DNA of 64,000 bases from Candidatus Woesearchaeota archaeon. GTDB lineage: Archaea; Nanobdellota; Nanobdellia; Woesearchaeales; JACPBV01. Both the position numbers and the translations under genes were made by a program. The DNA lies in contig JACPBV010000004.1 in the NCBI GenBank assembly GCA_016180135.1, forward strand, positions 26,868-90,867, in the 5' to 3' direction. This document shows, one piece after another, positions 1 to 64,000 of the stretch. The first letter of the stretch is position 1. The number at the start of each line of letters is the position of its first letter. The notes beneath the pieces were generated by a model. That model did no database searches, was not told where the DNA came from, and saw nothing but the letters and a program-made list of their open reading frames with translations.

Positions 1-1
1 T

Positions 2-241
2 TCCTGGCTCGAGACTGACCTGAAGGGCATAGCTCAGGAGCTCCTCTCGAAGGAGTCCCTCGCAAAGCGGAAGCTCTTCAGCTACAGCTATGTGGAAAAG
101 CTCTGGAACAGCTACAAAAGCGCAAAAGTCTATTACAGCCGCCAGCTTTGGACGCTGCTGAACTTTGAATTGTGGTCAAGAATCTACCTTGACAGGGAAG
201 ATATTGCTGACGGAGATATCCTGCTGAAGGATGTCCTTTAG
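2..241 (+). CDS. asparagine synthase-like protein, C-terminal fragment (gene starts upstream of window)
   Basis: Frame 2 is open from base 2 to TAG at 239-241. My translation ...LFSYSYVEKLWNSYKSAKVYYSRQLWTLLNFELWSRIYL... parallels the C-terminus of the full AsnB-type ORF at 7971-9884 (...GQKVWMLLNVEIWLREYF). Confidence 0.55.
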   Translation, partial: SWLETDLKGIAQELLSKESLAKRKLFSYSYVEKLWNSYKSAKVYYSRQLWTLLNFELWSRIYLDREDIADGDILLKDVL

Positions 242-248
242 TCGAATA

Positions 249-280
249 AACCTCCTAACCCCTAAACCTCCTAACCCCTA
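249..280. repeat. perfect 16-nt tandem duplication (aacctcctaaccccta x2) abutting the ATG at 281
   Basis: Read directly: 249-264 and 265-280 are identical. The tract is G-free. Confidence 0.8.
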
Positions 281-2002
281 ATGACTCCCATCATCCGCAT
301 AGGCAACGAGCTCCACCCCGTCTCCGGCATAGAAGGCTCCCCGAATGCCGAGATGATATTCCAGCACGCCCTGCTCAACGAAAACGAAAAGAGGGGGGAA
401 AGGGGGAAGGTCTCAGGAGAAAAGATCTTCAGCGATAAAAACCTTGGAGAGAAAACTGATAATTCAAAAATCCCCATGAAGAAATCACGGGAAGATGGAT
501 CCCAGGGAAATAAATCCCAATTTGAGTTTATAATGTTTTCAAGGCCGTTTTCCAAAGAGACAAAGCAGAAATGCCTCAATGATGCGTATGCCTCGGACAG
601 GGAGGTTTTGAACTTCCTCCTGTCCAGCGAAAGGTGGTATGGGCCGATGGTATCCAGCAAGGCCGAAGCCTGGGCTCTTATTCAAAACACCTATTTCATC
701 CCATGGACTTCTTTCGAAAGGCTTTGCTATTGGTTTGTAAAAAAATCATTTTTGAAAAGTTTTTTTTACGGGCTGCTGGCCATAAGCTACCATCGGAGAA
801 CTGCGTCAGCGATCCAAAAGCTCCGTCTCCAAGCTCCTATCATCCACCTGTATAACCGCCCGTTGGCATGGCTGATGAAACCGAAGTTGAAAGGCTGCAG
901 GCCGATTTTTGTTTTGGAGATGCAGAACAGCCATCTCGTGCAGAAGCATAGTATCTTCAAAGGCATCATTCAGAAATTGCTCAACAGTGCTGCTGCTCAG
1001 TTCAAAAAGATAATTTTTGTCAGCGATTTTCTCAGAGATGAGTATAGGGGAGAGTGTAAAGGAGAATGTAAAGGAGAATGTAGGGGAGAGTGTAAAGGAG
1101 AATGTAAGGGAGAGTGTAAGGAAGAGTGTAAAGGAGAATGTAAGGGAGAGTGTAAAACCGAATCTGCAGATGAAAAAATTGAAGAAAGCCGCCACAGCGA
1201 TTGCTCATGCTCACCTCATTTATCCCAATATTCCGTCGCATATAACGGAGTCTCAACAATACATCAGTATTTGGGAGCTCATCCTGCCTTATTGGCAGGA
1301 GATGGCCTGAGCCTCTCGCATTGGAAGTCCTCGCTGTTCCCGCAGTTGAAAAACCTCACTCCAGACACCAGCCTCCGCATCCTCTTCAGCGGAAGGATTG
1401 TGAGGGAAAAAGGCCTCCATATACTTTTGGATGCCCTCCGGCTTCTTGCTGATAGCCGGCAGAAAAGAAATTCGGTAAGGAAGAAGCAGATCCAGAAAAT
1501 AGAGCTGCGCATAGCCGGCTCGCCGTATTTTGGCAGAGAGGGAAGCTCCCCCTATGTTCGGGAAATCCTCCGGAAGATAAAGCAGCTTGAGCTGGAAAAT
1601 ATCAAGATAACCTTTATGGGATTCCTTGACAAATGCTCCCTCTCGAAGGAATACCTTGCGGCAGATATTCTCGTCGTTCCTTCATTATGGGACGAGCCCT
1701 TCGGCAACGTGGTTATCGAGGGGATGTATTTCAAATGCATTGTCGTTGCAGCAAGGAGTGGAGGGATTCCTGAGATACTAGAAAACAAAAAGACAGGATT
1801 CTTGGTCAGCAAAGGAAATGCTTCTGAGCTTTCCCGCCTGCTTGAAAATATCAGCCTGCGAACCCCAAGGGATGATGCCTCCCTTAAAGCCCTGGCCAGA
1901 AACGCAAAAAAGAGCGTTGAGCAGAAATTTCTGATGCAGCACCATTTCAGTGCCGTGATGGATGTTTACAGAGAGATTGTCAAAAATGAAACCTGGCGAT
2001 AG
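281..2002 (+). CDS. glycosyltransferase family 4 (GT-B, GT1-type C-terminal domain) with low-complexity insertions
   Basis: The C-terminal half has the classic GT4 pattern: RILFSGRIVREKGLHILLDAL ... ADILVVPSLWDEPFGNVVIEGMYFKCIVVAARSGGIPEIL..KTGFLV. The N-terminal start is uncertain. Confidence 0.8.
   Translation: MTPIIRIGNELHPVSGIEGSPNAEMIFQHALLNENEKRGERGKVSGEKIFSDKNLGEKTDNSKIPMKKSREDGSQGNKSQFEFIMFSRPFSKETKQKCLNDAYASDREVLNFLLSSERWYGPMVSSKAEAWALIQNTYFIPWTSFERLCYWFVKKSFLKSFFYGLLAISYHRRTASAIQKLRLQAPIIHLYNRPLAWLMKPKLKGCRPIFVLEMQNSHLVQKHSIFKGIIQKLLNSAAAQFKKIIFVSDFLRDEYRGECKGECKGECRGECKGECKGECKEECKGECKGECKTESADEKIEESRHSDCSCSPHLSQYSVAYNGVSTIHQYLGAHPALLAGDGLSLSHWKSSLFPQLKNLTPDTSLRILFSGRIVREKGLHILLDALRLLADSRQKRNSVRKKQIQKIELRIAGSPYFGREGSSPYVREILRKIKQLELENIKITFMGFLDKCSLSKEYLAADILVVPSLWDEPFGNVVIEGMYFKCIVVAARSGGIPEILENKKTGFLVSKGNASELSRLLENISLRTPRDDASLKALARNAKKSVEQKFLMQHHFSAVMDVYREIVKNETWR
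1047..1156 (+). repeat. in-frame 12-nt tandem repeat encoding (G-E-C-K/R)n inside the GT4 gene
   Basis: About 9 units of ggaga(a/g)tgtaa(a/g) translate to RGECKGECKGECRGECKGECKGECKEECKGECKGECK. They lie between the two Rossmann-like halves. Confidence 0.85.
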
Positions 2003-2229
2003 TAATCTTCCTCAACTTTATGCTGAAGTCGGGGATTTAGCCGGGAAGTAGTATGGTGCGCTCTGTTGTTCAGGTAATGCAGCAAAGAGGCAGGTGTATG
2101 TGCACAGTTTTTTACGTCTTACTTTTCTTGTGCCCATAACTTCTGATCTGGTCAATAATCAAGCCCGAGAACAAGATATCTCTCCATCACGCCAGATTTT
2201 ATAGCCCCTCATTCAATCTTAAAATAGGG

Positions 2230-3135
2230 TTATTCCCCAGAACCGCCATCCAGCCTCAACACTGCCGACATTACAGCCCCCAACCCATAAGCCAGCGCAG
2301 TCATCAGCGCTATTACTGTTCCTGCTGTAGAAGGATCGATATGCAGCGATGTGAGCATCACAAAAAGCGCAGACTCCCTCAATCCCAATCCAGAAAGCGT
2401 GAAGGGGACAAAAGACAGCAGCGTCGCAGTGTTGAACACCACCACCAGCATAAAAAAAGGCGCCTTTCCGCCAATCGCATAAAAAAGCAGCAGGGGAACA
2501 AGCCCGCCGACCGCTATTTTTGAGGCAGTAAATATCAGATTGAGCGCCAGCGCCTTCCTTCCGACAGTAAAATACCCTTTCAAAGTCCTGTAGAAGCCGG
2601 TGAACTGCGCATCATACTTTCCCAGCAGTCTTTTTCGGACAAATTTTCTGGCCTTTTCCGATGCCAGGAAAAAACCCCCCAGCGCAAGAGCCGCAGCTAA
2701 AAGAAAAAAGAGCCCCAAAGCCTGCCCCGGAAGGAAAAGATAAGCCCCGATTATTGCAATCAGAAGGGTAAAAAAAAGTGAAGTGATTTTATTTGTGATG
2801 ATTGCCGCCAGGCTTTCTCCGATAGTAAGCCCCCGTTTCCTGAAATAGGGGATGATAATAAGGTCGCCTGCCCTGCCCGGCAGCAGAAGCCCTGCGCTCC
2901 AGGAGTAAAGATACCCTTGGATAGTTCCCTTCAGCGAAACTTTGGGAAACTGGCTTACAAGCACAAAGAGGCTCATCCCGTCGATGAGCAGTGTTGCGAT
3001 GATGGCTGCGGCAGCTAAAAAGAGCAGCAGCAAATCTCCCTTCCCTAAAATCTCCAGAACTTCCGCAGCCCCAACTTTAAAAAAAAAGAATGCCAGCAGG
3101 GCAGCGCTGACGGTCAGCTTGATCCAGAGTTTCAT
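2230..3135 (-). CDS. flippase-like / LPG-synthase-TM (UPF0104) family membrane protein
   Basis: Polytopic. MKLWIKLTVSAALLAFFFFKVG...LLPGRAGDLIIIPYFRKRGL is typical of this family. I trimmed the ORF-track start (3429) to Met99 (3135), because the upstream 98 aa lie in a degenerate repeat and run into the neighbouring gene. Confidence 0.65.
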   Translation of the reverse strand: MKLWIKLTVSAALLAFFFFKVGAAEVLEILGKGDLLLLFLAAAAIIATLLIDGMSLFVLVSQFPKVSLKGTIQGYLYSWSAGLLLPGRAGDLIIIPYFRKRGLTIGESLAAIITNKITSLFFTLLIAIIGAYLFLPGQALGLFFLLAAALALGGFFLASEKARKFVRKRLLGKYDAQFTGFYRTLKGYFTVGRKALALNLIFTASKIAVGGLVPLLLFYAIGGKAPFFMLVVVFNTATLLSFVPFTLSGLGLRESALFVMLTSLHIDPSTAGTVIALMTALAYGLGAVMSAVLRLDGGSGE

Positions 3136-3169
3136 GGTAAGAGGTTTTATCTTCTGGGAAATCCATCTC

Positions 3170-3290
3170 AACAGTAATCTTCTTCCGATGGGCGCATTCT
3201 CCCGATGGAAGGGTGTCTCAACAGGAATCTTTTTCCTGTGAAATGCTCCCTTAATAGGAATCTTCTCCCGCTGGAAAGGCTCTCCCGAAG
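3170..3290. repeat. degenerate ~33-nt tandem repeat in the spacer between two minus-strand genes
   Basis: Minus-strand units are ttccagcgggagaagattcctattaagggagca / tttcacaggaaaaagattcctgttgagacaccc / ttccatcgggagaatgcgccc.... Identity is about 50-60 percent by eye. Confidence 0.35.
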
Positions 3291-3296
3291 GAAAAT

Positions 3297-4208
3297 TTAT
3301 CTTTTCAGCATATCCGCTAAAAAGCCAAACAGCGTTATCTGGATTCCCGTCATGATGAACAGCGCGCTTAAGATGACCCTTGGGATTCCGCCGACATTCC
3401 CTGCAGTCAGGACAGAATACACTATCCACGCCCCGAGAACTATCCCCAGTCCGATAAAGAACATCCCCACCGCCCCGAAAAACTTCAGTGGCTCATAATC
3501 CCTGTAGATGCGTAAGATATTCATTCCGGCCCTCCCTGCATAGGAGAAAGGATTGCTTATCAGCCTGCTCTTATCCTTCCTTCGTGCGAAATGCACGGGC
3601 ACCTCAGCTATTTTAAGCTTTTGCTTTACTGCCCGGATGATCTGCTCCTGGGTGTAAGTGTGGAGAGAATAAACTGGCAGTCTCGCAGCCTCCGCAGTGA
3701 ACGCCCTAAACCCAGTCTGGCTGTCAGTTATCTTCTTCCCTGCGATGCCCGACACAACCATCGAAAAAGCCTTATTCCCGAATCTTTTCACCAAAGGCAT
3801 GCTTTCAATATGCCCCGTAAAGCGTGAGCCTAACACCAGATCAGCTTTCTTCTCAATAATCGGCCTGAGCAGCGAAGGTATGTCTTTTGCCAGATACTGC
3901 CCGTCAGCGTCGATGTGGACGATGATCTCAGCCCCCAGCCGTAAAGCTTCCTTCATCTCAGTCCTGAACGTCTCCCCTAACCCCTTATTTGTAGGATGAG
4001 AAACCACCTTTGCCCCGAGGCCAAGCGCAATCTTTCTCGTGTTATCCTTGCTCCCGTCATCAGCAACGAGGATGATTGCCTGAGGCAATATTTCCCTGAT
4101 GCCAATGATTGCATTGCCGATAGTCTTCTCTTCATTAAATGCAGGGATAGTAACAACTATCCTGGGATTTTTCCCGCCCATAAATTTCTCCGCTTTCTCT
4201 CCGCCCAT
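3297..4208 (-). CDS. GT2 glycosyltransferase, dolichyl/polyprenyl-phosphate sugar synthase-like, with C-terminal TM helices
   Basis: VVTIPAFNEEKTIGNAI...LVADDGSKDNT...HIDADGQY matches the GT-A DxD-type pattern, and there are two C-terminal TM segments. The start is set at Met22 (4208), so a TATA-like box at 4231-4238 lies 23-30 nt upstream. Confidence 0.8.
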   Translation of the reverse strand: MGGEKAEKFMGGKNPRIVVTIPAFNEEKTIGNAIIGIREILPQAIILVADDGSKDNTRKIALGLGAKVVSHPTNKGLGETFRTEMKEALRLGAEIIVHIDADGQYLAKDIPSLLRPIIEKKADLVLGSRFTGHIESMPLVKRFGNKAFSMVVSGIAGKKITDSQTGFRAFTAEAARLPVYSLHTYTQEQIIRAVKQKLKIAEVPVHFARRKDKSRLISNPFSYAGRAGMNILRIYRDYEPLKFFGAVGMFFIGLGIVLGAWIVYSVLTAGNVGGIPRVILSALFIMTGIQITLFGFLADMLKR

Positions 4209-4228
4209 AAGGGAAACTAAAAGAGAAT

Positions 4229-4240
4229 CATTTAAATAGG
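4229..4240. promoter_or_regulatory. palindromic TATA-like box (catttaaatagg) between divergent genes
   Basis: The core atttaaat is its own reverse complement. It lies 23-30 nt from the minus-strand ATG (4208) and 33-40 nt from the plus-strand ATG (4271). Confidence 0.4.
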
Positions 4241-4270
4241 TTTCCAACCTTTGCATCTCAAGAGCAGCCA

Positions 4271-6202
4271 ATGAGCATTTTCACAATCTTGCTATTCTTC
4301 CTCTACACCTACGGCCTAGGCTTTTCCATAACCTTCTTCTTCAAAAACGCAGAAAACTTCTTCGAAAGGCACATCATGAGGGTAGGGATCGGCCTTGCAG
4401 TGCTCCCCTTTCTCCTCGTCGTCCTGGACATTTTCAGAATTCCCCTCGACTGGAAGCTGGTTTTAGGCCTTTCCTTAGCCATCCCCATCTACCGCCTTCT
4501 GAAGGGCAGAAGGGGCATACCATCTAGCCTCAGTCTTCCGCAGCTTAAGGTTACCAGGTCCGGGCTTAACGCTCTTATTATTTTTATAATCTTCGTCATC
4601 ACCTTCTATATGTATTCCTCAGGCGCATTCAGCTACGCTTACCTCGAGGATGATGACCCCTGGGCGCATGCCGTCGGCGTAAAGTATGTGGCGATGGAAA
4701 AAAATTTTGATGACCCTGAAAACAACCTCTTTTACATTAAGACGTATCCTCCGGGATATGACGGCCTGCTCGGCATCCTCCACCAGACTTCCCCATCATT
4801 GCTGTGGACGATGAAGTTCTTTAATGCGCTTATCATCTCTTTAGGCATTTTCTTCTTCTATTATTTCGCAAAAAATTTCATGCAGAGCGAAAGGAAAGCC
4901 CTTTATGCCGCACTTGCCCTTGCCATGCTTCCTTCCTACTTGAGCCATTTCATCTGGGCGCATAGCCTGGTCATCACCCAATTCATCGTCTCCCTGTATT
5001 GCATTGAGATGCTCAGGCAGGAAAAGCGCTGGTCGCTCCCCATCGCATTAACGATAGCGGGAGCAGCTGTCGTCCAGCCTGACCAGCCGATTAAATTCCT
5101 GGTGATGTATATTATCTATTTCGCCATTAGCAGCATCGCAGAAAAAAAGTTCCAGTGGAGGCTTGCGCTTGCCGTCAAGTCCGGCTATCTTCTTTCGCTG
5201 GCATGGTGGGGCTTTAACGCCGGTAATTTCTTTAGCAGATTCTTCTCTTACAACCGTGCAAGGGCAGGGATAGATGCAGCAGCCTCATCATCATTATCAT
5301 CATCGTCATTATCCTCATCTTTGCTGGAAAAGCCGCTGCTTGAAAAAGCCTGGAGCGCCATTACCTCTACGTTCCCCCCCAACAGCGGAACAGCGACAAG
5401 AGCCTACACCTTCAATGATTTTTTTGTCGCAAAATCCCAGAACCTGATCAACAATCCTATCGGCATCGGCATTGCGCTTTCCCTTCTTGCGGTTATCGGA
5501 ATCCTCCTTATCCTTGCAGCCTGGAAAACGATGGGCAGGGAAAAAAAGCGATGGACTGCAATTGCTCTTTTTTGGCTTCTCTTCGCTTTTCTGGGAGTCA
5601 ACAGCCTCACCTTCCACCTTCCCGTCGGGCTTTTTGCATTCCGTTTTTGGATGCTGATGGCCATCCCCCTCTCGATCTTAGCGGGAGAGGGCATTGATTC
5701 AGTCGCCCGGTTGGGGAAGGGCATAGGGATTCCAAGGGCGCTCACTTCCATACTCCTCATCACTGCACTATTCTTCACAGGGGGGGTCCAGAAATATGCA
5801 GTAAACACCGCTCAATGGTATCCCGGCCAGTTCTGGACTTCAAACGAAGAGATTCAGGGCTATGTCTGGCTTACCACGCTTCCCGTAAACACCAAAGTTT
5901 TCTCATACTCTAACGACGAACAGGTCATCGGGATGGACAAGTTCAGCTGCCAGTGGTGCAGCGAAGTTGTTGAATTCAGAAAAGGCCTGCTGGAAAAGAA
6001 TATCTCAGAAGCCTATCCCTGGCTGAAGCAGCAAAACTACGAGTATGTGATGGTAGACGGGATGACGGTCAAAAACTTTCAGGCGCAGTATGGCAATGCT
6101 ACAGCGCAGCTGGTGAACCAAAAGATAAGCGAAATTGCCTCATCAGGAAAATTCCAGCCGGCATTCCAGAATCAGGGCGTGGTAGTCTTTAAGGTCATTT
6201 AG
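4271..6202 (+). CDS. polytopic membrane protein, GT-C-fold glycosyltransferase-like (ArnT/PMT/STT3-like), with a soluble C-terminal domain
   Basis: There are more than 10 predicted TM segments. An acidic first-loop motif YLEDDDPWAHAVGVKY resembles the GT-C catalytic loop. No WWDYG motif is present. A Ser/Leu microsatellite stretch (SSSLSSSSLSSS) is also present. Confidence 0.5.
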   Translation: MSIFTILLFFLYTYGLGFSITFFFKNAENFFERHIMRVGIGLAVLPFLLVVLDIFRIPLDWKLVLGLSLAIPIYRLLKGRRGIPSSLSLPQLKVTRSGLNALIIFIIFVITFYMYSSGAFSYAYLEDDDPWAHAVGVKYVAMEKNFDDPENNLFYIKTYPPGYDGLLGILHQTSPSLLWTMKFFNALIISLGIFFFYYFAKNFMQSERKALYAALALAMLPSYLSHFIWAHSLVITQFIVSLYCIEMLRQEKRWSLPIALTIAGAAVVQPDQPIKFLVMYIIYFAISSIAEKKFQWRLALAVKSGYLLSLAWWGFNAGNFFSRFFSYNRARAGIDAAASSSLSSSSLSSSLLEKPLLEKAWSAITSTFPPNSGTATRAYTFNDFFVAKSQNLINNPIGIGIALSLLAVIGILLILAAWKTMGREKKRWTAIALFWLLFAFLGVNSLTFHLPVGLFAFRFWMLMAIPLSILAGEGIDSVARLGKGIGIPRALTSILLITALFFTGGVQKYAVNTAQWYPGQFWTSNEEIQGYVWLTTLPVNTKVFSYSNDEQVIGMDKFSCQWCSEVVEFRKGLLEKNISEAYPWLKQQNYEYVMVDGMTVKNFQAQYGNATAQLVNQKISEIASSGKFQPAFQNQGVVVFKVI

Positions 6203-6330
6203 GAAAAGATTTTAGAGTTGGGTGTTTGTCAAATCACGGGAAATCCCCCCTCCCCCCTTTAGGCGGGGACGAGGTCACGATGGGTATACCTTTCTCGTTG
6301 GGCATTATCTTTTTTAGGGCTGTAGAAATA

Positions 6331-7761
6331 TCATCGAGGGAAAAAACTCTTCAGGAGCTCCCTTTCTTCTTTATGGATCCCCCCTAATGATGCTAAAGCG
6401 ATGCCGTAGACGAGGACTGCAAGGGGGACAAGGACAGCAATAGGCAGGAAATCAAGCCGCACGATGGCTATCCCCATGATGGCTGCTGAAAGGATTGGCT
6501 TGTAGCTTAGCCTGATGAGGTCCAGCCTGTAGCCGTGCTTCTGTGCGGAAAGGTAGAGCAGGATGAAGCTCAGCGCCTGCGAGATTACTGTCGCAAAAGC
6601 CGACCCCAGATAGCTTAAGGGCGGAATCAGTGCGAGATTCAGGATCACATTTGCTATTGAGGAAACGATGATAGCTTTGGTGAATGCCTGCTGCTGGTTG
6701 ATCGAGCTCAGAAGGTAGCCTAAGATGAAGTTGACAAACAGGAAGATGAAGGATAACGAAAGGATCTGCAGGACAATCCCTGATTCAGTGAACTGATGCT
6801 TGTAGAAAAACAGGATAAACCGCTGGGCAAGCAGGAATGTTCCGACGGAGATGGGGGCAGATGCAGCAACCATATAGTAAAACGATTTTTCGTAAAGCTT
6901 CATCAGCTCTTTTTTTGCGTTGAAATGATGGAACCGTGACATCGCAGGCACCGTCGCATTGATCACCGCAACAGGGATGAAGGAAATGCCGGACACGAGT
7001 GCAGAGCCTGCGCTGAACCATCCTGTTGCCTGATAGCTCTTGAGCCACGTCAGCATGACTTTATCGGTTTGCTGATACATCACCTCAAAGACCCGTGCTG
7101 CCCAGAACGGCAGGGAATGCATTGCCATAGATTTCCAGAGCTGGATATCTGCGCTGATGGCGGGCCTGAAGAAAAATTTCCAGCAAAGGAATCCGCTGAA
7201 GAGCAGAGTGATAATCTTTCCAAGGATCAGCCCCGCTAATAATCCTAATATCCCATACCCCCATGCAAGCGCAGCTGCGCCAAACACTAAGGCAGTAATC
7301 CTGTCAACAGCCATGGTGGAGACAGTAAACTCATTCCGCTCAAATGCCTTGAACACTACTCCGAGCATGAGGTGCATCTGGGAGATGAGCTCATGCGCCA
7401 TCACCAGGAAGATGACCCACAGGATTTCCTGGGTCTTTGGCCAAAGATAGCCCAGCGCAGCAGCTGCAGCATAAGTCCCAAGGATAAGCGCTGCCCTCAA
7501 TCCAAGCGCATTGCCGATAAGCTGTTTTGCCCTGTCTTTGTGCCTCGAGATCTCCCTGAGGAGGTAGGCCATGATCCCTGCGTGGGAAAAGACAACAAAA
7601 AGCCCGATGAAAGCGAACGCAAACGCATACTTCCCGTAGCCCACATCACCAAGATAGCGGGTGATGAGGATAATAAGGATAAAGGAAAGTATCTTGTTGA
7701 TTATTTCTGCCGTAAAAAGATATCCGGTGTTTTTTGCGATGATCTTTGCGGTGGACATCAT
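6331..7761 (-). CDS. MOP-superfamily oligosaccharide/polysaccharide flippase (Wzx-like)
   Basis: 476 aa with about 12-14 TM segments. The N-terminus IAKNTGYLFTAEIINKILSFILIILITRYLGDVGYGKYAF is typical of polysaccharide biosynthesis (Wzx) proteins. Confidence 0.8.
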   Translation of the reverse strand: MMSTAKIIAKNTGYLFTAEIINKILSFILIILITRYLGDVGYGKYAFAFAFIGLFVVFSHAGIMAYLLREISRHKDRAKQLIGNALGLRAALILGTYAAAAALGYLWPKTQEILWVIFLVMAHELISQMHLMLGVVFKAFERNEFTVSTMAVDRITALVFGAAALAWGYGILGLLAGLILGKIITLLFSGFLCWKFFFRPAISADIQLWKSMAMHSLPFWAARVFEVMYQQTDKVMLTWLKSYQATGWFSAGSALVSGISFIPVAVINATVPAMSRFHHFNAKKELMKLYEKSFYYMVAASAPISVGTFLLAQRFILFFYKHQFTESGIVLQILSLSFIFLFVNFILGYLLSSINQQQAFTKAIIVSSIANVILNLALIPPLSYLGSAFATVISQALSFILLYLSAQKHGYRLDLIRLSYKPILSAAIMGIAIVRLDFLPIAVLVPLAVLVYGIALASLGGIHKEERELLKSFFPR

Positions 7762-7845
7762 CTCCCGAAGTGCCGGGGCAATTTATAAACCTTTGTTTAA
7801 GCCAATATTCTGCAGGATATGCTCTCAGCTTTGGTAAGAAAACTC

Positions 7846-7905
7846 CTATGAATCACTTTTCCGCAGGAGCGGCTCTGCCGCCTAAGGTCAAAACTCAATT
7901 GACAT
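7846..7905. mobile_element. solo 5-prime-arm fragment of the family-B hairpin element
   Basis: tatgaat...ccgcaggagcggctctgccgcctaaggtcaaaactcaattgac matches the B 5-prime arm (ccggcaagagcggctctgccatcctaaggtcaaaactcaact). No matching 3-prime arm follows. Confidence 0.5.
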
Positions 7906-7936
7906 TACTTTATCTGCAGGTTTTTTTTCAATAGCC

Positions 7937-7944
7937 TTTTTATA
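7937..7944 (+). promoter_or_regulatory. TATA-like box (tttttata) about 27-34 nt upstream of the asnB ATG
   Basis: Position and composition fit an archaeal TATA box with a leaderless or short-leader transcript. Confidence 0.45.
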
Positions 7945-7970
7945 CTTCCCCTCATTCGAAAGAAGAGTCT

Positions 7971-9884
7971 ATGTGCGGCATAGCTGGAATTTACAGCCTC
8001 AGCGGAAAGGAGGCACCCTCAGCAAGAGTCATCACAGAGATGGCAGACTCCATGGCTCATCGTGGCCCTGAAGATTCGGGGATCTATCTCGGCAAAGGGA
8101 TAGCATTTGGCCACAGGAGGCTTCGCATCCTTGATTTGTCAGAGAAAGGAAAGCAGCCGATGATGGACAGGGAAAAGGAGATAGTGATAACCTTCAACGG
8201 CGAAATTTACAATTTCCGGGATATCAGGGATGAGCTTATCAGCCTGGGATATTCTTTCTCTTCAGCGTCTGACACTGAAGTGATCCTCAGCGCTTACCGG
8301 CAGTGGGGGATTGAATGCATCCAAAGGTTCAACGGCATGTTTGCCTTTGGACTTTACGACGGGAGGAAGCAGAAGCTTTTTCTTGTGAGGGACAGGCTTG
8401 GGAAAAAGCCGCTTTACTATTCCATTGTGGATGGCGCTCTTATATTCGCTTCCGAAATTAAGGCGATTTTGAGATATCCTCATTTTGTTGCTGAGCCAAA
8501 TTGGAAAGCTATCTCTTCATATCTTTCTTTTAGGTATGTCCTCGGGAAAGATTCTTTCTTTAGCCGCATAGTAAAAGTCCTTCCCGGCCATTATCTTGAG
8601 ATCTCCGGCGGTAAGATTGATGAAAAAGAATATTGGGATATTCCGCTGGTTGCGAAAAAGGGTGATAGGGGCATAGCCTATTACAAAGCATCAATTAGAG
8701 AAAAATTAACCAGGGCAGTGAAGCTGAGGATGGTCAGTGATGTCCCTCTGGGGGCTTACCTGAGCGGCGGCCTTGATTCCAGCATAATTGTTGCCCTGAT
8801 GGCGCAGCTTACAGGAAAAGTGAGGACGTATTCTGTCGCATTTGACGTTGAGGGATATGATGAGCTGCAGTATGCTAAGCTCGTCGCAGAAAAGTTTAGC
8901 ACGGAGCACACGGAAATCAGGCTGAAGGCAGGAGACTATATGGGGGCGATGAAAGAGCTTATCAGATTCAAAGATGAGCCTCTTGCGGTCCCGAATGAAG
9001 TTCCCATCTACCTCATGTCAAAAGTGCTGAAAAAAGACATCACTGTTGTCCTCTCAGGGGAAGGCTCTGACGAGCTTTTCTATGGGTATGGGAGGCTTTT
9101 CAGGAGCCCCTTTGACTATGCCCGGCTGAAGATGCTTCCTGCAGGCCTGAGGAATTTATTTCTGAAATCTCTCGGAAAGAAATATGGCAGTAAATCATTC
9201 TCTTCTGAGATGGAGCATTTCCTTCACCTCTACAGCTATTTCCCGAATGGGGAGAAAAACAGCCTGTTCAATCCTTTTATGAAGTCGCTGTGCCGTGACG
9301 ATGAGGGCCTTCATGCGCTTTTCCGGAAATATTTTGACAGGGCGGAAAATCTAAATTATTATGACAAGATCAGCTATGTGTTTGAGAAGATCCACCTCGT
9401 CGGCCTTCTCGGAAGGCTGGATAATGCGACGATGGCTGCCGCTGTGGAGGCAAGGGCACCCTTTGTTGACCATGAGCTTGTCGAGTTTATGTTTAATGTC
9501 CCAAAAAAATACAAGCTGCACTGGAAGTCTGCTTTTTCTTTCTTCAGAGGTTTGCTCAAAAATTCTGACGAGATCAGCGAAAACCTGGATATCACCAAAT
9601 GGATATTAAGGGAAGCATTTAAGGATGATGTCCCCGAAAAGATTATCAGCAGGAAAAAACAGGGATTTCCTGTCCCGCTTGACGCATGGTTCAAGGGAAA
9701 ATTCATCAGCGACGCAAAGAAGTATCTTCTTGGCCCCGAAGCAAGGATAAGAAAGATTATTGACCAGCAGAATCTTGAATCATGGATAAACAGAAACCTT
9801 AATAACAGCGCAGGCACCTCCTTCGGTCAGAAAGTGTGGATGCTGCTGAATGTCGAAATATGGTTAAGGGAGTATTTTGGATGA
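7971..9884 (+). CDS. asnB: asparagine synthase (glutamine-hydrolysing) family amidotransferase
   Basis: The N-terminal MCGIAGIY has the catalytic Cys2. The PP-loop SGGLDSS is present. Length (637 aa) and C-terminal region are typical of AsnB. Confidence 0.9.
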   Translation: MCGIAGIYSLSGKEAPSARVITEMADSMAHRGPEDSGIYLGKGIAFGHRRLRILDLSEKGKQPMMDREKEIVITFNGEIYNFRDIRDELISLGYSFSSASDTEVILSAYRQWGIECIQRFNGMFAFGLYDGRKQKLFLVRDRLGKKPLYYSIVDGALIFASEIKAILRYPHFVAEPNWKAISSYLSFRYVLGKDSFFSRIVKVLPGHYLEISGGKIDEKEYWDIPLVAKKGDRGIAYYKASIREKLTRAVKLRMVSDVPLGAYLSGGLDSSIIVALMAQLTGKVRTYSVAFDVEGYDELQYAKLVAEKFSTEHTEIRLKAGDYMGAMKELIRFKDEPLAVPNEVPIYLMSKVLKKDITVVLSGEGSDELFYGYGRLFRSPFDYARLKMLPAGLRNLFLKSLGKKYGSKSFSSEMEHFLHLYSYFPNGEKNSLFNPFMKSLCRDDEGLHALFRKYFDRAENLNYYDKISYVFEKIHLVGLLGRLDNATMAAAVEARAPFVDHELVEFMFNVPKKYKLHWKSAFSFFRGLLKNSDEISENLDITKWILREAFKDDVPEKIISRKKQGFPVPLDAWFKGKFISDAKKYLLGPEARIRKIIDQQNLESWINRNLNNSAGTSFGQKVWMLLNVEIWLREYFG

Positions 9885-10020
9885 GATGCCCGGGGAGCAC
9901 AGCCGCCCCCTCACATCAAAAAACCAATCAACCATCACCACCACCATCACCCCCTCAACCAATACCCCCTCACCCATTAATCAATCAATTAACCAACAAA
10001 TCTAAAACGCCTCTGAAAAA

Positions 10021-10758
10021 ATGAAAGCGATACTCTTATCGGCAGGAAAGGGAACAAGGATGTTGCCTTTGACGAAAAATACCCCCAAATGCCTTTTGCA
10101 TGTCGGCAATGGGTTGACGGTGCTGGAAACTCAGCTGGAGACTCTGAAAAAAGCCTCAATAAAAGATATTTGTATTGTTACTGGCTATTTATCTGATCAG
10201 GTTGAGGCAAAAGTCAGGCCTTATGAAAAGGACCTGAATATCAGGATAATCTATAACCCGTTCTATGATATCTCCAACAACCTGGTCTCCCTGTGGACAG
10301 CCAGCAGCCAGATGGACGGCGATTTTATGATCATCAACGGCGATGACCTCTTTCAGAAGTCAGTCATTGAAAAGCTTCTTGCTGTAAAGAGCAGTAGGTG
10401 CATGGTCATCGACCAGGAGCCTCCCTATCGGGAGGGAGATATGAAAGTCGAGATAGCCGGCGGCAGGATTGTCCGTGTCAGCAAGCAGATTCCCTCAGAA
10501 AAAGCAGCAGGAGAATCTATCGGCATGATGAAATTCACCAACGGCTCAAACAAACTCATCCAGGCAGTGCTGGACAAGATGGTCAGGAAAAAAGAAAATC
10601 TCCAGTCATTTTACCTGGAAGCCGTCAACGAGCTGATCAAGGAAGGCCATACTTTAGATTTTATCGCTATCCCGGCAAAAGACTGGGCAGAGATTGATTT
10701 CCATCCGGATTATGAGTTAGTGATGAAGAATATCGATGGGTTCCATAGGGGGATGTGA
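10021..10758 (+). CDS. sugar/alcohol-phosphate nucleotidyltransferase (LicC / IPCT-like NTP-transferase family)
   Basis: MKAILLSAGKGTRMLPLTKNTPKCLL is the G-rich NTP-transferase signature. The C-terminal WAEIDFHPDY resembles cytidylyltransferases of the LicC/IPCT type. Confidence 0.8.
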   Translation: MKAILLSAGKGTRMLPLTKNTPKCLLHVGNGLTVLETQLETLKKASIKDICIVTGYLSDQVEAKVRPYEKDLNIRIIYNPFYDISNNLVSLWTASSQMDGDFMIINGDDLFQKSVIEKLLAVKSSRCMVIDQEPPYREGDMKVEIAGGRIVRVSKQIPSEKAAGESIGMMKFTNGSNKLIQAVLDKMVRKKENLQSFYLEAVNELIKEGHTLDFIAIPAKDWAEIDFHPDYELVMKNIDGFHRGM

Positions 10759-10794
10759 AAACTTTTTTCTAATAAAACCTTACTCTCCAAATAT

Positions 10795-10828
10795 TATTTC
10801 CACGCCTTTATCATCCAGCTCCCGCCCC
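10795..10828. repeat. 34-bp perfect direct repeat, copy 1 (flanks the PIN/AbrB cassette)
   Basis: tatttccacgcctttatcatccagctcccgcccc is identical to 11553-11586. Confidence 0.9.
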
Positions 10829-11242
10829 TTTATCGTGCTCAATTCTTGAAAGAAATTCCGCAGGCGTCAGGATAGAAACTCCCTGGTATTGTTTTAGTTT
10901 GAGAAGGTGCCTGTCTCCAGTCACAATGAACTCTGCCTTTGCGGCAATTGCGCAGGACAGCACCTTGTCATCCTTAGGGTCTTCTTGGACAGCAATAACT
11001 TGGATGGTAGGTTCGATTATTGTTGAAATTGTTTTGAAAAGGCTTATCTGACGTTGGATAAACTCTTCAGGCACATCAAAGTCCCTTTTTTGGCTTTCTT
11101 CCATCTCCAAAAGCATCTCTGGTGAGGTAAAGCTGCTGATCTGCTGCTGGAGCGCAAGCCGGACAATGGCGTGGGGTTTTCCTAGCTCCCAAAAAATTGA
11201 AGAGATCAGGATATTGGTATCCAGCACAACCCTTTCAGGCAT
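10811..11242 (-). CDS. PIN-domain toxin (VapC-like)
   Basis: VVLDTNILISS (N-terminal acidic Asp) ... FIVTGDRHLLKL... matches the PIN_3-type pattern. It lies immediately downstream of an AbrB-type antitoxin. Confidence 0.8.
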   Translation of the reverse strand: MPERVVLDTNILISSIFWELGKPHAIVRLALQQQISSFTSPEMLLEMEESQKRDFDVPEEFIQRQISLFKTISTIIEPTIQVIAVQEDPKDDKVLSCAIAAKAEFIVTGDRHLLKLKQYQGVSILTPAEFLSRIEHDKGAGAG

Positions 11243-11243
11243 C

Positions 11244-11504
11244 CTAAGCCCCTCTGCCCCGATGGATTTTTTTGACTACTGCTTCTTCATCTTTGATTCC
11301 CTTTTGCTGTGCAAATTTTTGCCCCCAGCGGGTAAGCTCTTGAAATTCCTTCTCAAGTTCAGTCATATTCATCTTTTTTATCACCACTGCATCACGTATT
11401 GTGCTGATGGCAACAGCAGTTCCTGGCATCAGGTCTAGCTCATTGCGGATTTCTAGGGGTATTACTACCTGCCCTTTAGTTGAAATCTTTGAAATTTCAG
11501 TCAT
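11244..11504 (-). CDS. AbrB/MazE/SpoVT-family antitoxin
   Basis: ISTKGQVVIPLEIRNELDLMPGTAVAIS is the swapped-hairpin AbrB motif. The start is moved to Met29 (11504) to avoid running into the upstream methyltransferase gene. Confidence 0.75.
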   Translation of the reverse strand: MTEISKISTKGQVVIPLEIRNELDLMPGTAVAISTIRDAVVIKKMNMTELEKEFQELTRWGQKFAQQKGIKDEEAVVKKIHRGRGA

Positions 11505-11551
11505 GGTAGTCCTCAAGTTGGAAAGTAATACTTTCTTACTTAAAAAACTTC

Positions 11552-12337
11552 CTATTTCCACGCCTTTATCATCCAGCTCCCGCCCCATATTTTCTCAAGC
11601 TGCCGCACAAGCCATTTATTGGGAAATTTGTCCCCGAGGGAATTGATCAGTGGCCTCCGCCAGACTTTAACTCTGCTGAACTGGGTGAACAGCCTTTTGA
11701 TTCCGGCTTTGGTATACACCCTTACCAAGGGCACATTCCCTTCAACTTCATAATGCTTATGGACGATTTCGCTCCAGCTGAGCCTGAAAAATTCCCCGCG
11801 CAATATCCCGTGCCACAGCGGAAAAAATAAGTAATACATCCACCCCCGTGCATAAAGCATGATGACTGCGCTCTTCCCCGGCTTTAAAGCGCGGTGAACT
11901 TCATTGATCGCTTTTCGTGTGTCCGGCGTATGGTGCAGAACTCCAAAGCTGTAGGCAAAATCAAAGGTATTGTCAGGAAACTCAAGATGCTCTGCATCCA
12001 TCCTTTTGAAATGCCCCCTCAACCCGTAGAGCTTGAATCTTTTTGCAGTAGTCTCGATGGCATTCTGGGTCAGATCGACCCCGTAAACTGCCGCGCCATG
12101 CTTCGCAAACATCAGGCTGTCGGTCCCGATGCCGCAGCCGACCTCCAGGATCTTCTCCCCGGCATGCCTGTTGAATTCTGCATCGCTGAGCAGGAAAGGA
12201 TATTGGGTGGTGAACCTCACCCGCTCCACCTCGTCATAGTATTCTTTGGTGCCGGCTTCCTTTTGAGAATACCACCGCTGGGGCAGTTTCCCTTCCCAGT
12301 ATCCCCTGATATTTTCCTTGTCTTTTACCGGCTTCAT
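11552..12337 (-). CDS. class I SAM-dependent methyltransferase
   Basis: ILEVGCGIGTDSLMFAKHGAAVYGVDL (motif I) and FDFAYSFGVLHHTPD are present. Confidence 0.8.
   Translation of the reverse strand: MKPVKDKENIRGYWEGKLPQRWYSQKEAGTKEYYDEVERVRFTTQYPFLLSDAEFNRHAGEKILEVGCGIGTDSLMFAKHGAAVYGVDLTQNAIETTAKRFKLYGLRGHFKRMDAEHLEFPDNTFDFAYSFGVLHHTPDTRKAINEVHRALKPGKSAVIMLYARGWMYYLFFPLWHGILRGEFFRLSWSEIVHKHYEVEGNVPLVRVYTKAGIKRLFTQFSRVKVWRRPLINSLGDKFPNKWLVRQLEKIWGGSWMIKAWK
11553..11586. repeat. 34-bp perfect direct repeat, copy 2 (covers the last codons and stop of the methyltransferase gene)
   Basis: Identical to 10795-10828. On the minus strand it encodes ...GGSWMIKAWK-stop. Confidence 0.9.
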
Positions 12338-13473
12338 TCCTTTAAAACCTCATCGTAAAGCTCTGAAAACTTCTTCTCCTGAATAGGGTAGTCCCATGAA
12401 TGCATGAGCTCCTGAAGCTCTCTCCCATAGCGCATCCGGAGATTTTTATCAGCATAATAAATTTCAAGATTGGATGCCAGCTTTTCAGCATCTCTCGGAA
12501 GATGATACAGCGCAAGCCCTTTAAAAACTGTCGTAAATGCGCCGATGTCAGAAAGGCAGAGCGCAATCCCGGAAGCAGCTGCTTCATACACCGCAATTCC
12601 CTGGGCTTCGGGGTCTGAGGAATTGACAAAGACATCGGAAAGATGATGAACTTCCCTGACTTCTTCTGTTGTGAGCGAGCCTGCCAAGGTTACACTATCC
12701 TGCAGCCCCAGGCTGTCAATCGCTTCTCTCACGGATCTCGGCCCCGGCTGCGTTTTCTGCTCTCTGAACATCTCGCTCTGGAGCATATCCTTCCCTGCCA
12801 GTATCAGGTGTGATTTCGGGTATTGGAAATGGAATTTTTTGAAAGCCTCCAGGATGATATCAATATTCTTGAACTTCCTGAAATTTGCGACTGTGCATGC
12901 GATGAAATCCCCTTCATGAAAACCGTATTTTGCTGCCAGGGATTTTTTATCGGTGGATATCTTCCGGGAGAAGTAAGCATAGTCAATTGCGCATGGCAGC
13001 AGCGCAACCTTCCTTGGGTCAAACCCTTCTTTAAGGTAGATCTCCATTTCATAGGGAGTCTGCGCAATAACTCTGTCATATCGCTTCATGCAGAGCTTTG
13101 AGATCCATGCGATGAGACTGTTGGAGCCGAGGATATAGGTTGAAGGTGTGATGATCCTTTTCTTGTTGAACAGAAATCCTGCAAGAAGTGAAGGGAGAAA
13201 AGGCCGTAAAAAAGAATGTATCATCTTGACATCCTTGTCCCAGAAAAGATTCCAGAGCATCGAAAGCGTGCTGGTATATCTTCTGACTTTGAACCCATGC
13301 ACTTCCTGTTCCGCAGGCAGCCCCTTTTCCGTAAGTGTTGCGATCTCGGCGTCAAAGCCCTTCTGCTGCATGATCACCAGCTTTCTCTCGATATAGTTCT
13401 CAGTAGGCAGGATTTGGTCAGTGCATGCGCCGGGATAGGCGCTTACAATCTTGATAAATTTCGGCTTCCCCAT
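12334..13473 (-). CDS. glycosyltransferase family 4
   Basis: The C-terminal domain reads LILAGKD...VTLAGSLTTEEVREVHHLSDVFVNSSDPEAQGIAVYEAAASGIAL. A 4-nt overlap links it to the downstream methyltransferase gene. Confidence 0.8.
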   Translation of the reverse strand: MGKPKFIKIVSAYPGACTDQILPTENYIERKLVIMQQKGFDAEIATLTEKGLPAEQEVHGFKVRRYTSTLSMLWNLFWDKDVKMIHSFLRPFLPSLLAGFLFNKKRIITPSTYILGSNSLIAWISKLCMKRYDRVIAQTPYEMEIYLKEGFDPRKVALLPCAIDYAYFSRKISTDKKSLAAKYGFHEGDFIACTVANFRKFKNIDIILEAFKKFHFQYPKSHLILAGKDMLQSEMFREQKTQPGPRSVREAIDSLGLQDSVTLAGSLTTEEVREVHHLSDVFVNSSDPEAQGIAVYEAAASGIALCLSDIGAFTTVFKGLALYHLPRDAEKLASNLEIYYADKNLRMRYGRELQELMHSWDYPIQEKKFSELYDEVLKE

Positions 13474-13501
13474 AGTTTCCTCTCGGAAAAATCCCTCTGC
13501 G

Positions 13502-13509
13502 TTTATAAA
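13502..13509 (-). promoter_or_regulatory. TATA-like box (tttataaa) 29-36 nt upstream of the GT4 ATG at 13473
   Basis: Read on the minus strand. Spacing is typical for an archaeal promoter. Confidence 0.4.
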
Positions 13510-13619
13510 TTATGCAGAAAAAACCGGCCAAATAGGCACTGCTTGCGGGGTAACCGGGACGTTGCATAACTTATTTTTACTCATAGCGCAGGTTTACTGT
13601 CCCGCACCCAAAAAACCCG

Positions 13620-14687
13620 CTAAGACATCGAATACATTGCAGCCTTTGCAAGCTGCGCAGGAGTTGAATAGATCGTGTTTAACGCCTCGCAGTCAGTCCA
13701 GCAGGAGCATTTCTCATTGGCGATGAACACTCTTGCGCTTTTCGCTTCCTCGGAATTCAGCACTTCAGCAAAAGTTTTGTCCTTGACATTCCCCAGCTTC
13801 TTGCTCAGCATGATGCAGGGGTAGATGTTCCCGTAGGGGTCGAGGAAATAGCTGTTGAATCCTGAATAGCATGGCAGCGGCTGTTTTTCAGGATGATCAA
13901 GATACCTGTCCCGGTAATACCTGTAAAAAAGGTTCATCGGCTGCTCCCGGATCAAAGTGGAAAATATATCCTTGACTTTAGGCATATCTTTCTCATCGAC
14001 AAACAGCTTGGTGGAGATGGTCTTATAGTAGATTGCAGAGCTTTGCGCCAGCCTGGTTGAAAAAACCACCCCAAGCTCACGGGCAAGCTTATGGACGTTG
14101 AGCACCTCATTGATGTTGTCCTTGCTGATCGTGTTGCTGATCCCGATGGTCAGCCTTTTGTCCTGCTTCTGAAGCTCCTGCAATGCCTTAATAGTCTTGA
14201 TGGCCTGCTGGAACGAGTCCTTGATGCCCCGCATAGTGTTGTGAACTTCCTCAAGCCCGTCGATGGAGATGCTCGCCCCAAGCTCATCAAAATGGTCCAT
14301 CGCAAGCATCTGTTTGTAAGCCTCGATGATTCTCCCCGTCAGCTGCCCATTGGTGGAGATAGTGATCCTTTTTGCCTTTACCGCCTTCACGATCTCGACG
14401 ATATCCTTCCGGAGAAACGGCTCCCCGCCGGTGATTCCCAGCGTGAGCAAATCAGGGATCTGCCCAAAAAAATGCTGTATCTGCTCCAGGCTCATTTCCT
14501 GCCGCAGAAGCGGCCTGTCTCTTTCCTCGAGATAAGTCTTCCAGATGTTGCAGAATTGGCACCTGAACCCGCAGTCATAGGTTATCGCAAAATTCATATT
14601 CCTCACCTGCAGGGGCAGGCCTAATGTCTTTCTGGCATAATGCCCTACCGATTGTGAAATCAGTTGGAGTTTGTTCATGTGCTTCAC
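13620..14687 (-). CDS. radical SAM enzyme with C-terminal SPASM/twitch-like Cys cluster
   Basis: CGFRCQFCNIW gives the CxxxCxxC motif, followed by GGEPFL. The C-terminal Cys set is PCYSG...YPCIM...KCSCWTDC. Confidence 0.85.
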   Translation of the reverse strand: MKHMNKLQLISQSVGHYARKTLGLPLQVRNMNFAITYDCGFRCQFCNIWKTYLEERDRPLLRQEMSLEQIQHFFGQIPDLLTLGITGGEPFLRKDIVEIVKAVKAKRITISTNGQLTGRIIEAYKQMLAMDHFDELGASISIDGLEEVHNTMRGIKDSFQQAIKTIKALQELQKQDKRLTIGISNTISKDNINEVLNVHKLARELGVVFSTRLAQSSAIYYKTISTKLFVDEKDMPKVKDIFSTLIREQPMNLFYRYYRDRYLDHPEKQPLPCYSGFNSYFLDPYGNIYPCIMLSKKLGNVKDKTFAEVLNSEEAKSARVFIANEKCSCWTDCEALNTIYSTPAQLAKAAMYSMS

Positions 14688-14961
14688 AAGCTTAAAAGAT
14701 ATCCAGCCATATAAATCTTCCTAAAACTTGACTATCGTTAACTAATTCCCGATATGGCCTCTTGAGATGGCTCCGGCCATTTTAGGGGATAGGGGGCGGT
14801 GAAGGTTGGTGTGATGGAAAATTTGAAAAATGGAATTGCTGCCAAGTCCCGGCCAATCTCAAAATCAATAAATTCTTCCCTCATTACACTCAATGTCATC
14901 AATCCTGATCCACAATCAATTCATCCCAAAATCAAAAAATTCTTCCCCCCTTCCCATTCTT

Positions 14962-15657
14962 CTAATCAATTCCCCGGGCATGCTTATATCCATAATAAGC
15001 GATATATCCTACCCAGACAAGGTTGAAGTAAACGGCATAAAACGCAAGGAAGATGTCAAGCCTCTGGGCAGCAGCTGAAATGCTCAGGATATGCAGCTGG
15101 ATGTCATAATCAAGAAAAAAGAGAAACATCCACACCAGCGGGTTTTTCTTAAGGTTGTCTTTCACCATATCTGTCTCGCTGTGCCCGGGATAATAGATAT
15201 CTGACGTCAGAGAGAGAAAGTGGTAGAGGTATTTCCCAAAGATATAGCTCAGCGTAAGATACAGTATTGCAGGATTCCCCGAAGTCTGAAAAAGCGAAAC
15301 CCCTATGGCGATGGCCCAGATATTGACAACAATCCTGTCTCCTGCCCGGTCAATCCATCCGCCAAAGTTTGACTTCATGCTTGTCAGCTTCGACAGCATC
15401 CCATCGGCCACATCAAGCGCATGGAACCATTGCACAAGGATGGCAAAAATGATAAGGGCAGCAGGCGTATGGGCACTGAGTAATATCCAGCCGGCAGCTG
15501 CGCTGGAGATGATATTGAACAGAGTGACCATATTAGGAGTGATTGGCGTCTTTGCAAGAATCCCTGCAAGAAACTCCCCGAATGGCTCGACGTAATATCG
15601 TGCCAGCGGATTCCACACAACCCTCCTGCCGCCGATGACTTTATCCATAGCCCCCAA
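14962..15657 (-). CDS. CDP-alcohol phosphatidyltransferase family membrane protein
   Basis: DVADGMLSKLTSMKSNFGGWIDRAGDRI fits D-x2-D-G-x(n)-G-x3-D-x3-D, with Ser-Lys in place of the usual Ala-Arg. About 6 TM segments. Confidence 0.7.
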   Translation of the reverse strand: MGAMDKVIGGRRVVWNPLARYYVEPFGEFLAGILAKTPITPNMVTLFNIISSAAAGWILLSAHTPAALIIFAILVQWFHALDVADGMLSKLTSMKSNFGGWIDRAGDRIVVNIWAIAIGVSLFQTSGNPAILYLTLSYIFGKYLYHFLSLTSDIYYPGHSETDMVKDNLKKNPLVWMFLFFLDYDIQLHILSISAAAQRLDIFLAFYAVYFNLVWVGYIAYYGYKHARGID

Positions 15658-15690
15658 GATTTAGGGGCGGTTTAAAAGCTTTATCCTCTG

Positions 15691-15864
15691 GTATGTATTA
15701 AGCTCCGGCAAGAGCGGCTCTGCCATCCTAAGGTCAAAACTCAACTATCAAACTAAATCGCGCTCGTCGTGGGGGGATGCCCCCTCGGGGACACAGAGCC
15801 CTTGCCAAATCAATTGGGAGTTTTGAAGAGGGCAGAGCCGCTCCAAGGGGAGCTTAATACATAC
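15691..15864. mobile_element. family-B long-hairpin MITE-like element, copy B1 (174 nt)
   Basis: The 16-bp terminal inverted repeat is gtatgtattaagctcc / ggagcttaatacatac. Inner perfect stems are gagcggctctgcc/ggcagagccgctc (13 bp) and tcaaaactc/gagttttga (9 bp). The GC-rich core is ggggggatgccccctcggggacacagagcc. The flanking 8-mers match only imperfectly (atcctctg vs cttctgca). Confidence 0.7.
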
Positions 15865-15937
15865 CTTCTGCAGGCCTCCCCGAATTAAGTTCAGATATAC
15901 AATAAACCCGCCTCAAATCTCTATCTCACCCAAACGC

Positions 15938-17926
15938 TCAGCAGTTCTTCAGGGCAGCAGCATCAATATCCAGAAAGGAGTATTTTTTCTTATCAGTAAA
16001 TTCACCTAACGTGCAGATCATCGTATCATGCGGAGCGCCTTTCTTCAGCAATAACCAGCTCCCCCGGACTTGAACAACACCATACCGTTCATCATTAAAC
16101 AGCGCATTCAGCTCAGAGGAGCTTAATTTCTGCCCATTCCTCTTCGGATCAGCCAGTGCCCTGCTTAAATCAACGATGATATACTCCGGCATTGGCCATT
16201 CTATAATTGGCTTTTTCTCACCAACTCTTCCATCCCCAGCATCACTAACCTTTCCATCAGTAAATCTTTCCCTGGAACCCCGCAGGAAATCCGCAAGGTT
16301 GTAGGCAAACTTCCTTTCGCTGAGATGCGGCAGCGCCCAATTGGGGGCGGCGACAGCAGCATTCTTCGGAATCAGGGAAATGACCTCTCTCCCGTTGAGT
16401 GCATAAGGTGAAGAAGCTGAAAAATCCCTGAGGTCATAGAGCAGCGCAAATGGCCCGTAGGAAGCGAAAGCGAAGATGCTGGCAAAAAACACAAACACGC
16501 ACCAGGAAAGGATTGTGCGGGAATTTTTGACAATCTTTCTCTTCATGAGGAAACCTAATCCCGATGCCGCTGCCAGATAGAGGAAAGGCACGATGACAAC
16601 AGGGTGATGATAGAGGATCTGCTGGAAACCAAGTGGGCTGTAAAGCAGGATCAAAGCAAACTCCGAAATCACCAAAAACAGCACAGGCAGCCCGAAAAGG
16701 GTCAAGACCCCAAACGGAAAGAACAGCAGCGACAGAAAGCCTATCTTCTCGAGCGTAAAGACATAAGGCAGGGTGATATCGGGCCTGAACAATGCGGTCA
16801 GGGCAGCCTCTCCGATGGTTTTTCCGAAGATGGGATTTACTTCAAGGAAGAAATTGGTGTGCTGCCCGAACAGCGGCATGATAAGATAAAAGTTTGCAAG
16901 AAACCACATAATCCCTGCAAGTAAAACCACGCTCCCCCAAAGCCTTTTCCGGTATTTCACAAAAGCAAATATCCCGAACGGAACCATCAGCAGGGGCAGC
17001 GTCTCTTTTACTGTTCCCGAGGCAGCAAGAAGCGCCGCCGTAATGCCAAATCTTCCCTTTTCCATAAAATAGAAAGCAAACAGCACTAATGGCACAGCAA
17101 GCGTATCTGGATGAAAATCGAAGAGATAGGTAAAATTTAACGTCGGAAAAAACAGGTAGCCCGCAGCAAAAAGCAGGCTCCAGAACTCTCTTTTCAGCAT
17201 CCTTCTTAAGATCAGGTAGAGGGGGATTGCGCTGAAGCTTAATACTGCCCCCTGCACGATAAGAAGAACCACAGGACTTTTGAAGGCAAGATACAAAGGC
17301 GCAAATATCCATAGTATCCAGTTGAGGTGCATGCTCAGCAGCGGAAACATCATCGTTGAATAGTATTGGCTGAGCTGGGTGTATCCAAAAACAACTTGGT
17401 CATAGACTCCAAGGTCATAGCCTGTCGAGAAAAAGGAATAATGCTTCATGATCGCAAGGGTTGTGAAGACAGTAAAATGAATTCCGGCAAGGATAAATAC
17501 CCATAGCAGCGAAGTTTTTACCTCAAGTTTTTTTGGAAAGAAATAAACCTTGAGTAACAGGAAGCAGGCGAAGGAAAATGCGAAGGGCAGGGTTGATTGG
17601 AGCAGCGAAAACGGCTCCAGCGATGGCGGCAACGGAAGAGTATGCCTCAGCGGAAAAAGCCCTAAGATTGCAAAAGGCAGGAACGTCAGTGCATCGTTGA
17701 AAAGAAATTTCCTGAACTGCTTCCCAAATGCTCTGGCGGTAAGGGCGCTATAAGCCGCCCACACCCCAAGGAACAAAACTGCCGAAGTGATGGAAAAAGA
17801 GAAGATGCCTGTCCAGGGGGCAGCTGAAATGCTTTTGAAGAAATAATCTGCCGAAAATATCCCTGCAAGTATCCCCAGTGCGCTGACCCACAGCCCTGCA
17901 AAAAGAATCGTATGGCGCTCATCCAC
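15938..17926 (-). CDS. DUF2079-like polytopic membrane protein (GT-C-like, putative glycosyltransferase)
   Basis: 662 aa with many TM segments. The loop motif FSTGYDLGVYDQVVFGY resembles the DUF2079 signature (D-L-G-x-F-D-Q). Confidence 0.55.
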   Translation of the reverse strand: MDERHTILFAGLWVSALGILAGIFSADYFFKSISAAPWTGIFSFSITSAVLFLGVWAAYSALTARAFGKQFRKFLFNDALTFLPFAILGLFPLRHTLPLPPSLEPFSLLQSTLPFAFSFACFLLLKVYFFPKKLEVKTSLLWVFILAGIHFTVFTTLAIMKHYSFFSTGYDLGVYDQVVFGYTQLSQYYSTMMFPLLSMHLNWILWIFAPLYLAFKSPVVLLIVQGAVLSFSAIPLYLILRRMLKREFWSLLFAAGYLFFPTLNFTYLFDFHPDTLAVPLVLFAFYFMEKGRFGITAALLAASGTVKETLPLLMVPFGIFAFVKYRKRLWGSVVLLAGIMWFLANFYLIMPLFGQHTNFFLEVNPIFGKTIGEAALTALFRPDITLPYVFTLEKIGFLSLLFFPFGVLTLFGLPVLFLVISEFALILLYSPLGFQQILYHHPVVIVPFLYLAAASGLGFLMKRKIVKNSRTILSWCVFVFFASIFAFASYGPFALLYDLRDFSASSPYALNGREVISLIPKNAAVAAPNWALPHLSERKFAYNLADFLRGSRERFTDGKVSDAGDGRVGEKKPIIEWPMPEYIIVDLSRALADPKRNGQKLSSSELNALFNDERYGVVQVRGSWLLLKKGAPHDTMICTLGEFTDKKKYSFLDIDAAALKNC

Positions 17927-18440
17927 CTTCCTTGAACCTCCATTTGCTGACTTCCATCATGGTAAACACTTTTTTCCTTGCAGCCCTTTCGCATTGTGTA
18001 AAAAGATAGGCATTAGCCTCCTCGAGCGTCATCTTGTGGTCGTCATGGGCAGTGGTGTATCCGGTAAGCATCATCCCGACGCTTGAGACCCAGTTTTCCG
18101 TCGGAAGGCCTGTCAGCAGGATTGCCCCGGGATTCATCTTTTTGAAATCAGCGATTATCTCTTTGAGCTGGGGCAGCGTCAGGTGCTCAAACACTCCGTT
18201 TGCAACGATCACCGACGGCTTCAGCCCCCGGTAGTCTTCAATCTCAGTATTTTCCGGAAGGAGATCATAGCCAACCACATTTCTGCCGGGCAGCATCCTC
18301 TTCAGATGGCCTACGCCGCAGCCAAAATCAAGAATAAGCCCTTCTTCACTCTTCAGGTTCCCCAATCGGATGATGGTGTTCAGGACCCTGCGGAAGTAGA
18401 TTCCTGCAATCCCAGTGTAATAGTCTTCCCTGTAGTCCAT
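17919..18440 (-). CDS. class I SAM-dependent methyltransferase
   Basis: ILDFGCGVGHLKRMLPGRNVVGYDL is motif I. An 8-nt overlap links it to the downstream gene. Confidence 0.7.
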   Translation of the reverse strand: MDYREDYYTGIAGIYFRRVLNTIIRLGNLKSEEGLILDFGCGVGHLKRMLPGRNVVGYDLLPENTEIEDYRGLKPSVIVANGVFEHLTLPQLKEIIADFKKMNPGAILLTGLPTENWVSSVGMMLTGYTTAHDDHKMTLEEANAYLFTQCERAARKKVFTMMEVSKWRFKEGG

Positions 18441-18442
18441 AG

Positions 18443-19318
18443 TTAACGGAAAAGGTAATGCGCCATCTCTTTAAGAATATTTCCTATCAGCGAAGGGGTT
18501 ATCCTGACGCTGGAAACCCCCTGCGCTCTCAGCGTGTAGGGTATTCCCATCTCTTTCCACCGGAACCCTTTCCTTTTCAGCTCAGAAAGCAGCTCTGCAG
18601 AGAAGAAGAACGTATTTGCCCTGAGGTCAAGCTCCCGGGCAGCATCCCTCCGGACCATCTTAAAAGAGAAGTTGACATCATGGACTTTCAGCCCAAGCAG
18701 ATGCCGTGTGAGAAAATTATAGCTTTTGGAGTAGAACCACCGTGTGAAATTTTCCCGGTGCCCGATGCGGTAGCCTATCACCGCATCGCAGTCCCTGATG
18801 AGCGGCAGCGCCCTTTTGATCTCATCGATGGAAAACGGCTCATCCCCGTCCATATACAGCACGATATCTTTTGCGCTCTCCCTGAATCCATACCGGATGG
18901 CGCTCCCCAGCCCTTTCTTTGCGCCCTCATGGAACACTTTGCAGTGTCGCATGGTTTTTGCAAGCGTATCGACAATTGCCCCGGTGCTGTCGGTGCTTCC
19001 GCTCTCGATAATGATGATCTCATAATCATCGGTCAGCCCCCGCAGCGCTTTTTCCAGTGATCCGATGACTCTTAAAGCGTTCCGTTCCTCATTATACATC
19101 GGGACAACGATAGAGAGACTCTCCCGGATTTCCCCTCCTTGGGTATGGCTTCCCGCTTCGTTTCCCCCCTCCCCATCTCTCCTCCCCGCTCCGCTCCCAT
19201 CCCTCCCAAATCCCCTTCTCCCGGTTACTCTATTTCCACGAGCCATGCCCCAATTGCCTGAGTCAATTTTATGAGTGTCCTTGACCATACCTCTGCCTCT
19301 GCCTTTGCCCCGGTTCAT
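18443..19318 (-). CDS. GT2 glycosyltransferase with Arg/Gly-rich N-terminal extension
   Basis: LSIVVPMYNEERNA...IIIIESGSTDSTGAIV...LYMDGDEPF is a GT-A core. The start is chosen at Met21 (19318), which makes an ATGA overlap with the upstream stop. About 70 aa of RG-rich sequence precede the catalytic domain. Confidence 0.8.
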   Translation of the reverse strand: MNRGKGRGRGMVKDTHKIDSGNWGMARGNRVTGRRGFGRDGSGAGRRDGEGGNEAGSHTQGGEIRESLSIVVPMYNEERNALRVIGSLEKALRGLTDDYEIIIIESGSTDSTGAIVDTLAKTMRHCKVFHEGAKKGLGSAIRYGFRESAKDIVLYMDGDEPFSIDEIKRALPLIRDCDAVIGYRIGHRENFTRWFYSKSYNFLTRHLLGLKVHDVNFSFKMVRRDAARELDLRANTFFFSAELLSELKRKGFRWKEMGIPYTLRAQGVSSVRITPSLIGNILKEMAHYLFR

Positions 19319-20235
19319 GCCTTCTTCCCCCGCAGTGCAAGCGTAAGCCCTGCATCGATGCTGATGGTCGGCTCCCACCTCAATTCTTTTTTTGCCTTTG
19401 CGATGTCTGCCCTGCAGTCCATAACTTCATTTTTTCTCCGCTCGCCGGAAAATGTCATCTTCACAGGTTTCCCATGCAGTTTTGCAAGCTTCTCAGCTAT
19501 CTCCCTGACGCTGTAGCTTTTTCCCGAACCGATATTGAACACTCCCTCCCCCGGAAACGCCATCGCCCGGAGGTATGCCTCAACCGCATCTTCAACAAAA
19601 GTGAAATCTCTTTTTGGCTCAGGGTCCCCAAGCTCAACAGCCGCCCCCCCTGTCCCTGCCTCCGCCCCCAGCTGGCTTATGATCTTTCCGATAAGAAAAT
19701 CTTTTCCCTGCCCCGGCCCGTAGATATTGAACATTCTCAGGATGATCGCTTTCATCCCAAAATCTTTTTGGTAGGCTTTGATGAATTCCTCTGCAAGGTA
19801 TTTGGAATGCGCATAGGGGTTAAACGGGTTTAAAGGGTGCTTCTCGTCAACAGGAAGGTATTGGGGCGCCCCATACAGGTAAGAGCTTGCGAAAATAAGC
19901 CTTGCGCCGGTGATCCTGCACAGCTCGCACACATTAAGTGTTCCGAAGCTGTTCACTTCAAAATATTCCCGTGGCTTTTCCCGGGAAGCTCCCACCGCAG
20001 CAAGCCCTGCCAGATGGAAAACATGGCTGATGCCGTTAGTGCTCTTTGTTCCGTTAACTCCCTTTGTTCCGCTGGCTTCTGCAGCAATCCCCTTCAGGTC
20101 TTCCCAACGTGCCACAGACTTTCCTTCTGTGTGGTCAAATTTCAGGACAGGTATCCCCTTGCGCTCCAAAGCCCGGACTAGCCATTTGCCTACAAACCCG
20201 CTGCTTCCCGTGACTAAAACTGATGCTTTTTTCAT
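19315..20235 (-). CDS. NAD-dependent nucleotide-sugar epimerase/dehydratase (SDR family)
   Basis: VLVTGSSGFVGKWL is the Rossmann GxxGxxG motif. YAHSKYLAE is the YxxxK motif. Confidence 0.85.
   Translation of the reverse strand: MKKASVLVTGSSGFVGKWLVRALERKGIPVLKFDHTEGKSVARWEDLKGIAAEASGTKGVNGTKSTNGISHVFHLAGLAAVGASREKPREYFEVNSFGTLNVCELCRITGARLIFASSYLYGAPQYLPVDEKHPLNPFNPYAHSKYLAEEFIKAYQKDFGMKAIILRMFNIYGPGQGKDFLIGKIISQLGAEAGTGGAAVELGDPEPKRDFTFVEDAVEAYLRAMAFPGEGVFNIGSGKSYSVREIAEKLAKLHGKPVKMTFSGERRKNEVMDCRADIAKAKKELRWEPTISIDAGLTLALRGKKA
20023..20066 (-). repeat. in-frame imperfect 18-nt tandem repeat inside the epimerase gene (GTKGVN/GTKSTN)
   Basis: ccgttagtgctctttgtt / ccgttaactccctttgtt / ccgctggc.... 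These encode ...SGTKGVNGTKSTNG..., an insertion not expected in the SDR fold. Confidence 0.5.
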
Positions 20236-20948
20236 GGCAGAAATCTTGAAGGGTTTTTGCTGAACTCTTCAACAGCGATCGCATAATCATCCGGCCTCCC
20301 GATATCCAGCCAGTATCCTTCGAACGGATAGGCTATCACTTTCTCCTTCCTGCTGATGAGGATTTTTATCAGGTCAGGAAAATCCAGCTTCCCCTGCTGT
20401 TCGACAGCTTCTCTGATGATTCCGATGACCTTAGGCTCCATCACATTGATGCCGATGCTGACGGTGTATTGGAGCGTCGGCTTTTCAGTGTAGCCTCTGA
20501 CCTCCTGCCCGTTTCCCACCTCGATGATCCCATAATCGATAGGAACTTTTCTTTGGTGGACAGCGATAGTCACTGCAGCCTTATGCTTCTTGTGATAGCT
20601 CATCAGGTCTTTATAGTTCAGGTCCGTCAGGATGTCCCCATTCATCACCAGGAACGCCTCAGTAAGCCCCTTTATCTGCCCCAATGGCCCCGATGTCCCT
20701 AAAGGCTTGTCTTCCTTTGAATATTTAATCGGCACCCCGTGCTTCTGCCCGTCGCCAAAATAAGCCATGAACAGCTCAGAGAGATAACCGACGGCAAGAG
20801 TGATATCGGTGAAGCCGTTTTTCTTCAGCTGCGCAATGACCACTTCGATGATTGCCCTGTCCCCGATGGGCATCAATGGCTTAGGGATGACAGTGGTATA
20901 AGGCTTCAGCCGAGTCCCTTTCCCGCCCGCTAAGATTGCCGCTTTCAT
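20232..20948 (-). CDS. sugar-1-phosphate nucleotidyltransferase
   Basis: MKAAILAGGKGTRLKPYTTVIPKPLMPIG is the canonical signature (RfbA/RfbF/GlmU-N type). Confidence 0.85.
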   Translation of the reverse strand: MKAAILAGGKGTRLKPYTTVIPKPLMPIGDRAIIEVVIAQLKKNGFTDITLAVGYLSELFMAYFGDGQKHGVPIKYSKEDKPLGTSGPLGQIKGLTEAFLVMNGDILTDLNYKDLMSYHKKHKAAVTIAVHQRKVPIDYGIIEVGNGQEVRGYTEKPTLQYTVSIGINVMEPKVIGIIREAVEQQGKLDFPDLIKILISRKEKVIAYPFEGYWLDIGRPDDYAIAVEEFSKNPSRFLP

Positions 20949-21003
20949 AAGGAAAACCTGAGATGGGAAAAACTGAGAGTGTATTTAAAGATTTGTGTGT
21001 TTG

Positions 21004-21177
21004 GTATGAATTAAGCTCCGGCAAGAGCAGCTCTGCCATCCTAAAGTCAAAACTCCATCCAAAAAGACAGCCAGCCCGTTGCGGGGGGTTGTCCCTTACG
21101 GGGACGCAGGGCCATCGCCAGACTTATCGGGAGTTTTGAAGATGGCAGAGCCGCTCCGAGGGGAGCTTAATTTATAC
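21004..21177. mobile_element. family-B long-hairpin MITE-like element, copy B2 (174 nt)
   Basis: The inverted repeat is gtatgaattaagctcc / ggagcttaatttatac. The same 13-bp and 9-bp inner stems are present. The core is gcggggggttgtcccttacggggacgcagggcc. The flanking 8-mers tgtgtttg / ggtgtttg match 7 of 8. Confidence 0.75.
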
Positions 21178-21234
21178 GGTGTTTGAAGTGTTGAGAGCAG
21201 AACTTACGATATGGGCCTTTAGTTTACCTTAGAA

Positions 21235-22224
21235 CTATTCAAACCCCTTCCCGCCCTTCTGAAAAAAGTCCCAATACCACTGCACGGTCTTCTTCACGCC
21301 TTCCTTCCACCCGACAGCAGGCCTGTAGCCAAGAAGCTTCCTGGCCTTAGAAATGTCAGGGCATCTTCTCGAAACGCTTCCTGAAGGCGCTTTTTCAGAT
21401 GAATATCTCCCTTTAAACCCGACAACTGAGCCGATAAACCTCACAAGTTCATCGACGGTAATCTCCTCTTCAGCCCCGATATGGAATATCTCCCCGTCTC
21501 CCTTGCTGCTCTCCATCGCCAGGACAGTTCCCTGCACCGCATCATCCACATAGCAGAAGCTTCTCGTCTGCTCTCCGCCGATGATCGAAAAAGGATTTTC
21601 CTTCTCATAAAACCTTTTCACCACCTGGGGGATCACATGCTTGAACCCCATCCTTTCGCCGTAGACATTGTGGTATCTGGCCACAACAGGAATAAACCCA
21701 TACGTTTTTGCATAGGCAAACAATCCTGACTCTCCGAGCATCTTTGTGGCAGCATAGGTAAACCTTGGATGCCTGATGTCAGCGATGCACAGCGGCACTT
21801 CCTCATCCGTCGGCACTTTATAGCCAAACTTCTCGACGCTGCCGGCATAGCATTCGCTTGTTGACGAAAAAATCACTTTCCTGCATTGAGCAGTTTTCAG
21901 CCATTCCAGCAGGTTTACCATCAGCAGGGTATTGATCCTGATGATCTCAGCAGGCATCTTCTCCGTATAGCCGACGCCGACCACTGCAGCAAGCATATAT
22001 ACGCAGTCATAATGTTCGCCCAGCTTGGAAAATGCTTTTGCGTCGGTGCAGTCTGCCTTGACAATCTTCACCCCTCCCTTCTCCAGCGCCTTCAGCTCAT
22101 CATCCATCTTCCCCCTGAAGAAATTGTCAATGATCGTGACTGCATACCCTTTCTGCCCAGAAAGATGCTTCGCAAGGCGGTGGCCGATAAAACCAGCTCC
22201 GCCGATGATCAGTGCTTTTTTCAT
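21235..22224 (-). CDS. NAD-dependent nucleotide-sugar epimerase/dehydratase (SDR family)
   Basis: ALIIGGAGFIGHRLAKHL and YAATKMLGE (YxxxK) are present. A 4-nt overlap links it to the upstream dehydrogenase gene. Confidence 0.85.
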   Translation of the reverse strand: MKKALIIGGAGFIGHRLAKHLSGQKGYAVTIIDNFFRGKMDDELKALEKGGVKIVKADCTDAKAFSKLGEHYDCVYMLAAVVGVGYTEKMPAEIIRINTLLMVNLLEWLKTAQCRKVIFSSTSECYAGSVEKFGYKVPTDEEVPLCIADIRHPRFTYAATKMLGESGLFAYAKTYGFIPVVARYHNVYGERMGFKHVIPQVVKRFYEKENPFSIIGGEQTRSFCYVDDAVQGTVLAMESSKGDGEIFHIGAEEEITVDELVRFIGSVVGFKGRYSSEKAPSGSVSRRCPDISKARKLLGYRPAVGWKEGVKKTVQWYWDFFQKGGKGFE

Positions 22225-23693
22225 ATGTCCCCCCTCCCGATGACCTTGATACTATGCTTAGCCTTAAACAATGCAATGGTTCCCTTATCGAGTATTCCGA
22301 CGGAATCGACGATGATGCACCTCTTCATCCCCATGATGCTTTCCTGCAGCGCCTTGTTATTCCTATAGCCCTTGTGGTTTGTGCAGAAGATGATGATGTC
22401 AAAAACTCCCTCAACAGGGATGCGCTGCTCAACCTTAACGTTCTTCTCTGGCCAGGTGGTAAGATAAGGGTCCTGCAATGAAATGGTGCACCCCTCCTTT
22501 TTCAGAAGGTCATAAAGCATTCCGACAGGAGTGCTTCTTGTATCGCCGACTTCGCTCCGGTAGGATACTCCGTAAAGAAGGGCTTTTTTCCCTTTGAGAT
22601 TTCCCTGCGCCAGCCTCTTTGCAGCATCGAACGTATGTTTAGGCATCATATCATTGATGGCAACTGCATGCTCGCTTTCTCCCAGCCCTGCTTTGCTCCC
22701 AAAAATATTTTTTTTCGACCAGCTTGCCATCAAAGGGTCTTTGGTGAGGCAATACCCTCCAACACCTAATCCCGGCAGCATGATGTTCCTGTGCGTCGGC
22801 CTTTTCCTGATGGCATCAACAACAGCATACAGGTCAACCCCTGCTTCCTCGGCAAACTCTGTCCATTCCTCGATAAACGCAATGTTCATCGCCCGGAAGG
22901 AATTTTCCAGCACTTTTGCCATCTCAGATGCGGTGGTGGAATGCAGCCGAGTCAGCGGAAACTGGTCTGTCCTGACAATTGTCTTGAGAAATTTTTCAGT
23001 TTCCTGAGCGCTCCCCTCATCGATGCCGGCATACACCCTGTAAAAATTTTGTATAGAATCGATGTATTCAGGCCCTGGCATGACTCTCTCAAAAGAATGC
23101 CCGAGAAAATATTTAGAGATCCCCCTTTCCTGGAATGCTTTGTCCAGAATGGGCTTGACAATCTTCTCGCATGCCCCGGGAGGGACAGTTGTCTCAATCA
23201 GAACCAACACCCCTTCCTTCGCAGACTTCCCGATCGCCACGATAGCTTTCCTGAACCCGCTAAGGTCAACGTCAAACGATTTTCCTTTCTTCGGGTTCTT
23301 CTGGACGTCGAGATTGATGTCCACGATAATCACATCAGCAAGGGAATAAGCATGCGGGTCGCATGTTGCGGTGAAATTTTTCTTCTTTCTTGCCACCTCG
23401 TAAAACTCCAGAACTTTCGGGTCTTCGGCCTTAACCGGAAACTGCCCTTCATTCAGTGCCATGACTTTCCAGTATGATTCAGGAGCAGCAAGATCAACGC
23501 CGATGACCGCATAATCTCCCCGGTAAGCGTTGGCAGCAGCCATCGCCATTGCAGCTCCGACAAATCCAAGTCCCTGGACTGCGATAACCTTTTTCCCGGC
23601 ATTGCCGGAGATAAACTTATCAAGAGCCTTCCGGTCATCTATTGTTTCGGGGATACCATAGCTTCTGCCTGAGTTGGGGTCTTTTGATTCCAT
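22221..23693 (-). CDS. nucleotide-sugar 6-dehydrogenase (UDP-glucose/GDP-mannose dehydrogenase family, WecC/Cap5O-like)
   Basis: VIAVQGLGFVGAAMAMA is the N-terminal Rossmann motif. The catalytic region is GVGGYCLTKDP. Confidence 0.85.
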   Translation of the reverse strand: MESKDPNSGRSYGIPETIDDRKALDKFISGNAGKKVIAVQGLGFVGAAMAMAAANAYRGDYAVIGVDLAAPESYWKVMALNEGQFPVKAEDPKVLEFYEVARKKKNFTATCDPHAYSLADVIIVDINLDVQKNPKKGKSFDVDLSGFRKAIVAIGKSAKEGVLVLIETTVPPGACEKIVKPILDKAFQERGISKYFLGHSFERVMPGPEYIDSIQNFYRVYAGIDEGSAQETEKFLKTIVRTDQFPLTRLHSTTASEMAKVLENSFRAMNIAFIEEWTEFAEEAGVDLYAVVDAIRKRPTHRNIMLPGLGVGGYCLTKDPLMASWSKKNIFGSKAGLGESEHAVAINDMMPKHTFDAAKRLAQGNLKGKKALLYGVSYRSEVGDTRSTPVGMLYDLLKKEGCTISLQDPYLTTWPEKNVKVEQRIPVEGVFDIIIFCTNHKGYRNNKALQESIMGMKRCIIVDSVGILDKGTIALFKAKHSIKVIGRGDI

Positions 23694-23763
23694 ATTGATT
23701 CCACGGGAATAACTTGCTGATGAAGAAAATCACTTAACTCTATTTAAACCATTCGCAAAATCA

Positions 23764-23930
23764 GCGGCTCCGTTCAAAATATAGGTTAGCAGCCTAAAGT
23801 AAAAATCATTTGCCCTCTGAATCCAGCTGACAAGGGGGACGCCCCCAACGGGGAATGTCAGCAACTGAAAAATCACTTTGGGATTTTTAAGCTGCTAACC
23901 CGAGCGAAGCGAGATTTTGAACGGAGCCGC
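23764..23930. mobile_element. family-C long-hairpin MITE-like element (167 nt)
   Basis: Terminal inverted repeat gcggctccgttcaaaat / attttgaacggagccgc (17 bp). Inner stems are ggttagcagc/gctgctaacc and gctgaca/tgtcagc. The core is agggggacgcccccaacgggg. An 11-bp direct repeat gcaaaatcagc sits at 23755-23765 and 23929-23939. Confidence 0.7.
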
Positions 23931-23934
23931 AAAA

Positions 23935-24525
23935 TCAGCCTTTCTCCGCCCTCACAACATTCGTTATTGGATCAGCTTTCCTGTCTTCATATATCCTAAA
24001 CCCGGCATGGGCAAGCAGTCTGTGCAGCCCGTTTCTTGAAAACAGCCGTATCCTCACCCCATGGCTCAGGTGGAATGCTTTATACAGAAAGCCGGCCGGG
24101 CTTGTTCGTGGATAGATACAGACAAAAACTCCCCCTCTCTTCAAAGATTCATAGATATTCTGCGCTCCTTGTTCAGGATGCCTCATGAATTCCAATGCCC
24201 CTGCGCAAAGCGCTTTATCAAACACCCCTTTTGGCCGCTCCAGCTCGATGTTGCAGACTTCAGCTGCAATCCCAAGCTTCCTTGTTTCCAGGACCATCTT
24301 GGGAGCGATGTCAATCCCGAAGGGAACCCCATGAGCTTCCCTGATCAGGGCACCGTAATGCCCGCTGCCGCACCCGACGTCGAGGACAGATTCGTTGGCC
24401 TTCACTGCCAAAAGCTCAAGGGCAATCTCCTGCTCTTTCTTAACAAGCTTCCCGATGAAGCCAGTCCCTCCCCGCTCACCGGCATACACCGATGCCTTCC
24501 TGTCAAAATACTCGCCTGCTTTCAT
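23935..24525 (-). CDS. class I SAM-dependent methyltransferase
   Basis: VLDVGCGSGHYGALI...GIDIAPKMV is motif I with post-I. Confidence 0.75.
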   Translation of the reverse strand: MKAGEYFDRKASVYAGERGGTGFIGKLVKKEQEIALELLAVKANESVLDVGCGSGHYGALIREAHGVPFGIDIAPKMVLETRKLGIAAEVCNIELERPKGVFDKALCAGALEFMRHPEQGAQNIYESLKRGGVFVCIYPRTSPAGFLYKAFHLSHGVRIRLFSRNGLHRLLAHAGFRIYEDRKADPITNVVRAEKG

Positions 24526-24714
24526 GTTTGCTGACTCTCCTTTTGATAATCTATACTTACGGAAAAAAATAATTATACAATTGTTGTCCGTTCGTAATAA
24601 GCCAACGACAACTTTTTGTCTAAATATTTGCGTCGTTGGCTATATTATATGCTCAGGAATTATTCCGCAAAGTCTGAACCCTCTTTCAAATTCATCAAAT
24701 AAATTAGCGCTATA

Positions 24715-24829
24715 GAAAATTTCAACAACCTCGGCGAGGCGAGGCTGGGGGTCGCCCCATCGGGGTAGCCGAGCAGGGCAAATTTCCAGAGGAAATTTGA
24801 CCGTCGAGCCATGTGTTGTTGAAATTTTC
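24715..24829 (+). repeat. family-A structured repeat, copy A1 (115 nt)
   Basis: A 15-bp closing stem gaaaatttcaacaac / gttgttgaaattttc encloses ctcggc...gtcgag, a GC hairpin (ggctg-ggggtcgccccatcgggg-tagcc) and the hairpin caaatttcc-aga-ggaaatttg. Confidence 0.75.
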
Positions 24830-24858
24830 GCGCATTGCACCTCATAAGAGGTGTCTTT

Positions 24859-24955
24859 AAATGCAAACATTTAATCATTCTCCTGCTAATCGGATTTTTT
24901 TTTTGAATGCAAATATTTAATGATTCTCTGGATGGTGGTGGCCGGATTTCGTTTA
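24859..24955 (+). repeat. degenerate family-D-like element (D3), adjacent to A1
   Basis: aaatgcaaacatttaatcattctc and gaatgcaaatatttaatgattctc resemble the D 5-prime end aaatgcaaatattcc. ggtggccggatttcgttt resembles the D 3-prime end ggtggtcggatttctttt. Confidence 0.35.
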
Positions 24956-24988
24956 ATCTTTCTATGCTAAATGCTTCTTCTACTTGCC

Positions 24989-25789
24989 TTATTTTCCTTC
25001 TTCCCGCATAAGCTCCCTGACAGTCATTGGCATCATCCCTTGGGTTATGCACCACTGGACAAATTCCTCAAATTTCTTAACAAATGGCTGCCCGGTTTTT
25101 CTGACAACAAGCGATGGATGCACAGCAAACCCGGACACATTGATGAACTCCCACGGATGGAAATAAAGGTTAAGATACCCCCCACTAATAAGCGAAAGCC
25201 TCGAACACGCCTTTGCATATGCTAACGGCATATTCCTCAGCCATATCCATGAAAAAGGCAGCCTCAATAACGGGCTTACTGATACCGGAATCACAGTTAT
25301 GCCTTCAGTAGTATGAATTTTTCTCGTCTTGAAAAAAAGATTGTAGTGCCCGGGAATATATGTTGGATGGTAAGAGCTGTCATAAAGTAACCCTAACCTC
25401 CCCAGGACGGGGTAGGGCGGGCGTGACATCTGCGGAGCCCGGAACGAAACAACCTTCATACCGGCAATCCCCTCGAGCTTTTCCTTTGCCTTATGCAGCC
25501 GTGCATAAGCCTCTTCTTCTTTCATCTTCCCATACCTGTCTTTATGCGAGTATCCATGCAGCCCTATCTCATGCCCCCGGGCAATTGCTTTTTTCATAAG
25601 CTCAGGGCAATATGCGGCAAACTCAGCTGTTGTAAAGAGCGTCGCTTTGCAGCCATTCCTCTCTAATATCCTCAGGATCTGCTGGAATCCTTTCTTGCTG
25701 ATCTCCATGCAGACTTCCATCGGAACCTGAAGCCCAAACTCATTGGCGATAAACTCTTCGAGGTCAAAAGTCAGGAGCAGGTATTTCAT
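24989..25789 (-). CDS. polysaccharide deacetylase family protein (NodB-like / DUF3473-type)
   Basis: LLTFDLEEF...ATLFTTAEFAAYCPELMKKAIARGHEIGLHGYSH has the TFD and H-x-x-H style motifs. Confidence 0.8.
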   Translation of the reverse strand: MKYLLLTFDLEEFIANEFGLQVPMEVCMEISKKGFQQILRILERNGCKATLFTTAEFAAYCPELMKKAIARGHEIGLHGYSHKDRYGKMKEEEAYARLHKAKEKLEGIAGMKVVSFRAPQMSRPPYPVLGRLGLLYDSSYHPTYIPGHYNLFFKTRKIHTTEGITVIPVSVSPLLRLPFSWIWLRNMPLAYAKACSRLSLISGGYLNLYFHPWEFINVSGFAVHPSLVVRKTGQPFVKKFEEFVQWCITQGMMPMTVRELMREEGK

Positions 25790-26823
25790 TTTCCCAGCAC
25801 CTCAAGGATTGCATCGGCAAATGACTGGACATCAGCTGCCCCTGCATGCCTTCCATCCTTTAAGGTCACAAGCCTCCCTTCCTTCAGGACTTCCCTGTGC
25901 GATCCGACGTCAAAGGCCACAGCAGGCCTGCCGCAGGCAGCTGCCTCCGCAATGGGGATGTCAAACCCTTCCCAGAGTGATGCAGTCACATAGGCGTCGC
26001 ATGCAGCATAATACGCAGGCAGCTCAGTATCGGGAACAAACCCTGCAAAGATAATGCCCGGTGCTGCCATCTCCTGAAGTTTCCTTGTGTAGGCCGGAAA
26101 GGTATGCTTCCCGATGATGATTAGCTTTACCGCAGGCTTTTTTCCCTGGACAATCTTGAATGCATCTATCAGGAGGTGGATCCCTTTATGTGGGCTGATT
26201 CTTCCGACGTAAAGCAATATCCGCTCCTGCCTGCCGATGCCGTGGATCTTCCTGACAGCGCTCCCGTCAGTCCCTTTGTGGAACCTTCTGGCATCTACAG
26301 GAACATACTCCACTCTGCTGGCAATGCCCGTCTCCCGCTCAAATTCCGCCTGGAGAAATTTTGAGATCGAGATAGCAGTATCGCACTTCTTTGCATAATG
26401 GTTATTCAGCGCATTGAACATTGTAAGGTAGAGCTTTTCAAAAAACGAATACGTATCGGTGATGCCAACGCCTGCATGATGATAAATATATTCAACTTTG
26501 GGATTCAGCCGTTTTGCGGAAGCTGCAAGCAGGGTCATCGGATACAGGTGTGCGATAATCCGGTCATAAGCGCTGAGTTTCCTTGCGTAAGCCCTCACAA
26601 TAGGGAAGTCTAAAAACATCAGAAGCCGGTAGATCCTCTGCCAGAAAGGCTTTTTCGGCATCCCCAGGATAACCACTTTAGCCCCTTTTGGCTTGATGCT
26701 CCCGTCGAGAGTGAACACATCGACAGTATGCCCTTCTTTCACAAGCTGCAGAGCCTGCTGCTCGACCAGCCGGTCTATGCCGGAATACTCAAAGAATGTT
26801 GGCGTCAGGATGGCGATTTTCAT
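25786..26823 (-). CDS. glycosyltransferase family 4
   Basis: MKIAILTPTFFEYSGIDRLV... ILLYVGRISPHKGIHLLIDAF...ACDAYVTASLWEGFDIPIAEAAACGRPAVAFDVGSHREV. Confidence 0.85.
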   Translation of the reverse strand: MKIAILTPTFFEYSGIDRLVEQQALQLVKEGHTVDVFTLDGSIKPKGAKVVILGMPKKPFWQRIYRLLMFLDFPIVRAYARKLSAYDRIIAHLYPMTLLAASAKRLNPKVEYIYHHAGVGITDTYSFFEKLYLTMFNALNNHYAKKCDTAISISKFLQAEFERETGIASRVEYVPVDARRFHKGTDGSAVRKIHGIGRQERILLYVGRISPHKGIHLLIDAFKIVQGKKPAVKLIIIGKHTFPAYTRKLQEMAAPGIIFAGFVPDTELPAYYAACDAYVTASLWEGFDIPIAEAAACGRPAVAFDVGSHREVLKEGRLVTLKDGRHAGAADVQSFADAILEVLGK

Positions 26824-26853
26824 TGTTGAGTCAGCATCTCCCTGCGGGCGGTT

Positions 26854-27003
26854 AAATGCAAATATTCCACCAGTCTTTGACTGGTGGTTGACGCTCGATT
26901 AGACGTTGGGAATATTTGCCTTCTCAGAAATCCGACCCGAGCGACCGAAGGGAGCGAGCAATCCCCCCCGTCTGTGACGGGGGGTGGTCGGATTTCTTTT
27001 GAA
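26854..27003 (+). repeat. family-D two-domain structured repeat, copy D1 (~150 nt)
   Basis: Domain 1 is gcaaatattcc/ggaatatttgc enclosing ccaccagtc-ttt-gactggtgg. Domain 2 is agaaatccgacc/ggtcggatttct enclosing cgagcgaccgaagggagcgagc and ccccccgtc-tgt-gacgggggg. Confidence 0.7.
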
Positions 27004-27058
27004 GTGTCTCCTCTGCCCTCCGCCAGAGATAAGAGGGGCGCCGCAGTAAAACCTCCAG

Positions 27059-27628
27059 CTATTTTTTTAGCCTGCACCGGACGACGAGAGACTGCCCGAA
27101 GAGCCTGCTGGAGATAAACGGAACTCTAATCACAGGAATAAATCCTCTGTTAAAGGTGATTTTCTCGATGGTGAAAAAATCGGGGAGCTGCCAGAGGAAG
27201 AAGGGGTTGACGTGGTGGGGCTGCTCCCGTGCATTGAATTCGATGAACTTGTTCCGGAAAAGATACAGCGCCCGGTTGAAGAGATTATTGATATTAGGGG
27301 TCGAAAATACAAATATTCCGCCGTTCTTCAGGATTCTCTTTACTTCTCTGAAGAAATGATACTTGTTTTCCAGATGCTCAACAACTTCTGTGGAGATTGC
27401 CGCATCAAAGCTCCCGTCAGGATAATCTATGCTCTTGTTGAAATCCATAATCTTTGCTTTTCCGTCAAAATTATCAGCAAGGTCGCAGTAGCTCACATGG
27501 GTAAACCCTTTCTTCCAGAGCTCAGTCACAATAAACCCCCGTCCGCAGCCAAGATCCACTATCTTTTTCTCCCTTCCGACATCGTCAAGAAGCCCCAGTG
27601 CAGCCTCATAAGTCCCCGGATACGCCAT
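27059..27628 (-). CDS. class I SAM-dependent methyltransferase
   Basis: IVDLGCGRGFIVTELWKKGFTHVSYCDL and GGIFVFSTPN are present. Confidence 0.75.
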   Translation of the reverse strand: MAYPGTYEAALGLLDDVGREKKIVDLGCGRGFIVTELWKKGFTHVSYCDLADNFDGKAKIMDFNKSIDYPDGSFDAAISTEVVEHLENKYHFFREVKRILKNGGIFVFSTPNINNLFNRALYLFRNKFIEFNAREQPHHVNPFFLWQLPDFFTIEKITFNRGFIPVIRVPFISSRLFGQSLVVRCRLKK

Positions 27629-27688
27629 GCTGCTGAAATTTCAGCAATGTTTAAAAAGGTTCCTCTATTCGAAGAATAAGGAAAAATC

Positions 27689-27987
27689 GTATGTATTAAG
27701 CTCCGGCAAGAGCGGCTCTGCCATCCTAATGTCAAAAACTGTTGTTTTTGAGCATGCTCAGAAATCGTAACTATTATAATAAGATATGACGATTTCTGAC
27801 AGGTCAAAACTCAACTGTCTAACTGAATCACGCTCGTAGTGGGGGGATGCCCCCTCGGGGACACAGAGCCCCTGCCAAATCAGTCAAGAGTTTTGAAAAC
27901 CCTAAGAAGCGAAGTTTCGTGGGTGCCAATAATGCGCAAGCATTATTAAGCATGGCAGAGGCGCTCCAAGGGGAGCTTAATACATAC
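27689..27987. mobile_element. family-B element, copy B3 (299 nt), carrying two nested insertions
   Basis: Same 16-bp inverted repeat and core as B1. Perfect 8-bp flanking duplication gaaaaatc (27681-27688 and 27988-27995). Relative to B1 there are extra segments of about 70 nt in the 5-prime arm and about 55 nt in the 3-prime arm. Confidence 0.8.
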
Positions 27988-28000
27988 GAAAAATCACAAA

Positions 28001-28990
28001 ATGGCGCAGAAAAAAGCCCTTATAACAGGAATCACCGGCCAGGACGGCTCGTATTTGGCAGAATTGCTCCTGAAGAAAGGCTATCAGGTCTTTGGGATGT
28101 TCAGGCGCTCGAGCAATGACCCCTTTGACAGGATCAGAAATATCCTGGGAAAAATTCAGGTTATGGGCGGCGACCTCACGGACCAGGCCTCAATGCTTGA
28201 GATCATCAAAAAAGTTCATCCCGACGAAGTCTATAATCTTGCTGCGCAGAGTTTTGTCCCGACGTCCTGGGAGCAGCCCATCCTCACGGGAGAGGTGACT
28301 GCTTTGGGCGTTACCAGGATTCTCGAAGCGATCAGGCACGTTGACCCTAAGATCAAGTTTTACAATGCCGCATCCAGCGAGATGTTCGGCAAGGTCACCC
28401 AGACGCCTCAGAATGAGTCCACTCCCTTTTATCCGAGAAGCCCCTATGGTGTCTCAAAGGTCTATGGGTTTTACATCACAAAAAATTACCGGGAAAGCTA
28501 CGGGATGTTTGCCGTCAACGGTATCCTCTTCAATCACGAAAGCCCGAGGCGTGGCCTGCAGTTTGTGACGAGGAAGATCTCTCACGGTGTTGCATGCATC
28601 AAGCTTGGCCTTCAGAAAGAGCTCCTGCTCGGCAATCTGGATGCGAAGCGTGACTGGGGATATGCCCCTGAATACACTGAAGCGATGCATCTGATGATGC
28701 AGCATAAGCATCCCGAGGATTTTGTCATTGCCACCGGAGAGATGCACAGCGTCAGGGAATTCTGCGAGGCAGCATTCACCCACGCCGGCCTTGACTACAG
28801 AGATTATGTAAAAACAGACCCATTATTCCTCAGACCCGCAGAAGTCGACCTTCTTGTTGGCGATATCTCAAAAGCCAAAAAGCTCTTGGGCTGGCAGCCA
28901 AAAGTGAAGTGCAGAGAATTGGCAGAGCTGATGGTTGATGCGGATTTGGCTCTGATGAAGGGCGCCCACAAACCCCAAAGTCTTTCTTAA
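28001..28990 (+). CDS. gmd: GDP-mannose 4,6-dehydratase
   Basis: [44 protein letters not shown] and NHESPRRG are hallmark Gmd motifs. Confidence 0.93.
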
Positions 28991-29078
28991 GTTCAATTCT
29001 AAACCTAATCTTATCATTTTAGGCTTCATCCCCTGACGTTAGGGAAATGAAGGCTAGCGCACAATAAACGTTTTTTTT

Positions 29079-29230
29079 GAAAATTTCAACAACATCGGCG
29101 AGGCGAGGGAGGGCCGCCCTCCGTCCGCAGACCGGAACGCTGGATTATCCCTCCGTCCGCAGACCGGAACGCTGGATTATCCCTCCGTCCGCAGACCGGA
29201 ACGCTTTTTTTTCCCTCCGTCCGTTTTCTC
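29079..29230 (+). repeat. family-A element, copy A3: 5-prime half only, followed by tandem expansion
   Basis: It starts gaaaatttcaacaacatcggcgaggcgaggg as other A copies do, then runs into 32-nt tandem units. No gttgttgaaattttc 3-prime arm is present. Confidence 0.6.
29117..29223 (+). repeat. perfect 32-nt tandem repeat (ccctccgtccgcagaccggaacgctggattat), 2 full units plus 24-nt and 11-nt partial units
   Basis: Units read directly at 29117-29148, 29149-29180 and 29181-29204, then T8, then ccctccgtccg. Confidence 0.9.
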
Positions 29231-29258
29231 AGAACTAAGCCAACAGGTATCAGCAAGA

Positions 29259-29266
29259 TTTATATA
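29259..29266 (+). promoter_or_regulatory. TATA-like box (tttatata) 24-31 nt upstream of the ATG at 29290
   Basis: Position and composition. Confidence 0.45.
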
Positions 29267-29289
29267 ACCTCCCCGACCTGATTCAGTGA

Positions 29290-30507
29290 ATGAAACCTGA
29301 TATGATGAGGCATATTGACAGATGGGCAGGCATCCCGTTATGCTTCCTTTTTTCAGTCCTCAACAGTATCGGGCGCCTCATCCGGGTAAGGAATCTTCCA
29401 AAAAACTTCAGGCCGAAAAACATCCTTTTTATCGAGCTCTCGGAGATGGGAAGCACCGTCCTTGCCTACAGCGCTATGAAAAAAGCCAAAGAGCTTTTCA
29501 GCGCAAACCTCTTTTTCATGATCTTCAGGGAAAATGCGGAAAGCGTGAAGCTGTTGGGCATCATCCCGAAAGAAAACATCATCACGGTCAGGAGCAAAAA
29601 TATCTTTGCATTGGCTTGGGACACCCTCGCTGCCATCATAAAGATGCGCAGGAAAGGCATTGACACCGTCGTTGATCTGGAGCTCTTTTCACGCTTCACT
29701 TCCCTGCTCAGCTATTTTTCCGGCGCTAAGGCAGTTTCCGGCTTTTACAAATACCACATGGAAGGGCTGTATCGTGGAAATTTCCAGACTCACAAAGTCC
29801 AATACAACCCATTCTACCATATCAGCCAGAGCTTTGTGGCCCTCGTGTATGCCCTTGCAGAAGACCCTCGCCAGCAGGTGCCTCTCCTCAAGAGGGCAAT
29901 CCCCTTATCGGAGATTGTCGCCTGCAGTAAGCCATCTTCTCATCAGGAAAAGAAAAGGCTGCTTGCAAAGCTGCAGCATAGTAATCCAGGCATCAGCGAA
30001 AAATCAAATATAATCCTTCTCAACCCCAATGCCTCCCAGCTTCTTCCCCTAAGGAAGTGGCCGATAGAAAATTTCAAACAGCTGGCAAAAAAACTGCTCC
30101 ATGCCCCAGACACCTTCGTCATCATAACGGGCGTAGCTTCAGAAAAGCCCGACGCAGAAGCAATCTGCAGGTATGTCGCCAGCGACAGATGCATTGACTT
30201 TACCGGCCAGACAACATTAAGCGAGCTCATCTGCTTGTTCAATATCGGCAAAGCCCTAATAACCAATGATTCCGGTCCAGCGCATTTTGCCTCCCTCACC
30301 CAAATCAAAATTTTTGTCTTCTTCGGCCCTGAAACCCCTGCCCTCTACAGGCCGTTAAGCGCAAACTGCACGCCTCTTTACAGCAATTTTGCGTGCTCCC
30401 CCTGTGTCTCAGCCTTCAACCACAGAAAGACACCATGCGCCGATAATAAGTGCCTCCAGGCGATTAGCGTTGAGGATGTTTTTGAGAAAGTGAAGAAAAA
30501 TCTGTAG
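29290..30507 (+). CDS. glycosyltransferase family 9 (heptosyltransferase-like)
   Basis: ILLNPNASQLLPLRKWPIENFKQLAKKLL...FVIITGVASEKPDAEAI...FTGQTTLSELICLFNIGKALITNDSGPAHFASL matches the GT9 C-terminal pattern. Confidence 0.75.
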   Translation: MKPDMMRHIDRWAGIPLCFLFSVLNSIGRLIRVRNLPKNFRPKNILFIELSEMGSTVLAYSAMKKAKELFSANLFFMIFRENAESVKLLGIIPKENIITVRSKNIFALAWDTLAAIIKMRRKGIDTVVDLELFSRFTSLLSYFSGAKAVSGFYKYHMEGLYRGNFQTHKVQYNPFYHISQSFVALVYALAEDPRQQVPLLKRAIPLSEIVACSKPSSHQEKKRLLAKLQHSNPGISEKSNIILLNPNASQLLPLRKWPIENFKQLAKKLLHAPDTFVIITGVASEKPDAEAICRYVASDRCIDFTGQTTLSELICLFNIGKALITNDSGPAHFASLTQIKIFVFFGPETPALYRPLSANCTPLYSNFACSPCVSAFNHRKTPCADNKCLQAISVEDVFEKVKKNL

Positions 30508-30530
30508 CCCAATAAATGGCGTATTTCTTT

Positions 30531-30655
30531 TTCTCAAATAATCGAGTTACCCCTACACTTTAAACGGTCTCTGATTTTTGTAGGGGTAACCGCCATTGGC
30601 AAGGGTGCAATCCCCAATTGCGCTAACCCTGGCAAAAGCGAAATTTTGAACCTAG
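30531..30655. repeat. hairpin-rich intergenic element (E), partly related to family C
   Basis: Hairpins are gttacccctaca...tgtaggggtaac and gcaat-cccca-attgc. The 3-prime end aagcgaaattttgaacc resembles the family-C end aagcgagattttgaacgg. Confidence 0.35.
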
Positions 30656-30705
30656 CTTCCTTCCACAACAAAGCTTATTAACCAAAAAGAAACACGGGAA
30701 ATAAA

Positions 30706-32274
30706 ATGGGAATTAACCCTAAGCTCGAAGGGCTTCTTGTAACCCTGCTCTACTTCACCGCTCTTTACTTCTGGACGCTCCCTATCCAGAAAAGCCCTTT
30801 GCCCTACGGTGAGGTCGATGCTGCATCCCACTATGCTGTTGCTGAATTCACCTTATGGCAGGGCCGCTCGATTACCCTCCTGCCCCATTATATCGATGTA
30901 AGATACGGCGACGACAATGTCTACCAAAACCACGTCCTCTGGTATCCCCCGCCGTTCCATACCGGCCTGGCGTTAGGCGGCTTTTTTGGAGCTCCTAATC
31001 AGGGAATCTATATCGCAAATGCGCTCTTCTCAACGCTGATCATCCTGAGCGTTTATTTCCTGATGCGGAATCTCTATGGGATCCTCATCGCATTGCTCTC
31101 CTCTTTTTTCCTCATGTTCTCCATGCGTGACATCCTCACTTTTCTTTGGGGCCAGTGGCCGGAGCGCATGGGCTTTGCGTTTATCCCCCTTGTTCTGTGG
31201 TGCCTGTATGCATACTACTCTTCAATAAAGGAAAAAACGCCGAAGAGCAGCTACCTATACCTCATAGCGGTTTTCCTTGCCTCCGCCCTGTTCATCCATC
31301 CGATGGCCTTCTTCCATGCTCTCGCTGCCATCAGTGTTTTGTCTGTCTTCTTCCTGCTCAGGGAGAAGAGATTTTTTTTCAGCCTCAGGCATATTGTATT
31401 CTCTTCCTTGGTTTTCCTTATCATCATCTCAGTCTTCCCCGACCAGACCCTCAATGTGTTTGCAACCCTCAAGTCCGAGAGGACAGACGAGCCCGGCAAA
31501 GGGGATTTTTCAAGGCTGTTCCGATGGTTCAAAGCCCAGGAAAATGCAGGCGTTCCCGAAGAATACTTCTCTTACCGGGCGATGATCGGCCCCGTATGGA
31601 CAATCCCCATAATCCTCATCGCAGTAATCTTCCTTTTGCTGAGAAGATCTCCCAAAGACCTTGTCATGCTCGCCTGGCTCGTCAGCTTATACATCATGCT
31701 TCATCTTGATTTTATCGGCAAAGGCAGAGTCCACCGCTCACTGTCAGCAACAGCCCATCTTTTTTATCCCTTGATCGTTCTCGGCATATGGTTCTTGCTC
31801 AACTCCATCCCTGTTAAAGGCCGTCTGAAAGCTATCCTGAAATACGGCCTCTTATCGCTCTTCGCAGTTTTCCTGGCGCTCGCAGTCGCCCCTCCTGCCT
31901 TCACAGCATTAAGCTCCTCTTATCAGGGAGTTAACAGGCTCAACCCTTCCCAATACGAAATTGCCCAATGGCTGAAATCAGGCGAAGGCATGGCCATGCT
32001 GCCGGAAACTTCAAGGATTTACCATCTTGGGTCAGTGTCCCTCGCAAAATCAAGATGGCTGTCTATGGCGGGCCACCACGAATTCCTTTTTGAGCCGAAC
32101 AAGTCTCCGAAAGATGCAAACGCATCGCACGTTGCAGTTGACACCTCAGACTTTGCGTTGGCTGGCAGGCAGGACTTAGTCCAGCAGCTTGAAGCGCTCG
32201 AGCGGCAGTCTTTTGCCAACCAAACTTCCCTCTACAATAAAAACGGCATCAGGGTGTATCAAGTTGGAAGCTGA
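30706..32274 (+). CDS. polytopic membrane protein, GT-C-like (putative glycosyltransferase)
   Basis: 522 aa with more than 10 TM segments. The first-loop motif YGEVDAASHYAVAEF parallels those of the ORFs at 4271 and 34243. Confidence 0.45.
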   Translation: MGINPKLEGLLVTLLYFTALYFWTLPIQKSPLPYGEVDAASHYAVAEFTLWQGRSITLLPHYIDVRYGDDNVYQNHVLWYPPPFHTGLALGGFFGAPNQGIYIANALFSTLIILSVYFLMRNLYGILIALLSSFFLMFSMRDILTFLWGQWPERMGFAFIPLVLWCLYAYYSSIKEKTPKSSYLYLIAVFLASALFIHPMAFFHALAAISVLSVFFLLREKRFFFSLRHIVFSSLVFLIIISVFPDQTLNVFATLKSERTDEPGKGDFSRLFRWFKAQENAGVPEEYFSYRAMIGPVWTIPIILIAVIFLLLRRSPKDLVMLAWLVSLYIMLHLDFIGKGRVHRSLSATAHLFYPLIVLGIWFLLNSIPVKGRLKAILKYGLLSLFAVFLALAVAPPAFTALSSSYQGVNRLNPSQYEIAQWLKSGEGMAMLPETSRIYHLGSVSLAKSRWLSMAGHHEFLFEPNKSPKDANASHVAVDTSDFALAGRQDLVQQLEALERQSFANQTSLYNKNGIRVYQVGS

Positions 32275-32305
32275 AACCCTTCATCAGGAAACTGTCAAAA
32301 ATAAG

Positions 32306-32620
32306 GTGGCAGATGCAAAGCTCTTCGGGCTTATCTTTTTATTGATCGCCGTCTTCTCAACGTTCGCCTTTGGAGTTTCCGGCTTTAAAACTATCATGGG
32401 AATAATTTTTGCTTTCTTCCTCCCAGCATACCTTATTCTCAAAAAAAGCGCCTTTTCCGAAAACGAGAAATTATTTTTTTCAATTTTCCTAGGCGCAGTC
32501 CTTTTTCCCGCCTTAATCTATTGGCCTGCCGTCATCATGCCGTTGAAGGCAGCTGTTCCCTTAGTATTTCTGCTTGTCTCAGGAGCGGGATTAATTTTTC
32601 TTCTGAAATCAAAGAAATAG
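32306..32620 (+). CDS. small 3-4 TM membrane protein paired with the upstream GT-C-like gene
   Basis: The ORF-track frame 32189-32620 overlaps the upstream gene by 86 nt. GTG at 32306 is a plausible start, but the start is uncertain. Sequence: ...FLPAYLILKKSAFSENEKLFFSIFLGAVLFPAL.... Confidence 0.4.
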   Translation: MADAKLFGLIFLLIAVFSTFAFGVSGFKTIMGIIFAFFLPAYLILKKSAFSENEKLFFSIFLGAVLFPALIYWPAVIMPLKAAVPLVFLLVSGAGLIFLLKSKK

Positions 32621-32627
32621 TTTCTTC

Positions 32628-32791
32628 GTATTTGTTTAGCATCCTAAGATCGAAACGCTTCTGGGCTTACCGTTGGGTCCGTCGCGGGGGCCGCCCTCCT
32701 TCCCGAAGGGACAGGAACGTTTTTCCACCCCTACGGGGACGCAGGACATCCATATCTCCCGTCGAGCGTTTCGAAGATGCTAAACAAATAC
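32628..32791. mobile_element. family-F long-hairpin MITE-like element (164 nt), related to family B
   Basis: 16-bp perfect inverted repeat gtatttgtttagcatc / gatgctaaacaaatac. Perfect 8-bp flanking duplication gtttcttc (32620-32627, 32792-32799). The core is cacccctacggggacgcagg. Confidence 0.8.
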
Positions 32792-32861
32792 GTTTCTTCA
32801 GGAAAATCAGGAATTTCCCCTCAAAACAAAAAGCCCCAAACCCCCCAATCCGAAAAAAGAA

Positions 32862-33800
32862 TCAGTTTTTCAGCAGCCTTCTGAAATAACTGATTGTCTC
32901 CCGCAGCCCATCATCCAGCTCTACCTTTGGCTCCCATCCAAGCTTCTCTTTTGCCAGGGAGATATCAGGGTTCCTCCTTTCAGGGTCATCTTCAGGCAGC
33001 GGCTTGAAGGAAATCTTTGATGTTGAGCCCGCTAAAGATATTATCTTTTCCGCAAGCTCAAGGATGGTGAGCTCATGGGGATTCCCCAGATTCACAGGGC
33101 CGATAAAATCAATAGTATTGTCCATCATGGTTATCATTCCGTCGACGAGGTCAGCGGCAAAGCAGAAGCTCCTGGTCTGCTTTCCCTTGCCGTAGATGGT
33201 TATCGGCTCATTCCGGAGCGCCTGCACGATGAAGTTAGACACAACCCTCCCGTCATCCATCGCCATGTTTGGCCCGTAGGTATTGAAGATCCTCACGATC
33301 CTGATCGGAATCTTATGCTCACGGTGGTAATCCATCATAAAGGTCTCCGCCACCCTCTTCCCTTCGTCATAGCACGCCCGTGGCCCGAGCATATTGACAT
33401 TGCCCGGGTATTTTTCAGTCTGGGGATGCACAGCAGGGTTCCCATAGACTTCAGATGTTGAAGCCTGCAGTATTTTTGCCCTGCACCTTTTTGCTATCCC
33501 GAGCATATGGAACATCCCTACCGTCGAAGTAAGCAGCGTCTTGATGGGGTCGAACTGGTAATGTTTCGGAGACGCCGGGCATGCCAGATTATAGATCTCA
33601 TCAACTTCCAGAACAATCGGCTGGATAATATCGTGCCTGGCCACCTCAAAATCTTTGTTCCCCATAAGATGGTTGATATTCCTCTGGCTCCCGGTAAAGA
33701 AATTGTCCAGGCAGATGACATGGCTGCCCTTCTTCAGGAGCGCTTCGCAGAGATGGCTGCCGATAAACCCTGCCCCGCCAGTGACCAAGATTGTTTTCAT
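32862..33800 (-). CDS. uxs: UDP-glucuronate decarboxylase (UDP-xylose synthase)
   Basis: [48 protein letters not shown] and YDEGKRVAE are all typical UXS motifs. Confidence 0.9.
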
Positions 33801-33872
33801 GAAAAGAAAGATTCCCCCGTTGTTTAAAAAGATTGCTGGGATTTAAGATGTAATCTCGGGATGCCAATACTT

Positions 33873-34274
33873 CTAACTGTGATGGTTGCTCTTCTCTGGG
33901 CTTTCCGCAGATTTTTCCCTTCTCGACAGGGCAAACGCCCCGATGCCTATTCCCAAGATCGGCAGCAGCCATGCCTGGTAAATTGCTGCCATCCCAATAA
34001 TCCTGAGATTATAGCCAATCACGCCAAAAAAAGCCATGCCTAAGATAGTTCCCATCACAAAACGCTCCAGGAAAGGCATTTCCTTCCGGAAAAGATACAG
34101 CAGAAAAAATCCCGGAATAACGAAAAGCCAGAAAAGCGACAAGCTCATCTTAAAGATGACAAAAAAACTTCCCCTGTAAAAAACAGCTTGAAGGAGGATA
34201 GCAGCTGCTGCAAACCCTAATCCTATCTTCTTCCCGTCTTCCTTAAGCTGTTGCAGCATTGCCAAAGCAGTCAA
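33873..34274 (-). CDS. small 4-TM membrane protein paired with the upstream GT-C-like gene
   Basis: It overlaps the 3-prime end of 34243-36009. ...VIPGFFLLYLFRKEMPFLERFVMGTILGMAFFGVIGY... is similar to the 32306-32620 product and to the N-terminus of the 4271 ORF. Confidence 0.45.
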   Translation of the reverse strand: MTALAMLQQLKEDGKKIGLGFAAAAILLQAVFYRGSFFVIFKMSLSLFWLFVIPGFFLLYLFRKEMPFLERFVMGTILGMAFFGVIGYNLRIIGMAAIYQAWLLPILGIGIGAFALSRREKSAESPEKSNHHS

Positions 34275-36009
34275 CTCCCGGTTTTGTATTCTCTACGATA
34301 GACACAAGCGGATTGGAATAAACCTCCTTTAACCACTCATTTTTCAGCAGCATGTCCCTGATTGCCAGATTATACTGGGCAAGCGCAGGCTGTGAGGCTG
34401 CCTTGTCGAAATAATAATATTCCGCAGCGCATAAATCTTTGAGCTGCTCTTCCTGAGGCACAGGATTATAGGGCTGATATTCCGCCAGGCAGGAATAAGA
34501 ATTGTTCTTCGGCTTGAGATTAAAGTCAAAATAACAGAAGGAAAAAAAGCCGTTCGGATGGAGATACACTGGATACCCGTCAACAAGGTTGAACTCATAG
34601 GCTCTCCTTAATTCCTTCGACTGAAGCGCCTGGATGTAAGGCTTCACCCTGATGTTGAACGCAACCCTCTCAGAGTTATAGAGCGGCGCATTATGGGTCA
34701 GCGCATCAGAGTAAAAATAATGGACAGCAGATTCTTTAGGGATGTTTTTTGATATCCACTGCAGCCCTTCCCAGTCGTAAGCGTTCATGATCCCCTGCCC
34801 GACGTTGGTGTTCCCGAATACAGACTGCCCAAAAATTCCGATGAGGATGATAGAGGCGATGAACACTATCGGCGATGGGGTTTTTTTCAGCAATAATCCT
34901 ATTGTGCTATAGGCGGCAAATCCAAAAAAGAACGACAGGTAAATGAACCAGAATAACCGGTGCGCATACGCCCTCTTCCCGAAGCCCAGCAGGATGAGAT
35001 AGCCTAAAAGAAAGCAGAACAGCGAGATGAGCGGCGCAAGGATATGCTCTTTTTTGGACAGGAGGAAAAACACAATCCCTGCCAGCGCAATGATCCCGAA
35101 GATGCCGAGGTTGATGAGGTTAAATTCAGGATACCCTCCTGCCCACTGCGCAGGATCCCAGGTGCTTCTGAACCCCTCAGAGAGGAGGAATGATTTGGAA
35201 AATACCATGAGAGAATAAAAGCTGAGGATGCCGGTAAGCAAAGCCAGCAGGATAATTTTTTTAAAAAGCCCCGATTCAATGTTCTTTGCCTTCCAGACAT
35301 GAAATCCTATCATTCCGGCAAAAAACAATCCTGCCCAGGTGAATTCCGGCTGGTGCACTAATGCAGTAGCAGAAAAAAACAGCGCAAGAGGCGCCACAGA
35401 GCGTTCCTCATGAAACTTGGCCATCGCCCAAAAAGCAGCCAGCATCGTCATAATTCCCGCTAACAGCAGCCAATATCCCCAGAAGATGAGCGGGGTGAGC
35501 TTAGCGGACAGCATCAGCAGTCCTGCAGGCAGCGCAAGCATCGCGATCTTTTTGCTCGACCGCCTCCAGATGAAATATGCTGCAAGGATCGCAAGGAGGA
35601 AAGACAGCACCGCTAGAAAAGGCAGCGCATCAAAAACCTCAATTCCTGCAGCTATGCTGAGTGTCGCAGCGAGGTGATACAGCAATGGCGGATGGGTGTC
35701 TAACACTCCCTCATAGCCCCCGATAGACCATGGAGCTGCCCATTTCACCCCGCCTGTTTCCTTTGCATATTGCGTCATCGCCTGGTGGAAAAATGCATCG
35801 GACGCAAGATACGATGTTGGAAACTCATGCTCAATCTTATGCTGCCATGGCTGCCCTAAAGCGATAAAGAGGAACACGATTGAAAAAATGACTATCAGCC
35901 CGGCCTCAAAATCAAAGAGTCTTTTTTTCTTTGGCTGCAGAAGATTGAGGGAAGATGGCGTAGGCAGTACATCGGGCGTATGAAGATTATGCTGGTGCTC
36001 TTCCTCCAT
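34243..36009 (-). CDS. polytopic membrane protein, GT-C-like (putative glycosyltransferase)
   Basis: 588 aa with more than 10 TM segments. First-loop motif: YLASDAFFHQAMTQY. A TATA-like ggtatataaacc lies at 36031-36042, upstream on the minus strand. Confidence 0.5.
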   Translation of the reverse strand: MEEEHQHNLHTPDVLPTPSSLNLLQPKKKRLFDFEAGLIVIFSIVFLFIALGQPWQHKIEHEFPTSYLASDAFFHQAMTQYAKETGGVKWAAPWSIGGYEGVLDTHPPLLYHLAATLSIAAGIEVFDALPFLAVLSFLLAILAAYFIWRRSSKKIAMLALPAGLLMLSAKLTPLIFWGYWLLLAGIMTMLAAFWAMAKFHEERSVAPLALFFSATALVHQPEFTWAGLFFAGMIGFHVWKAKNIESGLFKKIILLALLTGILSFYSLMVFSKSFLLSEGFRSTWDPAQWAGGYPEFNLINLGIFGIIALAGIVFFLLSKKEHILAPLISLFCFLLGYLILLGFGKRAYAHRLFWFIYLSFFFGFAAYSTIGLLLKKTPSPIVFIASIILIGIFGQSVFGNTNVGQGIMNAYDWEGLQWISKNIPKESAVHYFYSDALTHNAPLYNSERVAFNIRVKPYIQALQSKELRRAYEFNLVDGYPVYLHPNGFFSFCYFDFNLKPKNNSYSCLAEYQPYNPVPQEEQLKDLCAAEYYYFDKAASQPALAQYNLAIRDMLLKNEWLKEVYSNPLVSIVENTKPGVDCFGNAATA

Positions 36010-36154
36010 ATGTTCCAGAAAAATTCGTCGGTATATAAACCATTCGCTAAATTCTTTTCCTTTCTTCCCTCGATAAAGGTGGGCATATTATCTTTGCACA
36101 CCCTACAGCCCTATCCGCACTAACAGCACAACATCTCTAACCGCACTAACGGCC

Positions 36155-36919
36155 CTAAACATACTCCCCGCCATCGGCAGGCAGGTCATAATGGGTGATC
36201 ACAGCAAAAGCCAAAAATCGCCCGAATTTATAGGAGAATCCTGAAGTAGTTATTTTTCCAACCTCTGCGCCGTTGATTGTCACCCTCTCAGGAATCTTGG
36301 TATAAGCTATTCTCACCAGCTTTCTGGCCGGCCTGCCAAGATTCCTCACCCTTGCCATCACTTCCTGGCCGGGATAGCATCCCTTTGAAAAAGAGGCCTC
36401 ATCCTCCCGGGCAATCTCAAGGAACATCTGCTGGTCAAAATCAATGCCCTGAACCGCCATATTGTTCTCAAGCCGAAGCGCAGTATATACTCCCTCAGAA
36501 ATTTCCTTGATCCCCTGGATGATTGAGAGCCTGTCGGTAAGCGCAAGATACCCGAGAGGCTGGGGAATCCTCAGGGTTCCGGCAGCATGGTTCCCAAAGA
36601 TGTGCAGCACCCTCAGCGGCATCTCCTCAATGGCGACTTTTGCAAGCTTCGCATATTTCTCAGCCGATTCCAAAAACCTCCCTTTGAACCTGTCTTCAAA
36701 AGCCAAATAAACTTCATCACCGGTAACCAACTGATCAAAAAGAACTGTTAGTTTTCCAAAACGGTCAAGCAGTGCATTTTTTGTCTTATCAAGCGTATTG
36801 CAGGATATCCTCTCAAGAAGCTGCTTCCCGCCCTTGCCAAACCTAAACACCGCTTTGGCCAGAGGCTTATAGCCTCCGGTGATCATTGCGCTGGTGTATT
36901 CTTCGAGGATAGAGTCCAT
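36155..36919 (-). CDS. ygfZ: YgfZ/IBA57-family folate-binding protein (GcvT-like)
   Basis: The family signature KGCYPGQEVMARV is present, and the length is about 250 aa. Confidence 0.8.
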   Translation of the reverse strand: MDSILEEYTSAMITGGYKPLAKAVFRFGKGGKQLLERISCNTLDKTKNALLDRFGKLTVLFDQLVTGDEVYLAFEDRFKGRFLESAEKYAKLAKVAIEEMPLRVLHIFGNHAAGTLRIPQPLGYLALTDRLSIIQGIKEISEGVYTALRLENNMAVQGIDFDQQMFLEIAREDEASFSKGCYPGQEVMARVRNLGRPARKLVRIAYTKIPERVTINGAEVGKITTSGFSYKFGRFLAFAVITHYDLPADGGEYV

Positions 36920-36949
36920 AAGTCTTGAAAAGTGCTCAGCATTAAAAGC

Positions 36950-37702
36950 TTACCCAAAAGAATGTCCGCATCCGCAGCTTGTCTTGGCATTGGGGTTTGA
37001 TATCTTGAAGCCGGAAGCCTGCAGGTTCTCGATGTAATCGATTTTTGCTCCTTTGAGCATATCCATGCTTGCAGCATCCACAAAGAACTTCACGCCGCCT
37101 TCCTCGATGACAAAATCATCCGCCTGATCCATATCTTCAGATTGCCCCCTATTTTCAGCTTGTCCCTTCTTCTCAGCCTGCTGCTTCTTCTCAAAAGAGA
37201 ACTCGTATTCAAAACCTGCGCATCCGCCGGGAATGACTGCAATCCTGATGCCTGATACATCATCTCCTTCCTTGCTCAAAATATCCCTTACTTTTTCAGC
37301 TGCCTCCTTGGTGACTGTCAGGGACAGACTGCCATCCCCCCCAGCTTCCCGGTTGGATGCTTCCTTCCTCGCTGCCTCAACTGCCTCATTTAACTTTTCC
37401 ACAACAGCATCCGCATCTTCAGCGCTTCTCCCGTGCCCCATCAGCCCTTGCTCTATCGTCTCAAAATAGGATGCGCCGCAGCCGATGCAATGCACCCCTT
37501 CAGCAAGCAGAGGCTCAATCGCTTCAGGGTAAGACTGGACTAAATCCCCGATAAGCATATCTTTGGTGATTTTATTAATAACTTCGGCTGATTTGTGTTC
37601 ATTTCCCATCTGCTCGGTTTTCTCTTCCATCTGTTGAGTTTTCTGTCCCGCCTGCTGGGCCTGAGAGCGTTCCATGCTTCCTCCGATGCAGTTAGCAATC
37701 AA
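36950..37702 (-). CDS. fusion protein: DUF1858 (redox-disulfide, hybrid-cluster-protein-associated) domain + IscA/HesB A-type Fe-S carrier
   Basis: The N-terminal half ITKDMLIGDLVQSYPEAIEPLLAEGVHCIGCG is DUF1858-like. The C-terminal half ...GIRIAVIPGGCAGFEYEFSFEK...NPNAKTSCGCGHSF has the three A-type carrier Cys residues. Confidence 0.8.
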   Translation of the reverse strand: MIANCIGGSMERSQAQQAGQKTQQMEEKTEQMGNEHKSAEVINKITKDMLIGDLVQSYPEAIEPLLAEGVHCIGCGASYFETIEQGLMGHGRSAEDADAVVEKLNEAVEAARKEASNREAGGDGSLSLTVTKEAAEKVRDILSKEGDDVSGIRIAVIPGGCAGFEYEFSFEKKQQAEKKGQAENRGQSEDMDQADDFVIEEGGVKFFVDAASMDMLKGAKIDYIENLQASGFKISNPNAKTSCGCGHSFG

Positions 37703-37734
37703 TAAACAATTCTTAACAATAGTTAAATCAGGAA

Positions 37735-37746
37735 CCTATAAAAAGG
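37735..37746. promoter_or_regulatory. TATA-like box (cctataaaaagg) between divergent genes
   Basis: It lies 24-31 nt upstream of the ATG at 37768 (plus strand). On the minus strand tttttata lies 33-40 nt upstream of the ATG at 37702. Confidence 0.4.
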
Positions 37747-37767
37747 TTTCTTAAAATCAATCTTAAA

Positions 37768-38166
37768 ATGATAGGATTTGTCAACAACAACCGCTGCTTT
37801 GCCTGCGGCAAAGAGAACCCTGTCGGATTAAAGCTGGACTTCAGGCTAGAAAACGGCCAATACAAAGCAGCCTTTACTCCAAAGCCGGAGCATCAGGGAT
37901 ATAAAGGCATTGTGCATGGGGGTATTGTCGCCACAGTCCTGGACGAAGCGATGGGAAGGCTGATGTTTGAACTTAACAAGAATGCGGTGACCGGCTCTTT
38001 CTCCGTAAGGCTCAACAGGCCGGCGCTGACGGGAAAAACTTATACTGCCGTCGGAGAGATTGTAGCGGAGCAGGAGAGGAAGATACTCACAAAATCAAGG
38101 CTGGTTGATGATGCAGGGGTTGTTGTGGCGGAAGCTGAGGGAGTGATGGTAAAATTGAAGCAATAG
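37768..38166 (+). CDS. PaaI-family hotdog-fold thioesterase
   Basis: CFACGKENPVGLKL...HQGYKGIVHGGIVATVLDEAMG is the PaaI/4HBT-type motif. Confidence 0.8.
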   Translation: MIGFVNNNRCFACGKENPVGLKLDFRLENGQYKAAFTPKPEHQGYKGIVHGGIVATVLDEAMGRLMFELNKNAVTGSFSVRLNRPALTGKTYTAVGEIVAEQERKILTKSRLVDDAGVVVAEAEGVMVKLKQ

Positions 38167-38207
38167 AAATCACCTCCCGATAACCTTCACCCCATGAAAA
38201 CCGTCAG

Positions 38208-38218
38208 ATTTAAATATA
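38208..38218 (+). promoter_or_regulatory. TATA-like box (atttaaatata) 21-31 nt upstream of the ArsR-family gene
   Basis: Position and composition. Confidence 0.45.
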
Positions 38219-38258
38219 AGATATGATCTTCTAATCATATGATTTGCAATTCATATGA
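38219..38258. promoter_or_regulatory. candidate operator: repeated tcatatga palindromes over the transcription and translation start of the ArsR-family gene
   Basis: Perfect 8-bp palindromes tcatatga at 38235-38242 and 38251-38258, plus a partial copy atatgatc at 38221-38228. They lie between the TATA box and the first codons. Confidence 0.3.
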
Positions 38259-38562
38259 GCGCTTTTTTAAGACGCTGGCAGAGCCGGCAAAGCTGGAGAT
38301 CATCAACCTGCTGAGCAAAGGGCCGTTGAATGTCTCGCAGCTCTCCAAAAAGCTCAACTTTGAGCAGTCGAGAGCATCCCATAATCTCAAGGCGCTTGCT
38401 GACCGGCATTTTGTCCTTGTCGAAAGGAAAGGAAAAGAACGTTATTATTCGCTCGATAAAACCATCATCGCCCCTATCCTCAGGCTCATCGATGCCCACG
38501 TCGAAAAGTATGAGAAGCATTACTGCAAATGCAAAGGCATACCCTGGAGGAAAAAGGAGTAG
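38239..38562 (+). CDS. ArsR/SmtB-family metal-responsive transcriptional regulator
   Basis: FKTLAEPAKLEIINLLSKGPLNVSQLSKKLNFEQSRASHNLKALADRHFVLVERKGKERYYSL is a winged HTH. A C-terminal Cys pair (YCKCKG) is present. Confidence 0.85.
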   Translation: MICNSYERFFKTLAEPAKLEIINLLSKGPLNVSQLSKKLNFEQSRASHNLKALADRHFVLVERKGKERYYSLDKTIIAPILRLIDAHVEKYEKHYCKCKGIPWRKKE

Positions 38563-38631
38563 GATACCCAAACAAGATACCTCAACAAGATACCCAAACA
38601 AGATACCTCAACAAGATACCCAAACAAGATA
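38563..38631 (+). repeat. 13-nt tandem array (gatacccaaacaa / gatacctcaacaa alternating, 5 units plus a partial) starting right after the ArsR stop codon
   Basis: Units read directly. The effective period is 26 nt, about 2.6 copies. Confidence 0.85.
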
Positions 38632-38722
38632 GATGAGTATGATGCACGAGTAATGCGGGAGGTAAGATAAGGTGTATCGGGGTTGCAGGACTGGAAAATA
38701 CAACTATTTTGGAGGAAAAAAC

Positions 38723-39154
38723 ATGATAAAACTTATAAAAGAAAAATTGGTTGGATGGGCTGGCAGCATTTCAAGCGCTGCAAGCATCATGGGCTCGTGG
38801 CAGATATGCCATAGCATCTGCTTAGGCCTGATCTCGCTGCTGAGCATCATCGGCATTACGGTAGCGGGGATGCCTCTGCTCTTCCTTACTGAAATCGCTG
38901 TTCCGATGTGGACGGTTGCGTTGGCAATTTTCATCATAACCCTGTGGCTCTACCTCACAAAAAAATGTATCTCTCCTAAGCTTTTGCTGCTTAATGCCGG
39001 GCTCATCATCGCAGGCACTCCTTTCCAGCAGCTCCGGCAATTCCAGATTTATTTCTGGGCAGTTGGTGGCCTGATTGCCGCCGGAGCAGTCGGCTGGTAT
39101 CTCAAAGACAGGCTTGCCGGGAAAATCCCGCACCAAAAAGGGGGGAAGAGATGA
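38723..39154 (+). CDS. small membrane protein with intramembrane CxxxC motif (putative metal-handling accessory protein)
   Basis: [15 protein letters not shown]...[16 protein letters not shown], with 4 TM segments. ggagg lies 8 nt upstream of the ATG at 38723. Its stop overlaps the copA ATG (ATGA). Confidence 0.5.
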
Positions 39155-41745
39155 AACACTCAAAAAATCGGAGCATGATAAATCCTGCCAAGAGCATGTC
39201 AAGGTCCGGATCAGGTGAGCTGGCAGCGGCAGATAAATCCTCCAGAAAAATAACACTGTCAATCAGCGGGATGCACTGCGCTTCCTGCGCCGCAAATATT
39301 GAAAAAGCGCTCGGCAGGACGGAGGGGGTAAAGACTGGCACGGTGAACTTTGCGTCCGAAAAAGCCACGATTGTTTTTGACCCGGAAAAAACTGATGAGC
39401 CTAAGCTGAAAGCTGCTATCATCAAAACGGGCTACAAGGTTGTTGAGCAGGGAAATGCTCAGGAACCTAAGCAGGGTGGGCAGGGGATGGGGCAGGAAAA
39501 GGGGAATGCCGGTAGCAAAGGCGGATTCAGCGAGCTCCGGCTTAAGGTTGTTGGGATGGATAACCCTCATTGCGTCTCAACGGTTGGCGATGCCCTGAAT
39601 CTTGTCAAGGGCATCATCTCAAAAGAGCTGTCTGCCAGCCAGAATGCTGTCATCACATTTGACTCATCAAAGGCATCTCCGGATGAGATAAAAAAAGCGA
39701 TAGCCAAAGCAGGCTATGAGCCCGTCGAGCTGTCTCCTCAGCTTGCGGACAGGGAAAAGGAAGCAAGGGCAAAGGAGATCGGAAGGCTCAAGAAAGAGAT
39801 TATCTTTGGGTTTATCTTAAGCATCCCAATTTTTATCCTCTCTTTTCCGCAGTGGTTTAAAATAATGCTCCCCTATAATCACTACATTCTTTTTATCCTG
39901 ACAACGCCTGTCCAGCTGATTCTAGGAAGGCGTTTCTATACCGGCGCTTACATCGCATTGATGAATAAATCTGCTAATATGGATTCCCTTATCGCAATCG
40001 GGACTTCGGCTGCCTATGTCTACAGCTCGTTAGGGACTTTTTTCCCTTCAACATTTGGCGATGCGATGTATTATGACACTGCGGCAGTGATTATCACATT
40101 CATCCTTCTTGGCAAATACCTTGAGGCAGTCACCAAGGGAAAAGCATCGGAGGCGATCAGGAAGCTCATCGGGCTGCAGGCAAAGACTGCCGTCATCATA
40201 CGGGGCGGGAAAGAAGTGGAAATCCCCGTCGATCAGCTTCAGGTGGGAGACATTTTCCTTGTAAAGCCCGGAGAGAAGATTGCGACGGATGGGATTGTCG
40301 CTTCAGGCGCTTCTTTTGTTGACGAGTCTATGGTCACTGGCGAGAGCATTCCCGTAAAGAAAGGGATGGATGATGCTGTTATCGGATCAACCATCAACAA
40401 GCACGGGCTCCTGAAAGTCAGGGCAGCAAAAGTCGGCAATGAGACGATGCTTTCCCAGATCATCAGGCTGGTTGAGGATGCGCAGGGCTCGAAAGCCCCT
40501 ATCCAGAGGCTGGCTGACAAAGTTTCAGGGATTTTTGTGCCCGCAGTAATAGCGATAGCTGTCATCTCATTTTTGTTCTGGAACTTCATGGCGCCGCAAT
40601 GGCTTTCGTTATCCCCCACACCATTCTTGTTTTCATTGGTCATCTTCATCTCGGTCCTTATCATTGCATGCCCCTGCGCTCTCGGGCTTGCGACGCCGAC
40701 AGCCATCATGGTCGGCACAGGAAAAGGCGCTGAGCATGGCATCCTCATCAAGAATGCCGAAGCATTGGAGACTGCCCATAAGATTACAACTGTTGTTTTT
40801 GATAAGACCGGCACACTGACAAAAGGCGAGCCGTCGGTAACTGATATTATCCCATTGGGCTCAAGTCTCAACCGGCAGGAGCTTCTTTTTTATGCTGCCG
40901 TCGCAGAAAAAGGCTCTGAGCACCCGTTGGCTGAAGCGATAATGAAAAAAGCGAAATCTGAGAAACTGATTGTTCCTGATGCATCCTCCTTTTCAGCAGT
41001 CCCGGGAAAAGGCGTTATAGCAAAGCACAAAACCCATTCCCTGCTCGCAGGCAGCCCGAAATTCCTCTTGCAGAAGAAAATTTCTTTTCCTCAGGGGGCT
41101 GAAGAGCAGATTGCGAAGCTCGAAGGCGAAGGAAAGACCACCATTGCTCTTGCCGTCGATGAAAAGCCAGCCTGCCTCATTGCGGTTGCCGATACCCTGA
41201 AGGAGAGCTCGCAGGAGGCATTACGCTCCCTGAACAGCCTGGGCATTGAAACCATTATGATCACGGGAGACAACGAAAGAACTGCAAAAGCAATCGCTTC
41301 CAAGGTTGGAATCAGCAAGGTTCTCGCAGAAGTCCTCCCTCAGGACAAGGAAAAAGAGATCAAAAAGCTCCAGTCCCAGAACAATGTAGTTGCGATGGTC
41401 GGCGACGGCATCAATGATGCTCCGGCCCTTGCCCAGGCAGACGTCGGCATAGCGATAGGCGCCGGGACAGACGTTGCCATAGAGACTGGCCAGATAGTGT
41501 TGATAAAAAGCGACTTGCGTGATGTGGTCACTGCAATTAAGCTGAGCTCCTACACCATAAAAAAGATCAAGCAGAATCTCTTCTGGGCGTTTGGCTACAA
41601 CACCTTAGGGATACCGATCGCAGCCGGCATCCTGTATCCGTTTACTGGCTTCCTCCTAAATCCGATCATCGCAGGCGCTGCGATGGCATTCAGCTCCGTC
41701 TCTGTCGTCGGAAACAGCCTGCTGATGAGAAGGTGGAAAGGGTGA
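39151..41745 (+). CDS. copA: copper-translocating P1B-type ATPase
   Basis: An HMA domain ([15 protein letters not shown]) and a second, degenerate HMA domain are present. The CPC motif ([10 protein letters not shown]), DKTGTLT and [10 protein letters not shown] are all present. Confidence 0.95.
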
Positions 41746-41749
41746 AGTT

Positions 41750-42157
41750 TTACTTAAAAAAACCCAAAGACCTCAAATAAAGATAAAATAGGACTATAAG
41801 GATTCCCATGAAAACCCATTTTGGGTCGATAGCAAATGCCTTTCTGTTTCTTCTAAATGCTTCTAATATTGATATTCTCTTCTCTATTTCATAAAGTCTT
41901 TTTTCTTCGTCCATTTTATCTTTTATATCCTCAATATCCTTTTTGTTTTTATTCACCTGATTAATATAAAATTTAACTTTATTTGAAATCCAAACAGAGC
42001 CATACAAAAAGCTTACATATCCTAAGATGGCTAAAAAATATATTAAGCTGTTTTGTTGGTCTTTTGCAGTTTTCGGTGGAAATATCTGTAAGATTATTGC
42101 AAATAAGGTTATTATAAACATTATTTTTTCCACGAGACCTATTTTCTCTTTTTCCAT
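41750..42157 (-). CDS. hypothetical membrane / coiled-coil protein in an AT-rich islet
   Basis: 135 aa. Two N-terminal TM segments, a charged helix (KNKKDIEDIKDKMDEEKRLYEIEKRISILE) and one C-terminal TM. I recognise no family. Confidence 0.4.
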   Translation of the reverse strand: MEKEKIGLVEKIMFIITLFAIILQIFPPKTAKDQQNSLIYFLAILGYVSFLYGSVWISNKVKFYINQVNKNKKDIEDIKDKMDEEKRLYEIEKRISILEAFRRNRKAFAIDPKWVFMGILIVLFYLYLRSLGFFK

Positions 42158-42357
42158 GTTGTTTTGAACCTATTCTGCAACAATAATAATGCCTTCTTTT
42201 TCCATCAATAATCTCAATAAACTCCTGAAGTATCTCAATCCCATTTATACCTGTGGTGTGCCTACCTAAATTAAACTCCCCATCCCCTTCTTTAAATTTC
42301 ATTAATGCCTCTTTTTATCCTTTAATTTTTCTCCTAACAAAGTCAATGGCCTTATTT

Positions 42358-43017
42358 TTATACCTCAAACCCATATTTTCCATACATCGGCGTAAACAGG
42401 AACTGCCCGAGAAATTCCAAAGCGATTGTCCCGTCTTTCCGCTTGATGCCCCTTACCATCTCCTGCTCACGTGCATCACCCACAGGGCCGAGGATGATTC
42501 CATCCGTCTTGAGCTGCCCCAAGAGTTCTTTGGGAAATTCCCTGCATGCAGCAGTGATGATGATTTTGTCAAAAGGGGCTTCAGGGGCAATTCCTTTGCT
42601 GCCATCATCCTCAAAGATCTCAACATTCCTCACACCGGTCTTCATTAGGTTCCCCCGTGCAAAATTGACCAGCTCCGGGATGACCTCGGTGCTGACAACC
42701 TTCCCCTTCGGGCCGACAATTTTTGCAAGGATTGCCGCCTGATAACCGGAGCCCGTCCCAACTTCAAACACTTTATCTCCTGCCTCCAGCTCTAATGCAT
42801 GAGTCATTATCATCACGGTTGTTGGCTGTGAGATTGTCTTTCCCCGCAGCAGCGGCAGAGGCCTGTCATCGTAGGCAAACCCCTTCATTTCAGCAGAGAT
42901 AAAATGCTCCCTCTTGACTTCAGAAAATGCCAGTATCTCCCGGGGAGAGAACTTGAAATGCTCCGTCCAAAACCGCATCAGCGTCTCTTTTTGGATTTGC
43001 ATAAGCGTATGAATCAA
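42358..43017 (-). CDS. pcm: protein-L-isoaspartate O-methyltransferase
   Basis: ISQPTTVMIMTHALELEAGDKVFEVGTGSGYQAAILAKIVG is the classic PIMT motif set. Confidence 0.9.
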   Translation of the reverse strand: MIHTLMQIQKETLMRFWTEHFKFSPREILAFSEVKREHFISAEMKGFAYDDRPLPLLRGKTISQPTTVMIMTHALELEAGDKVFEVGTGSGYQAAILAKIVGPKGKVVSTEVIPELVNFARGNLMKTGVRNVEIFEDDGSKGIAPEAPFDKIIITAACREFPKELLGQLKTDGIILGPVGDAREQEMVRGIKRKDGTIALEFLGQFLFTPMYGKYGFEV

Positions 43018-43065
43018 TCCAACTATATAAAGATTTCATTTTGGAGTATGGATTAAACTGTAAAA

Positions 43066-43184
43066 GAAAATCCCAACAACAAAGGGCTCGACGGTCAAAT
43101 TTTTCTCTGAGAAAAATTTGCCCTGCTCGGGCACCCCGATGGGGCGACCCCCGCCCTCGCCTCGCCGATGTTGTTGGGATTTTC
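43066..43184 (-). repeat. family-A structured repeat, copy A2 (119 nt, inverted orientation)
   Basis: The closing stem is gaaaatcccaacaac / gttgttgggattttc. It differs from other copies by three compensatory pairs. The inner modules are conserved in reverse complement. Confidence 0.75.
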
Positions 43185-43238
43185 CAAATGCAGTCTATTT
43201 TTTTCTTCGACGGAGCTTAATACCTGCATTTCAGGGTT

Positions 43239-45143
43239 CTAACTTCCCTTGATTTCCGGCCCTTCCGGAAAATGTTTCTTAAAGAACGCTTCAATCTCCC
43301 CCTTGTAATCCTGCGTCACCTCTATGTCGTATTCTGCAGGAAAGCAGTCAAGTATTCCCTGTGAAGCATACCGCTCGTCCAGGAAAACAACAACTCCTTT
43401 GTCGGTGGCGCTTCTGATAAGCCTCCCGGCATTTTGTATTGTCCTGATGATCGCAGGGAAGATATAGCCATACTCCATCCCTTTGCCGAACTTTGATTCA
43501 TAGTAATTGACAAGTTCCTTGACCTCCAGGGAAGGCTTTTCAAGCGGTAAGCCGACGACGATAACCCCCTTCAGATACGCCCCGGGCAGGTCCACTCCCT
43601 CGCCGAAAGAGCCGGAAGCGATGGCCAGCAGTATTGCCCCGTCCCGGTGATGCGCCTTGAACTCCTCAAGCAGCTGATGTTTTGCTTCTTTGCTCAGGCC
43701 GGGCTGCTCAATCAGGATTTTTTTCCTGCAGGCTTCCTGGAAATAGGGATAGACTTTATTCCGAAGGTCATAGCTTGGGAAAAACATCATCACATTTCCC
43801 GGGATTGAGTTTGCGATATCCGCCGCAAGCGCTCCGGTTTTCTTGAATTCCCCCTCGCTTCTTCTCGCATATTTCGAGCTTGTCTCCGGAACAACCAGGC
43901 TCAGCCGGTGGTGTTTCGGGAACGGCGATAGATACGTGGCCTGCTTGGCATTCCTGAACCCAAGGAGGTCTGCATACATCTCTGTCGGAAGGAGTGTCCC
44001 GGACATGCATAAAACACTGTAAGCCGAATCAATGACCTCTCTGCTGACAAGGCTGGGGTCAAGGCACTGGTAGAGCACCGTGAAAAAGATTTCCTGCCTT
44101 CCCTGCTTCATCTGGAATATCCTTGCAAATCCAGAATCCTCCCCTTTCCATGCCCGCAGGAATTCTCCGATGCTTCCGAGATAGCTGATCCTTTGTTCTT
44201 TCCTGACGATAGCTGCGGCATCATCGAGCATCTCGACAAGCGCATCATATTCCGCTGCTTCGCTGATAAGCGCAGAGAGCTGCTCACGCTGGATGAGAAT
44301 CTCCTGCTGCCCTTCCTCAAGGGCTTCCCCGAGTTTCTCAAAGACACTACTTAATTTCCTGAAAATCTTTTCGATGTCTGCGATGCCGAATTTAATCGCT
44401 TCCTTGATGCCCCGGTCAACCATGACTGAGCTCAGCTCATAGCTTAAGAGCTCACGGCAGCGTTTGGGAAGATTGTGGGCTTCATCTACGATGATGATGC
44501 TTTTCTCCAGCGCGCAGTCGATCTTTGGCAGGAGCGCTTTCCGTATTGCCGGGCTGAACAGGTAAAAATAATCCCCGATGATGACGTGCGCTTTCTTTGC
44601 CGCCATCTCTGCAGTGTAATAGGGGCAGATTTTTTCCTGCCTGCACAAACTGATGAAATCCTCAACATGCACCGGCCCGATCTGCTGGGACTTGCTGATA
44701 GTCTGTTCGGCTCCGAGCGAAGGCAGCCCCATAGTATTTTTGGTGTTCAGGAAGAACGTGCACTGCCTTTTTTCCCTGAGGCTCTTGCAGTATTCCATGA
44801 AATCGTTGTTCGGCAGCCCCCGGATCCCTTCCTGGAGGCACATCCCGTGCTTTCCGATAAGGTCGCATGCGCTTAGTTCCATGTCAAACTTTTTCCGGAT
44901 TGCCCGTAAGGTCTCGATGCAGAGGTGATGGTGGGAATGCCTCGAGGTGAGGAAGAAGACTTTAAGGCCGTTGGCGATGGCAAAATCAAGGACTGCGCTT
45001 AAGCTTGCTGCAGTTTTTCCGAGCCCGGTGGGTGCATGCCCCAGAAAATGCTTTTTTTCCCTCACACAGCCGGCAATGTCCTGAATGAGCTCATGCTGCG
45101 CCTTTCTGATCTCTGAGAACGGAAAAAGTATTTTTTCCTCCAT
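43239..45143 (-). CDS. xpd: XPD/Rad3-family (DinG-like) Fe-S DNA helicase
   Basis: Walker A (GHAPTGLGKTAASL), DEAH box (VDEAHNL) and four Cys between them (GMC...EYC...RQC...ICPYY) for the 4Fe-4S domain. Confidence 0.9.
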   Translation of the reverse strand: MEEKILFPFSEIRKAQHELIQDIAGCVREKKHFLGHAPTGLGKTAASLSAVLDFAIANGLKVFFLTSRHSHHHLCIETLRAIRKKFDMELSACDLIGKHGMCLQEGIRGLPNNDFMEYCKSLREKRQCTFFLNTKNTMGLPSLGAEQTISKSQQIGPVHVEDFISLCRQEKICPYYTAEMAAKKAHVIIGDYFYLFSPAIRKALLPKIDCALEKSIIIVDEAHNLPKRCRELLSYELSSVMVDRGIKEAIKFGIADIEKIFRKLSSVFEKLGEALEEGQQEILIQREQLSALISEAAEYDALVEMLDDAAAIVRKEQRISYLGSIGEFLRAWKGEDSGFARIFQMKQGRQEIFFTVLYQCLDPSLVSREVIDSAYSVLCMSGTLLPTEMYADLLGFRNAKQATYLSPFPKHHRLSLVVPETSSKYARRSEGEFKKTGALAADIANSIPGNVMMFFPSYDLRNKVYPYFQEACRKKILIEQPGLSKEAKHQLLEEFKAHHRDGAILLAIASGSFGEGVDLPGAYLKGVIVVGLPLEKPSLEVKELVNYYESKFGKGMEYGYIFPAIIRTIQNAGRLIRSATDKGVVVFLDERYASQGILDCFPAEYDIEVTQDYKGEIEAFFKKHFPEGPEIKGS

Positions 45144-45334
45144 ATCAGATGGAGAGCTTGGCAGTTTTTATAGGTTTGGAATTGGCCCCCAATCCTTCTG
45201 AATCAATTTCTCAAATCATTTCCAACTAACCCCCCCACGTTCCAATCATCAACGTAACCCTTACCTTTCCAATTCCTATATTCCATCACCTAAAATCTTA
45301 TATATCTCATCTCCCTAATGGCGATTTAAGCAGG

Positions 45335-45790
45335 ATGGAAAGAAAAATATCTCCTCTTACCGCCTTACTCTTGATTTTATTAGTAGCTCTCATACAGGCC
45401 TGTGGCAGGACGCAGACCACCCCATCAAATCGGGCAGCAGTTCTCAGCGATCAGCCCGCACTTCCTGGAGAAGACGCCGACCTTCTCGCTCCGGAAGGCT
45501 CCTTCAATGGTGCAACGCACAATGTCGTAATAAAAAATTTCCGTCTCGACCCCCAGGAAATTACGATCAGAAAAGGCGACAGGGTTATCTGGCAGAATGA
45601 TGACATGTGGCGTGAAGAGGGAATCTACCACCAGTTTTTTGCCCACAACAACAGGTTCAGGACACCAAAATTCTTCAGCGGCGAATCAGCAAACCTGACG
45701 TTCGAAGAGCCGGGCACGTATACTTACTTTGACGTCATCTACAAAGAAAGGGAATTCCTGAGGGGGAAGATAACGGTCTTAGGGGGATAA
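45335..45790 (+). CDS. cupredoxin-like secreted/lipid-anchored protein lacking the canonical Cys copper ligand
   Basis: A signal peptide with LIQAC lipobox-like Cys is present. HNVVIKNFRLDPQEITIRKGDRVIWQNDD...PGTYTYFDVIYKEREFLRGKITV follows the plastocyanin-like pattern, but Asp sits where the ligand Cys is expected. Confidence 0.5.
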   Translation: MERKISPLTALLLILLVALIQACGRTQTTPSNRAAVLSDQPALPGEDADLLAPEGSFNGATHNVVIKNFRLDPQEITIRKGDRVIWQNDDMWREEGIYHQFFAHNNRFRTPKFFSGESANLTFEEPGTYTYFDVIYKEREFLRGKITVLGG

Positions 45791-45812
45791 AGGGGAGGTA
45801 TTTTTCCCAAAA

Positions 45813-45933
45813 GAAAATTTCAACAACATCGGCGAGGCGAGGGCGGGGGTTTGTCCCTTACGGGGTGCCCGAGCAGGGCAAAATTTCCACAGAGGAAATT
45901 TTGACCGTCGAGCCCTTTGTTGTTGAAATTTTC
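45813..45933 (+). repeat. family-A structured repeat, copy A4 (121 nt)
   Basis: Same closing stem as A1. The inner hairpins are gggcg-ggggtttgtcccttacgggg-tgccc and caaaatttcc-acaga-ggaaattttg. Confidence 0.75.
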
Positions 45934-46032
45934 GCACATTGCAACCTAAAACTGCAGTTATGGGGAAGTGCGTTGATTGGGGGACACAATAGGGATTTAC
46001 ATCAATCCCCTTTACAACACCATTCGAGTATT

Positions 46033-46180
46033 AAATGCAAATATTCCACCAGTCTCTGACTGGTGGTTGACTCTCGATTAGCCATTGGGAATATTTGCCT
46101 TCTCAGAAATCCGACCCGAGCGACCGAAGGGAGCGAGTAATCCCCCCGTCTGTGACGGGAGGTGGTCGGATTTCTTTTGA
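46033..46180 (+). repeat. family-D two-domain structured repeat, copy D2
   Basis: More than 90 percent identical by eye to D1 (26854-27003), with the same four stems. Confidence 0.7.
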
Positions 46181-46254
46181 ATAATTGCGGCAAATGTAGC
46201 ATAACTACTGCAATTATCTATATTTTTCTGATGTAGAAGTTTTATCCAATATCT

Positions 46255-46262
46255 TTTTATAA
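46255..46262 (+). promoter_or_regulatory. TATA-like box (tttttata) 22-29 nt upstream of the ATG at 46284
   Basis: Position and composition. Confidence 0.45.
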
Positions 46263-46283
46263 TAGAATCTCCTAAACCCCCTT

Positions 46284-46913
46284 ATGGCGCAAAGCTTCTC
46301 ACCATCGCTGTTTAAGAAAGAGCTTGCCGAGTTGATAAGGCTGAAAGATGGCCTTGAAAACGAACTGAGAAGAAAAACTAACCAGTTCAGCGCTTATGCG
46401 GATGCAGCAAAGAAAGCCTTTTCTCTGATGGGGAAGAAATACCCTAGCCTTTCAGTTGGTCTCAGCGTAAAGCCCGCAGGCATTTCTGTAAAAATTCTCA
46501 TCAGGGAACGCTCATGCAAGGATGCTTTTTTGCAGGCCGCCAGGATTGAAGGCCTCAGTGCGATAGGAACCTCTTCTTTCAACCAGGTGAAGGTTGAGGA
46601 GACAGATAAATTTTCCAAGGAGATTGACCGCCTGAAAAACCGCCTCTTCCTTACCTATGGCGCCCAAAATGCCATGAGGTCAACGATGCTTCTGAGCTCA
46701 GCGAAGAAAGGCTGGATTGAAGTAGCGGCCGATTTTGACATAGCCTTAAACAACCCCCTAATAGCCCTGCTGCTCCAGTATGCCTCCCGGGGAACGCAGA
46801 AGAAGCTCAGTATCCTGGAATTCACCAGAAGCATTGGTTTCACAGAAAACCCTCATCTCGAGCAGGCAAGATCATACTTCAAAGGATTTGACCCTAAGAT
46901 GGATGATATCTAA
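46284..46913 (+). CDS. hypothetical protein
   Basis: A 209-aa ORF with its own TATA-like box. It is helical/charged and I recognise no family. Confidence 0.5.
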   Translation: MAQSFSPSLFKKELAELIRLKDGLENELRRKTNQFSAYADAAKKAFSLMGKKYPSLSVGLSVKPAGISVKILIRERSCKDAFLQAARIEGLSAIGTSSFNQVKVEETDKFSKEIDRLKNRLFLTYGAQNAMRSTMLLSSAKKGWIEVAADFDIALNNPLIALLLQYASRGTQKKLSILEFTRSIGFTENPHLEQARSYFKGFDPKMDDI

Positions 46914-47211
46914 AATTAGAGTGCAGCAATCTTTGCCCTTCTTTGTTGCATGGCTCCCCCCTCTCCCCTGAAACACAAATTTCTTCCCCCACATCCCTCC
47001 CCCCCCACTAACCCCCATTTCTTCCCCCTTACCCTCACTCTTCGAGGTATAAATATCCCCTTTCCAAGCATCAATCCTATTAGATAAGAACAACCAAGAA
47101 AAACTTCCTATCATCTGCGACGAGTCTCTAACCCCTATATCTTCCCATCTTCTTACTATATACCATAAATAACCAATATCTTTATAAACAAATCCCATAG
47201 AATAAGAACTC

Positions 47212-47502
47212 TTGGCTTCAAAAGAAGGCATGGAGACGGATGTAGACAGAGTTCTTGCTAGTGTCAGGAAGAAGCGTTTGCTGATGGAAGTCGAGGTCAA
47301 GGGCCTCATCGAGAAGAAGGAAGAGGAAATTTCCATCCCCTTAAGCATTTTCTCGGAGAGATTAGGCATGCTTGAGTCTATCGTTCATTATCTCAGGGAT
47401 TCTCATGGGCTTTCTTTTACAGAGATTGCAGGGCATCTAAAGCGGGACTACAAGACAGTCTGGGCGACATATCAGCAGGCAAAGAAAAAGTATAAGCGAT
47501 GA
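47212..47502 (+). CDS. small helix-turn-helix protein (sigma-70 region-4 / LuxR-like HTH), translationally coupled to the giant ORF
   Basis: LGMLESIVHYLRDSHGLSFTEIAGHLKRDYKTVWATYQQAKKK looks like an HTH. The stop overlaps the giant-ORF ATG (ATGA at 47499-47502). The start may be TTG 47212 or ATG 47230. A TATA-like ctttataaac lies at 47181-47190. Confidence 0.55.
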   Translation: MASKEGMETDVDRVLASVRKKRLLMEVEVKGLIEKKEEEISIPLSIFSERLGMLESIVHYLRDSHGLSFTEIAGHLKRDYKTVWATYQQAKKKYKR

Positions 47503-50500
47503 AACAATCCAGCAAAGTTAAGGAAATCAGCGCAGGCATAAGGGAGCTCAGGCTCTCAGGGAAAAATGCCGATAATGCCAGAAAGAGCTATGCAAGGCTG
47601 CTGGAAGCCTTGCTTCAGGAAAAAGAAAAACTGCAGTCTCATCTCAGCAAAGGGATTCTATCAGAGCAGAACTATGATCAGATTCTCCAGGAAAATCTTG
47701 ACGGCAAAACCAGGATGCAATGGATTGCCTATTGTGAAAATATCCTTGGCAGCGCAGATTCCAAAAAACAGCAGTATCGCCGATGGGTCGGAGTTCTTGA
47801 GGACGACATTGGCCGGATTAAACGATCTTTCAGGAAGGGAAGCATCTCCCAGGAAGCATACCATCATCTCCTGAACCAGAAGATTGAGGGAAAAACCAGG
47901 GAAGGATGGATTGTATCCGCAAAAATGGCGTTGTATGGTCTGGAAGAGGGTGAATCCCTGGCGGGCGCTCAGGGAATTTTAAGCCGCAGCGCATCGTCAG
48001 TAATCAGAGCATCAAAATCGCTGCTAGAAGAGAAAAAGGAACTCCTCGTTAACACCGCCCCTATAATATTGATGCTCTTGCTTCTCAGCCTCTCAGCTTT
48101 TTTTATCAGCCCGGCGCACACCGGATTTGCAGTCATAAGCATAGAGAATGGATTTGAGGATTCCTTAAACCTCTCCCTCAACGGGTCATCCTCATTCCTC
48201 TGGGCCCCGGCCAGCCACGGAATGATAACGAACATTGCAGTCAGCGGAAGGCTTTCAAAAGGTGCCGGAGCAAAAATCTACCTCGAAAAGGCCGGCAGGC
48301 TTTATCTGCTCCTTGATACTGAAGCTGGCTTGAAGACAGAAACAGTTTTGCAGGAAATTCCCGGCATTGCTGCTGGAATCAGTTCCCTCCCGCAGCAAAA
48401 GATCCCCCTCACCGGAGAGATTGAAAACCTATCTGTTGCCCTTATCGGCTCAGGGCCAGTTCAATCAGCAAATGATATATTTAAATTCGGCTTGAAGCAA
48501 AGGGCAGGATTAGACAACAGCTCTTCAGTCCCTGATGAGAACTTCTGCGCACTATGGAAAGTGAACAATGTTTCGGCAGAGTGCTATGGAAATGCTGACT
48601 GCTGCAGTTTTGCGGGCCTCGAAGCCAGTGGCTCCTGGAATGATACGTTCTACCTGTATTCCGGAAGATTCAGCGCAAAGAAAGACAATCTCATTGAGCC
48701 AATCCTTATCTCTTACGATGTCAATCTGAGCATCCCGAAGTCCGATATTAGGATTTCCTCCGCAGTTGCGGAAGCCCATTTTGCGGATGAGCTGGAGAGA
48801 TTCAGCCTTGCATGCATGGAAACGTGCAGCGGCCTGGAGTTTAACGAATCGCGATACTCTCTTGTTGTCTCTTTGGCAATTGGCTCGCTCATCCTTGACA
48901 GCATCTCTTACAAAATGGCCGAAAGCTATAACGTATCAGAAAATTCCCCTCTGCTCCAAAAGAACATCTCTAATGTGTCGCTCTACCAAAACGAAAACAT
49001 CACGTTAAGCCTTAATGATTTCTTTGCCGATGCAGACTCCGATGCGCTGGTATACTATGCTTATCCTGCAGAAAATATCAGCTTTTCTTTTTACCAGGGG
49101 AACATCACCGTCATCCCTGATAAGGATTTCCTCGGCAAAGCATCAACATTTTTTACTGCCTCAGACGGCTTTTTTAATGCCACTTCAGGAATAATTGATA
49201 TTGAGGTTGCTGAAAAGCCGCTCCTCCCGGCTCAGGTATCGGTCACCCAAACTCCCATAAAACCCAAGGTAAGGGTCAATGAGCCGGTGAAATGGGTTAC
49301 AAGAGTTAATTCCACCAGGAAAGTCATAAACCTCACGATGAGCCTGGCGCACGGGGCTGAGAACATCTCCGTCAGAGAATTGACTCAGGGCAGCATTGAT
49401 ACCTCAAGAGTCATTGATACATCCAAAGTGATTGATACATCCAAAGTGATTGATACCTCAAGAGTCATTGATACTGCTGGATTCATGAATCTTAAATCAG
49501 TATTTGTCAGCGAGCAGGGCCAGACTAAAAACCTCTCGCTCTATAATGCCGAAAAGTATTTGGCCAGGCTTGAATCCAGGGAGGAGATGCTTATTGAAAC
49601 CAAAAGGGGAAAGATTAAAAATGACCCGACGGAAATTGAAGCTCTGAAATCTCTTAACACCCAATTGCGTGATGTTGAAAACGAGAAAAACCGGATTACA
49701 GGATTTGTTGTTGCCCAAAGAGGGCAGAAAGGCATTATAACCCGATTTTTTGAATGGCTCATCCAATCAGACCTCGTCGGATTTGCCATCCTCAACGCCC
49801 CATTAGCTCCAATCACCACTCCCTCCACTAATCTCATCCCCACCCCCACAACTAATCACGCCACTAACTCCTTCCCCACTCCCTCCACTAATCTCATCCC
49901 CACCCCCACAACTAATCTTGAAGAGCCTGGCGAAAATGCCCATCCCCCAGTATTGACGATTGCCGAGGGGATTAAAGAAGCCGAGATTACTTATTTCACG
50001 GAAGCTCCGGTTGCCGAGGAATTCAATCTGTCAGAGTCAGGCAAGCGCATTATCATCAGCTCAGACATCCACTATGAAAACATTACGGCTTTCACTTACC
50101 TCCCCGGCGAATATGCCTCTTCAGGCATCCATCTGTATTGGATGAAAAACGGCTCAAGGGAAGAGGTAAATTTCACAGCATTTGATGAAAACAATAACGG
50201 CAGGATTGATTATATCGAATGGATCATCCCCTCGTTGTCAAACCAGACATATGATCTCTCCCTCACCATCATCACACTGAAGAGTTATCCTATCATTGGA
50301 AGAAACTGGACGACAGAGTTTAATGTTTCCGGCACAGCAAACCTCACGATCACTGCAGTCAACAGCACAAGTTTTGGCCAGGTCTACGTTGACAATTTCT
50401 CCTCGGAAGACGACCTCTATCTCAGGGAACTGAAATGCGGTAATCTCACCGTATGGAACAACGGCACAAATTATTCATCAGGCAATGTTTTCTTCGTCCT

Positions 50501-53500
50501 CAGCAATGGCACCGAGGCAGCCTGGAGCGAAACATTCGGAAACAGCCTTCCAGTAACTTCCTTAAAAGTTGTTGACTTCAGCTGCAGCAGTTCAGCGTAT
50601 CACATTGTCAAGGTTGAAACCCACGGGGACCATGTCCAGGAATTCACTTTTGGAAATATCACAAAATATGCTTACAATCATGCAGGGGGGACAGCATGCG
50701 GTTCAGACGGCCTCGGCTCAACCTGCCAGGGAGGGGGAAATGCCAGCCTTGACACGTGCATTGATACTGACAGCTCTAACACGCTTGATGGGTCGGATTT
50801 CTGCCATGGCGCTAACCAATGCCTTGATTCCCATATCGGCGCTTCCTGCAACTATGCCACCGGCCCGACATCAGGGCTCTGCGCCTACAACGGTGCAACC
50901 TCTGCAACCTGCTCAAACCTCGTAATCTCCGGGGAGTATGGCACAGGCATAACTGGCGGTTCTTCAGTAAACTTCCACAGCGGCAATGAAAATTCATCAT
51001 GCTCCCCTGCATCAGAGATGATGGTCTGCAATATCTCTACGGGATACAACCCTCAGGGCGGTGATCTCTGCCTCGACTCATCATGCACGGATCCTGCAAG
51101 CGGGATTGTTTCCCTTAACTGCATCGATCAATCCTGCTCAACGTCGGATGTCAGTGATGCGGCAGTATTCGGCGACTGTAATGCCACGGGCGGAGGCTGG
51201 GCCTGTGACAGCAGCCTTGGCTCATCAGGGTTTGCCCAGGACGGGATTTGCTCAGTGACCTCTGGATTTAACACCTATGGGTGCGCAGCTTCCGGATATA
51301 TCTGCAATGCTACCTCGGGCCCTTTTGCCGGAACTATCTTCAAAAATGGCTGCGGTGTTGGCATGGAGTGTTCAGACAACGATCCCTGCGACTCCTCATT
51401 GACAGACGGCAATTTCAATAAGGCAGCAGGCACATGCTCGGGCACAGACTGTGTCGGTGTCGCAGTTGCCAGCATCTATGCATTCAACCACTCTAAAACC
51501 TCGCCGACAAGCCTCTACCTCGTGAACGGCTCAGTGAACTCCTCCGTCATCAACGGAACAAATATAACCCATAATCAGACCTTAAACTTTACCCACCCGA
51601 CGTTTGGCCTTCGGCTCCAGATTATCGCAAACTTCTCAAGCTGGGATGTTGACATTTCCAACCTTACCATTGACGCAAACAACTTCAGCACTGCCGTGAA
51701 TTGGACATTTGTTGACCAGAGAGCTGTCCCCAAGAATCACACGCTCTACGTCCCCAACACCCTCCAGCTTGGCGTGTATGCATGCGGAACAGCAAACAGC
51801 ACAGGGGAAGTTTTCCCAAAATGCCCGAACAGGACGGTCTGGACGGACTCGGAATTGGGGGCAGGCTCGGTCGTCGTAAGGAATGGGCTCGTAGCGTATG
51901 AGCTTTCTAATCGTTACGTTGTCTCCAACCTTTCGGGCTCCGGAATAGGTCAGGGTGTTGCAGAATGCGGAGCGCTAAACCGTGAGAACGTCACCTATAA
52001 CCTCCTTCAGTCAGTCACTGATACTGACACCTGTTTCACAATCTCCGCCAATAATGTTACGCTTGACTGCAACAATTTTTCCATCACTTATGCAACTGCA
52101 GCTAACGGTAATGGCATCACCGTCAGCAATGTAAACAGGACAACGATCAGGAACTGCACCTTCATCAAGACCTCCGGTCAGGGCTCCTCATATGCCGTTC
52201 AGTTGTCTGGAGCAAACAATGCATCCATCAGCAACAGCTCATTCACTGCTGCTTCTTTAATTTCTTACCCGATTTACCTGACTTCATCCTCAAGGACAAA
52301 CCTGATTCAGAACAACAACATCACCGCTTCAGGAGGGAGCCCCGGAATCTATATTGATTCTTCCTCGGGACAGAACATCATCCTTAACAACAACATTACG
52401 ACTGTCGCAGCCTCGGCGCCTGCTGTTTACATCACTGGCTCTTCCAACAACACCCTTGACGGGAACAATATCACCACCGCCGGAAAAGCATCGTTCGGCA
52501 TACAGCTTGATGCCTCATCTTTTAACACAACTATAATCTTTAACAACATTACGACCGAAGGGAACTCATCTCACGCAGTCTATATCCTTGCAGCCTCAAA
52601 CTTTACCAAAGTATTGAAAAATGTAATCATCACAAAAGGATGGACATCATCCGGTATCATGATTTCTGATGCGTCATACAATATGGCCGAGAACAACTCC
52701 CTGGATATCCTCAACAGCACTAACGCAGCCTTTTACATCAACCAAAGCTCGCTTGCAAACAGCTTTTCAAAAAACAATGTGACTTTCTCAAGAGGGGACG
52801 CAATCCATATCATCTATGACCCGAAGCCGACCTCAGATGGGGGGCCTGTCCCGAGGTTCAATAATTTCTCGAACAACACGTTCTCCAATATATCCGGCTT
52901 TGACCTGATGCTCACCCCTATGATAAGTGCTCCCGGAGTTTCCCAGATAAACCTTACCACCCTGATTGACCAGCCCATAAAGAGATACAACTTCACCAAT
53001 TATGGCGGCTTGTTTGCCATAAGGTCATCCGAATTTGGGGAAATCGCTTTTTTCACCGTCATCAACGGCTCAGGAACAAATTTCAGCAATGATATTATCA
53101 TCAAAAATAATTCTATCACAGTTAATGCTTCAGCAGGGAATGGAATATTCAACAGCTCAGCAAACCTTACATTCTTTAACCTAGGGGACAGGGGCTTTGC
53201 CAATCCCGCCATTCTTTACAACGGTGGAACGTGTGATTTAACCACCTCCCCGCTCTGCCTGAACTTTACCGGCCTTACTGCTGCGACGGTCATCTTGAAT
53301 GTTACTCATTTCAGCAATTACAGCATCGGGGGTCAGGTTGATTTAAGCACACCTACTGTCTCTGTCATCTCGCCAACGCACAGGAACTACACGCTAAGGC
53401 AGATCGACTTCAACATTTCCCTGAATGAGGCAGGGAGCGCATGCAAAATGGCATTGGACAGCGAGGGAAATATCACGATGAGCGCTGTAAACAGCTCTTA

Positions 53501-59500: not shown

Positions 59501-62465
59501 AACACTCCCTGATTTTAATCAGGAAATTAACCTCCCCTCTACTGATGATCCTCAGTATACTCCTCCCGGGGATAATCCTCCATCAGAATTCCCATCTCCT
59601 CCAGTCAGTCCTCTTCCTCAGCTTCCCCTTATCCCCCTTTTCCCGCCATCATCTCCACCCATTGTTCCTCAGCTCCCGCTTATTCCTATCGCGCCTCTTT
59701 TCCCCTTCCTTCCGGAATTGCCTCCTGTCATTCAGCTTCCCCCGATTTATATCTTCCCGCCTGAAATCATTGTTCCTCAGCTTCCCCCTCAGCTGCCTTT
59801 GATTCCATTCCTTCCACAGCCGGCCCCGGAACTTATTCCTCAGCCGCCTTTGACACCTCCAGATCTGATTCCCCTTATGCCGCCGGAATTCCCTGCCCCG
59901 CCGGAACAGCCTGCTCCGGAATTAGTTCCGCCTCAGGAACCCATCATAAGTCCGGAATCTCCCGTCAGTCCGGTAGCCCCAATAACTCCAGAAGCACCTG
60001 TAACTCCGGAATCTCCGGAAACTCCAGAGCAATATGCTGAACGATTGAAAGATTTGGAAGCAGGCGCAAGAAGCATATCTGAAAACACATTCCCCTGCAG
60101 GTTCGCAAATATCACCAGCATTAATTCTTCAATTGCGCTTAAGAAAGGAAAAGTTACCAGGGAATACATCCCTAAAGGGTATGATCTTATTTTAGAGCCC
60201 TTCTTTGTTTCCTGCAGCGGCCAGTCCCTCCAGCTGACATTGAGCATTCCGGAAAACTACACTGATGTCCGGCTGTTTAAATGCGCCGAGGGAAAATGTG
60301 AGCCAAGGGCCCTTACCACGACCCAGGACCTGAGATGCCTCCCGAACGGCTCAAATGAGATCAGGCGCGTCAATGATTATCTTGAGCCAGAGTTCATCAA
60401 TGTCCAGACAAAAGAAGTTAAGGCAAATATCACCCAGCTCTCAACTATTCTGGCTTCAGGAAATAGGTCAGTCCAGTTTAAGGGCGGCGCTATAGAGAAC
60501 ATCACTGCCCAGCTGGTTAAGTCCCTTAACCCCGTGGAAGAGCCAAAGAACAAGTTTCTGAAGATTGTTGGCATCCCCCTTATCATCAAAGTGGGCGATG
60601 AGGGCAGCGTTGGGGACAGCCAGGGGGATAATCAAGAGGATAATCAAGAGGATAATCAAGAGGATAACCTTAGGGATAGCTATGAGGATATCAATGAGGA
60701 TAGCCATGAGGATAGCAATGGGAATAGCCGGGGGGACAGCAATGAAGTGAAGATCACACTCCCTTTCTCAAAAACCGATATTGGATATGTTGACGAAAAA
60801 AGCCTGTCGCTTTACGGGAAAGTCCCTGAAGGATGGTCATGGATTCCAAGCGCTATATCCTTGGACCATAGCTCTGTGTCAGCAGTTATCTCAAACATGA
60901 GCGCTTATCTTGATGGCAGCAGCACCGCTACCTTTGCTGTTATGGGAACAATCTGCCAGAACTGCACGAACACCGTGCTTGAGAGAGTTTACAACGGAAC
61001 CTCAAGGAAAGCATTGCTTTTGGTCCACGGCTTTGCAAGCTCCCCCGAAACATTCTCTGAGATCCTCGGAGATATCAGGCAGACAAAGCAGGAATTCCAG
61101 GTATGGACATTTGCTTACAGCTCCAGCCTGCCCCTGCAGCAGATTACCGATGAGCTGATAAGCCAGCTTCAGCGCAGTTCTTTTGAGTTCGACATCCTTT
61201 ACATCGGTGCCCACAGCCTCGGAGGCATTGTTGTCCAAAAAGCCCTTGACGATGCCTCGTCAAGAAACAAGGAAGTATTCACCTACTCCTTCCTGCCGAA
61301 AGTGAAAAAAGTCATTATCGCAGGAGCCCCTAATGAAGGCTCAATACTCTTAAGGGCCTATGAATCAATCTACAATTTCCTGATTAACCATGCAAGCAGG
61401 CTCAACAATCTTTTCAACCCAAGCCCCGACTTTGTTGAGATCCTCAGGAAAGGCCTGCTTGTCCCCCGCCTTGAGGGAGTTGAATATTATGTTATCGCAG
61501 GAACAAACCCTGATGAGTTCCCCGGATTCTTGAACCTCATCAGGGTCAATGACACCAACGACGGCCTTGTCACAGCAAAAAGCGCGCAGCATATCGGCGA
61601 TGCTGTCCTTGATGACCGCTGCGCTAATTTCTGGGACATCAATGTTTCCCACACGAAGCTTATCGATGATGACGTGTCAAGGAAGCTGATTGAGCGCATC
61701 GTCGCAAAAGAGATATTTCAGGAAGGCGATGACCTTGCTCTCGGCCATACGAAATATTTTGAAGTCAATGTCCCCTTGTGCAGGCCTGATGAAAAGTATA
61801 TCCTCATCGGAAAGCCGGTTCCTGCTGCGGCGATAGAAGACCCTACAGGATGCCTCTGCGGGAACGGTGTCTGCGGCATCGGTGAGACAGAGCTGAACTG
61901 CCCGTCAGACTGCTTTGTAAGTCTATCCCCTCAAAGATTCTTAACCGTCGGATGGCCGCTGTTCCTGCTGCTGCTTCTGTTGATGGGGTCAGGTGCAGTA
62001 TATCTTCAGCGGAGAAAGATTCATTACTGCGCTGAGCTTTCCTATTATCAATTCCTCCGGCAGGATTGGGCAGCGGTAAGGGGAATGCATGTGAAGAAAG
62101 CGGTCCAGGCATACCGCCGCCTGTTGCTCATCTATAGGGCGCTTCTCGGGCATGCCGGAAAGTTCCACCAGCTTGTCCTGTATTGGAAGGTAAAAAAAGT
62201 CTACACTGCCCTCATGGGATTGAGCATTGAGGAGCGGAAGCTTCTGGCCTTTGCCGATAAGGTCGAGGCAGCAGTCAGGCGCCGCCATCCTTCAGCCCAA
62301 AAACTTTATCGTTCATTGGAACAGCAATACGAGAGTCTCCTGCAGGAAAGGATTGCAGAGGAGAACAAAAAGCAGGGCCTGTTTGCCAGGCTGGCTATGA
62401 AACGAAGGGATAAAAAAATCTACGGAAGAGTCCTGGGGATTTACAGGCAGTTGAAAGGGAAGTAG
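47499..62465 (+). CDS. giant (4,988 aa) doubly anchored, sequon-rich multidomain surface protein
   Basis: A single uninterrupted ORF. There are hydrophobic anchors near both ends. In between are Cys-rich modules, parallel beta-helix (PbH1-like) repeats, a LamG-like lectin domain, Ig/FN3-like repeats, a Pro-rich linker and an alpha/beta-hydrolase domain (GAHSLGG). Confidence 0.9.
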   Translation: MKQSSKVKEISAGIRELRLSGKNADNARKSYARLLEALLQEKEKLQSHLSKGILSEQNYDQILQENLDGKTRMQWIAYCENILGSADSKKQQYRRWVGVLEDDIGRIKRSFRKGSISQEAYHHLLNQKIEGKTREGWIVSAKMALYGLEEGESLAGAQGILSRSASSVIRASKSLLEEKKELLVNTAPIILMLLLLSLSAFFISPAHTGFAVISIENGFEDSLNLSLNGSSSFLWAPASHGMITNIAVSGRLSKGAGAKIYLEKAGRLYLLLDTEAGLKTETVLQEIPGIAAGISSLPQQKIPLTGEIENLSVALIGSGPVQSANDIFKFGLKQRAGLDNSSSVPDENFCALWKVNNVSAECYGNADCCSFAGLEASGSWNDTFYLYSGRFSAKKDNLIEPILISYDVNLSIPKSDIRISSAVAEAHFADELERFSLACMETCSGLEFNESRYSLVVSLAIGSLILDSISYKMAESYNVSENSPLLQKNISNVSLYQNENITLSLNDFFADADSDALVYYAYPAENISFSFYQGNITVIPDKDFLGKASTFFTASDGFFNATSGIIDIEVAEKPLLPAQVSVTQTPIKPKVRVNEPVKWVTRVNSTRKVINLTMSLAHGAENISVRELTQGSIDTSRVIDTSKVIDTSKVIDTSRVIDTAGFMNLKSVFVSEQGQTKNLSLYNAEKYLARLESREEMLIETKRGKIKNDPTEIEALKSLNTQLRDVENEKNRITGFVVAQRGQKGIITRFFEWLIQSDLVGFAILNAPLAPITTPSTNLIPTPTTNHATNSFPTPSTNLIPTPTTNLEEPGENAHPPVLTIAEGIKEAEITYFTEAPVAEEFNLSESGKRIIISSDIHYENITAFTYLPGEYASSGIHLYWMKNGSREEVNFTAFDENNNGRIDYIEWIIPSLSNQTYDLSLTIITLKSYPIIGRNWTTEFNVSGTANLTITAVNSTSFGQVYVDNFSSEDDLYLRELKCGNLTVWNNGTNYSSGNVFFVLSNGTEAAWSETFGNSLPVTSLKVVDFSCSSSAYHIVKVETHGDHVQEFTFGNITKYAYNHAGGTACGSDGLGSTCQGGGNASLDTCIDTDSSNTLDGSDFCHGANQCLDSHIGASCNYATGPTSGLCAYNGATSATCSNLVISGEYGTGITGGSSVNFHSGNENSSCSPASEMMVCNISTGYNPQGGDLCLDSSCTDPASGIVSLNCIDQSCSTSDVSDAAVFGDCNATGGGWACDSSLGSSGFAQDGICSVTSGFNTYGCAASGYICNATSGPFAGTIFKNGCGVGMECSDNDPCDSSLTDGNFNKAAGTCSGTDCVGVAVASIYAFNHSKTSPTSLYLVNGSVNSSVINGTNITHNQTLNFTHPTFGLRLQIIANFSSWDVDISNLTIDANNFSTAVNWTFVDQRAVPKNHTLYVPNTLQLGVYACGTANSTGEVFPKCPNRTVWTDSELGAGSVVVRNGLVAYELSNRYVVSNLSGSGIGQGVAECGALNRENVTYNLLQSVTDTDTCFTISANNVTLDCNNFSITYATAANGNGITVSNVNRTTIRNCTFIKTSGQGSSYAVQLSGANNASISNSSFTAASLISYPIYLTSSSRTNLIQNNNITASGGSPGIYIDSSSGQNIILNNNITTVAASAPAVYITGSSNNTLDGNNITTAGKASFGIQLDASSFNTTIIFNNITTEGNSSHAVYILAASNFTKVLKNVIITKGWTSSGIMISDASYNMAENNSLDILNSTNAAFYINQSSLANSFSKNNVTFSRGDAIHIIYDPKPTSDGGPVPRFNNFSNNTFSNISGFDLMLTPMISAPGVSQINLTTLIDQPIKRYNFTNYGGLFAIRSSEFGEIAFFTVINGSGTNFSNDIIIKNNSITVNASAGNGIFNSSANLTFFNLGDRGFANPAILYNGGTCDLTTSPLCLNFTGLTAATVILNVTHFSNYSIGGQVDLSTPTVSVISPTHRNYTLRQIDFNISLNEAGSACKMALDSEGNITMSAVNSSYYNFTNVSVSTAFHNVTFFCNDTSNNFGIVTGYFRVSINATCAFGLNCSQHFGLDACVDTTADNTPDSCQNETRDCASYIGKSCDLSNNSQGICTNNSRCEGNLLVAGEYGLGIVGGSLGDFHSGNETAGCSGGTEAMICNASINSSYSPKAWSYCADNSCIEPATTSAVSFDCKDNECSIADISAAAFQPSCVSGWACDSPVNGSGWSQDGICDSSGTPQCIIDGRGNVCNSSSGTLVNSSCGSSCAANDPCDATLADGNFNRSYGACQGSSCTQITANGKPSVSVPAFNTSSPSSTDVIRAQVNYSDPDANQGDVFIFWFSNNTNIYNRTFSRVSNGSVLNATLGPLNFTRGRVINVTVNATDGQLYSLTNASIPLTIGNAPPALASPALNISTPSEIDSIKVNTTYSDQDNDTGSVNITWYVNQVPKFNQSFQGVANGTVLTSNFSLGNFNETDKINVSIIANDSSSNGSLVWSRSAIITPGPNVSSCGNLSLNQTTFTLQQDVSAAQTCFSLSGEDIVFDCAGKSINYSSGYWGSAFNNSLGFSNITIKNCVINQQNQTAGSSPALDIKNAENMTIQNVSITTFGSSSYAISIDTGQNITISGSTLKTNGSNAFAIYLTGGRGNITIINNTIETNGSAADGIDSTGVDSQNIFGNTITVRGADSRAIDPGVSDDNSIKANIINASGADAYGISVGGASHIDNTVGNNIIDLYGTGSIGIFLGVDGFASHANNTITARGSSSIGIDISNTRYTEIYNNTINISGSSGRGIRSDTTPDNMNIRENLITITGSGGMGAYLKQATSFNFTNNTILVNAGTSTGIYTETSSALNISLNTINATGSSTRAVVIWRTERSVFKYNNITYAGLDAFFIDNGNGNSYYNNFTGNSIGGSGGHDFFFDDPNILGTRFIDQTVREINLTTGGMEMYIENTTFGEIYFFKNTTGDSVDLNSNLIIGNNTVSVNSASIPGFNTSANISLYALGSRGFSVPVILRDSDTVCNRTSAPQCTNFTGLDANVVRFNVTSWSNFSIADSGVSTPSIYFPANGKNHSSVPYLNFSSFDSNGNPITYNVYINGTLNATTTTNITSWNASDGYYNMTVSASAGGLGSANATYTFFRKDGVQPSFADNQTNVTSAKINDIIQFNLTVMDNASGLSYYLFSWNGTGAWDNLTNASLTGAGRKLVLNKTLAVSSGNTIGYRWFVNDSAGNMNETETRIFSIGNTAPNLTAPQLNDSSLYASEDIQASATYEDADGSAGTVVFQWFRNNSLIFNQSFHGLANGTTPYSNLSRSNYSAGDLINVSVFANDSSQASAVVNMNINALTVQETEVPQIRFIGPTPPNGTKTPINFTVVNISLEESNLNILKLDWNGSNYTLFNNTLVLALNFDNRSSLGENNSLVKDISRNYYPGILSGPVFGSASGIYGGAYTFDGLDDNITFPHTGHFDINNGSFTMESWIKMNPNATGPRHIMGKRSDDGGNWTRLYSLDGDVRFEFTGGVAVQAPGPFNDTLWHYIIATRLANGTSILYVDANLTYAGTNPGNVSNQANFTIGRWSYENSFNGTIDEVRFWNRSFTEKEVNITYHSNLKKLNQSGYGLIYNATGLLDNRTYNYSAYAQDDAGNENRTETRSISIDATPPSFSLNQTNASQAAKNGNISFNITLADSFTGLSFYLFSWNGTGAWENLTNGSLSAASSQSLSLNKSTNLTNGSVVAYQWFANDSAGNKNSSGEGSFIIINAAPSTPVVAAPVSGSNLTNVAINFSSSDTDGHQITFRIFINNTLNITTTANITAWNASDGFYNLTITATDGSTSSQNSTVIFFRLDTTAPGFSGNQTNSSAARQDGNITFNITMTDLGAGLSSFIFSWNGTGAWENLTNGSLNGASSQFLNINKSPAVAANKVVGYRWYANDSANNFNSTETGTFSILPTCGDSLCDSSEATSCAADCDWCGDSVCSSGETCSSCSSDCGSCPGGEYHSPAPSPPSSAPGSGYSAPPNVQPPSVTLPDFNQEINLPSTDDPQYTPPGDNPPSEFPSPPVSPLPQLPLIPLFPPSSPPIVPQLPLIPIAPLFPFLPELPPVIQLPPIYIFPPEIIVPQLPPQLPLIPFLPQPAPELIPQPPLTPPDLIPLMPPEFPAPPEQPAPELVPPQEPIISPESPVSPVAPITPEAPVTPESPETPEQYAERLKDLEAGARSISENTFPCRFANITSINSSIALKKGKVTREYIPKGYDLILEPFFVSCSGQSLQLTLSIPENYTDVRLFKCAEGKCEPRALTTTQDLRCLPNGSNEIRRVNDYLEPEFINVQTKEVKANITQLSTILASGNRSVQFKGGAIENITAQLVKSLNPVEEPKNKFLKIVGIPLIIKVGDEGSVGDSQGDNQEDNQEDNQEDNLRDSYEDINEDSHEDSNGNSRGDSNEVKITLPFSKTDIGYVDEKSLSLYGKVPEGWSWIPSAISLDHSSVSAVISNMSAYLDGSSTATFAVMGTICQNCTNTVLERVYNGTSRKALLLVHGFASSPETFSEILGDIRQTKQEFQVWTFAYSSSLPLQQITDELISQLQRSSFEFDILYIGAHSLGGIVVQKALDDASSRNKEVFTYSFLPKVKKVIIAGAPNEGSILLRAYESIYNFLINHASRLNNLFNPSPDFVEILRKGLLVPRLEGVEYYVIAGTNPDEFPGFLNLIRVNDTNDGLVTAKSAQHIGDAVLDDRCANFWDINVSHTKLIDDDVSRKLIERIVAKEIFQEGDDLALGHTKYFEVNVPLCRPDEKYILIGKPVPAAAIEDPTGCLCGNGVCGIGETELNCPSDCFVSLSPQRFLTVGWPLFLLLLLLMGSGAVYLQRRKIHYCAELSYYQFLRQDWAAVRGMHVKKAVQAYRRLLLIYRALLGHAGKFHQLVLYWKVKKVYTALMGLSIEERKLLAFADKVEAAVRRRHPSAQKLYRSLEQQYESLLQERIAEENKKQGLFARLAMKRRDKKIYGRVLGIYRQLKGK
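48058..48117 (+). other. N-terminal transmembrane anchor of the giant protein
   Basis: The hydrophobic run PIILMLLLLSLSAFFISPA follows about 185 aa of charged, Lys/Glu-rich sequence. Confidence 0.7.
49395..49475 (+). repeat. in-frame 18-nt tandem repeat (IDTS[RK]V x4.5) in the giant ORF
   Basis: attgatacctcaagagtc / attgatacatccaaagtg / attgatacatccaaagtg / attgatacctcaagagtc / attgatactgct.... Confidence 0.9.
49817..49917 (+). repeat. in-frame 60-nt-period repeat (perfect 41-nt core x2; TPSTNLIPTPTTN)
   Basis: cactccctccactaatctcatccccacccccacaactaatc occurs at 49817-49857 and 49877-49917. Confidence 0.85.
50685..51465 (+). other. Cys-rich module 1 of the giant protein
   Basis: GGTACGSDGLGSTCQGG...CIDTDSSNTLDGSDFCHGANQCLDSHIGASC...GTDCVG. 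It is homologous to module 2 at 53615-54335. Confidence 0.7.
52032..52820 (+). other. parallel beta-helix (PbH1-like) repeat region 1
   Basis: A period of about 22-23 aa, e.g. NNNITASGGSPGIYIDSSSGQNIILNNNITTVAASAPAVYITGSSNNTLDGNNITTAGKASFGIQLD. Confidence 0.7.
53615..54335 (+). other. Cys-rich module 2 of the giant protein
   Basis: ATCAFGLNCSQHFGLDACVDTTADNTPDSCQNETRDCASYIGKSC...GSSCTQ is collinear with module 1. Confidence 0.7.
55035..56180 (+). other. parallel beta-helix (PbH1-like) repeat region 2
   Basis: ITIKNCVINQ...NVSITTFGSSSYAISIDTGQNITISGSTLKTNGSNAFAIYLTGGRGNITIINNTIETNGSAADGID... has periodic N-x-I/T turns. Confidence 0.7.
57639..58235 (+). other. LamG / concanavalin-A-like lectin domain (Laminin_G_3-type)
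   Basis: LALNFDN...GGAYTFDGLDDNITFPH...FTMESWIKMN...WHYIIATR...LYVDANL...FNGTIDEVRFWNRSFTEKEV is the canonical pattern. Confidence 0.8.
60612..60743 (+). repeat. in-frame 12-nt tandem repeat (11 units, 3 near-perfect) encoding an acidic [DE]-[DS]-x-[QNE] tract
   Basis: ggggataatcaa gaggataatcaa gaggataatcaa gaggataacctt ... translates to GDNQEDNQEDNQEDNLRDSYEDINEDSHEDSNGNSRGDSN. Confidence 0.85.
61011..61672 (+). other. alpha/beta-hydrolase (lipase/esterase, PGAP1-like) domain
   Basis: LLLVHGFASSPETF (oxyanion region), the nucleophile elbow GAHSLGG (61206-61226), and later NDGLV and SH as candidate Asp/His. Confidence 0.7.
61941..62007 (+). other. C-terminal transmembrane anchor of the giant protein
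   Basis: WPLFLLLLLLMGSGAVYL is followed by RRK and about 150 aa of basic helical tail. Confidence 0.7.
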
Positions 62466-62554
62466 GGAAATCAAGGTTTCATCCCAAAAAGTCCGAGAAT
62501 AGGGTGCACAATTCCCCATAGGGCATTTCTTAAAAGTAATTATCGTTTTTTTTC

Positions 62555-62603
62555 AATGCAACCATTCCATCCGGTCTTTGACGGGGGGGTCGGATTATTT
62601 TGA
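62555..62603 (+). repeat. internally deleted family-D derivative (D4), abutting A5
   Basis: aatgcaaccattccatccggtctttgacgggggggtcggattattttga joins the D 5-prime end (aatgcaaatattccaccagtctttgac) directly to the D 3-prime end (gacggggggtggtcggatttcttttga). Confidence 0.5.
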
Positions 62604-62608
62604 AAAAA

Positions 62609-62844
62609 GAAAATTTCAACAACATTGGCGAGGCGAGGGTGGGGCCGCCCTCCGTTGCGAAGCAACCGGAACGCAGGATTATTCCTCCGTCCGCAGACCG
62701 GAACGCTTTTCCCCCCCATCGGGGTGCCCGAGCAGGGCAAAATTTTCGCGGAGAAACCTCCGAGCGGTAGCGAGCGAGGCACAAAAAACCCTAAAGGGTT
62801 TTTTCGTGAATTTGACCGTCGAGCCCTTCGTTGTTGAAATTTTC
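62609..62844 (+). repeat. family-A structured repeat, copy A5 (236 nt, expanded)
   Basis: It has the canonical closing stem. Two copies of the ccctcc-hairpin-ggaacgc submodule are inserted in the GC hairpin, and the AT hairpin is enlarged. Confidence 0.7.
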
Positions 62845-62935
62845 TGCGCAATGCAGCTTATAAAGAACCCACAAAACCTGTTTTATTTAACCGTCTTTTT
62901 CAGAAAGCTTTAAAACAATTCTTTGACTTATGCCT

Positions 62936-63214
62936 GGCGGGAAGGCTAGGCCGGGATGCTAGTGCCACCCTGTCACCTGAAACGCACTTCAGCAGGGGCC
63001 GAAGCTTTGCAAGCGGCATTTTGCTTTGCTGGTGGTCTTTGCCCGTACGTCGAAGCTCTGTCCTTTGGGATTGCCTGTTCAGTGAACCTGGTCAGGCCCG
63101 GAAGGGAGCAGCCATAAGCTGGATGGATGATGCTCAAGGGGTAGCGGAGTGGAGGAAAGGCAGAGGCAGCCATCATCAGGGTAGATTGTCCATTGCGGGG
63201 CATGCTTTCCCGCT
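62936..63214 (+). ncRNA. ffs: signal recognition particle RNA (archaeal-type 7S / SRP RNA)
   Basis: The helix-8 motif ggtcaggcccggaagggagcagccataag lies at 63089-63118. The terminal helix gcgggaagg (62937-62945) pairs with ctttcccgc (63205-63213), including one G-U. A length of about 280 nt fits the archaeal long form. The ends are approximate. Confidence 0.8.
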
Positions 63215-63239
63215 CTTATATTACCGGCAGAAAGGCAGG

Positions 63240-63572
63240 CTATAACTCAAAAATCAGTTTAAGTTTATGATCAACATCTTCTATTTTGCTTTCTTTCAGC
63301 GAACCAATTTTATAGGAGATTATAGATTTTTCTGCGGTGAAAATTCTATTCGGCCGAATCCTGCTTTCAACCTGCAGTCTTCCAGCCTTAAAGTCGGAGT
63401 CATTGAGGACAACTGAGTATTCATCTGTCCTCGCTTCGCTGGTAATCTGGCAAAGAACAACATCGTCACCTGTAAGCGCCGCAATAATCAAAGCTGGCCT
63501 TTTCTTTGAGCCGCTTAAGTCGGAGAATGGAAATGGTAGGACTACAACTTCCCCCTTTACAAATGTGCCCAT
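63240..63572 (-). CDS. mazF: MazF/PemK-family type II toxin (endoribonuclease)
   Basis: GEVVVLPFPFSDLSGSKKRPALIIAALTGDDVVLCQITS is the PemK signature. Confidence 0.85.
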   Translation of the reverse strand: MGTFVKGEVVVLPFPFSDLSGSKKRPALIIAALTGDDVVLCQITSEARTDEYSVVLNDSDFKAGRLQVESRIRPNRIFTAEKSIISYKIGSLKESKIEDVDHKLKLIFEL

Positions 63573-63805
63573 GCTTTGTCTTCCTCTTTGGTGCTCCAGT
63601 CTTTTGCCAAAACCTTTTCGGAAGCAAGGGCAGTCAGAATTGGTTCGTTTAATTTTTTTAAAGGCCTTAACTCCACCTTATCCTGAAATGCCAAGATTGC
63701 CACCTTTGACCCTACCCTGAACCCCTCTCTTTTTCTAATATCGAGGGGAATTGAGATTTGGCCTTTTTCTGTGATGGTGACTGTTTTAATTTCCAGCAGC
63801 GGCAT
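63557..63805 (-). CDS. AbrB/MazE/SpoVT-family antitoxin
   Basis: TVTITEKGQISIPLDIRKREGFRVGSKVAILAF is the motif. A 16-nt overlap links it to the toxin gene. ggaggt lies 7 nt upstream of the ATG. Confidence 0.8.
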   Translation of the reverse strand: MPLLEIKTVTITEKGQISIPLDIRKREGFRVGSKVAILAFQDKVELRPLKKLNEPILTALASEKVLAKDWSTKEEDKAWAHL

Positions 63806-64000
63806 TGGTTACCTCCCTGTTTCTTTCAGGTAAGGAAAGTAAGAAGAGATATAAATGTTTCTGTTACGGGCGGTGAAATGTTCTCATTTATTCGTCTTGA
63901 CAGGGATTAATATCTCCGGTTAATCACTAAGAAACAACCGTCAGCCATCCCTCATATTTCTTATTCCTTCCGTGCACTACATCGAGATAAATCTCCTTCA

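What the first reader, a model, noticed from the sequence alone, without database searches (positions are those of the whole stretch)
24715..24829. Family A: ~115-nt Y-shaped structured repeat with compensatory changes in three helices
There are five copies: 24715-24829, 29079-29230 (partial), 43066-43184 (inverted), 45813-45933 and 62609-62844 (expanded).

Hand folding gives these helices:
- P1, 15 bp: gaaaatttcaacaac / gttgttgaaattttc.
- P2: (c)tcggc / gtcga(g), with a G-U pair.
- A GC arm: ggctg...tagcc.
- An AT hairpin.

Compensatory changes between copies:
- P1 in A2 is gaaaatcccaacaac / gttgttgggattttc (ttt/aaa becomes ccc/ggg).
- The GC arm is ggctg/tagcc in A1 and gggcg/tgccc in A2 and A4.
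- The AT hairpin is caaatttcc-aga-ggaaatttg in A1, caaaatttcc-acaga-ggaaattttg in A4 and caaatttttc-tcaga-gaaaaatttg in A2.

Other observations:
- No flanking duplication is evident.
- The G-U in P2 would be an A-C mismatch on the other strand. This weakly suggests an RNA read in the orientation given, which matches the flanking genes for 4 of 5 copies.
- The inner GGGG-UCG-CCCC-AUC-GGGG segment can form two mutually exclusive hairpins.
Basis: partly seen in the sequence, partly recalled or inferred. Interest (0 to 1): 0.8.

Follow-up and report, generated by a model that had tools for sequence, protein, structure and literature searches.

The report
Y-shaped dispersed repeat in Woesearchaeota
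A real, previously undescribed ~90-240-nt repeat of DPANN (Woesearchaeota) archaea keeps a Y-shaped fold while its sequence changes; it behaves like a small mobile DNA element that leaves no target duplication, rather than like a proven RNA gene.

Summary
Five Family A copies sit where stated, all intergenic, in a Candidatus Woesearchaeota chromosome. Six more copies were found in related MAGs and metagenomes. The fold is conserved: 90% of cells pair versus 42-52% in slid controls, and 19 pairs change on both sides versus 6-8. P1 is perfectly Watson-Crick in 128 of 128 pairs across six different sequences. The junction is nearly invariant and carries two tandem G.A motifs (GGCGAG/CGAGCC and GCGAGG/CCGAGC). 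Insertions fall only in loops or junctions. No Rfam family matches.

The copies behave as dispersed, non-autonomous DNA. They lie at non-orthologous sites in a relative whose XPD protein is only 59% identical, yet they are 82-90% identical. The A3 site is empty or differently occupied in relatives. One copy is truncated, assemblies break at the copies, and one copy is nested in another element's shell. Co-resident families B, C and D share the same G5-N3-C4/5-N3-G4 core and show clean 7-8-bp target duplications. Family A shows none in 11 copies.

Best reading: a fold-defined mobile element that makes no target duplication and is mobilised in trans. RNA function is unproven: both strands fold equally well against shuffles, and three copies lie between an oligo-T tract and the next TATA box.

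The parts
24715..24829 (+). Family A copy A1 (115 nt, complete, compact)
   Evidence: Sequence. CM R1 scores 122 bits, E = 1.7e-28. Lies between two minus-strand ORFs.
24715..24729 (+). A1 P1 5' arm (GAAAATTTCAACAAC); pairs with 24815-24829
   Evidence: 15-nt arms, 100% complementary. P1 is Watson-Crick in 128 of 128 pairs over 10 copies.
24733..24747 (+). A1 conserved G-rich 5' strand: P2 5' (GGCGAG, 24733-24738) and P3 5' (GCGAGGCTG, 24739-24747)
   Evidence: GGCGAGGCGAGG is invariant in 9 of 9 aligned copies.
24748..24765 (+). A1 core GGGG-TCG-CCCC-ATC-GGGG; the motif is shared with families B, C and D
   Evidence: The core pattern occurs 7 times in the window against 0.35 expected.
24766..24774 (+). 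A1 P3 3' strand (TAGCCGAGC)
   Evidence: Pairs with 24739-24747 with a tandem G.A and one G.U. Both-side changes at columns 32/57 and 33/56.
24776..24802 (+). A1 P4 hairpin (GGGC-AAATTTCC-AGA-GGAAATTT-GACC) with a conserved G.A
   Evidence: Six P4 pairs change on both sides.
24805..24810 (+). A1 P2 3' strand (CGAGCC)
   Evidence: Pairs with GGCGAG in my register. In L010b the equivalent helix is a perfect GGCGCGG/CCGCGCC.
24815..24829 (+). A1 P1 3' arm (GTTGTTGAAATTTTC)
29079..29230 (+). Family A copy A2, 3'-truncated. The 5' 36 nt (P1 5', P2 5', P3 5') is followed by a 32-nt module repeated 3.3 times (29117-29223). The core hairpin, P4 and the 3' arms are missing.
   Evidence: nhmmer matches only model positions 1-36. 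TRF gives period 32, 3.3 copies. Logan contigs break here.
43066..43184 (-). Family A copy A3 (119 nt; P1 variant GAAAATCCC/GGGATTTTC)
   Evidence: CM R1 scores 119 bits. The orthologous XPD-PCMT spacer lacks it in relatives.
43046..43223 (-). Composite unit: A3 inside a Family-B-like shell (GTATTAAGCTCCG... / ...AGTTTAATCCATAC)
   Evidence: The same composite lies at an unrelated locus in MAG JACPBU01 (L004). Similarity extends about 45 nt upstream and about 22 nt downstream of P1.
45813..45933 (+). Family A copy A4 (121 nt; core variant GGGGTTTGTCCCTTACGGGG)
   Evidence: CM R1 scores 110 bits. A Logan contig ends about 20 nt inside it.
62609..62844 (+). Family A copy A5 (236 nt), expanded by modules in the core loop and in the P4 loop
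   Evidence: CM R1 scores 67.8 bits over the full model. Lies between the 4988-aa ORF and the SRP RNA.

Best explanation
Family A is a non-autonomous, dispersed DNA repeat of Woesearchaeota. It is defined by the fold of one strand rather than by conserved termini.

The fold:
- P1 is a terminal clamp of 9-15 perfect pairs. Its sequence is free to change.
- P2 (GGC-GA-G / C-GA-GCC) and P3 (GC-GA-GGGC / GCCC-GA-GC) each carry a tandem G.A. They share a continuous 5' strand, so they can stack.
- P3 is capped by the G5-N3-C4/5-N3-G4 core.
- P4 (GGGC-hairpin-GACC) branches off between them.

Proposed mechanism (inferred): the unit is copied as a discrete piece bounded by P1 and inserts without a target-site duplication. 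The MITE families B, C and D in the same genome make 7-8-bp duplications. Family A is therefore probably mobilised in trans by a different, structure-recognising enzyme acting on a folded single strand. An HUH/Y1-type single-strand transposase is the leading candidate. The invariant junction would be the recognition surface, and P1 would bring the two ends together. Helices covary because only copies that keep the fold are propagated. Insertions survive only in loops and junctions.

Shown: repetition, intergenic location, fold conservation, absence of a target duplication, non-orthologous and empty sites, nesting, and the lack of any encoded protein.

Inferred: the enzyme, the single-stranded DNA substrate, and current activity.

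Transcribed copies would also form a very stable RNA hairpin, but I regard that as a side effect.
For: Repetition and spread. There are five copies in the window and six in other Woesearchaeota or metagenome contigs. CM R1 finds all 11 with E = 1e-28 to 1e-7 and nothing else in 191 kb.

Host. A Candidatus Woesearchaeota contig of 117.8 kb carrying an archaeal SRP RNA.

Mobility:
- The L004 copy is flanked by DHBP synthase and a methyltransferase, against PCMT and XPD in the window.
- The true orthologous XPD-PCMT spacer holds a different palindrome in JACPBU01 and is only 46 nt in L021/L022.
- Copies are 82-90% identical between genomes whose XPD is 59% identical at the protein level and about 68% at the DNA level.
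- A2 is a truncated fragment.
- Short-read contigs end at A2, A3, A4 and A5.
- A3 and L004 are the same composite inside a B-like shell, and they differ by a clean 65-nt module indel in the core.

Non-autonomy. About 40 window ORFs have Pfam assignments and none is a transposase, integrase or RT.

Target duplication. There are 0 in 11 Family A copies. Six of seven B, C and D copies have an exact 7-8-bp duplication abutting the terminal repeats.

Fold. 90% of cells are paired against 42-52% in slid controls, and 19 pairs change on both sides against 6-8. P1 is Watson-Crick in 128 of 128 pairs across 6 sequences. Insertions occur only in the core loop, the P4 loop or the junction.

Context:
- A Woesearchaeal genome is reported among the most MITE-dense archaea, at 105 per Mb (PMC11602168).
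- IS200/IS605 is the commonest archaeal IS family (PMC13343696).
- A Y1_Tnp gene lies in relative L024.
Against: - No mobilising gene was found, and the Y1 IS in L024 shows no similarity to the element.
- No conserved target sequence flanks the copies.
- No strain-level empty site was found, because all same-species assemblies break at the copies. Current activity is therefore unproven.
- Sequence conservation at or above that of protein genes, a GC-rich copy (60% GC) in a 33% GC genome, conserved tandem G.A and G.U on one strand only, and 5 of 6 sense orientations between co-directional genes could equally indicate a selected RNA.
- IS200/IS605 elements do not normally have their two ends paired in a long terminal helix.
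Confidence: 0.55

Rival explanations
1. Family A is primarily a structured RNA: a cis-acting UTR or intergenic element (stability, 3'-end formation, processing) or a protein-binding RNA whose twin tandem-G.A junction is the ligand site. It has been multiplied through the genome, and the RNA fold is what selection maintains at each locus.
For: - Covarying helices around a nearly invariant junction.
- Non-canonical tandem G.A in the stable C-GA-G context, and a conserved G.U closing P3, both on one strand only. On the other strand these would be C.U and A.C.
- The G.A of P4 becomes A.G in L006 and A-U in L023.
- Insertions occur only in loops and junctions.
- The L023 copy is 60% GC in a 33% GC genome.
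- Conservation is at or above that of protein genes.
- 5 of 6 copies between co-directional genes are in sense orientation.
- The reverse strand scores 23 bits against 119 with the CM.
Against: - z-scores are equal on both strands, as RNA and as DNA.
- There are no wobble pairs in 128 P1 pairs, and the hairpins have triloops or near-zero loops, as in DNA palindromes.
- A2, A4 and A5 lie after a T8, T5 and T8 tract and before the next TATA box.
- A1 is antisense, and A2 is a truncated fragment.
- There is no conserved promoter and no Rfam hit.
- The same core sits in true MITEs (B, C, D) oriented against their flanking genes.
- The orthologous site is empty in relatives.
Confidence: 0.25
2. Family A is an ordinary cut-and-paste MITE. 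P1 is a terminal inverted repeat bound by a DDE transposase, and the target duplications have simply decayed or been misplaced.
For: - Size, lack of coding capacity, intergenic location, a 9-15-bp terminal inverted repeat and multiple copies.
- It co-resides with bona fide MITEs (B, C, D) that share its core.
- A3 and L004 travel inside a B-like shell.
Against: - No target duplication in 0 of 11 copies, even allowing boundary offsets of up to 6 nt. Equally conserved B, C and D copies show exact 7-8-bp duplications in 6 of 7.
- The outermost termini are the most variable part (GAAAAT, AAGATT, GGCAAC, GAAAAACC, CACTCC) while the interior is invariant. This is the reverse of transposase-bound terminal repeats.
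- No outer shells surround A1, A4 or A5.
Confidence: 0.1
3. The copies are folded single-strand recombination sites (integron attC-like or another tyrosine-recombinase site) rather than transposons.
For: - Structure is conserved more than sequence, and the features are strand-specific.
- Core variants and modules are exchanged between otherwise identical shells.
- Several elements lie between genes of a glycosylation cluster.
- A tyrosine recombinase gene lies about 450 nt from the L023 copy.
Against: - The inner P1 arms, CAACAAC/GTTGTTG, do not fit the attC R''/R' consensus RYYYAAC/GTTRRRY (sequence; the consensus is from my own knowledge).
- Copies flank housekeeping genes and the SRP RNA, are 1-17 kb apart, and are not in cassette arrays.
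- There is no integrase in the window.
- The recombinase near L023 is syntenic in L024, which has no copy.
Confidence: 0.04

Closest known systems
REPIN/REP elements mobilised by RAYT (Y1/HUH) transposases in bacteria (PMC3116915, PMC3733652)
   Same: Short, non-coding, intergenic and multi-copy. Defined by a hairpin fold of one strand. No target duplication. Long persistence with high sequence conservation. REPs are also found nested inside larger palindromes.
   Different: An archaeal host. No consistent GTAG or CGTC tag. Not a doublet of two inverted REPs but a three-way junction with two tandem G.A motifs and a separate AT hairpin. No RAYT-like gene identified.
Prokaryotic MITEs, including the co-resident families B, C and D of this window and the archaeal MITE census (PMC11602168)
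   Same: 90-240 nt, terminal inverted repeat, no ORF, intergenic, dispersed. Shares the central G5-N3-C4/5-N3-G4 core with B, C and D.
   Different: No target-site duplication (0 of 11 against 6 of 7 in B, C and D). The outer termini are variable and the interior is invariant.
BOX elements of Streptococcus pneumoniae (boxA-boxB(n)-boxC) (own knowledge)
   Same: A modular repeat with a variable number of internal modules between complementary ends. Predicted to form a very stable structure. Intergenic.
   Different: Unrelated sequence and architecture. Bacterial. The modules here sit in hairpin loops, and one of them (32 nt) is itself tandemly amplified.
Small dispersed repeats nested in hairpins of cyanobacterial repeats (Elhai et al. 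2008, Genome Res; own knowledge)
   Same: Very small modules found inserted, without a target duplication, in the loops of other palindromic repeats. This gives mosaic, nested elements.
   Different: A different domain of life and different sequences. Here the nested unit (core with or without module) is shared by four shell families.
r(GGCGAGCC)2 tandem sheared G.A duplex (SantaLucia & Turner 1993; own knowledge)
   Same: P2 (5'-GGCGAG / 5'-CGAGCC) is literally six of the eight positions of this duplex. P3 repeats the C-GA-G context.
   Different: That is a thermodynamic motif, not a family. The same Y-GA-R context also stabilises tandem G.A in DNA, so it does not decide between RNA and DNA.
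Integron attC sites
   Same: A folded single strand, with structure conserved more than sequence, and a variable terminal structure.
   Different: The R-box consensus is absent, and there is no cassette array and no IntI nearby.

Membership tests
MITE (DDE-transposase-dependent miniature inverted-repeat element) | Terminal inverted repeats | tested here: met
   P1 is 9-15 bp and 100% complementary in all copies. The outermost bases differ between subfamilies.
MITE (DDE-transposase-dependent miniature inverted-repeat element) | Target-site duplication flanking the element | tested here: not met
   0 of 11 copies, allowing boundary offsets of up to 6 nt. Families B, C and D in the same sequences give exact 7-8-bp duplications.
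MITE (DDE-transposase-dependent miniature inverted-repeat element) | Small, non-coding, multi-copy, dispersed | tested here: met
   85-236 nt. 5 copies in 64 kb plus 6 elsewhere, all intergenic.
MITE (DDE-transposase-dependent miniature inverted-repeat element) | A parent IS with matching terminal repeats | not testable with these tools
   None in the window or in about 190 kb of related loci. The whole genomes could not be scanned.
REP/REPIN-RAYT system | Conserved GTAG (or CGTC) tag next to an imperfect palindrome | tested here: not met
   No tag lies 5' of the core or P4 on either strand of Family A. CGTC spans the P4/P2 linker only. Tags appear inconsistently in family B.
REP/REPIN-RAYT system | Unit made of two inverted REPs | tested here: not met
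   P3/core and P4 are unrelated hairpins. The fold is a three-way junction.
REP/REPIN-RAYT system | Single-copy Y1 (RAYT) gene flanked by the repeats | not testable with these tools
   Only a Y1_Tnp gene in a distant relative (L024), and its flanks are unrelated.
Any Rfam 15 RNA family | Covariance-model match at or near the gathering score | tested here: not met
   The only gathering hit in the window is the SRP RNA. Permissive scans of A1, A3, A4, L010a and L010b give only E >= 0.25 chance hits elsewhere.
Kink-turn (L7Ae-binding) RNA motif | Three-nucleotide bulge immediately 5' of tandem G.A/A.G, flanked by C and NC stems | tested here: not met
   Both tandem G.A steps are embedded in continuous helices. 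In either P2 register at least one Watson-Crick pair separates the junction from the G.A pairs (sequence inspection).
Integron attC | R''/R' boxes RYYYAAC / GTTRRRY, and location at cassette boundaries next to intI | tested here: not met
   The arms are CAACAAC/GTTGTTG. Copies flank housekeeping genes and the SRP RNA. No integrase in the window.
IS200/IS605-derived non-autonomous element (PATE-like) | No terminal repeat and no target duplication; subterminal hairpins; insertion 3' of a fixed 4-5-nt target | tested here: inconclusive
   No target duplication and hairpins are present. However, the ends are paired in a long helix and no fixed flanking tetranucleotide is seen. Only the window subfamily shares a 3' tail, GCRCAWTGCA.

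The most novel reading that the evidence does not exclude
Family A is a genuine structured nucleic-acid ligand. Its Y-shaped three-way junction, with twin tandem G.A motifs, is recognised as RNA (a DPANN-specific dispersed riboregulatory or protein-binding RNA) or as folded single-stranded DNA by an undescribed archaeal mobilisation enzyme. The G5-N3-C4/5-N3-G4 core shared by four shell families would be a common insertion or recombination hotspot. That would make it a new class of fold-defined elements in archaea that make no target duplication.
Probability: 0.22. Interest if true: 0.75.

Novelty: new variant of a known kind. Interest (0 to 1): 0.5.

Why it matters
DPANN archaea have tiny genomes, yet this one carries at least 11 palindromic elements in 64 kb. 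The same families recur in a relative whose proteins are far more diverged than the repeats.

Family A stands out because its interior junction is conserved while its ends are free to change, and because it inserts without a target duplication. Classical MITEs that share its core sit alongside it and do make such duplications. This gives a natural side-by-side contrast of two mobilisation modes.

If the partner enzyme or an RNA role is found, it would give the first handle on how such elements spread in uncultivated symbiotic archaea. More practically, the covariance model explains where Woesearchaeota assemblies fragment and could help repair them.

Tried and rejected
1. Spurious-ORF trick. 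I concatenated six-frame translations of three copies as a protein query to fish out copies in other assemblies. 8000 candidates were collected and none was significant.
2. A viral contig scan with the 21-nt pattern gave 0 hits.
3. The genome and metagenome pattern scans also returned chance matches in GC-rich bacteria and one likely eukaryotic contig. I discarded these after reading them.
4. L004 was first taken as the orthologue of the A3 site because of the shared flanks. I rejected this because the neighbouring genes are unrelated. The shared flank is a B-like shell.
5. Top-strand MFE advantage as evidence for RNA. I rejected this because the shuffle z-scores are equal on both strands.
6. 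GTAG/CGTC REP tags are inconsistent across families.
7. Kink-turn and attC readings fail their defining features.
8. Outer shells around A1, A4 and A5: none is convincing.
9. Target duplications with shifted boundaries or after the 3' tail gave only A-rich partial matches.
10. Strain-level empty sites: all same-species Logan contigs break at the copies. One look-up found no record.
11. The window's left edge could not be extended.
12. The supplementary MITE sequences of PMC11602168 are not held.
13. Orientation bias: 10 of 11 core-bearing elements are on the + strand in the window. This is not reproduced in L005, where A and D are on - and B is on +. I leave it unexplained.

Full report
**Observation.**
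- A1 (24715-24829, +), A3 (43066-43184, -) and A4 (45813-45933, +) are compact copies of 115-121 nt.
- A5 (62609-62844, +) is expanded to 236 nt.
- A2 (29079-29230, +) is a dead fragment. It keeps only the first 36 nt, followed by 3.3 tandem copies of a 32-nt unit.

The 15-nt P1 arm is far above chance: 17 matches against 3.3 expected, with 0 of 100 shuffles reaching that number. All copies lie between ORFs.

**Host and relatives.** The window carries an archaeal SRP RNA at 62939-63211. Its XPD-like helicase is identical to an NCBI protein from a Candidatus Woesearchaeota contig of 117.8 kb.

One exact-pattern scan each of the species-representative genomes and of the metagenomes found genuine relatives only in Woesearchaeota MAGs and environmental contigs:
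- L004 and L005, from MAG JACPBU01
- L006
- L010, which holds two copies
- L014

A further diverged copy (L023) lies in a 33% GC relative. Viral contigs gave nothing.

**The fold.** Using diverged copies, I segmented ten elements by hand.
- P1 is perfectly Watson-Crick in 128 of 128 pairs. It has six different sequences: GAAAATTTCAACAAC, GAAAATCCC..., AAGATTTTC..., GGCAACAAC, CACTCCCTCCC and, in L023, GAAAAACCGCCAACA.
- P4 has many sequences but always the frame GGGC...GACC with one G.A. That pair becomes A.G in L006 and A-U in L023.
- The interior is nearly invariant: GGCGAGGCGAGG, CCGAG-A-GGGC and GACCGTCGAGCC.

I read the interior as two helices, each with a tandem G.A in a C-GA-G context: P2 = GGC-GA-G / C-GA-GCC and P3 = GC-GA-GGGC / GCCC-GA-GC. 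They share a continuous 5' strand, and P4 branches from the 3' strand.

On the 7-sequence alignment, 90.1% of cells pair against 42-52% when partners are slid. 19 pairs change on both sides against 6-8, and 0 of 500 shuffles reach the observed values. P2 never varies, so counting cannot decide its register.

Two natural variants favour my register:
- L010b replaces the G.A steps with a perfect 7-bp helix, GGCGCGG/CCGCGCC.
- L014 carries a 53-nt insertion exactly between the GU linker and C-AA-GCC.

All insertions lie in the core loop, the P4 loop or that junction.

Of the two mutually exclusive core hairpins, only CCCC-N3-GGGG shows a compensated change (CUCC/GGAG in L005).

A covariance model built from seven copies finds all eleven, E = 1e-28 to 1e-7, including four it was not trained on. 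It finds nothing else in 191 kb.

**Not a known RNA.** Rfam 15 gives no hit at gathering thresholds. Permissive scans of five copies also give none.

**Genomic behaviour.**
- The nearest genome, JACPBU01, has XPD 59% identical at the protein level (about 68% at the DNA level) and PCMT 87% (82.5%). Intergenic DNA does not align.
- Its Family A copies are nevertheless 82-90% identical to the window's, and they lie at unrelated loci.
- In the true orthologue of the A3 site, the XPD-PCMT spacer holds a different ~115-nt palindrome in JACPBU01. It is only 46 nt long in L021/L022. A3 is therefore an insertion.
- A3 and the L004 copy share about 45 nt upstream and about 22 nt downstream of P1. These flanks resemble Family B termini, so a composite B-shell[A] was copied as a unit. 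The two copies differ by a clean 65-nt module present or absent exactly at GGGG|CCC in the core.
- Short-read contigs of the same species end at A2, A3, A4 and A5.
- About 40 window ORFs have Pfam assignments: a glycosylation cluster, XPD, PCMT, an ATPase and toxin-antitoxin genes. None is a transposase, integrase or RT.

**The neighbours give the key contrast.** The core G5-N3-C4/5-N3-G4 occurs seven times in the window against 0.35 expected. It lies at the centre of three other nested-palindrome families:
- B: 15689-15865, 21002-21178 and 27687-27987
- C: 23764-23930
- D: 32628-32792

Families A, B and D all recur in JACPBU01. The 4.5-kb contig L005 holds one copy of each.

Families B, C and D show exact 7-8-bp target duplications abutting their terminal repeats in six of seven copies: GAAAAATC, GTGTTTG, CACTGCC, AAAATCA, GTTTCTTC and GAAAAATG. 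Family A shows none in eleven copies, even with shifted boundaries. A1, A4 and A5 have no outer shell. Family A therefore fails a defining MITE feature that its neighbours meet. Its variable termini and invariant interior are also the reverse of a transposase-bound terminal repeat.

**RNA or DNA?**

For a single-strand reading on the given strand:
- The tandem G.A and the G.U closing P3 are conserved on one strand only.
- The CM scores the reverse strand at 23 bits against 119.
- The L023 copy stays at 60% GC in a 33% GC genome.

Against a required RNA role:
- Shuffle z-scores are equal on both strands, as RNA and as DNA. The top strand's lower MFE in 11 of 11 copies therefore reflects its G-richness.
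- P1 has no wobble pairs.
- The hairpins have triloops or almost no loop.
- A2, A4 and A5 lie after a T8, T5 and T8 tract and before the next TATA box. Oligo-T as an archaeal terminator is my own knowledge.
- A1 is antisense to its neighbours, and there is no conserved promoter.

Orientation between co-directional genes is 5 of 6 sense, which is not significant.

**Conclusion.** The best-supported reading (0.55) is a fold-defined, non-autonomous mobile DNA repeat that makes no target duplication. It would be mobilised in trans by a structure-recognising enzyme acting on a folded single strand.
- An HUH/Y1 transposase is the leading candidate, though unproven. IS200/IS605 is the commonest archaeal IS family (PMC13343696). 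A Y1 gene is present in a relative, but its flanks are unrelated.
- A selected structured RNA remains a serious rival (0.25).
- A classical MITE (0.10) and an attC-like site (0.04) are unlikely.
- A census paper already notes that a Woesearchaeal genome is among the most MITE-dense archaea (PMC11602168). This family, its fold and its contrast with the co-resident MITEs are not described in anything I could search.

Noticed in passing
window 15689-15865, 21002-21178, 27687-27987 (also L005:1680-1905): Family B is a ~175-nt nested palindrome with terminal repeat GTATGTATTAAGCTCC. It has the same G5-N3-C5-N3-G4 core and 7-8-bp target duplications (GTGTTTG, GAAAAATC, CACTGCC), so it is a bona fide MITE. 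B3 is expanded by two inserted modules. A B fragment lies at 7838-7898.
   Followed up: partly
window 23764-23930: Family C is a single nested palindrome (GCGGCTCCGTTCAAAAT... / GGTTAGCAGCCTAAA...) around the core GGGGGACGCCCCCAACGGGG. It is flanked by the 7-bp duplication AAAATCA.
   Followed up: partly
window 32628-32792 (also L005:2754-2919): Family D has terminal repeat GTATTTGTTTAGCATC, related to B's, and 8-bp duplications (GTTTCTTC; GAAAAATG in L005). Its core holds a module related to the 32-nt unit seen in A2, A5 and L004, so the module travels with the core and not with the shell.
   Followed up: partly
window 26852-27003, 46031-46181, 24857-24960, 62540-62608: Another repeat ('F') starts with TTRAATGCAAAYATT and ends with GGTCGGATTTCTTTTGAA. 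Two 152-nt copies are 95% identical, and short ~50-nt versions lie next to A1, A4 and A5. The motif resembles an archaeal BRE/TATA region, so these could be mobile promoters.
   Followed up: no
window, all core-bearing elements; 10 of 11 core-bearing elements (A1, A2, A4, A5, B1-3, C1, D1 and others) point the same way on the + strand, regardless of gene direction. GC skew is negative across the whole window. This could reflect a replication-linked insertion bias, but L005 shows mixed orientations.
   Followed up: partly
L018:2040-2165: The orthologous XPD-PCMT spacer in MAG JACPBU01 is occupied by a different ~115-nt palindrome (AAAAATGCCGAAC...GTTCGGCATTTTT), preceded by a smaller one (CTTCAAAG...CTTTGAAG). 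The same spacer has therefore been colonised independently in two lineages.
   Followed up: no
window 47499-62465: A single 4988-aa ORF with internal tandem and dispersed repeats (for example 49395-49474 with an 18-nt period, 49813-49917, and 56961/58500/59067). It is presumably a giant surface protein typical of DPANN archaea.
   Followed up: no
window 1028-1183; 38563-38640: Short-period tandem repeats: a 12-nt period inside the glycosyltransferase ORF 281-2002, and a 13-nt period, GATACCYMAACAA, near 38.6 kb.
   Followed up: no
window 62939-63211: Archaeal SRP RNA (155.6 bits), 95 nt downstream of A5, with a TATA-like TTTAAAA about 25 nt upstream of its start.
   Followed up: yes
L024:12657-13124; L023:1768-2643: A Y1 (IS200-type) transposase gene lies in one relative. 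A tyrosine recombinase gene lies about 450 nt from the L023 Family A copy, and that recombinase is syntenic in L024, which lacks the element.
   Followed up: partly
window 63240-63572 and L019: A MazE/PemK toxin-antitoxin pair sits at the right edge of the window. A second pair and a PIN-domain gene (10811-11242) lie nearby.
   Followed up: no

Follow-up and report, generated by a model that had tools for sequence, protein, structure and literature searches.

A conserved two-domain palindromic repeat of Woesearchaeota as a candidate non-autonomous mobile element

The repeats of family D found in the window (the whole stretch of 64,000 nt of Woesearchaeota DNA that was analysed) are best read as small, non-coding, interspersed elements of a narrow group of Woesearchaeota (DPANN) genomes. 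About nine copies are known in total, in unrelated intergenic contexts of at least three assemblies. We consider it probable (at roughly 0.55) that D is a non-autonomous mobile palindromic element of the REP/BIME/MITE kind, recognised in trans via its ends and hairpins and possibly as single-stranded DNA. Sequence comparison indicates that the spread of D between lineages postdates the divergence of the genomes. No published description of the D family was found; repeat-rich Woesearchaeota as such are already known and not new.

Sequence, location and fold of the D repeats

The two full-length copies in the window, D1 and D2 (Table 1), are 95.4% identical over 152 nt by BLAST, in agreement with the figure of more than 90% given in the initial annotation, and 94% identical when aligned with their flanks. 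The terminal 18-19-mers of D occur exactly twice in the window, against chance expectations of 0.03 and 0.13. D1 is located within a polysaccharide-synthesis cluster. Both of its neighbouring genes are on the minus strand, the start of a glycosyltransferase gene being 28 nt away and the stop of a methyltransferase gene 56 nt away. D2 has a plus-strand cupredoxin-like gene on one side, with the family A element A4 after the gene, and a plus-strand 209-aa ORF on the other.

With a size of about 150 bp, D is non-coding and has no conserved ORF. A coding reading was rejected, as the sole open frame differs between D1 and D2 through a 1-nt indel, and no protein homologue was found for a spurious ORF that spans D2. 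A diversity-generating retroelement repeat was also rejected, the D1/D2 differences not being adenine-specific and D being non-coding. Short-read contigs break within D, and Logan contigs from the window edges terminate in repeats.

The computed fold of D1 (-67 kcal/mol, z = -6.1) consists of a 64-nt domain 1, a 4-nt spacer (CTTC) and a 72-nt domain 2, with an overhang of 6 nt at each end. It recovers both closed domains that had been described from the sequence, the first being gcaaatattcc/ggaatatttgc around ccaccagtc-loop-gactggtgg and the second agaaatccgacc/ggtcggatttct around a purine-rich hairpin plus ccccccgtc-tgt-gacgggggg. In D1 the purine-rich hairpin reads CGAGCGACC-GAA-GGGAGCGAG, in which tandem G.A pairs are possible. 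One inverted repeat closes each domain; none closes the whole element. The opposite strand folds with -65.6 kcal/mol (z = -5.8), and because the complementary strand folds almost equally well, the structure stems from the palindromic nature of the DNA and gives no evidence for one transcript.

Table 1. Positions of D repeats and of neighbouring repeat elements (window coordinates unless a locus is named).
Feature	Position	Strand	Remarks
D1, full-length D, two closed domains	26852-27003	+	186 bits
D1 domain 1	26858-26921	+	outer stem GCAAATATTCC/GGAATATTTGC; inner hairpin ACCAGTC-TTT-GACTGGT; variable side hairpin
D1 domain 2	26926-26997	+	outer stem AGAAATCCGACC/GGTCGGATTTCT; purine-rich hairpin CGAGCGACC-GAA-GGGAGCGAG; hairpin CCCCCCCGTC-TGT-GACGGGGGG
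D2, full-length D	46031-46181	+	178 bits
Short D-type variant 1	24857-24907	+	termini 5' TTAAATGCAAA and 3' CGGATTT...TTGAA as in D; interior different; 27 nt past A1
Short D-type variant 2	24903-24956	+	head-to-tail with 24857-24907, TTGAA common to both
Short D-type variant 3	62552-62604	+	domain 1 5' end fused to domain 2 3' end; 4 nt ahead of A5
Full D copy	L005 3658-3808		MAG GCA_016180165.1 (JACPBU); 93-94% identical to window D; 570 nt from RNase J gene
Partial D copy	L012 6826-6924		77% identical; contig end, upstream of Sua5/YrdC gene
Full D copy	L024 3886-4037		GCA_964386515.1; 82% identical
100-nt D variant	L024 3090-3191		GCA_964386515.1; D termini kept, interior different
A1, family A, neighbour of two short D variants	24715-24829	+	D starts 27 nt later
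A4, family A closed element, neighbour of D2, not part of D	45813-45933	+	D2 97 nt later
A5, family A with nested inserts, neighbour of short D	62609-62845	+	4 nt past 62552-62604
Family A copies	24715-24829; 43066-43184 (-); 45813-45933; L027 1202-1311 (-)		
Copies of families A, C and D on the + strand	7838-7898, 15689-15864, 21002-21177, 24715-24829, 24857-24956, 26852-27003, 27687-27987, 29079-29230, 45813-45933, 46031-46181, 62552-62845	+	

Structural conservation

Covariation was assessed in an alignment of five D sequences, including the diverged copies from other genomes, in which 93% of cells pair. Seven pairs show compensatory changes (both sides changed, pairing kept), a number reached in 0 of 500 shuffles, with a maximum of 3 in slid controls. 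These are located in helix 1 (n = 2), helix 2 (n = 3), the inner hairpin of domain 2 (helix 6, n = 1) and a poorly paired side hairpin (n = 1). The structure of D is conserved, because seven base pairs show compensatory changes across five copies; the initial annotation, which had presented D as a structured repeat to be judged by fold and covariation, is borne out in this respect, and the D copies do not lack a conserved structure. Paired changes can also arise without selection in long perfect palindromes, through templated quasi-palindrome correction.

Conservation is uneven along the element. Domain 2 is the best-conserved part of D and its outer stem is invariant across the alignment, and helix 3, the variable side hairpin of domain 1, lacks conservation. 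Between D1 and the full-length L024 copy, 27 of 31 differences fall in the first half of D (35% divergence in domain 1), and a 37-nt run comprising the domain-2 5' stem and the purine-rich hairpin is identical despite an overall identity of 82% (p = 0.002). Watson-Crick to Watson-Crick changes are all strand-neutral, and the wobbles are mixed, two U.G pairs favouring the + strand and one the minus strand; a strand assignment by wobble pairs (two versus one) was not decisive and was dropped.

The compensatory changes and the near-invariant domain 2 would fit a functional RNA or a protein-binding site as well, which weighs against the mobile element reading. D might be a multi-copy gene for a structured, trans-acting non-coding RNA, read from the + strand, whose domain 2, a three-way junction containing a tandem-G.A hairpin, would bind a protein or target. 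We regard this as unlikely. The covariation of helices 1, 2 and 6, the stability (z-score of -6) and a domain 2 that is almost invariant despite 18% overall divergence all speak for such a gene, as does the purine-rich hairpin, which is sensible on one strand only and has a counterpart in a related motif of another family in L012 with Watson-Crick pairs in place of the G.A positions. However, folding is equally good on the minus strand, no promoter is conserved, and the flanks are unrelated in every copy; the sole TATA-like sequence is formed by D's own first 8 nt and would start transcription within helix 2. Functional RNAs typically conserve loops over stems. In D the reverse is seen, with the 3-nt loops among the most variable positions and the stems and termini among the least variable. 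Furthermore, the length variants preserve termini but not structure, and the sites are non-syntenic and show pile-up with other repeats. No Rfam match comes near any threshold: in the window only the archaeal SRP RNA passes (Rfam 15), the best match over D1 being sR035 with 18 bits versus a threshold of 233, and nothing passes in L005, L012, L018 and L024.

Copies in other genomes and length variants

Outside the window, D copies were identified at three loci (L005, L012, L024), and no flanking genes are shared among D loci. The MAG containing L012 is labelled Methanosarcinales, yet it has two repeat families in common with the window. About 170 kb of loci from other Woesearchaeota/Nanoarchaeota relatives (33-44% GC) contain no D. 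When a genome collection was scanned for the domain-1 outer stem, 12 loci came up; only L005 and L012 were genuine, the remainder being chance palindromes in cyanobacteria and gut bacteria; a metagenome scan with the D 5' 21-mer returned only chance matches inside a cytochrome gene. A match to the D model at L018 2000-2166 (17 bits) proved to be a different two-domain closed element and no D homologue. No vector for D was seen on viral contigs, where three of four exact-pattern scans were empty and one gave a chance 23-mer in coding DNA of 65-70% GC, or in phage and plasmid collections, where there was no BLAST match. The full D of L024 is followed 13 nt later, on the minus strand (4051-4166), by a sequence that resembles the acceptor stem and T-arm of a tRNA (GCGGCTG...CCGGGTTCGAATCCCGGCAGCCGCA) and seems to contain an intron; neither ARAGORN nor Rfam made a call on it.

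Four length variants possess both D termini and differ in their interiors, three short ones in the window and the 100-nt variant in L024. Paired D termini no more than 45 nt apart occur three times in the window, where 0.18 would be expected. A degenerate copy had been reported after A1 (24859-24955); its location is correct, but it is composed of two tandem short copies with a common TTGAA rather than a single one. The deletion derivative reported directly before A5 (62555-62603) was found as such, with a gap of 4 nt. Its join point coincides with the two similar inner hairpins, and its 5' part is of the L024 subtype (GCAACCATTCCATCCGGTC), so that two D subfamilies coexist in the window genome.

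The pentanucleotide TTNAA is present at both ends of D. It appears to be element sequence and not a target duplication, because it is constant across copies and never identical at the two ends of one copy. TTNAA precedes or begins every D copy, and with these copies a candidate fixed target is indistinguishable from element sequence.

Evidence for and against mobility

Loci L029-L031 have the same gene order as the window (giant gene, 209-aa homolog, cupredoxin homolog, XPD, PCMT), with spacers of 37 nt and 46 nt in place of the 493 nt (A4 and D2) and 221 nt (A3) found in the window. The 37-nt orthologue of the D2 spacer in L029 is D-free and nearly empty; this filled/empty comparison is one of gene order with a distant relative (30-41% protein identity in the flanking genes) and not of a base-exact empty site. 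The XPD/PCMT spacer of JACPBU is occupied by yet another closed element.

JACPBU, which includes both L005 and L018, is syntenic with window 36.1-43.0 kb in L018. At four-fold sites of the syntenic genes, the best conserved of those shared, the two genomes are 50-69% identical (28% in XPD), whereas their D copies are 93-94% identical at non-orthologous sites. The differences between D copies of different genomes are about as large as that within the window (4.6% between D1 and D2). Constraint alone does not explain this similarity between genomes, because domain 1 can drift, as is seen from its divergence in L024.

All five D copies in the window are on the + strand regardless of the direction of neighbouring genes, a suggestive bias that falls short of significance with four loci (p = 0.125). 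Along the + strand lie also 4/5 copies of family A and 4/4 of family C, whatever the strand of the neighbouring gene, with no significance for any single family; GC skew is negative throughout the window.

Classical hallmarks of transposition are missing, because D has neither a terminal inverted repeat nor a target-site duplication. When the first 30 nt were compared with the reverse complement of the last 30 nt, the best local score was 10, which was matched by 1111 of 2000 shuffles, and 10/20 positions were identical without gaps. No direct repeat was present in the flanks of D1, D2, the L005 copy, both L024 copies or the short copies. Likewise, no transposase, HUH/RAYT protein or recombinase was found in the 64-kb window by Pfam (ORFs of at least 90 aa, minus the 4988-aa ORF and two small ORFs) or beside D in the 5-10 kb loci, nor was TnpA or TnpB found in the window and the D-bearing loci. 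That no enzyme is seen in the window or beside any D copy counts against the mobile element reading.

A second alternative is that D is, or has become, a cis-element of the host, in which a hairpin in either orientation might act as a transcript-end stabiliser, terminator, insulator or site for a chromatin/topology protein. Cis roles of this sort have been proposed for the bacterial REP/BIME and ERIC elements. Such a function, which would be compatible with a mobile origin, appears doubtful for D. In its favour, nearly all copies are located just past gene ends, in tail-to-head or tail-to-tail spacers, and the structure is conserved; the + strand finishes in a stem followed by TTTCTTTT, and the TTAAAT end of the D1 and L012 copies is 28-92 nt upstream of a gene start. 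On the other hand, relatives have the same gene pairs with spacers of 37-46 nt and no element, a simple terminator scan does not flag D, and its orientation is mixed relative to transcription.

If D is a mobile element, as we favour, its copying and insertion would depend on an enzyme whose gene lies at another place in the genome or on a mobile vector. This enzyme might recognise the conserved ends (TTNAATGCA... and ...GGTCGGATTTCTTTTGAA) and/or the hairpins, and domain 2, with its near invariance and GCGAG-type purine-rich hairpin, would be the chief recognition hairpin. Folded single-stranded DNA would be the most likely substrate, in the manner of IS200/IS605-RAYT, because terminal inverted repeats and target duplication are lacking, the 3-nt loops are free to vary and the copies in the window have one strand orientation. 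New copies would favour spacers already holding other palindromic elements, and neighbourhoods of A and D could therefore be a by-product. A mobilising enzyme, if found, would be the first handle on the movement of non-autonomous elements in DPANN archaea. Repeats of this sort break short-read assemblies and can be mistaken for RNA genes.

Comparison with known repeat families

The REP/BIME elements and REPINs of bacteria are mobilised by RAYT transposases (IS200/IS605-type Y1), whose gene is usually flanked by the repeats. Like D, they are palindromes present in many intergenic copies, and compensatory changes maintain their stems. They also lack terminal inverted repeats and target duplications, form mosaics or clusters with other units, and most of their copies have no adjacent transposase. 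REP units, however, are single hairpins of 20-40 nt with a GTAG or CGTC tag at the foot, and REPs with these tags were found in bacterial phyla only, according to one survey (PMC3733652). In contrast, D is 150 nt long with two nested multi-hairpin domains and no GTAG/CGTC foot tag, and its hosts are DPANN archaea; CGTC occurs in D only beside the loop of the domain-2 inner hairpin and is CAGTC in L024. No RAYT was seen in the 64 kb of the window or in the 5-10 kb pieces of other genomes.

The bacterial MITE-like repeats ERIC/IRU, Correia (NEMIS), RUP and BOX resemble D in size (100-150 bp), in an intergenic location in either orientation, in a stable fold and in the occurrence of internally deleted or inserted variants and subfamilies, BOX being modular. 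The members of this group with known mobility are bounded by terminal inverted repeats and by TA or other target duplications, neither of which is seen in D. Palindrome-associated elements derived from IS200/IS605 (PATEs) share several traits with D: a subterminal hairpin at either end, the two resembling each other when read in the same direction, no inverted termini or duplications, and strand-specific features. The end hairpins of D that are alike in direct orientation are CCACCAGTC-TTT-GACTGGTGG and CCCCCCGTC-TGT-GACGGGGGG. D thus has the subterminal hairpins at both ends and the lack of TIR and TSD that mark PATEs. PATEs also insert 3' of a fixed tetra- or pentanucleotide and have a TnpA in the genome; no TnpA/TnpB was found in the available DNA, and the likeness is treated as a resemblance only.

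As for MITEs, a prokaryote-wide survey gives about 105 MITEs/Mb for a Woesearchaea genome in the figures it reports, among the most MITE-dense archaea (PMC11602168). The host group is the same, with many small intergenic repeats, but that survey (PMC11602168) required terminal inverted repeats, which D as a whole does not have. Families A and C of the window have long perfect inverted termini of the kind that MITE surveys detect. D is small, non-coding and multi-copy at unrelated sites, as are TIR-type MITEs, and lacks both TIR and TSD; no related autonomous element or transposase with the same ends was seen in the window or at the D-bearing loci.

Association with family A and the GCGAG motif

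D was initially noted to adjoin family A, and in the window this holds: 3/4 D loci share a spacer with one of the 5 A copies (hypergeometric p of 0.006-0.03, depending on the number of spacers counted), and the measured distance between A4 and D2 (97 nt) is close to the approximately 100 nt first given. The tendency does not extend to other genomes, however. A covariance model of family A, built from A1, A3, A4 and a relative in L027, found no true A copy near D in L005, L012 and L024. In L005, D is abutted on both sides by two unrelated closed inverted-repeat elements within a 1.2-kb gene-free stretch, and in the window no A copy lies within 2 kb of D1, while neither A2 nor A3 has a D beside it. 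Because no true A lies near D in these three loci and D is abutted by unrelated closed elements in L005, the A-D pattern reflects palindromic elements piling up in a small number of expanded or permissive spacers and not a specific A+D unit.

The proposal of a composite A+D functional unit, whose two parts would be transcribed or mobilised together, is for these reasons very improbable. Besides the shared spacers in the window, the GCGAG motif common to both families could be cited for it, but order and spacing vary (A-27 nt-D, A-97 nt-D, D-4 nt-A), D1, A2 and A3 stand alone, and family A has a much greater age and a wider distribution than D, being found also in L027, a locus from a genome with 33% GC. 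This idea is largely refuted, having no support beyond co-residence in crowded spacers.

The GCGAG motif has a frequency of 1.78/kb in intergenic DNA versus 0.26/kb in coding DNA. All 13 intergenic matches are within A1, A2, A4, A5, D1, D2 or a closed element at 23750-23935, and A3 has two on the other strand. The reported recurrence of the motif therefore stands for families A (including A5) and D, but not for family C, from which it is absent. It is conceivable, if rather unlikely, that D, family A and the 23.75-kb element are substrates of one as yet undescribed archaeal system that reads folded single-stranded nucleic acid via a shared purine-rich GCGAG-type hairpin, characterised by tandem G.A pairs and a GAA triloop. 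Such a system might correspond, in DPANN, to the REP-RAYT partnership of bacteria, or else consist of a host protein and RNA. If real, it would explain the common motif in unrelated-looking closed elements, their common orientation, their pile-up in spacers and the near-identity of copies between genomes whose neutral sites are 30-50% or more diverged. The tiny genomes of DPANN archaea are usually regarded as streamlined; in the present DNA, stacks of palindromic elements make several intergenic spacers five to ten times larger.

Further observations were made on these elements. The family A relative of L027 has a different outer stem that is still perfectly paired (GAAAAACCGCCAACA/TGTTGGCGGTTTTTC) and the same G/C-rich core; the four-sequence alignment of family A contains seven covarying pairs. 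Family A is much older than D, its GC-rich closed element being conserved across genomes of 33% to 48% GC. In the closed element at 23750-23935 the outer stem is 17 bp long (GCGGCTCCGTTCAAAAT/ATTTTGAACGGAGCCGC), and a relative in L012 (3233-3405) shows compensatory changes in this stem; the GCGAAGC mini-hairpin is flanked by G.A pairs in the window and by T-A pairs in the relative. A 32-nt unit, ACCGGAACGCTGGATTATCCCTCCGTCCGCAG, is present as three tandem repeats in the truncated A2 (29099-29208) and once in A5 (62665-62710). It occurs again with 96% identity at L018 9875-9936, a JACPBU contig end, while the orthologous spacer of the window (36010-36154) does not contain it. C3 (27687-27987) has two insertions relative to C1, at about 27737-27800 and 27898-27953, and the core of the first, TTTTTGAGCATGCTCAGAAAT, is common to the closed element abutting D in L005 (3832-3870), pointing to nested or mosaic elements. 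About 20 nt immediately past the 3' arm of A1, A4 and A5 (24830-24856, 45934-45960, 62846-62875) are conserved as GCRCAWTGCA..CT.ATAA with a TATA-like box, which in A5 is located some 70-90 nt upstream of the SRP RNA gene (62939-63211).

Integron-like sites

Integrase-less cassette arrays and integrons have been reported in Nanoarchaeota/DPANN, and D with its neighbours could be seen as attC-like sites of an archaeal integron or of such an array, although we consider this extremely improbable. Uniformly oriented structured elements do separate blocks of one to few genes in the accessory polysaccharide cluster. Archaeal integrons exist, and attC sites, including archaeal ones, are like D structured, active on one strand, conserved in fold over sequence and placed between cassette-like genes (PMC9668308). 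An attC site is defined by R''/R' cores (RYYYAAC...GTTRRRY) that close one imperfect hairpin of 57-141 nt. The core motifs RYYYAAC and GTTRRRY are absent from both strands of D and A (D1, D2 and A4) and of the 23.75-kb element, core-like matches in C1 are unpaired, and the window contains 2 raw core-site pairs versus 10.7 in shuffles. D is made up of two closed domains, each a perfect hairpin, rather than one imperfect hairpin with extrahelical bases; its termini are not mutually complementary, and no tyrosine recombinase or integron integrase was found in the window. On these sequence features a canonical attC identity of D is refuted. Interpretations of D as a bridge RNA, an omega RNA, a retron or an H/ACA or C/D element were dropped, there being no adjacent partner gene, box motifs or Rfam match.

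Other features of the window and its relatives

A syntenic block of 7 kb (window 36160-43038 versus L018 2187-9793) shows 79-92% DNA identity and contains an Fe-S protein, a thioesterase, an HTH-regulator region, a copper P-type ATPase and PCMT. XPD, beside the block, has only 62% DNA and 59% protein identity between the window and JACPBU; the XPD helicase of the window is 100% identical to an NCBI protein of a 'Candidatus Woesearchaeota archaeon'. Identity changes between XPD and the block within a spacer occupied by A3 in the window and by another closed element in L018, which suggests that the block might have been exchanged recently, with the repeat-bearing spacer as a boundary. The movement of such palindromic elements might also explain local gene exchange; the edge of the block falls in one of the repeat spacers. 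JACPBU was at first taken to be very distant on the basis of XPD (59%), a view that was revised in light of the 79-92% nucleotide identity of the L018 block. The RNase J of JACPBU is at most 72% identical to anything else, and together with XPD this suggests that the background of the window and JACPBU may be more diverged than the 7-kb block.

Within the block, the interval between ATPase and PCMT contains an AT-rich stretch of about 610 nt in the window (41746-42357), with a 135-aa ORF that has no Pfam match; about 70 nt are found in its place in L018. The copper ATPase of L018 (2936-5400, minus strand) aligns with the window protein as two segments that adjoin near 4428-4455, with no gene called, and has either a frameshift or an assembly error.

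The end of a methyltransferase gene (window 10795-11588) harbours a PIN-domain and MazE-like toxin-antitoxin pair (10811-11242, 11244-11588), bracketed by a perfect 34-nt direct repeat (10795-10828, 11553-11586). This locus looks like a cassette insertion that would have duplicated the end of the methyltransferase gene. The 4988-aa ORF (47499-62465) has a homolog in L029 that is 33% identical over 750 aa, and it contains coding tandem repeats of 12 and 24 nt (49813-49917, 60605-60676). A 12-nt tandem array is also present in the first glycosyltransferase gene (1028-1183).

Follow-up and report, generated by a model that had tools for sequence, protein, structure and literature searches.

Prokaryotic MITEs, such as those of Sulfolobus and Halobacterium, are short, non-coding, multicopy elements of intergenic regions that form hairpins, carry terminal inverted repeats, are flanked by target-site duplications of fixed length, and differ in presence or absence between related genomes. 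Duplications of 8 bp are made by IS6, IS1595, ISL3, IS66, IS256, and ISH6. Palindrome-associated elements derived from IS200/IS605 (PATEs) have been described for haloarchaea. Integration at defined promoter positions is known from yeast Ty3, which inserts at Pol III start sites via TFIIIB, and from Dictyostelium TRE5-A, which inserts upstream of tRNA genes; TBP and TFB are homologues of TFIIIB components. To our knowledge, no archaeal mobile element has previously been described as positioned relative to a core promoter. A survey of prokaryotic 'cMITEs' includes a Woesearchaea genome with 105 cMITEs per Mb (PMC11602168), and the effects of MITEs on neighbouring genes have been reviewed along with the palindromic elements of Rickettsia (PMC10969869).

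The element described here, B3, is 299 nt long and lies between a methyltransferase gene and the GDP-mannose 4,6-dehydratase gene (gmd) of an uncultivated Woesearchaeota archaeon. It was analysed, together with further copies of its family (B), in a window of 64,000 nt, i.e., the whole stretch of DNA under study, and in a related metagenome-assembled genome (MAG), JACPBU01. The B family shares all of the MITE features listed above. It departs from prokaryotic MITEs in lacking a parent insertion sequence among the sequences searched (see below), in a strong association with TATA boxes, which lie on one side of the element and a fixed distance away, and in that its copies are 89–95% identical between the two genomes, whose orthologous genes are only ~73% identical. 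The high identity of the copies between genomes points to recent activity or exchange. As an element type B3 is ordinary, MITE-rich Woesearchaeal genomes having already been reported (PMC11602168); the aspects worth following up are the fixed TATA spacing and the nested micro-modules. Taken as a whole, it is very probable that B3 is a MITE inserted at gmd, that its 53-nt 3' segment marks a subfamily, that its 72-nt 5' segment is a mobile module, that gmd, if still expressed, would be reached by read-through from the native TATA box, and that the family habitually sits next to TATA boxes.

The B3 element and its empty site

The window carries an archaeal SRP RNA, and the genes surrounding B3 form a glycan-synthesis cluster. 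The Gmd protein encoded in the window is 100% identical to an NCBI protein from a Candidatus Woesearchaeota MAG. Coordinates of all features are listed in Table 1. The perfect 8-bp duplication reported in the preliminary description was confirmed: both copies of GAAAAATC abut terminal inverted repeats that match at 16 of 16 positions, begin with GTATG, and lie inside imperfect arms of ~40 nt (inverted repeat I7, 41 nt, 83% complementary). The chance of an 8/8 duplication at fixed flanks is ~2e-5 (0.26^8, from the base composition of the window), and the terminal 16-mer has seven matches in the window at ≤3 mismatches versus 0.32 expected by chance. No ORF is contained within a B element, and the copies range from 174 to 299 nt.

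A syntenic region without the element was found on contig 110 of the related MAG (JACPBU010000110, here L012), where an NTP-transferase, an epimerase, a GT4, and the methyltransferase gene are followed divergently by gmd, GT9, and a gene for a PMT_2 protein. The start codons of methyltransferase and gmd are 51 nt apart in L012, and the first 30 nt of this spacer align with window positions 27629–27680; the corresponding pre-insertion spacer in the window is 65 nt. The comparison with a relative lacking the insertion, as proposed in the preliminary description, provided an empty site, with a TATA box ending at −23. L012 was also considered as an empty site for the window copy B2 and was discarded, since its spacer is not homologous there. 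The same junction between B3 and gmd is present in an independent short-read assembly and was seen in four samples. Looking up gmd yielded no more than a 1.2-kb contig, which breaks off within the element, and the methyltransferase protein, queried by exact match to find alleles with an empty site in that population, had no record.

Table 1 Positions and characteristics of B3, its neighbours, and the other B copies in the window
Feature	Position	Strand	Remarks
Degraded left half of a fourth B copy	7848..7900 (about)	+	Repeat family D10
B1, short-form copy	15691..15864		174 nt; without in-register duplication
B2, copy of a divergent-core subfamily	21004..21177		174 nt; 7/8 duplication; core type as in L007
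Divergent methyltransferase gene	27059..27628	-	Pfam Methyltransf_11; synteny with L012; promoter intact after insertion
Native TATA box	27650..27657		TTTAAAAA/TTTTTAAA; 8.5 and 8.9 bits on the two strands; intact
Left 8-bp target-site duplication	27681..27688		GAAAAATC; abuts left terminal repeat
B3, putative MITE copy	27689..27987		299 nt; long-3' subfamily with private 5' module
Left terminal inverted repeat	27689..27704	+	GTATGTATTAAGCTCC; imperfect arm reaches ~27727
5' segment, private to B3	27729..27800 (about)	+	72 nt; two hairpins
Inner hairpin and core common to all copies	27804..27896	+	TCAAAACTC...GAGTTTTGA; apical G/C-rich stem-loop
3' segment	27899..27951	+	53 nt; two small hairpins; absent from B1 and B2; putative subfamily marker
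Right terminal inverted repeat	27972..27987	-	Reverse complement of GTATGTATTAAGCTCC; includes candidate TATA 27976–27986
Right 8-bp target-site duplication	27988..27995		GAAAAATC; abuts right terminal repeat
gmd, GDP-mannose 4,6-dehydratase gene	28001..28990	+	PF16363 (GDP_Man_Dehyd), E = 1e-127; intact full-length ORF

Three full copies and one remnant of the family are present in the window and six copies in JACPBU01, of which eight copies from the two genomes together were informative. The duplication matches at 8/8 positions in B3, L006, L007, and L010, at 8/8 in L009 provided that the right end of that copy has lost 2 nt, and at 7/8 in B2 and L005, while B1 has none in register. Four of the five complete copies of the related genome thus have a perfect 8-bp duplication, one of them conditional on the 2-nt end loss. 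With terminal inverted repeats, a constant 8-bp duplication, small non-coding size, dispersed copies, and an empty site in L012, B3 is best interpreted as a MITE insertion, i.e., a non-autonomous DNA transposon copy, because of the empty syntenic site in the relative and the recurrent 8-bp duplications. The same two observations bear out the transposition footprint that had been claimed for this site. As an insertion in the lineage of the window, B3 would therefore not be a conserved leader.

The whole element is predicted to fold as a single long hairpin (ΔG = −125.7 kcal/mol, z = −9.7; z-scores of the element −8 to −9.7), and three base pairs are changed on both sides across copies. Both properties would also suit a structured RNA gene or a cis-regulatory leader of gmd that is not mobile at all, a reading that we regard as highly improbable. 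Such folding results from the inverted arms, the arms are nearly invariant with a negligible covariation term of −0.26, and paired changes at the ends are also expected for inverted repeats of transposon subfamilies. The 8-bp duplications and the empty site argue against a non-mobile RNA, as do copies that adjoin unrelated genes in either orientation. Rfam searches at gathering and permissive thresholds gave no family for B3, just microRNA-like noise, and nothing for the loci of the related genome. A tRNA/tmRNA search found none, and nothing was found by ARAGORN with introns in a tRNA-like sequence beside the L010 copy.

A collection with one genome per species, in which the window's own genome is absent, was scanned with one exact 19-mer of the left arm. 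It yielded six contigs of JACPBU01, the only genome there in which the family was found, and three bacterial matches that were dismissed, as they have nothing in common beyond the 19-mer and ~4 chance matches were estimated. Insertion of B elements would depend on a transposase that acts in trans and cuts the target with an 8-bp stagger. A search for the autonomous partner returned only MITE-sized copies in the exact-19-mer collection scan, no transposase domain in 30 window ORFs, no extra end-pairs or autonomous partner in the fetched related loci, and no left-arm matches in viral contigs. The 8-bp duplication fits several IS families, and none is assignable for B.

Additional segments and nested modules

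B3 had been described as carrying ~70 nt extra in its 5' arm, with a hairpin, and ~55 nt extra in its 3' arm, with a palindrome, from which it had been concluded that elements insert into elements. The 5' segment was verified at 72 nt, with a placement that is ambiguous by up to 9 nt owing to a GTCAAAA(A)C repeat at 27731–27739 and 27803–27810. It consists of hairpin 1 (27732–27751, TCAAAAAC-tgtt-GTTTTTGA) and hairpin 2 (27758–27799, TCAGAAATCGT-20 nt-ACGATTTCTGA), which are joined by GCATGC, and is absent from all eight other copies (8/8). The GTCAAAA(A)C repeats had been taken for direct repeats bounding the segment; they are present, but a short junction repeat together with the similar 5' stems of adjacent hairpins explains them better.

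A metagenome scan for the stems of hairpin 2 gave 23 matches, most of which were set aside as unrelated hairpins that contain the 11-mer, including a nine-copy family in a high-GC organism. Homologues of the module are L026 (identical to L018 and L032) and L035, which have the same GTCAAGAAC...GTTCTTGAGCATGC before the stem pattern and CATGTC after it. Compared with the B3 module, they differ in the first stem by a compensating pair of changes (A/G and T/C), and their loops are entirely different. Scans of viral contigs for both extra segments of B3 gave no matches.

The L026 module sits within the 5' end of a gene for ribosomal protein L6. The insert has 108 nt (36 codons), is in frame and stop-free, and is located between codons 7 and 8; the N-terminal codons that flank it left and right are conserved, and its junctions carry a (T)GTC repeat. 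Exactly these 108 nt are lacking in two close relatives, L039 and L040, whose proteins are 94% and 88% identical to the L026 L6 protein. Because of this insertion polymorphism at the L6 gene, we interpret the module as a mobile insertion unit in its own right; insertion is proven for the L6 homologue and not for the copy in B3. The free-standing copies of the 5' segment sought in the preliminary description thus exist as homologues outside B elements with the same junctions.

By its behaviour the module resembles the palindromic elements of Rickettsia, and by its two-hairpin architecture IS200/IS605-like elements. As in Rickettsia, the L026 homologue is an in-frame palindromic insertion in an essential gene; unlike there, the host is an archaeon, the module has 72–108 nt and two adjacent hairpins with conserved stems and unrelated loops, it nests in another mobile element, and only one coding insertion has been seen. 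Shared with PATEs are terminal hairpins, one per end, whose stems (TCAARAAC and TCAGAAAT) are related, the lack of a terminal inverted repeat, and a position of both documented module insertions directly 3' of (T/G)GTC, where the 3–4-nt junction repeat may equally be a short duplication. The module is much smaller than the described PATEs.

The 3' segment proved to be 53 nt long and contains the palindrome (AATAATGC-GCAA-GCATTATT, 27928–27947) that had been reported, but it is not confined to B3. L006, L009, and L010 carry it as well, at 88–95% identity, and because it is common to four copies in two genomes, we interpret it as travelling with a subfamily. A search of the window, the fetched loci, and the viral contigs for free-standing copies, which the preliminary description had also sought, turned up none that lay apart from a B element. 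Its junctions fit an old insertion into a short form or a deletion that gave rise to the short form equally well.

The latter leads to a reading without any nesting, according to which the long form came first and B1 and B2 arose from it by deletion. It would agree with the occurrence of the 3' segment in four copies of two genomes at a divergence similar to that of the rest of the element, with the junctions (GAA|AACC...TTAAGC|ATGG versus GAAG|ATGG), which fit deletion as well as insertion, and with core variants that the short copies L005 and L002 have in common with long copies. We nevertheless consider this unlikely, as the short form is a clean palindrome and the 5' arm contains no counterpart of the 3' segment, just one of nine copies has the 5' segment, whose homologues are demonstrably inserted elsewhere, and different inserts occupy a third site in other copies. 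This third site is the apical loop of the core. One insert there is a different two-hairpin module that also occurs within a family-A repeat of the window (62757–62808) and in L006 (3399–3448); another, of 32 nt, is found elsewhere in the window in arrays at 29121–29204 and again at 62687. Nesting of small modules is thus apparently general in these repeats, and the earlier statement that elements insert into elements holds for the private 5' segment, with its homologues inserted elsewhere, and for the inserts of other copies, but is not supported for the 3' segment. The nested two-hairpin module and its homologue in the L6 gene suggest that very small palindromic units shape DPANN genomes.

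The promoter of gmd

A promoter matrix was derived from the upstream regions of 19 first-in-operon genes (TTTAWAWA-type box), 13 of which have a box of >6 bits (7.4–10.2 bits). The 3' ends of these 13 boxes have a median position of −24 from the ATG (range −21 to −34, one outlier at −48). Because the box ends cluster near −24, mRNAs of this genome are probably mostly leaderless or have very short leaders; internal genes have GGAGG-type Shine-Dalgarno sites. Between 27629 and 28000, the plus strand has just two matches of >5 bits, namely the native TATA box (8.5 bits) and TTTGAAAA at 27892–27899 (6.8 bits), which was created at the junction of the core and the 3' segment. Such TATA hits occur by chance at ~1.7 per kb.

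The native TATA box is common to the divergent methyltransferase gene and gmd, and it lies at −29..−22 from the methyltransferase ATG and 31 nt to the left of B3. In L012, 22 nt separate the box (TTTAAAAA) from either ATG (3' end −23), and the box appears to be a single one shared by two divergent leaderless genes; that of L037, from a third Woesearchaeota genome, ends at −23 from gmd. Without the element, the native box of the window would end at −37 from the present gmd ATG versus −23 in L012, and the ancestral gmd may have had either a ~14-nt leader or a start codon at 27679–27681, a triplet that now reads AGG, is in frame with gmd, and aligns with ATGAAAA of L012. An in-frame upstream extension of the present gmd into the element was rejected, since the frame is closed by a stop at 27947–27949, beyond which no start codon follows.

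From the native TATA box, transcription of gmd is predicted to start at ~27680, just before the element, and the target 8-mer would correspond to about +1 to +8 of the ancestral gmd transcript. B3 would thus have landed at the predicted gmd start. The methyltransferase promoter is untouched, and an insertion of 307 nt, strongly self-pairing, has come between gmd and its TATA box. Box and gene are now separated by 343 nt. The view that the gmd promoter must lie inside the element is not supported, given that the intact native TATA box predicts a start upstream of 27689, the very kind of transcript that the preliminary description had named as counter-evidence. If gmd is still expressed, read-through of the element from the native TATA box is the most likely route judged by the promoter matrix, and it would produce a leader of ~320 nt in which the ATG is not preceded by a Shine-Dalgarno sequence.

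A new promoter in the end of the element is less likely. As originally proposed, the terminal CTTAATACATA (27976–27986) would serve as the TATA box of gmd, the start codon of which was correctly placed close to the element end, with a spacer of 13 nt. It would be in line with this proposal that mobile elements are known to create promoters (PMC10969869), that no TATA-like box lies between B3 and the gmd ATG, that the gmd ORF is intact, and that the inverted-repeat ends place the same sequence facing outward at both termini. Still, we judge the proposal quite improbable. The best terminal 8-mer (TTAATACA) scores 2.6 bits at −24..−17, compared with 7.4–10.2 bits for 13 of the 19 sites, and its 3' end at −17 falls outside the range of −21 to −34. 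An archaeal BRE/TATA of normal strength ending ~21–34 nt before the start is therefore not present at the element end. With a box ending at −17, transcription would moreover be expected to begin within the ORF, which offers no usable start codon further downstream, its next in-frame ATG coming after the GxxGxxG motif. Genes that face the same terminus at B1 and B2 keep their own TATA box 12–14 nt away. The best internal match, TTTGAAAA, is of a strength expected ~0.5 times by chance in 299 nt. Nor is the terminal stretch the sole AT-rich candidate, as AT-rich stretches are also found at 27771–27783, 27891–27899, and 27928–27949.

Reduced or lost expression of gmd is a serious alternative to read-through because of the predicted hairpin of −126 kcal/mol, the T5 run, and an ATG without Shine-Dalgarno sequence. 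The T5 run (27747–27751) belongs to the 5' module, is the sole one on the plus strand of the element, and could partly terminate read-through. In its full form, this alternative holds that a recent insertion silences or strongly reduces gmd and that a paralogue or another pathway compensates, which we consider somewhat unlikely. The perfect duplication and the perfect terminal repeats suggest a young insertion, the leader would be long, very stable, and devoid of the Shine-Dalgarno type used by internal genes, and a second gmd (P0051), with 70% identity to the window Gmd, occurs in the related MAG. Against silencing stand the intact, full-length ORF and the junction seen in four samples of an independent assembly, which indicates that the allele is established in the population, and no second gmd is present in the window. 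B3 may therefore be regarded as a natural experiment in which a mobile element parts a leaderless gene from a TATA box shared with its divergent neighbour; three outcomes are conceivable, namely that transcription passes through a 300-nt hairpin, that it begins at a new site, or that gmd is no longer expressed.

Spacing between B copies and TATA boxes

B1 is located 12 nt from the TATA box (15671–15678) of a minus-strand CDP-alcohol phosphatidyltransferase gene and B2 14 nt from that (20982–20989) of a minus-strand NTP-transferase gene; both distances include the 8-bp duplication, and both promoters are intact. Strong boxes in the related genome are found at 14 nt from L009 and L010, at 14 or 16 nt from L005, and at 37 nt from L006, and L007 has none. 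With B3 at 31 nt, five of the eight copies lie 12–16 nt from a strong TATA box, versus a background of 3.6% of the intergenic target positions in the window with a box at that distance (P ~3e-6). When the copies of the related genome were held out, three of five had this spacing (P ~4e-4). The spacing pattern as a whole was noticed post hoc in a small sample. Family A repeats were tried as a control for the spacing and rejected, as their ends and duplications are not clean enough. Lack of room would not force the position, because 60–90 nt of intergenic space are free at B1 and B2. Either end of the element can face the TATA box, and the distance from box to gene varies, while that from box to element is constant. 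Five of the eight copies thus lie at a non-random, fixed distance from a core promoter. B2, L009, and L010 have the identical layout TATTTAAA-N6-duplication (P < 1e-7). TATTTAAA occurs only 12 times in 112 kb, with three of the 12 occurrences exactly 6 nt from a B duplication, and resembles the TATTAAG in the element's own end.

The normal landing layout would be element, 8-bp duplication, ~6 nt, and TATA box, and B3 would be atypical in having landed on the downstream side. Candidate explanations of the spacing are recognition of DNA bound by TBP/TFB, recognition of TATTTAAA, or selection. The arrangement is like that of Ty3 and TRE5-A in the fixed distance to a core promoter, in the gene-dense genome, in the promoter that stays functional, and in the 'safe haven' pattern; unlike these, B is a DNA transposon derivative in an archaeon, and its association, seen in five of eight copies, may instead reflect recognition of TATTTAAA itself. 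If confirmed on more copies, the fixed TATA spacing would be the first such archaeal case known to us.

A tentative extension, which we think possible but not the probable case, is that B is a promoter-targeting transposon whose 8-bp target lies 6 nt upstream of the TATA box, by the outer boundary of the BRE position, and that the two-hairpin modules are a separate class of micro-elements. The transposase would either read promoter DNA bound by TBP/TFB or take TATTTAAA as a pseudo-end. In a DPANN genome dense with genes, copies would thereby come to rest at a safe position, and B3, at the transcription start of a leaderless gene, would have missed it as a rare exception. The micro-elements, 72–108 nt long with two hairpins, conserved stems, and free loops, would invade other repeats and even, in frame, ribosomal protein genes.

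Small modules nested in larger sequences

The two-hairpin module in the 5' segment of B3, one of the window copies of MITE family B, had a 108-nt homologue in the ribosomal protein L6 gene of a Woesearchaeota-like contig (L026). There it was inserted between codons 7 and 8, in frame, and contributed 36 codons with no stop. The corresponding sites were empty in two close relatives (L039 and L040, both at ~1521; protein identity 94% and 88%, respectively).

Two further small modules were nested in B and family-A repeats. In the window, a second two-hairpin module was embedded in a family-A repeat. In the related Woesearchaeota MAG JACPBU01, this module was present within the apical loop of B copy L006, with identical stems and a different loop. 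The 32-nt unit occurred singly or as head-to-tail triplets, was always preceded by a GGG..CCG context, and lay within the G/C hairpin at the apex of B or family-A repeats. Family A, the second repeat family, had the apical motif GGGGGTCGCCCCATCGGGG or GGGGGTTTGTCCCTTACGGGG, and the same variants were present in B copies. No clean target duplication was seen for the family-A copies in the window and L009. At window positions 43212-43227, a solitary sequence (GGAGCTTAATACCTGC) that matches the right end of B with two mismatches adjoins a family-A copy and may be a remnant or a chance match.

Coordinates of repeats, nested modules, and compared promoter regions
Feature	Sequence or description	Window	Other loci
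Two-hairpin module in L6 gene	108 nt; homologous to B3 5' segment		L026 ~10888-10995 (L018, L032 identical)
Second two-hairpin module	CCTCCGAGCGGTAGCGAGCGAGG + CACAAAAAA..loop..TTTTTTCGTG	62757-62808	L006 3399-3448
32-nt unit	CCCTCCGTCCGCAGACCGGAACGCTGGATTAT	29099-29208, 62665-62710	L007 2850-2950; L010 5640-5680; L005 2605-2624
Family A repeat	ends GAAAATTTCAACAAC/GTTGTTGAAATTTTC	24714-24839, 45812-45943, 43066-43184 (inverted), 62608-62854	L009 424-533
Family A, truncated copy		29079-29113	
Third repeat	~150 nt, two copies (families D7, D9, D16)	26852-27003, 46031-46181	
Compared promoter regions	gmd upstream region	27629-27680	L012 5088-5138; L037 2426-2500

Divergence of family B and the methyltransferase-gmd promoter

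B copies of the window were 89-95% identical to those at three loci of the related MAG (L005, L009, and L010), whereas the orthologous gmd and methyltransferase genes shared only ~73% DNA identity between the window and the syntenic, element-free locus of the same MAG (L012). This difference in sequence identity points to a B family that was recently active or exchanged, or else is constrained.

L012 has only one TTTAAAAA box, which precedes both divergent start codons by 22 nt, and this equidistance suggests that one TATA box is common to two leaderless genes. Unlike L012, the locus from a third Woesearchaeota genome (L037) has two separate boxes.

Additional repeats and sequence features

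Just downstream of the TATA box that adjoins the B copy at L010, the minus strand at ~5400-5510 carries GCCCCGTAGTGCAGCGGTCAAGCATACGGGCCTTTGG, which resembles the 5' half of a tRNA and has an anticodon-loop-like CUUUGG; ARAGORN detected no complete tRNA in this region, also when introns were allowed. At least nine copies of a hairpin repeat were present in a high-GC organism of metagenome Ga0210040 (L016, L019, L020, L022-L024, L027, L028, and L033). Their 11-nt stems (TCAGAAATCGT/ACGATTTCTGA) are those of the search pattern, an agreement that is probably coincidental; the repeat also has GAGGTG/CACCTC extensions, and its loops are GC-rich.

The two copies of the third repeat of the window are 96-98% identical, begin with TTAAATGCAAATATTCCACCAG, and end in a CCCCCCGTCTGTGACGGGGGG hairpin. 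Repeats were also observed inside window ORFs, namely internal repeats in a 4988-aa ORF (47499-62465) and a 12-nt tandem repeat array (1028-1183) within a glycosyltransferase ORF (281-2002).

What the first reader, a model, noticed from the sequence alone, without database searches (positions are those of the whole stretch)
29079..29230. A3: a family-A element whose inner hairpin submodule has expanded into a perfect 32-nt tandem array
- A3 starts like other A copies, then carries ccctccgtccgcagaccggaacgctggattat twice in full, followed by a 24-nt unit, T8 and an 11-nt unit. It lacks the 3-prime half.
- The same submodule occurs twice in A5 (62650-62715) and once in family F (32688-32722).
- In all three the flanks are conserved (ccgccctcc ... 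ggaacg) but the hairpin differs in a structure-preserving way. It is tccg-cagac-cgga in A3, gttgc-gaa-gcaac in A5 and tccc-gaa-ggga in F.

A small hairpin cassette is therefore shared between repeat families and can amplify in tandem.
Basis: seen in the sequence. Interest (0 to 1): 0.7.

Follow-up and report, generated by a model that had tools for sequence, protein, structure and literature searches.

The report
Amplifiable hairpin cassette inside archaeal MITEs
A 24-base hairpin unit sits at the tip of several families of small mobile repeats in a Woesearchaeota (DPANN archaeon) genome and has been duplicated in tandem at this locus, much like the boxB module of pneumococcal BOX elements, so it is real and tidy but a variant of a known kind of repeat.

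Summary
Window 29117-29223 holds a 32-nt tandem array: a 24-nt unit plus the 8-nt linker TGGATTAT. Two periods are perfect. They are followed by a third unit, T8 and an 11-nt partial unit. The array sits in a family-A element that has lost its 3' half.

The window is archaeal, from a Candidatus Woesearchaeota MAG. Families F and G are true MITEs with terminal inverted repeats and target-site duplications. No duplication was seen for family A.

The unit always lies at the apex of the element's long hairpin, between a G-run and a C-run. It occurs in three hairpin variants that keep one fold: 8 pairs, a bulged C, and 3 pairs with compensatory changes.

In a related MAG (GCA_016180165.1):
- The same units sit in F and G elements.
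- Near-identical F copies exist with and without the cassette.
- A second, independent array of at least 4 units breaks the assembly.

Arrays are uniform within a locus but differ between loci in their linker, which points to amplification in place.

My best reading is a BOX-like modular MITE. The apical cassette expands by slippage or unequal recombination, and it moves between MITE families through their shared core. Any function, such as an oligo-T terminator, is only inferred. This is a new variant of a known kind, of moderate interest.

The parts
29079..29113 (+). 5' half of family-A element A3 (end repeat GAAAATTTCAACAAC, then GGCGAGGCGAGGGAGGG)
   Evidence: Aligns with A copies at 24715, 43188(-), 45813 and 62609.
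29114..29148 (+). Lead-in CCG, unit 1 (29117-29140, CCCTCCGTCCGCAGACCGGAACGC) and linker TGGATTAT (29141-29148)
   Evidence: Covariance model R1 scores it 44.6 bits.
29149..29180 (+). Unit 2 plus linker, a perfect copy of 29117-29148
   Evidence: family D6.
29181..29212 (+). Unit 3 (29181-29204) followed by T8 (29205-29212) in place of the 8-nt linker. The T8 is an oligo-T run of the kind that terminates archaeal transcription.
   Evidence: Identical in Logan contigs L038-L040 from other runs. R1 scores it 40.6 bits.
29213..29227 (+). Partial fourth unit CCCTCCGTCCG, then TTTT. The A element is cut off here.
   Evidence: No A 3' end nearby.
62609..62845 (+). A5, a full family-A element. It carries a two-unit cassette: CCG, then gttgc-type unit 62648-62674, linker AGGATTAT 62675-62682, A3-type unit 62683-62706 and T4 62707-62710. 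It also carries a second, unrelated internal insertion at about 62758-62808.
32628..32791 (+). Family-F MITE with an 8-bp target-site duplication (GTTTCTTC). It carries a single cassette: CCG, ttccc-type unit 32694-32719, T5 32720-32724.
23764..23930 (+). Family-G MITE without a cassette (apex GGGGG-AC-GCCCCC-AACGGGG), flanked by the direct repeat GCAAAATCAGC. This is the empty counterpart of the cassette-bearing G element in the related genome.
   Evidence: (I20).
24715..24830 (+). Family-A copy without a cassette (apex GGGG-GTC-GCCCC-ATCGGGG)
43065..43188 (-). Family-A copy without a cassette
45813..45933 (+). Family-A copy without a cassette. It folds into one long hairpin (z = -5.3).

Best explanation
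A3 is a copy of a MITE-like element (family A) that has lost its 3' half, in a Woesearchaeota genome. At the tip of the element's long hairpin, between a G-run and a C-run that at least four local MITE families share, sits a small non-coding module.

**The module.**
- A 24-27-nt unit: CCCTCC, a short hairpin with a bulged C, then GGAACGC.
- The unit is followed either by an 8-nt linker (WGGATTMT) that leads to another unit, or by an oligo-T run.

**How the array arose (inferred).** At this locus the unit-plus-linker (32 nt) was duplicated in place, by replication slippage or unequal recombination between neighbouring units. The very stable C-GNA-G mini-hairpins probably favour this. The result is 3.3 copies.

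**How the module spreads (inferred).** It passes between MITE families by recombination or gene conversion across their shared G-run/C-run core. I do not think it transposes by itself.

**Likely effect (inferred).** It is mainly a selfish or structural passenger. Where the last unit ends in T4-T8 on the sense strand downstream of a gene, it probably adds an archaeal oligo-T termination signal.

**What is shown.** The anatomy, the sharing between families and genomes, presence/absence among near-identical hosts, independent arrays, and conservation of the fold.
For: **Organism.**
- Archaeal SRP RNA lies at 62939-63211.
- The GMD and XPD proteins are 100% identical to proteins named Candidatus Woesearchaeota archaeon.

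**The hosts are MITEs.**
- They have terminal inverted repeats and long-hairpin folds, with z from -5 to -7.
- F has 8-bp target-site duplications.
- G has an 11-bp flanking direct repeat.
- An F element in the related MAG has no counterpart in the orthologous window spacer 36009-36155.
- No transposase is encoded in the window.

**Position of the cassette.**
- All 8 cassette loci found lie between the G-run and the C-run of a MITE apex, in one orientation.
- A covariance model finds no cassette outside MITEs in 210 kb of held DNA: true units score at least 35 bits and noise at most 12.5 bits.

**The cassette is a discrete module.**
- Two F copies in the related MAG match at 64/64 bases on the left and 61/63 on the right. 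One has the loop ACGA where the other has a 38-nt cassette.

**Amplification in place.**
- Units and linkers are identical within an array.
- The linker is TGGATTAT in A3 and TGGATTCT in the array of at least 4 units split between L044 and L042.

**Conservation.**
- The units are identical between the two genomes (24/24 and 27/27 bases).
- Neighbouring genes are 71-81% identical at the DNA level, and the G host element is 93% identical.

**Fold.**
- 8 pairs are 91% paired, with 3 compensatory pairs.
- All loops are C-GNA-G, including GCGAAGC, the extraordinarily stable DNA mini-hairpin (PMC13037366, PMC3201870).

**Precedent.** Pneumococcal BOX elements are boxA-boxB(n)-boxC. In S. suis, boxB is shared by elements with different ends (PMC3049150).
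Against: - The slippage mechanism is inferred from array uniformity only. No strain-level or read-level length variation was seen.
- Single units do not fold better than shuffled sequence (z -0.4 to -2.3).
- Only three hairpin types exist, so the covariation evidence rests on few independent events.
- Zero differences between genomes, against 7-29% divergence elsewhere, could also mean active mobility or strong selection. A passive-passenger model does not by itself explain this.
- The recombination route between families rests on the apical loop being replaced rather than cleanly interrupted. Insertion followed by loop loss is not excluded.
- The terminator idea is weak. A bacterial-type terminator scan does not flag the cassette. 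Two of seven arrays have no T-run. A separate T8 (29071-29078) already precedes A3.
Confidence: 0.62

Rival explanations
1. The cassette is itself a very small mobile element, a parasite of MITEs. It inserts specifically into the single-stranded tip of the G-run/C-run hairpin. This would resemble the 21-27-nt small dispersed repeats of cyanobacteria, or REP sequences moved by a Y1 (HUH) transposase. Arrays would arise by repeated insertion next to an existing unit.
For: - Near-identical F hosts differ only by the cassette.
- The same units occur in three MITE families that have different ends and different target-site duplication lengths.
- Units show zero divergence between genomes whose genes differ by 19-29%.
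- Conserved flanks around a hairpin that varies in sequence but keeps its structure are typical of sequences recognised as folded single-stranded DNA.
- The C-GNA-G loops are DNA-stable motifs (PMC13037366).
Against: - There is no clean insertion signature. In A and F the original loop (GTC, ACGA) is replaced and a CCG lead-in always comes with the cassette.
- Linkers are locus-specific within arrays, which argues for local duplication rather than repeated insertion.
- No cassette was found outside a MITE apex.
- No Y1/HUH or other transposase is in the DNA available.
- REP hallmarks, a 5' GTAG and inverted pairs, are absent.
Confidence: 0.2
2. The units are functional RNA modules kept by selection. 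They would be 3'-UTR hairpins that end transcripts at the following oligo-T run, or that stabilise or mark mRNAs by binding a protein. Arrays would be selected to multiply the effect.
For: - Four of five T-run-bearing cassettes lie directly downstream of a gene on the same strand: A3, A5, F in the window, and L034.
- The one array antisense to its neighbours (L042 G) has no T-run.
- The fold is conserved with compensatory changes.
- The flanks CCCTCC and GGAACGC are invariant across families and genomes.
Against: - The sample is tiny, and the orientation bias is not significant.
- A sense array between co-directional genes lacks a T-run.
- There is no Rfam match.
- The bacterial-type terminator scan is negative.
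- Archaeal termination needs only oligo-T, so the hairpin is left unexplained.
- A T8 already precedes A3.
- No expression data are available.
Confidence: 0.13
3. The array is an assembly artefact, a k-mer cycle expanded or chimerically joined, and no tandem amplification exists in the organism.
For: - Logan contigs from several runs break exactly at the array edges.
- The related MAG's array also breaks its assembly.
- The unit number is therefore unverified.
Against: - Breaks at a perfect 32-nt repeat are what a k=31 graph does when the repeat is really present at two or more copies.
- The right edge (unit, T8, partial unit) is identical in three independent runs.
- The longest internal repeat is 60 nt, well inside read length.
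- Independent multi-unit arrays occur in assembled sequence at A5 and at L042 6269-6325.
Confidence: 0.05

Closest known systems
BOX elements of Streptococcus pneumoniae and S. suis (boxA-boxB(n)-boxC composite MITE-like repeats; Croucher et al. 2011, PMC3049150)
   Same: - Terminal modules form the inverted-repeat stem.
- An internal short module folds on its own and is absent, single or in a tandem array.
- Array length is thought to change by slippage or unequal crossover.
- In S. suis the same boxB lies between different end modules (AC and EF), just as this cassette lies in families A, F and G.
   Different: - The sequences are unrelated, and the host is an archaeon (DPANN), not a bacterium.
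- The unit is 24 nt plus an 8-nt linker, against 45 nt for boxB.
- The unit comes in three hairpin variants.
- It sits inside a conserved G-run/C-run apex shared by at least four MITE families.
- The last unit often ends in oligo-T.
- Copy-number variation between strains has not been shown here.
REP/BIME mosaic elements and REPIN clusters of Proteobacteria (Bertels and Rainey 2011, PMC3116915; BIME literature from my own knowledge)
   Same: - Short imperfect hairpins with conserved flanks lie in intergenic DNA.
- They are combined with defined linkers into arrays of variable length.
- Arrays are uniform within a locus.
   Different: - REPs alternate in orientation or form inverted pairs and carry a 5' GTAG. 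Here all units are direct and have no GTAG.
- REPs stand alone in intergenic DNA. These units were seen only inside MITE apices.
- No RAYT gene could be looked for.
Small dispersed repeats (SDR, 21-27 nt) of Nostoc and relatives (Elhai et al. 2008, Genome Res 18:1484; cited in PMC3116915; content from my own knowledge, paper not held)
   Same: Very small repeated modules found inserted into hairpin contexts and into other repeats. Their mobility is inferred from presence/absence.
   Different: - They are cyanobacterial, with different sequences.
- Here the apical loop is replaced rather than cleanly interrupted.
- Here tandem amplification with a fixed linker is prominent.
Archaeal MITEs in general (census by PMC11602168, which lists a Woesearchaeal genome among the most MITE-dense archaea at 105 per Mb)
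   Same: The host elements F and G meet the MITE definition, and the lineage is known to be rich in MITEs.
   Different: As far as I read that census, it does not describe internal shared cassettes or their tandem amplification.

Membership tests
MITE (host elements A, F, G) | Terminal inverted repeats, small size, no coding capacity, multiple copies | tested here: met
   Inverted ends and 120-240-nt lengths for A (5 copies), F and G. Long-hairpin folds with z -5 to -7.
MITE (host elements A, F, G) | Target-site duplication and presence/absence at orthologous sites | tested here: met
   F has 8-bp duplications: GTTTCTTC, AAAAAATA, GAAAAATG. G has an 11-bp direct repeat. An F element in the related MAG is absent from window 36009-36155. 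No duplication was seen for family A itself.
MITE (host elements A, F, G) | A cognate transposase elsewhere in the genome | not testable with these tools
   Only 64 kb of this genome and about 33 kb of the related MAG could be read. None was found in the window.
BOX-like modular composite repeat | An internal module that is absent, single or tandemly repeated between constant end modules | tested here: met
   Family A has 0 units (three copies), 2 (A5) or 3.3 (A3). Family F has 0 (two copies), 1 (three copies) or at least 5 (at least four A3-type units plus one degenerate ttccc-type unit). Family G has 0 or 2.
BOX-like modular composite repeat | The same internal module shared by elements with different ends | tested here: met
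   Identical units occur in A, F and G.
BOX-like modular composite repeat | Copy number varies between strains at one locus | not testable with these tools
   Logan contigs break at the array, and no read-level data are available.
BOX-like modular composite repeat | Sequence homology to boxA/B/C | not tested
   I see no resemblance by eye. The organisms are in different domains, so membership is by organisation only.
REP / BIME (RAYT-associated) | Conserved 5' GTAG and inverted or alternating arrangement of hairpins | tested here: not met
   Units are all direct, and the flanks are CCCTCC and GGAACGC.
REP / BIME (RAYT-associated) | RAYT (Y1 transposase) gene in the genome | not testable with these tools
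CRISPR array | Repeats separated by unique spacers of similar length | tested here: not met
   Units are joined by an identical 8-nt linker, with no spacers. No CRISPR family was hit in the array.
Known RNA family (Rfam 15) | A match at or near the gathering score | tested here: not met
   Only the archaeal SRP RNA passes in the window. Permissive scans of A, A3, F and A5 gave hits far below threshold.
Intrinsic terminator | Bacterial type: a GC-rich stem directly followed by a T-run | tested here: not met
   The scan does not flag 29181-29212, 32694-32724 or 62683-62710. A bulge and the AACGC spacer intervene.
Intrinsic terminator | Archaeal type: an oligo-T run of about 5 or more on the sense strand downstream of a gene | tested here: inconclusive
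   T8 is present at A3, T5 at F and T6 at L012 and L034, but only T4 at A5 and none at two arrays. There are no transcript data.

The most novel reading that the evidence does not exclude
The 24-40-nt cassette is an independent, very small mobile layer that parasitises MITEs in DPANN archaea. It is recognised as a folded single-stranded DNA hairpin with conserved flanks, is inserted into the apical loop of the shared G-run/C-run core, and can seed arrays. If so, these tiny genomes carry a nested, Russian-doll hierarchy of mobile palindromes: outer MITE ends, an inner shared core, then the cassette. The enzyme that moves it has not been identified.
Probability: 0.2. Interest if true: 0.7.

Novelty: new variant of a known kind. 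Interest (0 to 1): 0.45.

Why it matters
- It shows that episymbiotic DPANN archaea with small genomes can carry a dense, layered set of MITE-like repeats built from exchangeable modules. This organisation was known mainly from streptococcal BOX elements and enterobacterial BIMEs.
- The cassette is a handle on how such repeats recombine and grow. The choice is between recombination at a shared core and an unknown loop-targeted insertion process.
- The oligo-T-tailed units may shape transcript ends in a lineage with no genetics.
- In practice these arrays break short-read assemblies (Logan contigs here, and two contigs of GCA_016180165.1). They could also serve as length-variable markers for tracking strains in groundwater metagenomes.

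Tried and rejected
- **Genome collection scan** for CCGCCCTCC-N10-20-GGAACGYTTTT. It gave 34 hits. I estimated about 24 by chance, and of the six I read, only the two from one related Woesearchaeota MAG were real; the rest I took to be chance. The window's own genome is not in that collection.
- **Metagenome scan** with the A-family 5' motif. It returned only two loci, which have A-like cores with other outer stems and no cassette.
- **Three viral-contig scans** found nothing.
- **Fetching more of this genome.** The NCBI contig is not in the gene-position index.
- **More distant Woesearchaeota** (XPD about 52% identical; L045-L049), and relatives of the giant protein's C-terminus (L050, L051), lack the elements.
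- **CRISPR, coding repeat and known RNA families** were rejected.
- **Bacterial-type terminator** was rejected.
- **Folding the whole A3 array** gave no signal (z -0.34). Single units are also not significant.
- **Origin of the unit by duplication of the host core segment** (CGGGGACGCAGGA against CCGGAACGCAGGA). The match is 12 of 14 bases and 41 of 2000 shuffles score as well, too weak to claim.
- **K-turn, bulge-helix-bulge, tRNA-like and HDV-like readings** were considered by eye and dropped for lack of the defining motifs.

Full report
**1. Observation**

It begins with 35 nt that match the 5' half of family A (GAAAATTTCAACAACATCGGCGAGGCGAGGGAGGG, 29079-29113). Then come:
- CCG
- a 24-nt unit, CCCTCCGTCCGCAGACCGGAACGC (29117-29140)
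- an 8-nt linker, TGGATTAT
- a perfect second copy of unit plus linker (29149-29180)
- a third unit (29181-29204)
- T8 (29205-29212)
- an 11-nt partial unit (29213-29223)
- TTTT

Tandem Repeats Finder gives period 32, 3.3 copies and 94% matches. A3 lacks the A 3' half.

Two details need correcting. A5 holds one gttgc-type unit and one unit of the A3 type. The predicted fold of the A3 unit is UCCGUC-CGCA-GA(C)CGGA, not tccg-cagac-cgga.

**2. Is the array real?**

Logan assemblies from three other sequencing runs start at 29180/29181 and are identical from there on. A fourth contig ends at 29108, inside the repeated A 5' half. That is the behaviour of a k=31 graph at a genuine 32-nt cycle.

The longest internal repeat is 60 nt, so normal reads can resolve three units. 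The unit number remains unverified at read level.

**3. Organism and setting**

The window carries an archaeal SRP RNA. Its GMD and XPD proteins are 100% identical to proteins named Candidatus Woesearchaeota archaeon, on a 117.8-kb NCBI contig.

The genes are a glycan-biosynthesis cluster, XPD, PCMT, a P-type ATPase and a 4988-aa ORF. There is no transposase. A3 lies between GDP-mannose dehydratase (28001-28990) and a family-9 glycosyltransferase (29290-30507), on their strand.

**4. The hosts are MITEs that share an apex**

- Family A has five copies, and F and G also have inverted ends. The elements fold into one long hairpin.
- F is flanked by 8-bp duplications and G by an 11-bp direct repeat.
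- An F element in the related MAG is absent from the orthologous window spacer.
- A, F, G and a fourth family (15689-15865, 21002-21177, 27687-27987) have different ends but share the same apex: closing stem, G-run, 2-5-nt loop, C-run, 2-3 nt, CGGGG.
- The A core keeps a fold with 10 compensatory pairs across window copies and two metagenome loci.
- No Rfam family matches any of these.

**5. The cassette outside the window**

A scan of 185,579 species genomes for a single cassette with a T tail gave 34 hits, close to my estimate of about 24 by chance. Of the six I read, two were real, both F elements in one related MAG, GCA_016180165.1; the rest I took to be chance. Syntenic contigs of that MAG (GMD 78% identical at the protein level) added four findings:

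- (a) In the orthologous GMD-glycosyltransferase spacer there is a G element in the opposite orientation. It carries a two-unit cassette almost identical to that of A5.
- (b) There are two F copies with an empty apex (GGGGGG-ACGA-CCCC). One of them matches the cassette-bearing F copy L034 at 64/64 bases on the left and 61/63 on the right.
- (c) One F element is split between the ends of contigs L044 and L042 by an unresolved array. The array has at least four A3-type units, with the linker TGGATTCT, plus one degenerate ttccc-type unit.
- (d) A covariance model of the unit finds only these units in 210 kb of held DNA. True units score at least 35 bits and noise at most 12.5 bits, and none lies outside a MITE apex.

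More distant Woesearchaeota lack the elements.

**6. Structure and conservation**

The three unit types share one fold:
- a lower stem UCC(G/U) paired with (C/A)GGA
- a bulged C
- an upper stem of 2-4 pairs
- a loop GAA or CGCA

Across 8 pairs, 91% of cells are paired and 3 pairs change on both sides. Only 1 of 500 shuffles reaches the observed covariation score, and shifted registers fall to 11-54% paired.

Single units do not beat shuffled sequence, and only three types exist, so this support is modest. All loops are of the C-GNA-G kind, including GCGAAGC, the extraordinarily stable DNA mini-hairpin (PMC13037366, PMC3201870).

Units are identical between the two genomes (24/24 and 27/27 bases). 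Neighbouring genes are 71-81% identical at the DNA level, and the G host element is 93% identical.

**7. Mechanism**

*Shown:*
- The cassette is a discrete module at the MITE apex.
- It is present or absent among near-identical hosts.
- It is shared by three families and two genomes.
- It has been amplified independently at two loci.

*Inferred:*
- Amplification happens in place, by slippage or unequal recombination. Each array is uniform but carries its own linker variant, and stable mini-hairpins favour slippage.
- Transfer between families goes through recombination at the shared core. In A and F the original loop is replaced and a CCG lead-in always travels with the cassette.

The rivals are a tiny loop-targeting mobile element, a selected RNA or terminator module, and an assembly artefact.

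The terminator idea has only weak support. Four of five T-tailed cassettes lie just downstream of a gene on the same strand, and the one array antisense to its neighbours lacks a T-run. Against it, a sense array also lacks a T-run, the bacterial-type scan is negative, and a T8 already precedes A3.

**8. Comparison and novelty**

The closest known organisation is the BOX element: boxA-boxB(n)-boxC, with boxB folding on its own, varying in tandem number and, in S. suis, shared between elements with different ends (PMC3049150). BIME/REP arrays, REPIN clusters (PMC3116915) and cyanobacterial small dispersed repeats are also related in kind.

A MITE census already lists a Woesearchaeal genome among the most MITE-dense archaea (PMC11602168). 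In the parts I read it does not describe this cassette.

I rate it a new variant of a known kind, for four reasons:
- It is archaeal.
- Its unit is much smaller than boxB.
- It has three covarying hairpin types.
- It sits in an apex shared by MITE families with different ends and different duplication lengths.

**9. Verdict**

Interest is moderate (0.45). The finding is well documented and extends beyond the window, but it is not surprising in principle, and its function is still unknown.

Noticed in passing
window 62939-63211 (+): An archaeal SRP RNA gene (Rfam RF01857, 155.6 bits) lies immediately downstream of element A5. This is what identified the window as archaeal.
   Followed up: partly
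window 47499-62465 (+): A single 4988-aa ORF with internal coding tandem repeats (for example 49394-49474, 49812-49918, 60626-60745). Homologues of its last 500 residues are rare: 4 hits.
   Followed up: partly
window 15689-15865, 21002-21177, 27687-27987; also L034 about 1660-1850: A fourth MITE-like family has outer ends GTATGTATTAAGCTCC... and an inner part (ATCCTAAGGTCAAAAC...) that resembles the inner part of family F. It has the same G-run/C-run apex and is always empty. The 27687-27987 copy carries two extra internal insertions. This suggests nested or chimeric elements.
   Followed up: partly
window 62758-62808: A5 has a second internal insertion, absent from other A copies. It contains the perfect hairpin AAAAAACCCTAAAGGGTTTTTT. 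No other copy was found in the DNA held.
   Followed up: partly
window 26852-26968 and 46031-46147; partial at 24857-24944: A 117-nt repeat, 96% identical, starts with TTAAATGCAAATATTCCACCAGTC. Two of the three copies lie within about 100 nt of family-A copies; the 26852 copy does not.
   Followed up: no
window 29250-29279 and L042 about 6412-6441: A conserved block, TCAGCAAGATTTATATAACCTCCCCGACCT, contains a TATA-like box about 30 nt upstream of the glycosyltransferase start. It is probably the promoter. Both genomes carry a different MITE just upstream of it (A3 here, a G element in the related MAG).
   Followed up: partly
window 38563-38631: A perfect 26-nt tandem repeat (GATACCCAAACAAGATACCTCAACAA, 2.7 copies) lies in the spacer upstream of ORF 38672-39154.
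   Followed up: no
window 1040-1156: A 12/36-nt tandem repeat (GGAGAGTGTAAA, 9 copies) lies inside ORF 281-2002, a glycosyltransferase.
   Followed up: no
L044 2866-5408: In the related MAG, the stretch syntenic with the window's P-type ATPase (39151-41745) has no called gene over 2.5 kb. It may be a frameshifted pseudogene or an assembly error.
   Followed up: no
L036 8490-8590 and L037 about 940-1060 (-): A-like cores (CAACAAC...GGCGAGGCGAGG...GTTGTTG) occur in two JGI metagenome contigs. They have different outer stems and a different variable hairpin; one has GCGAAGC at its tip. The A core is therefore wider spread than the cassette.
   Followed up: partly
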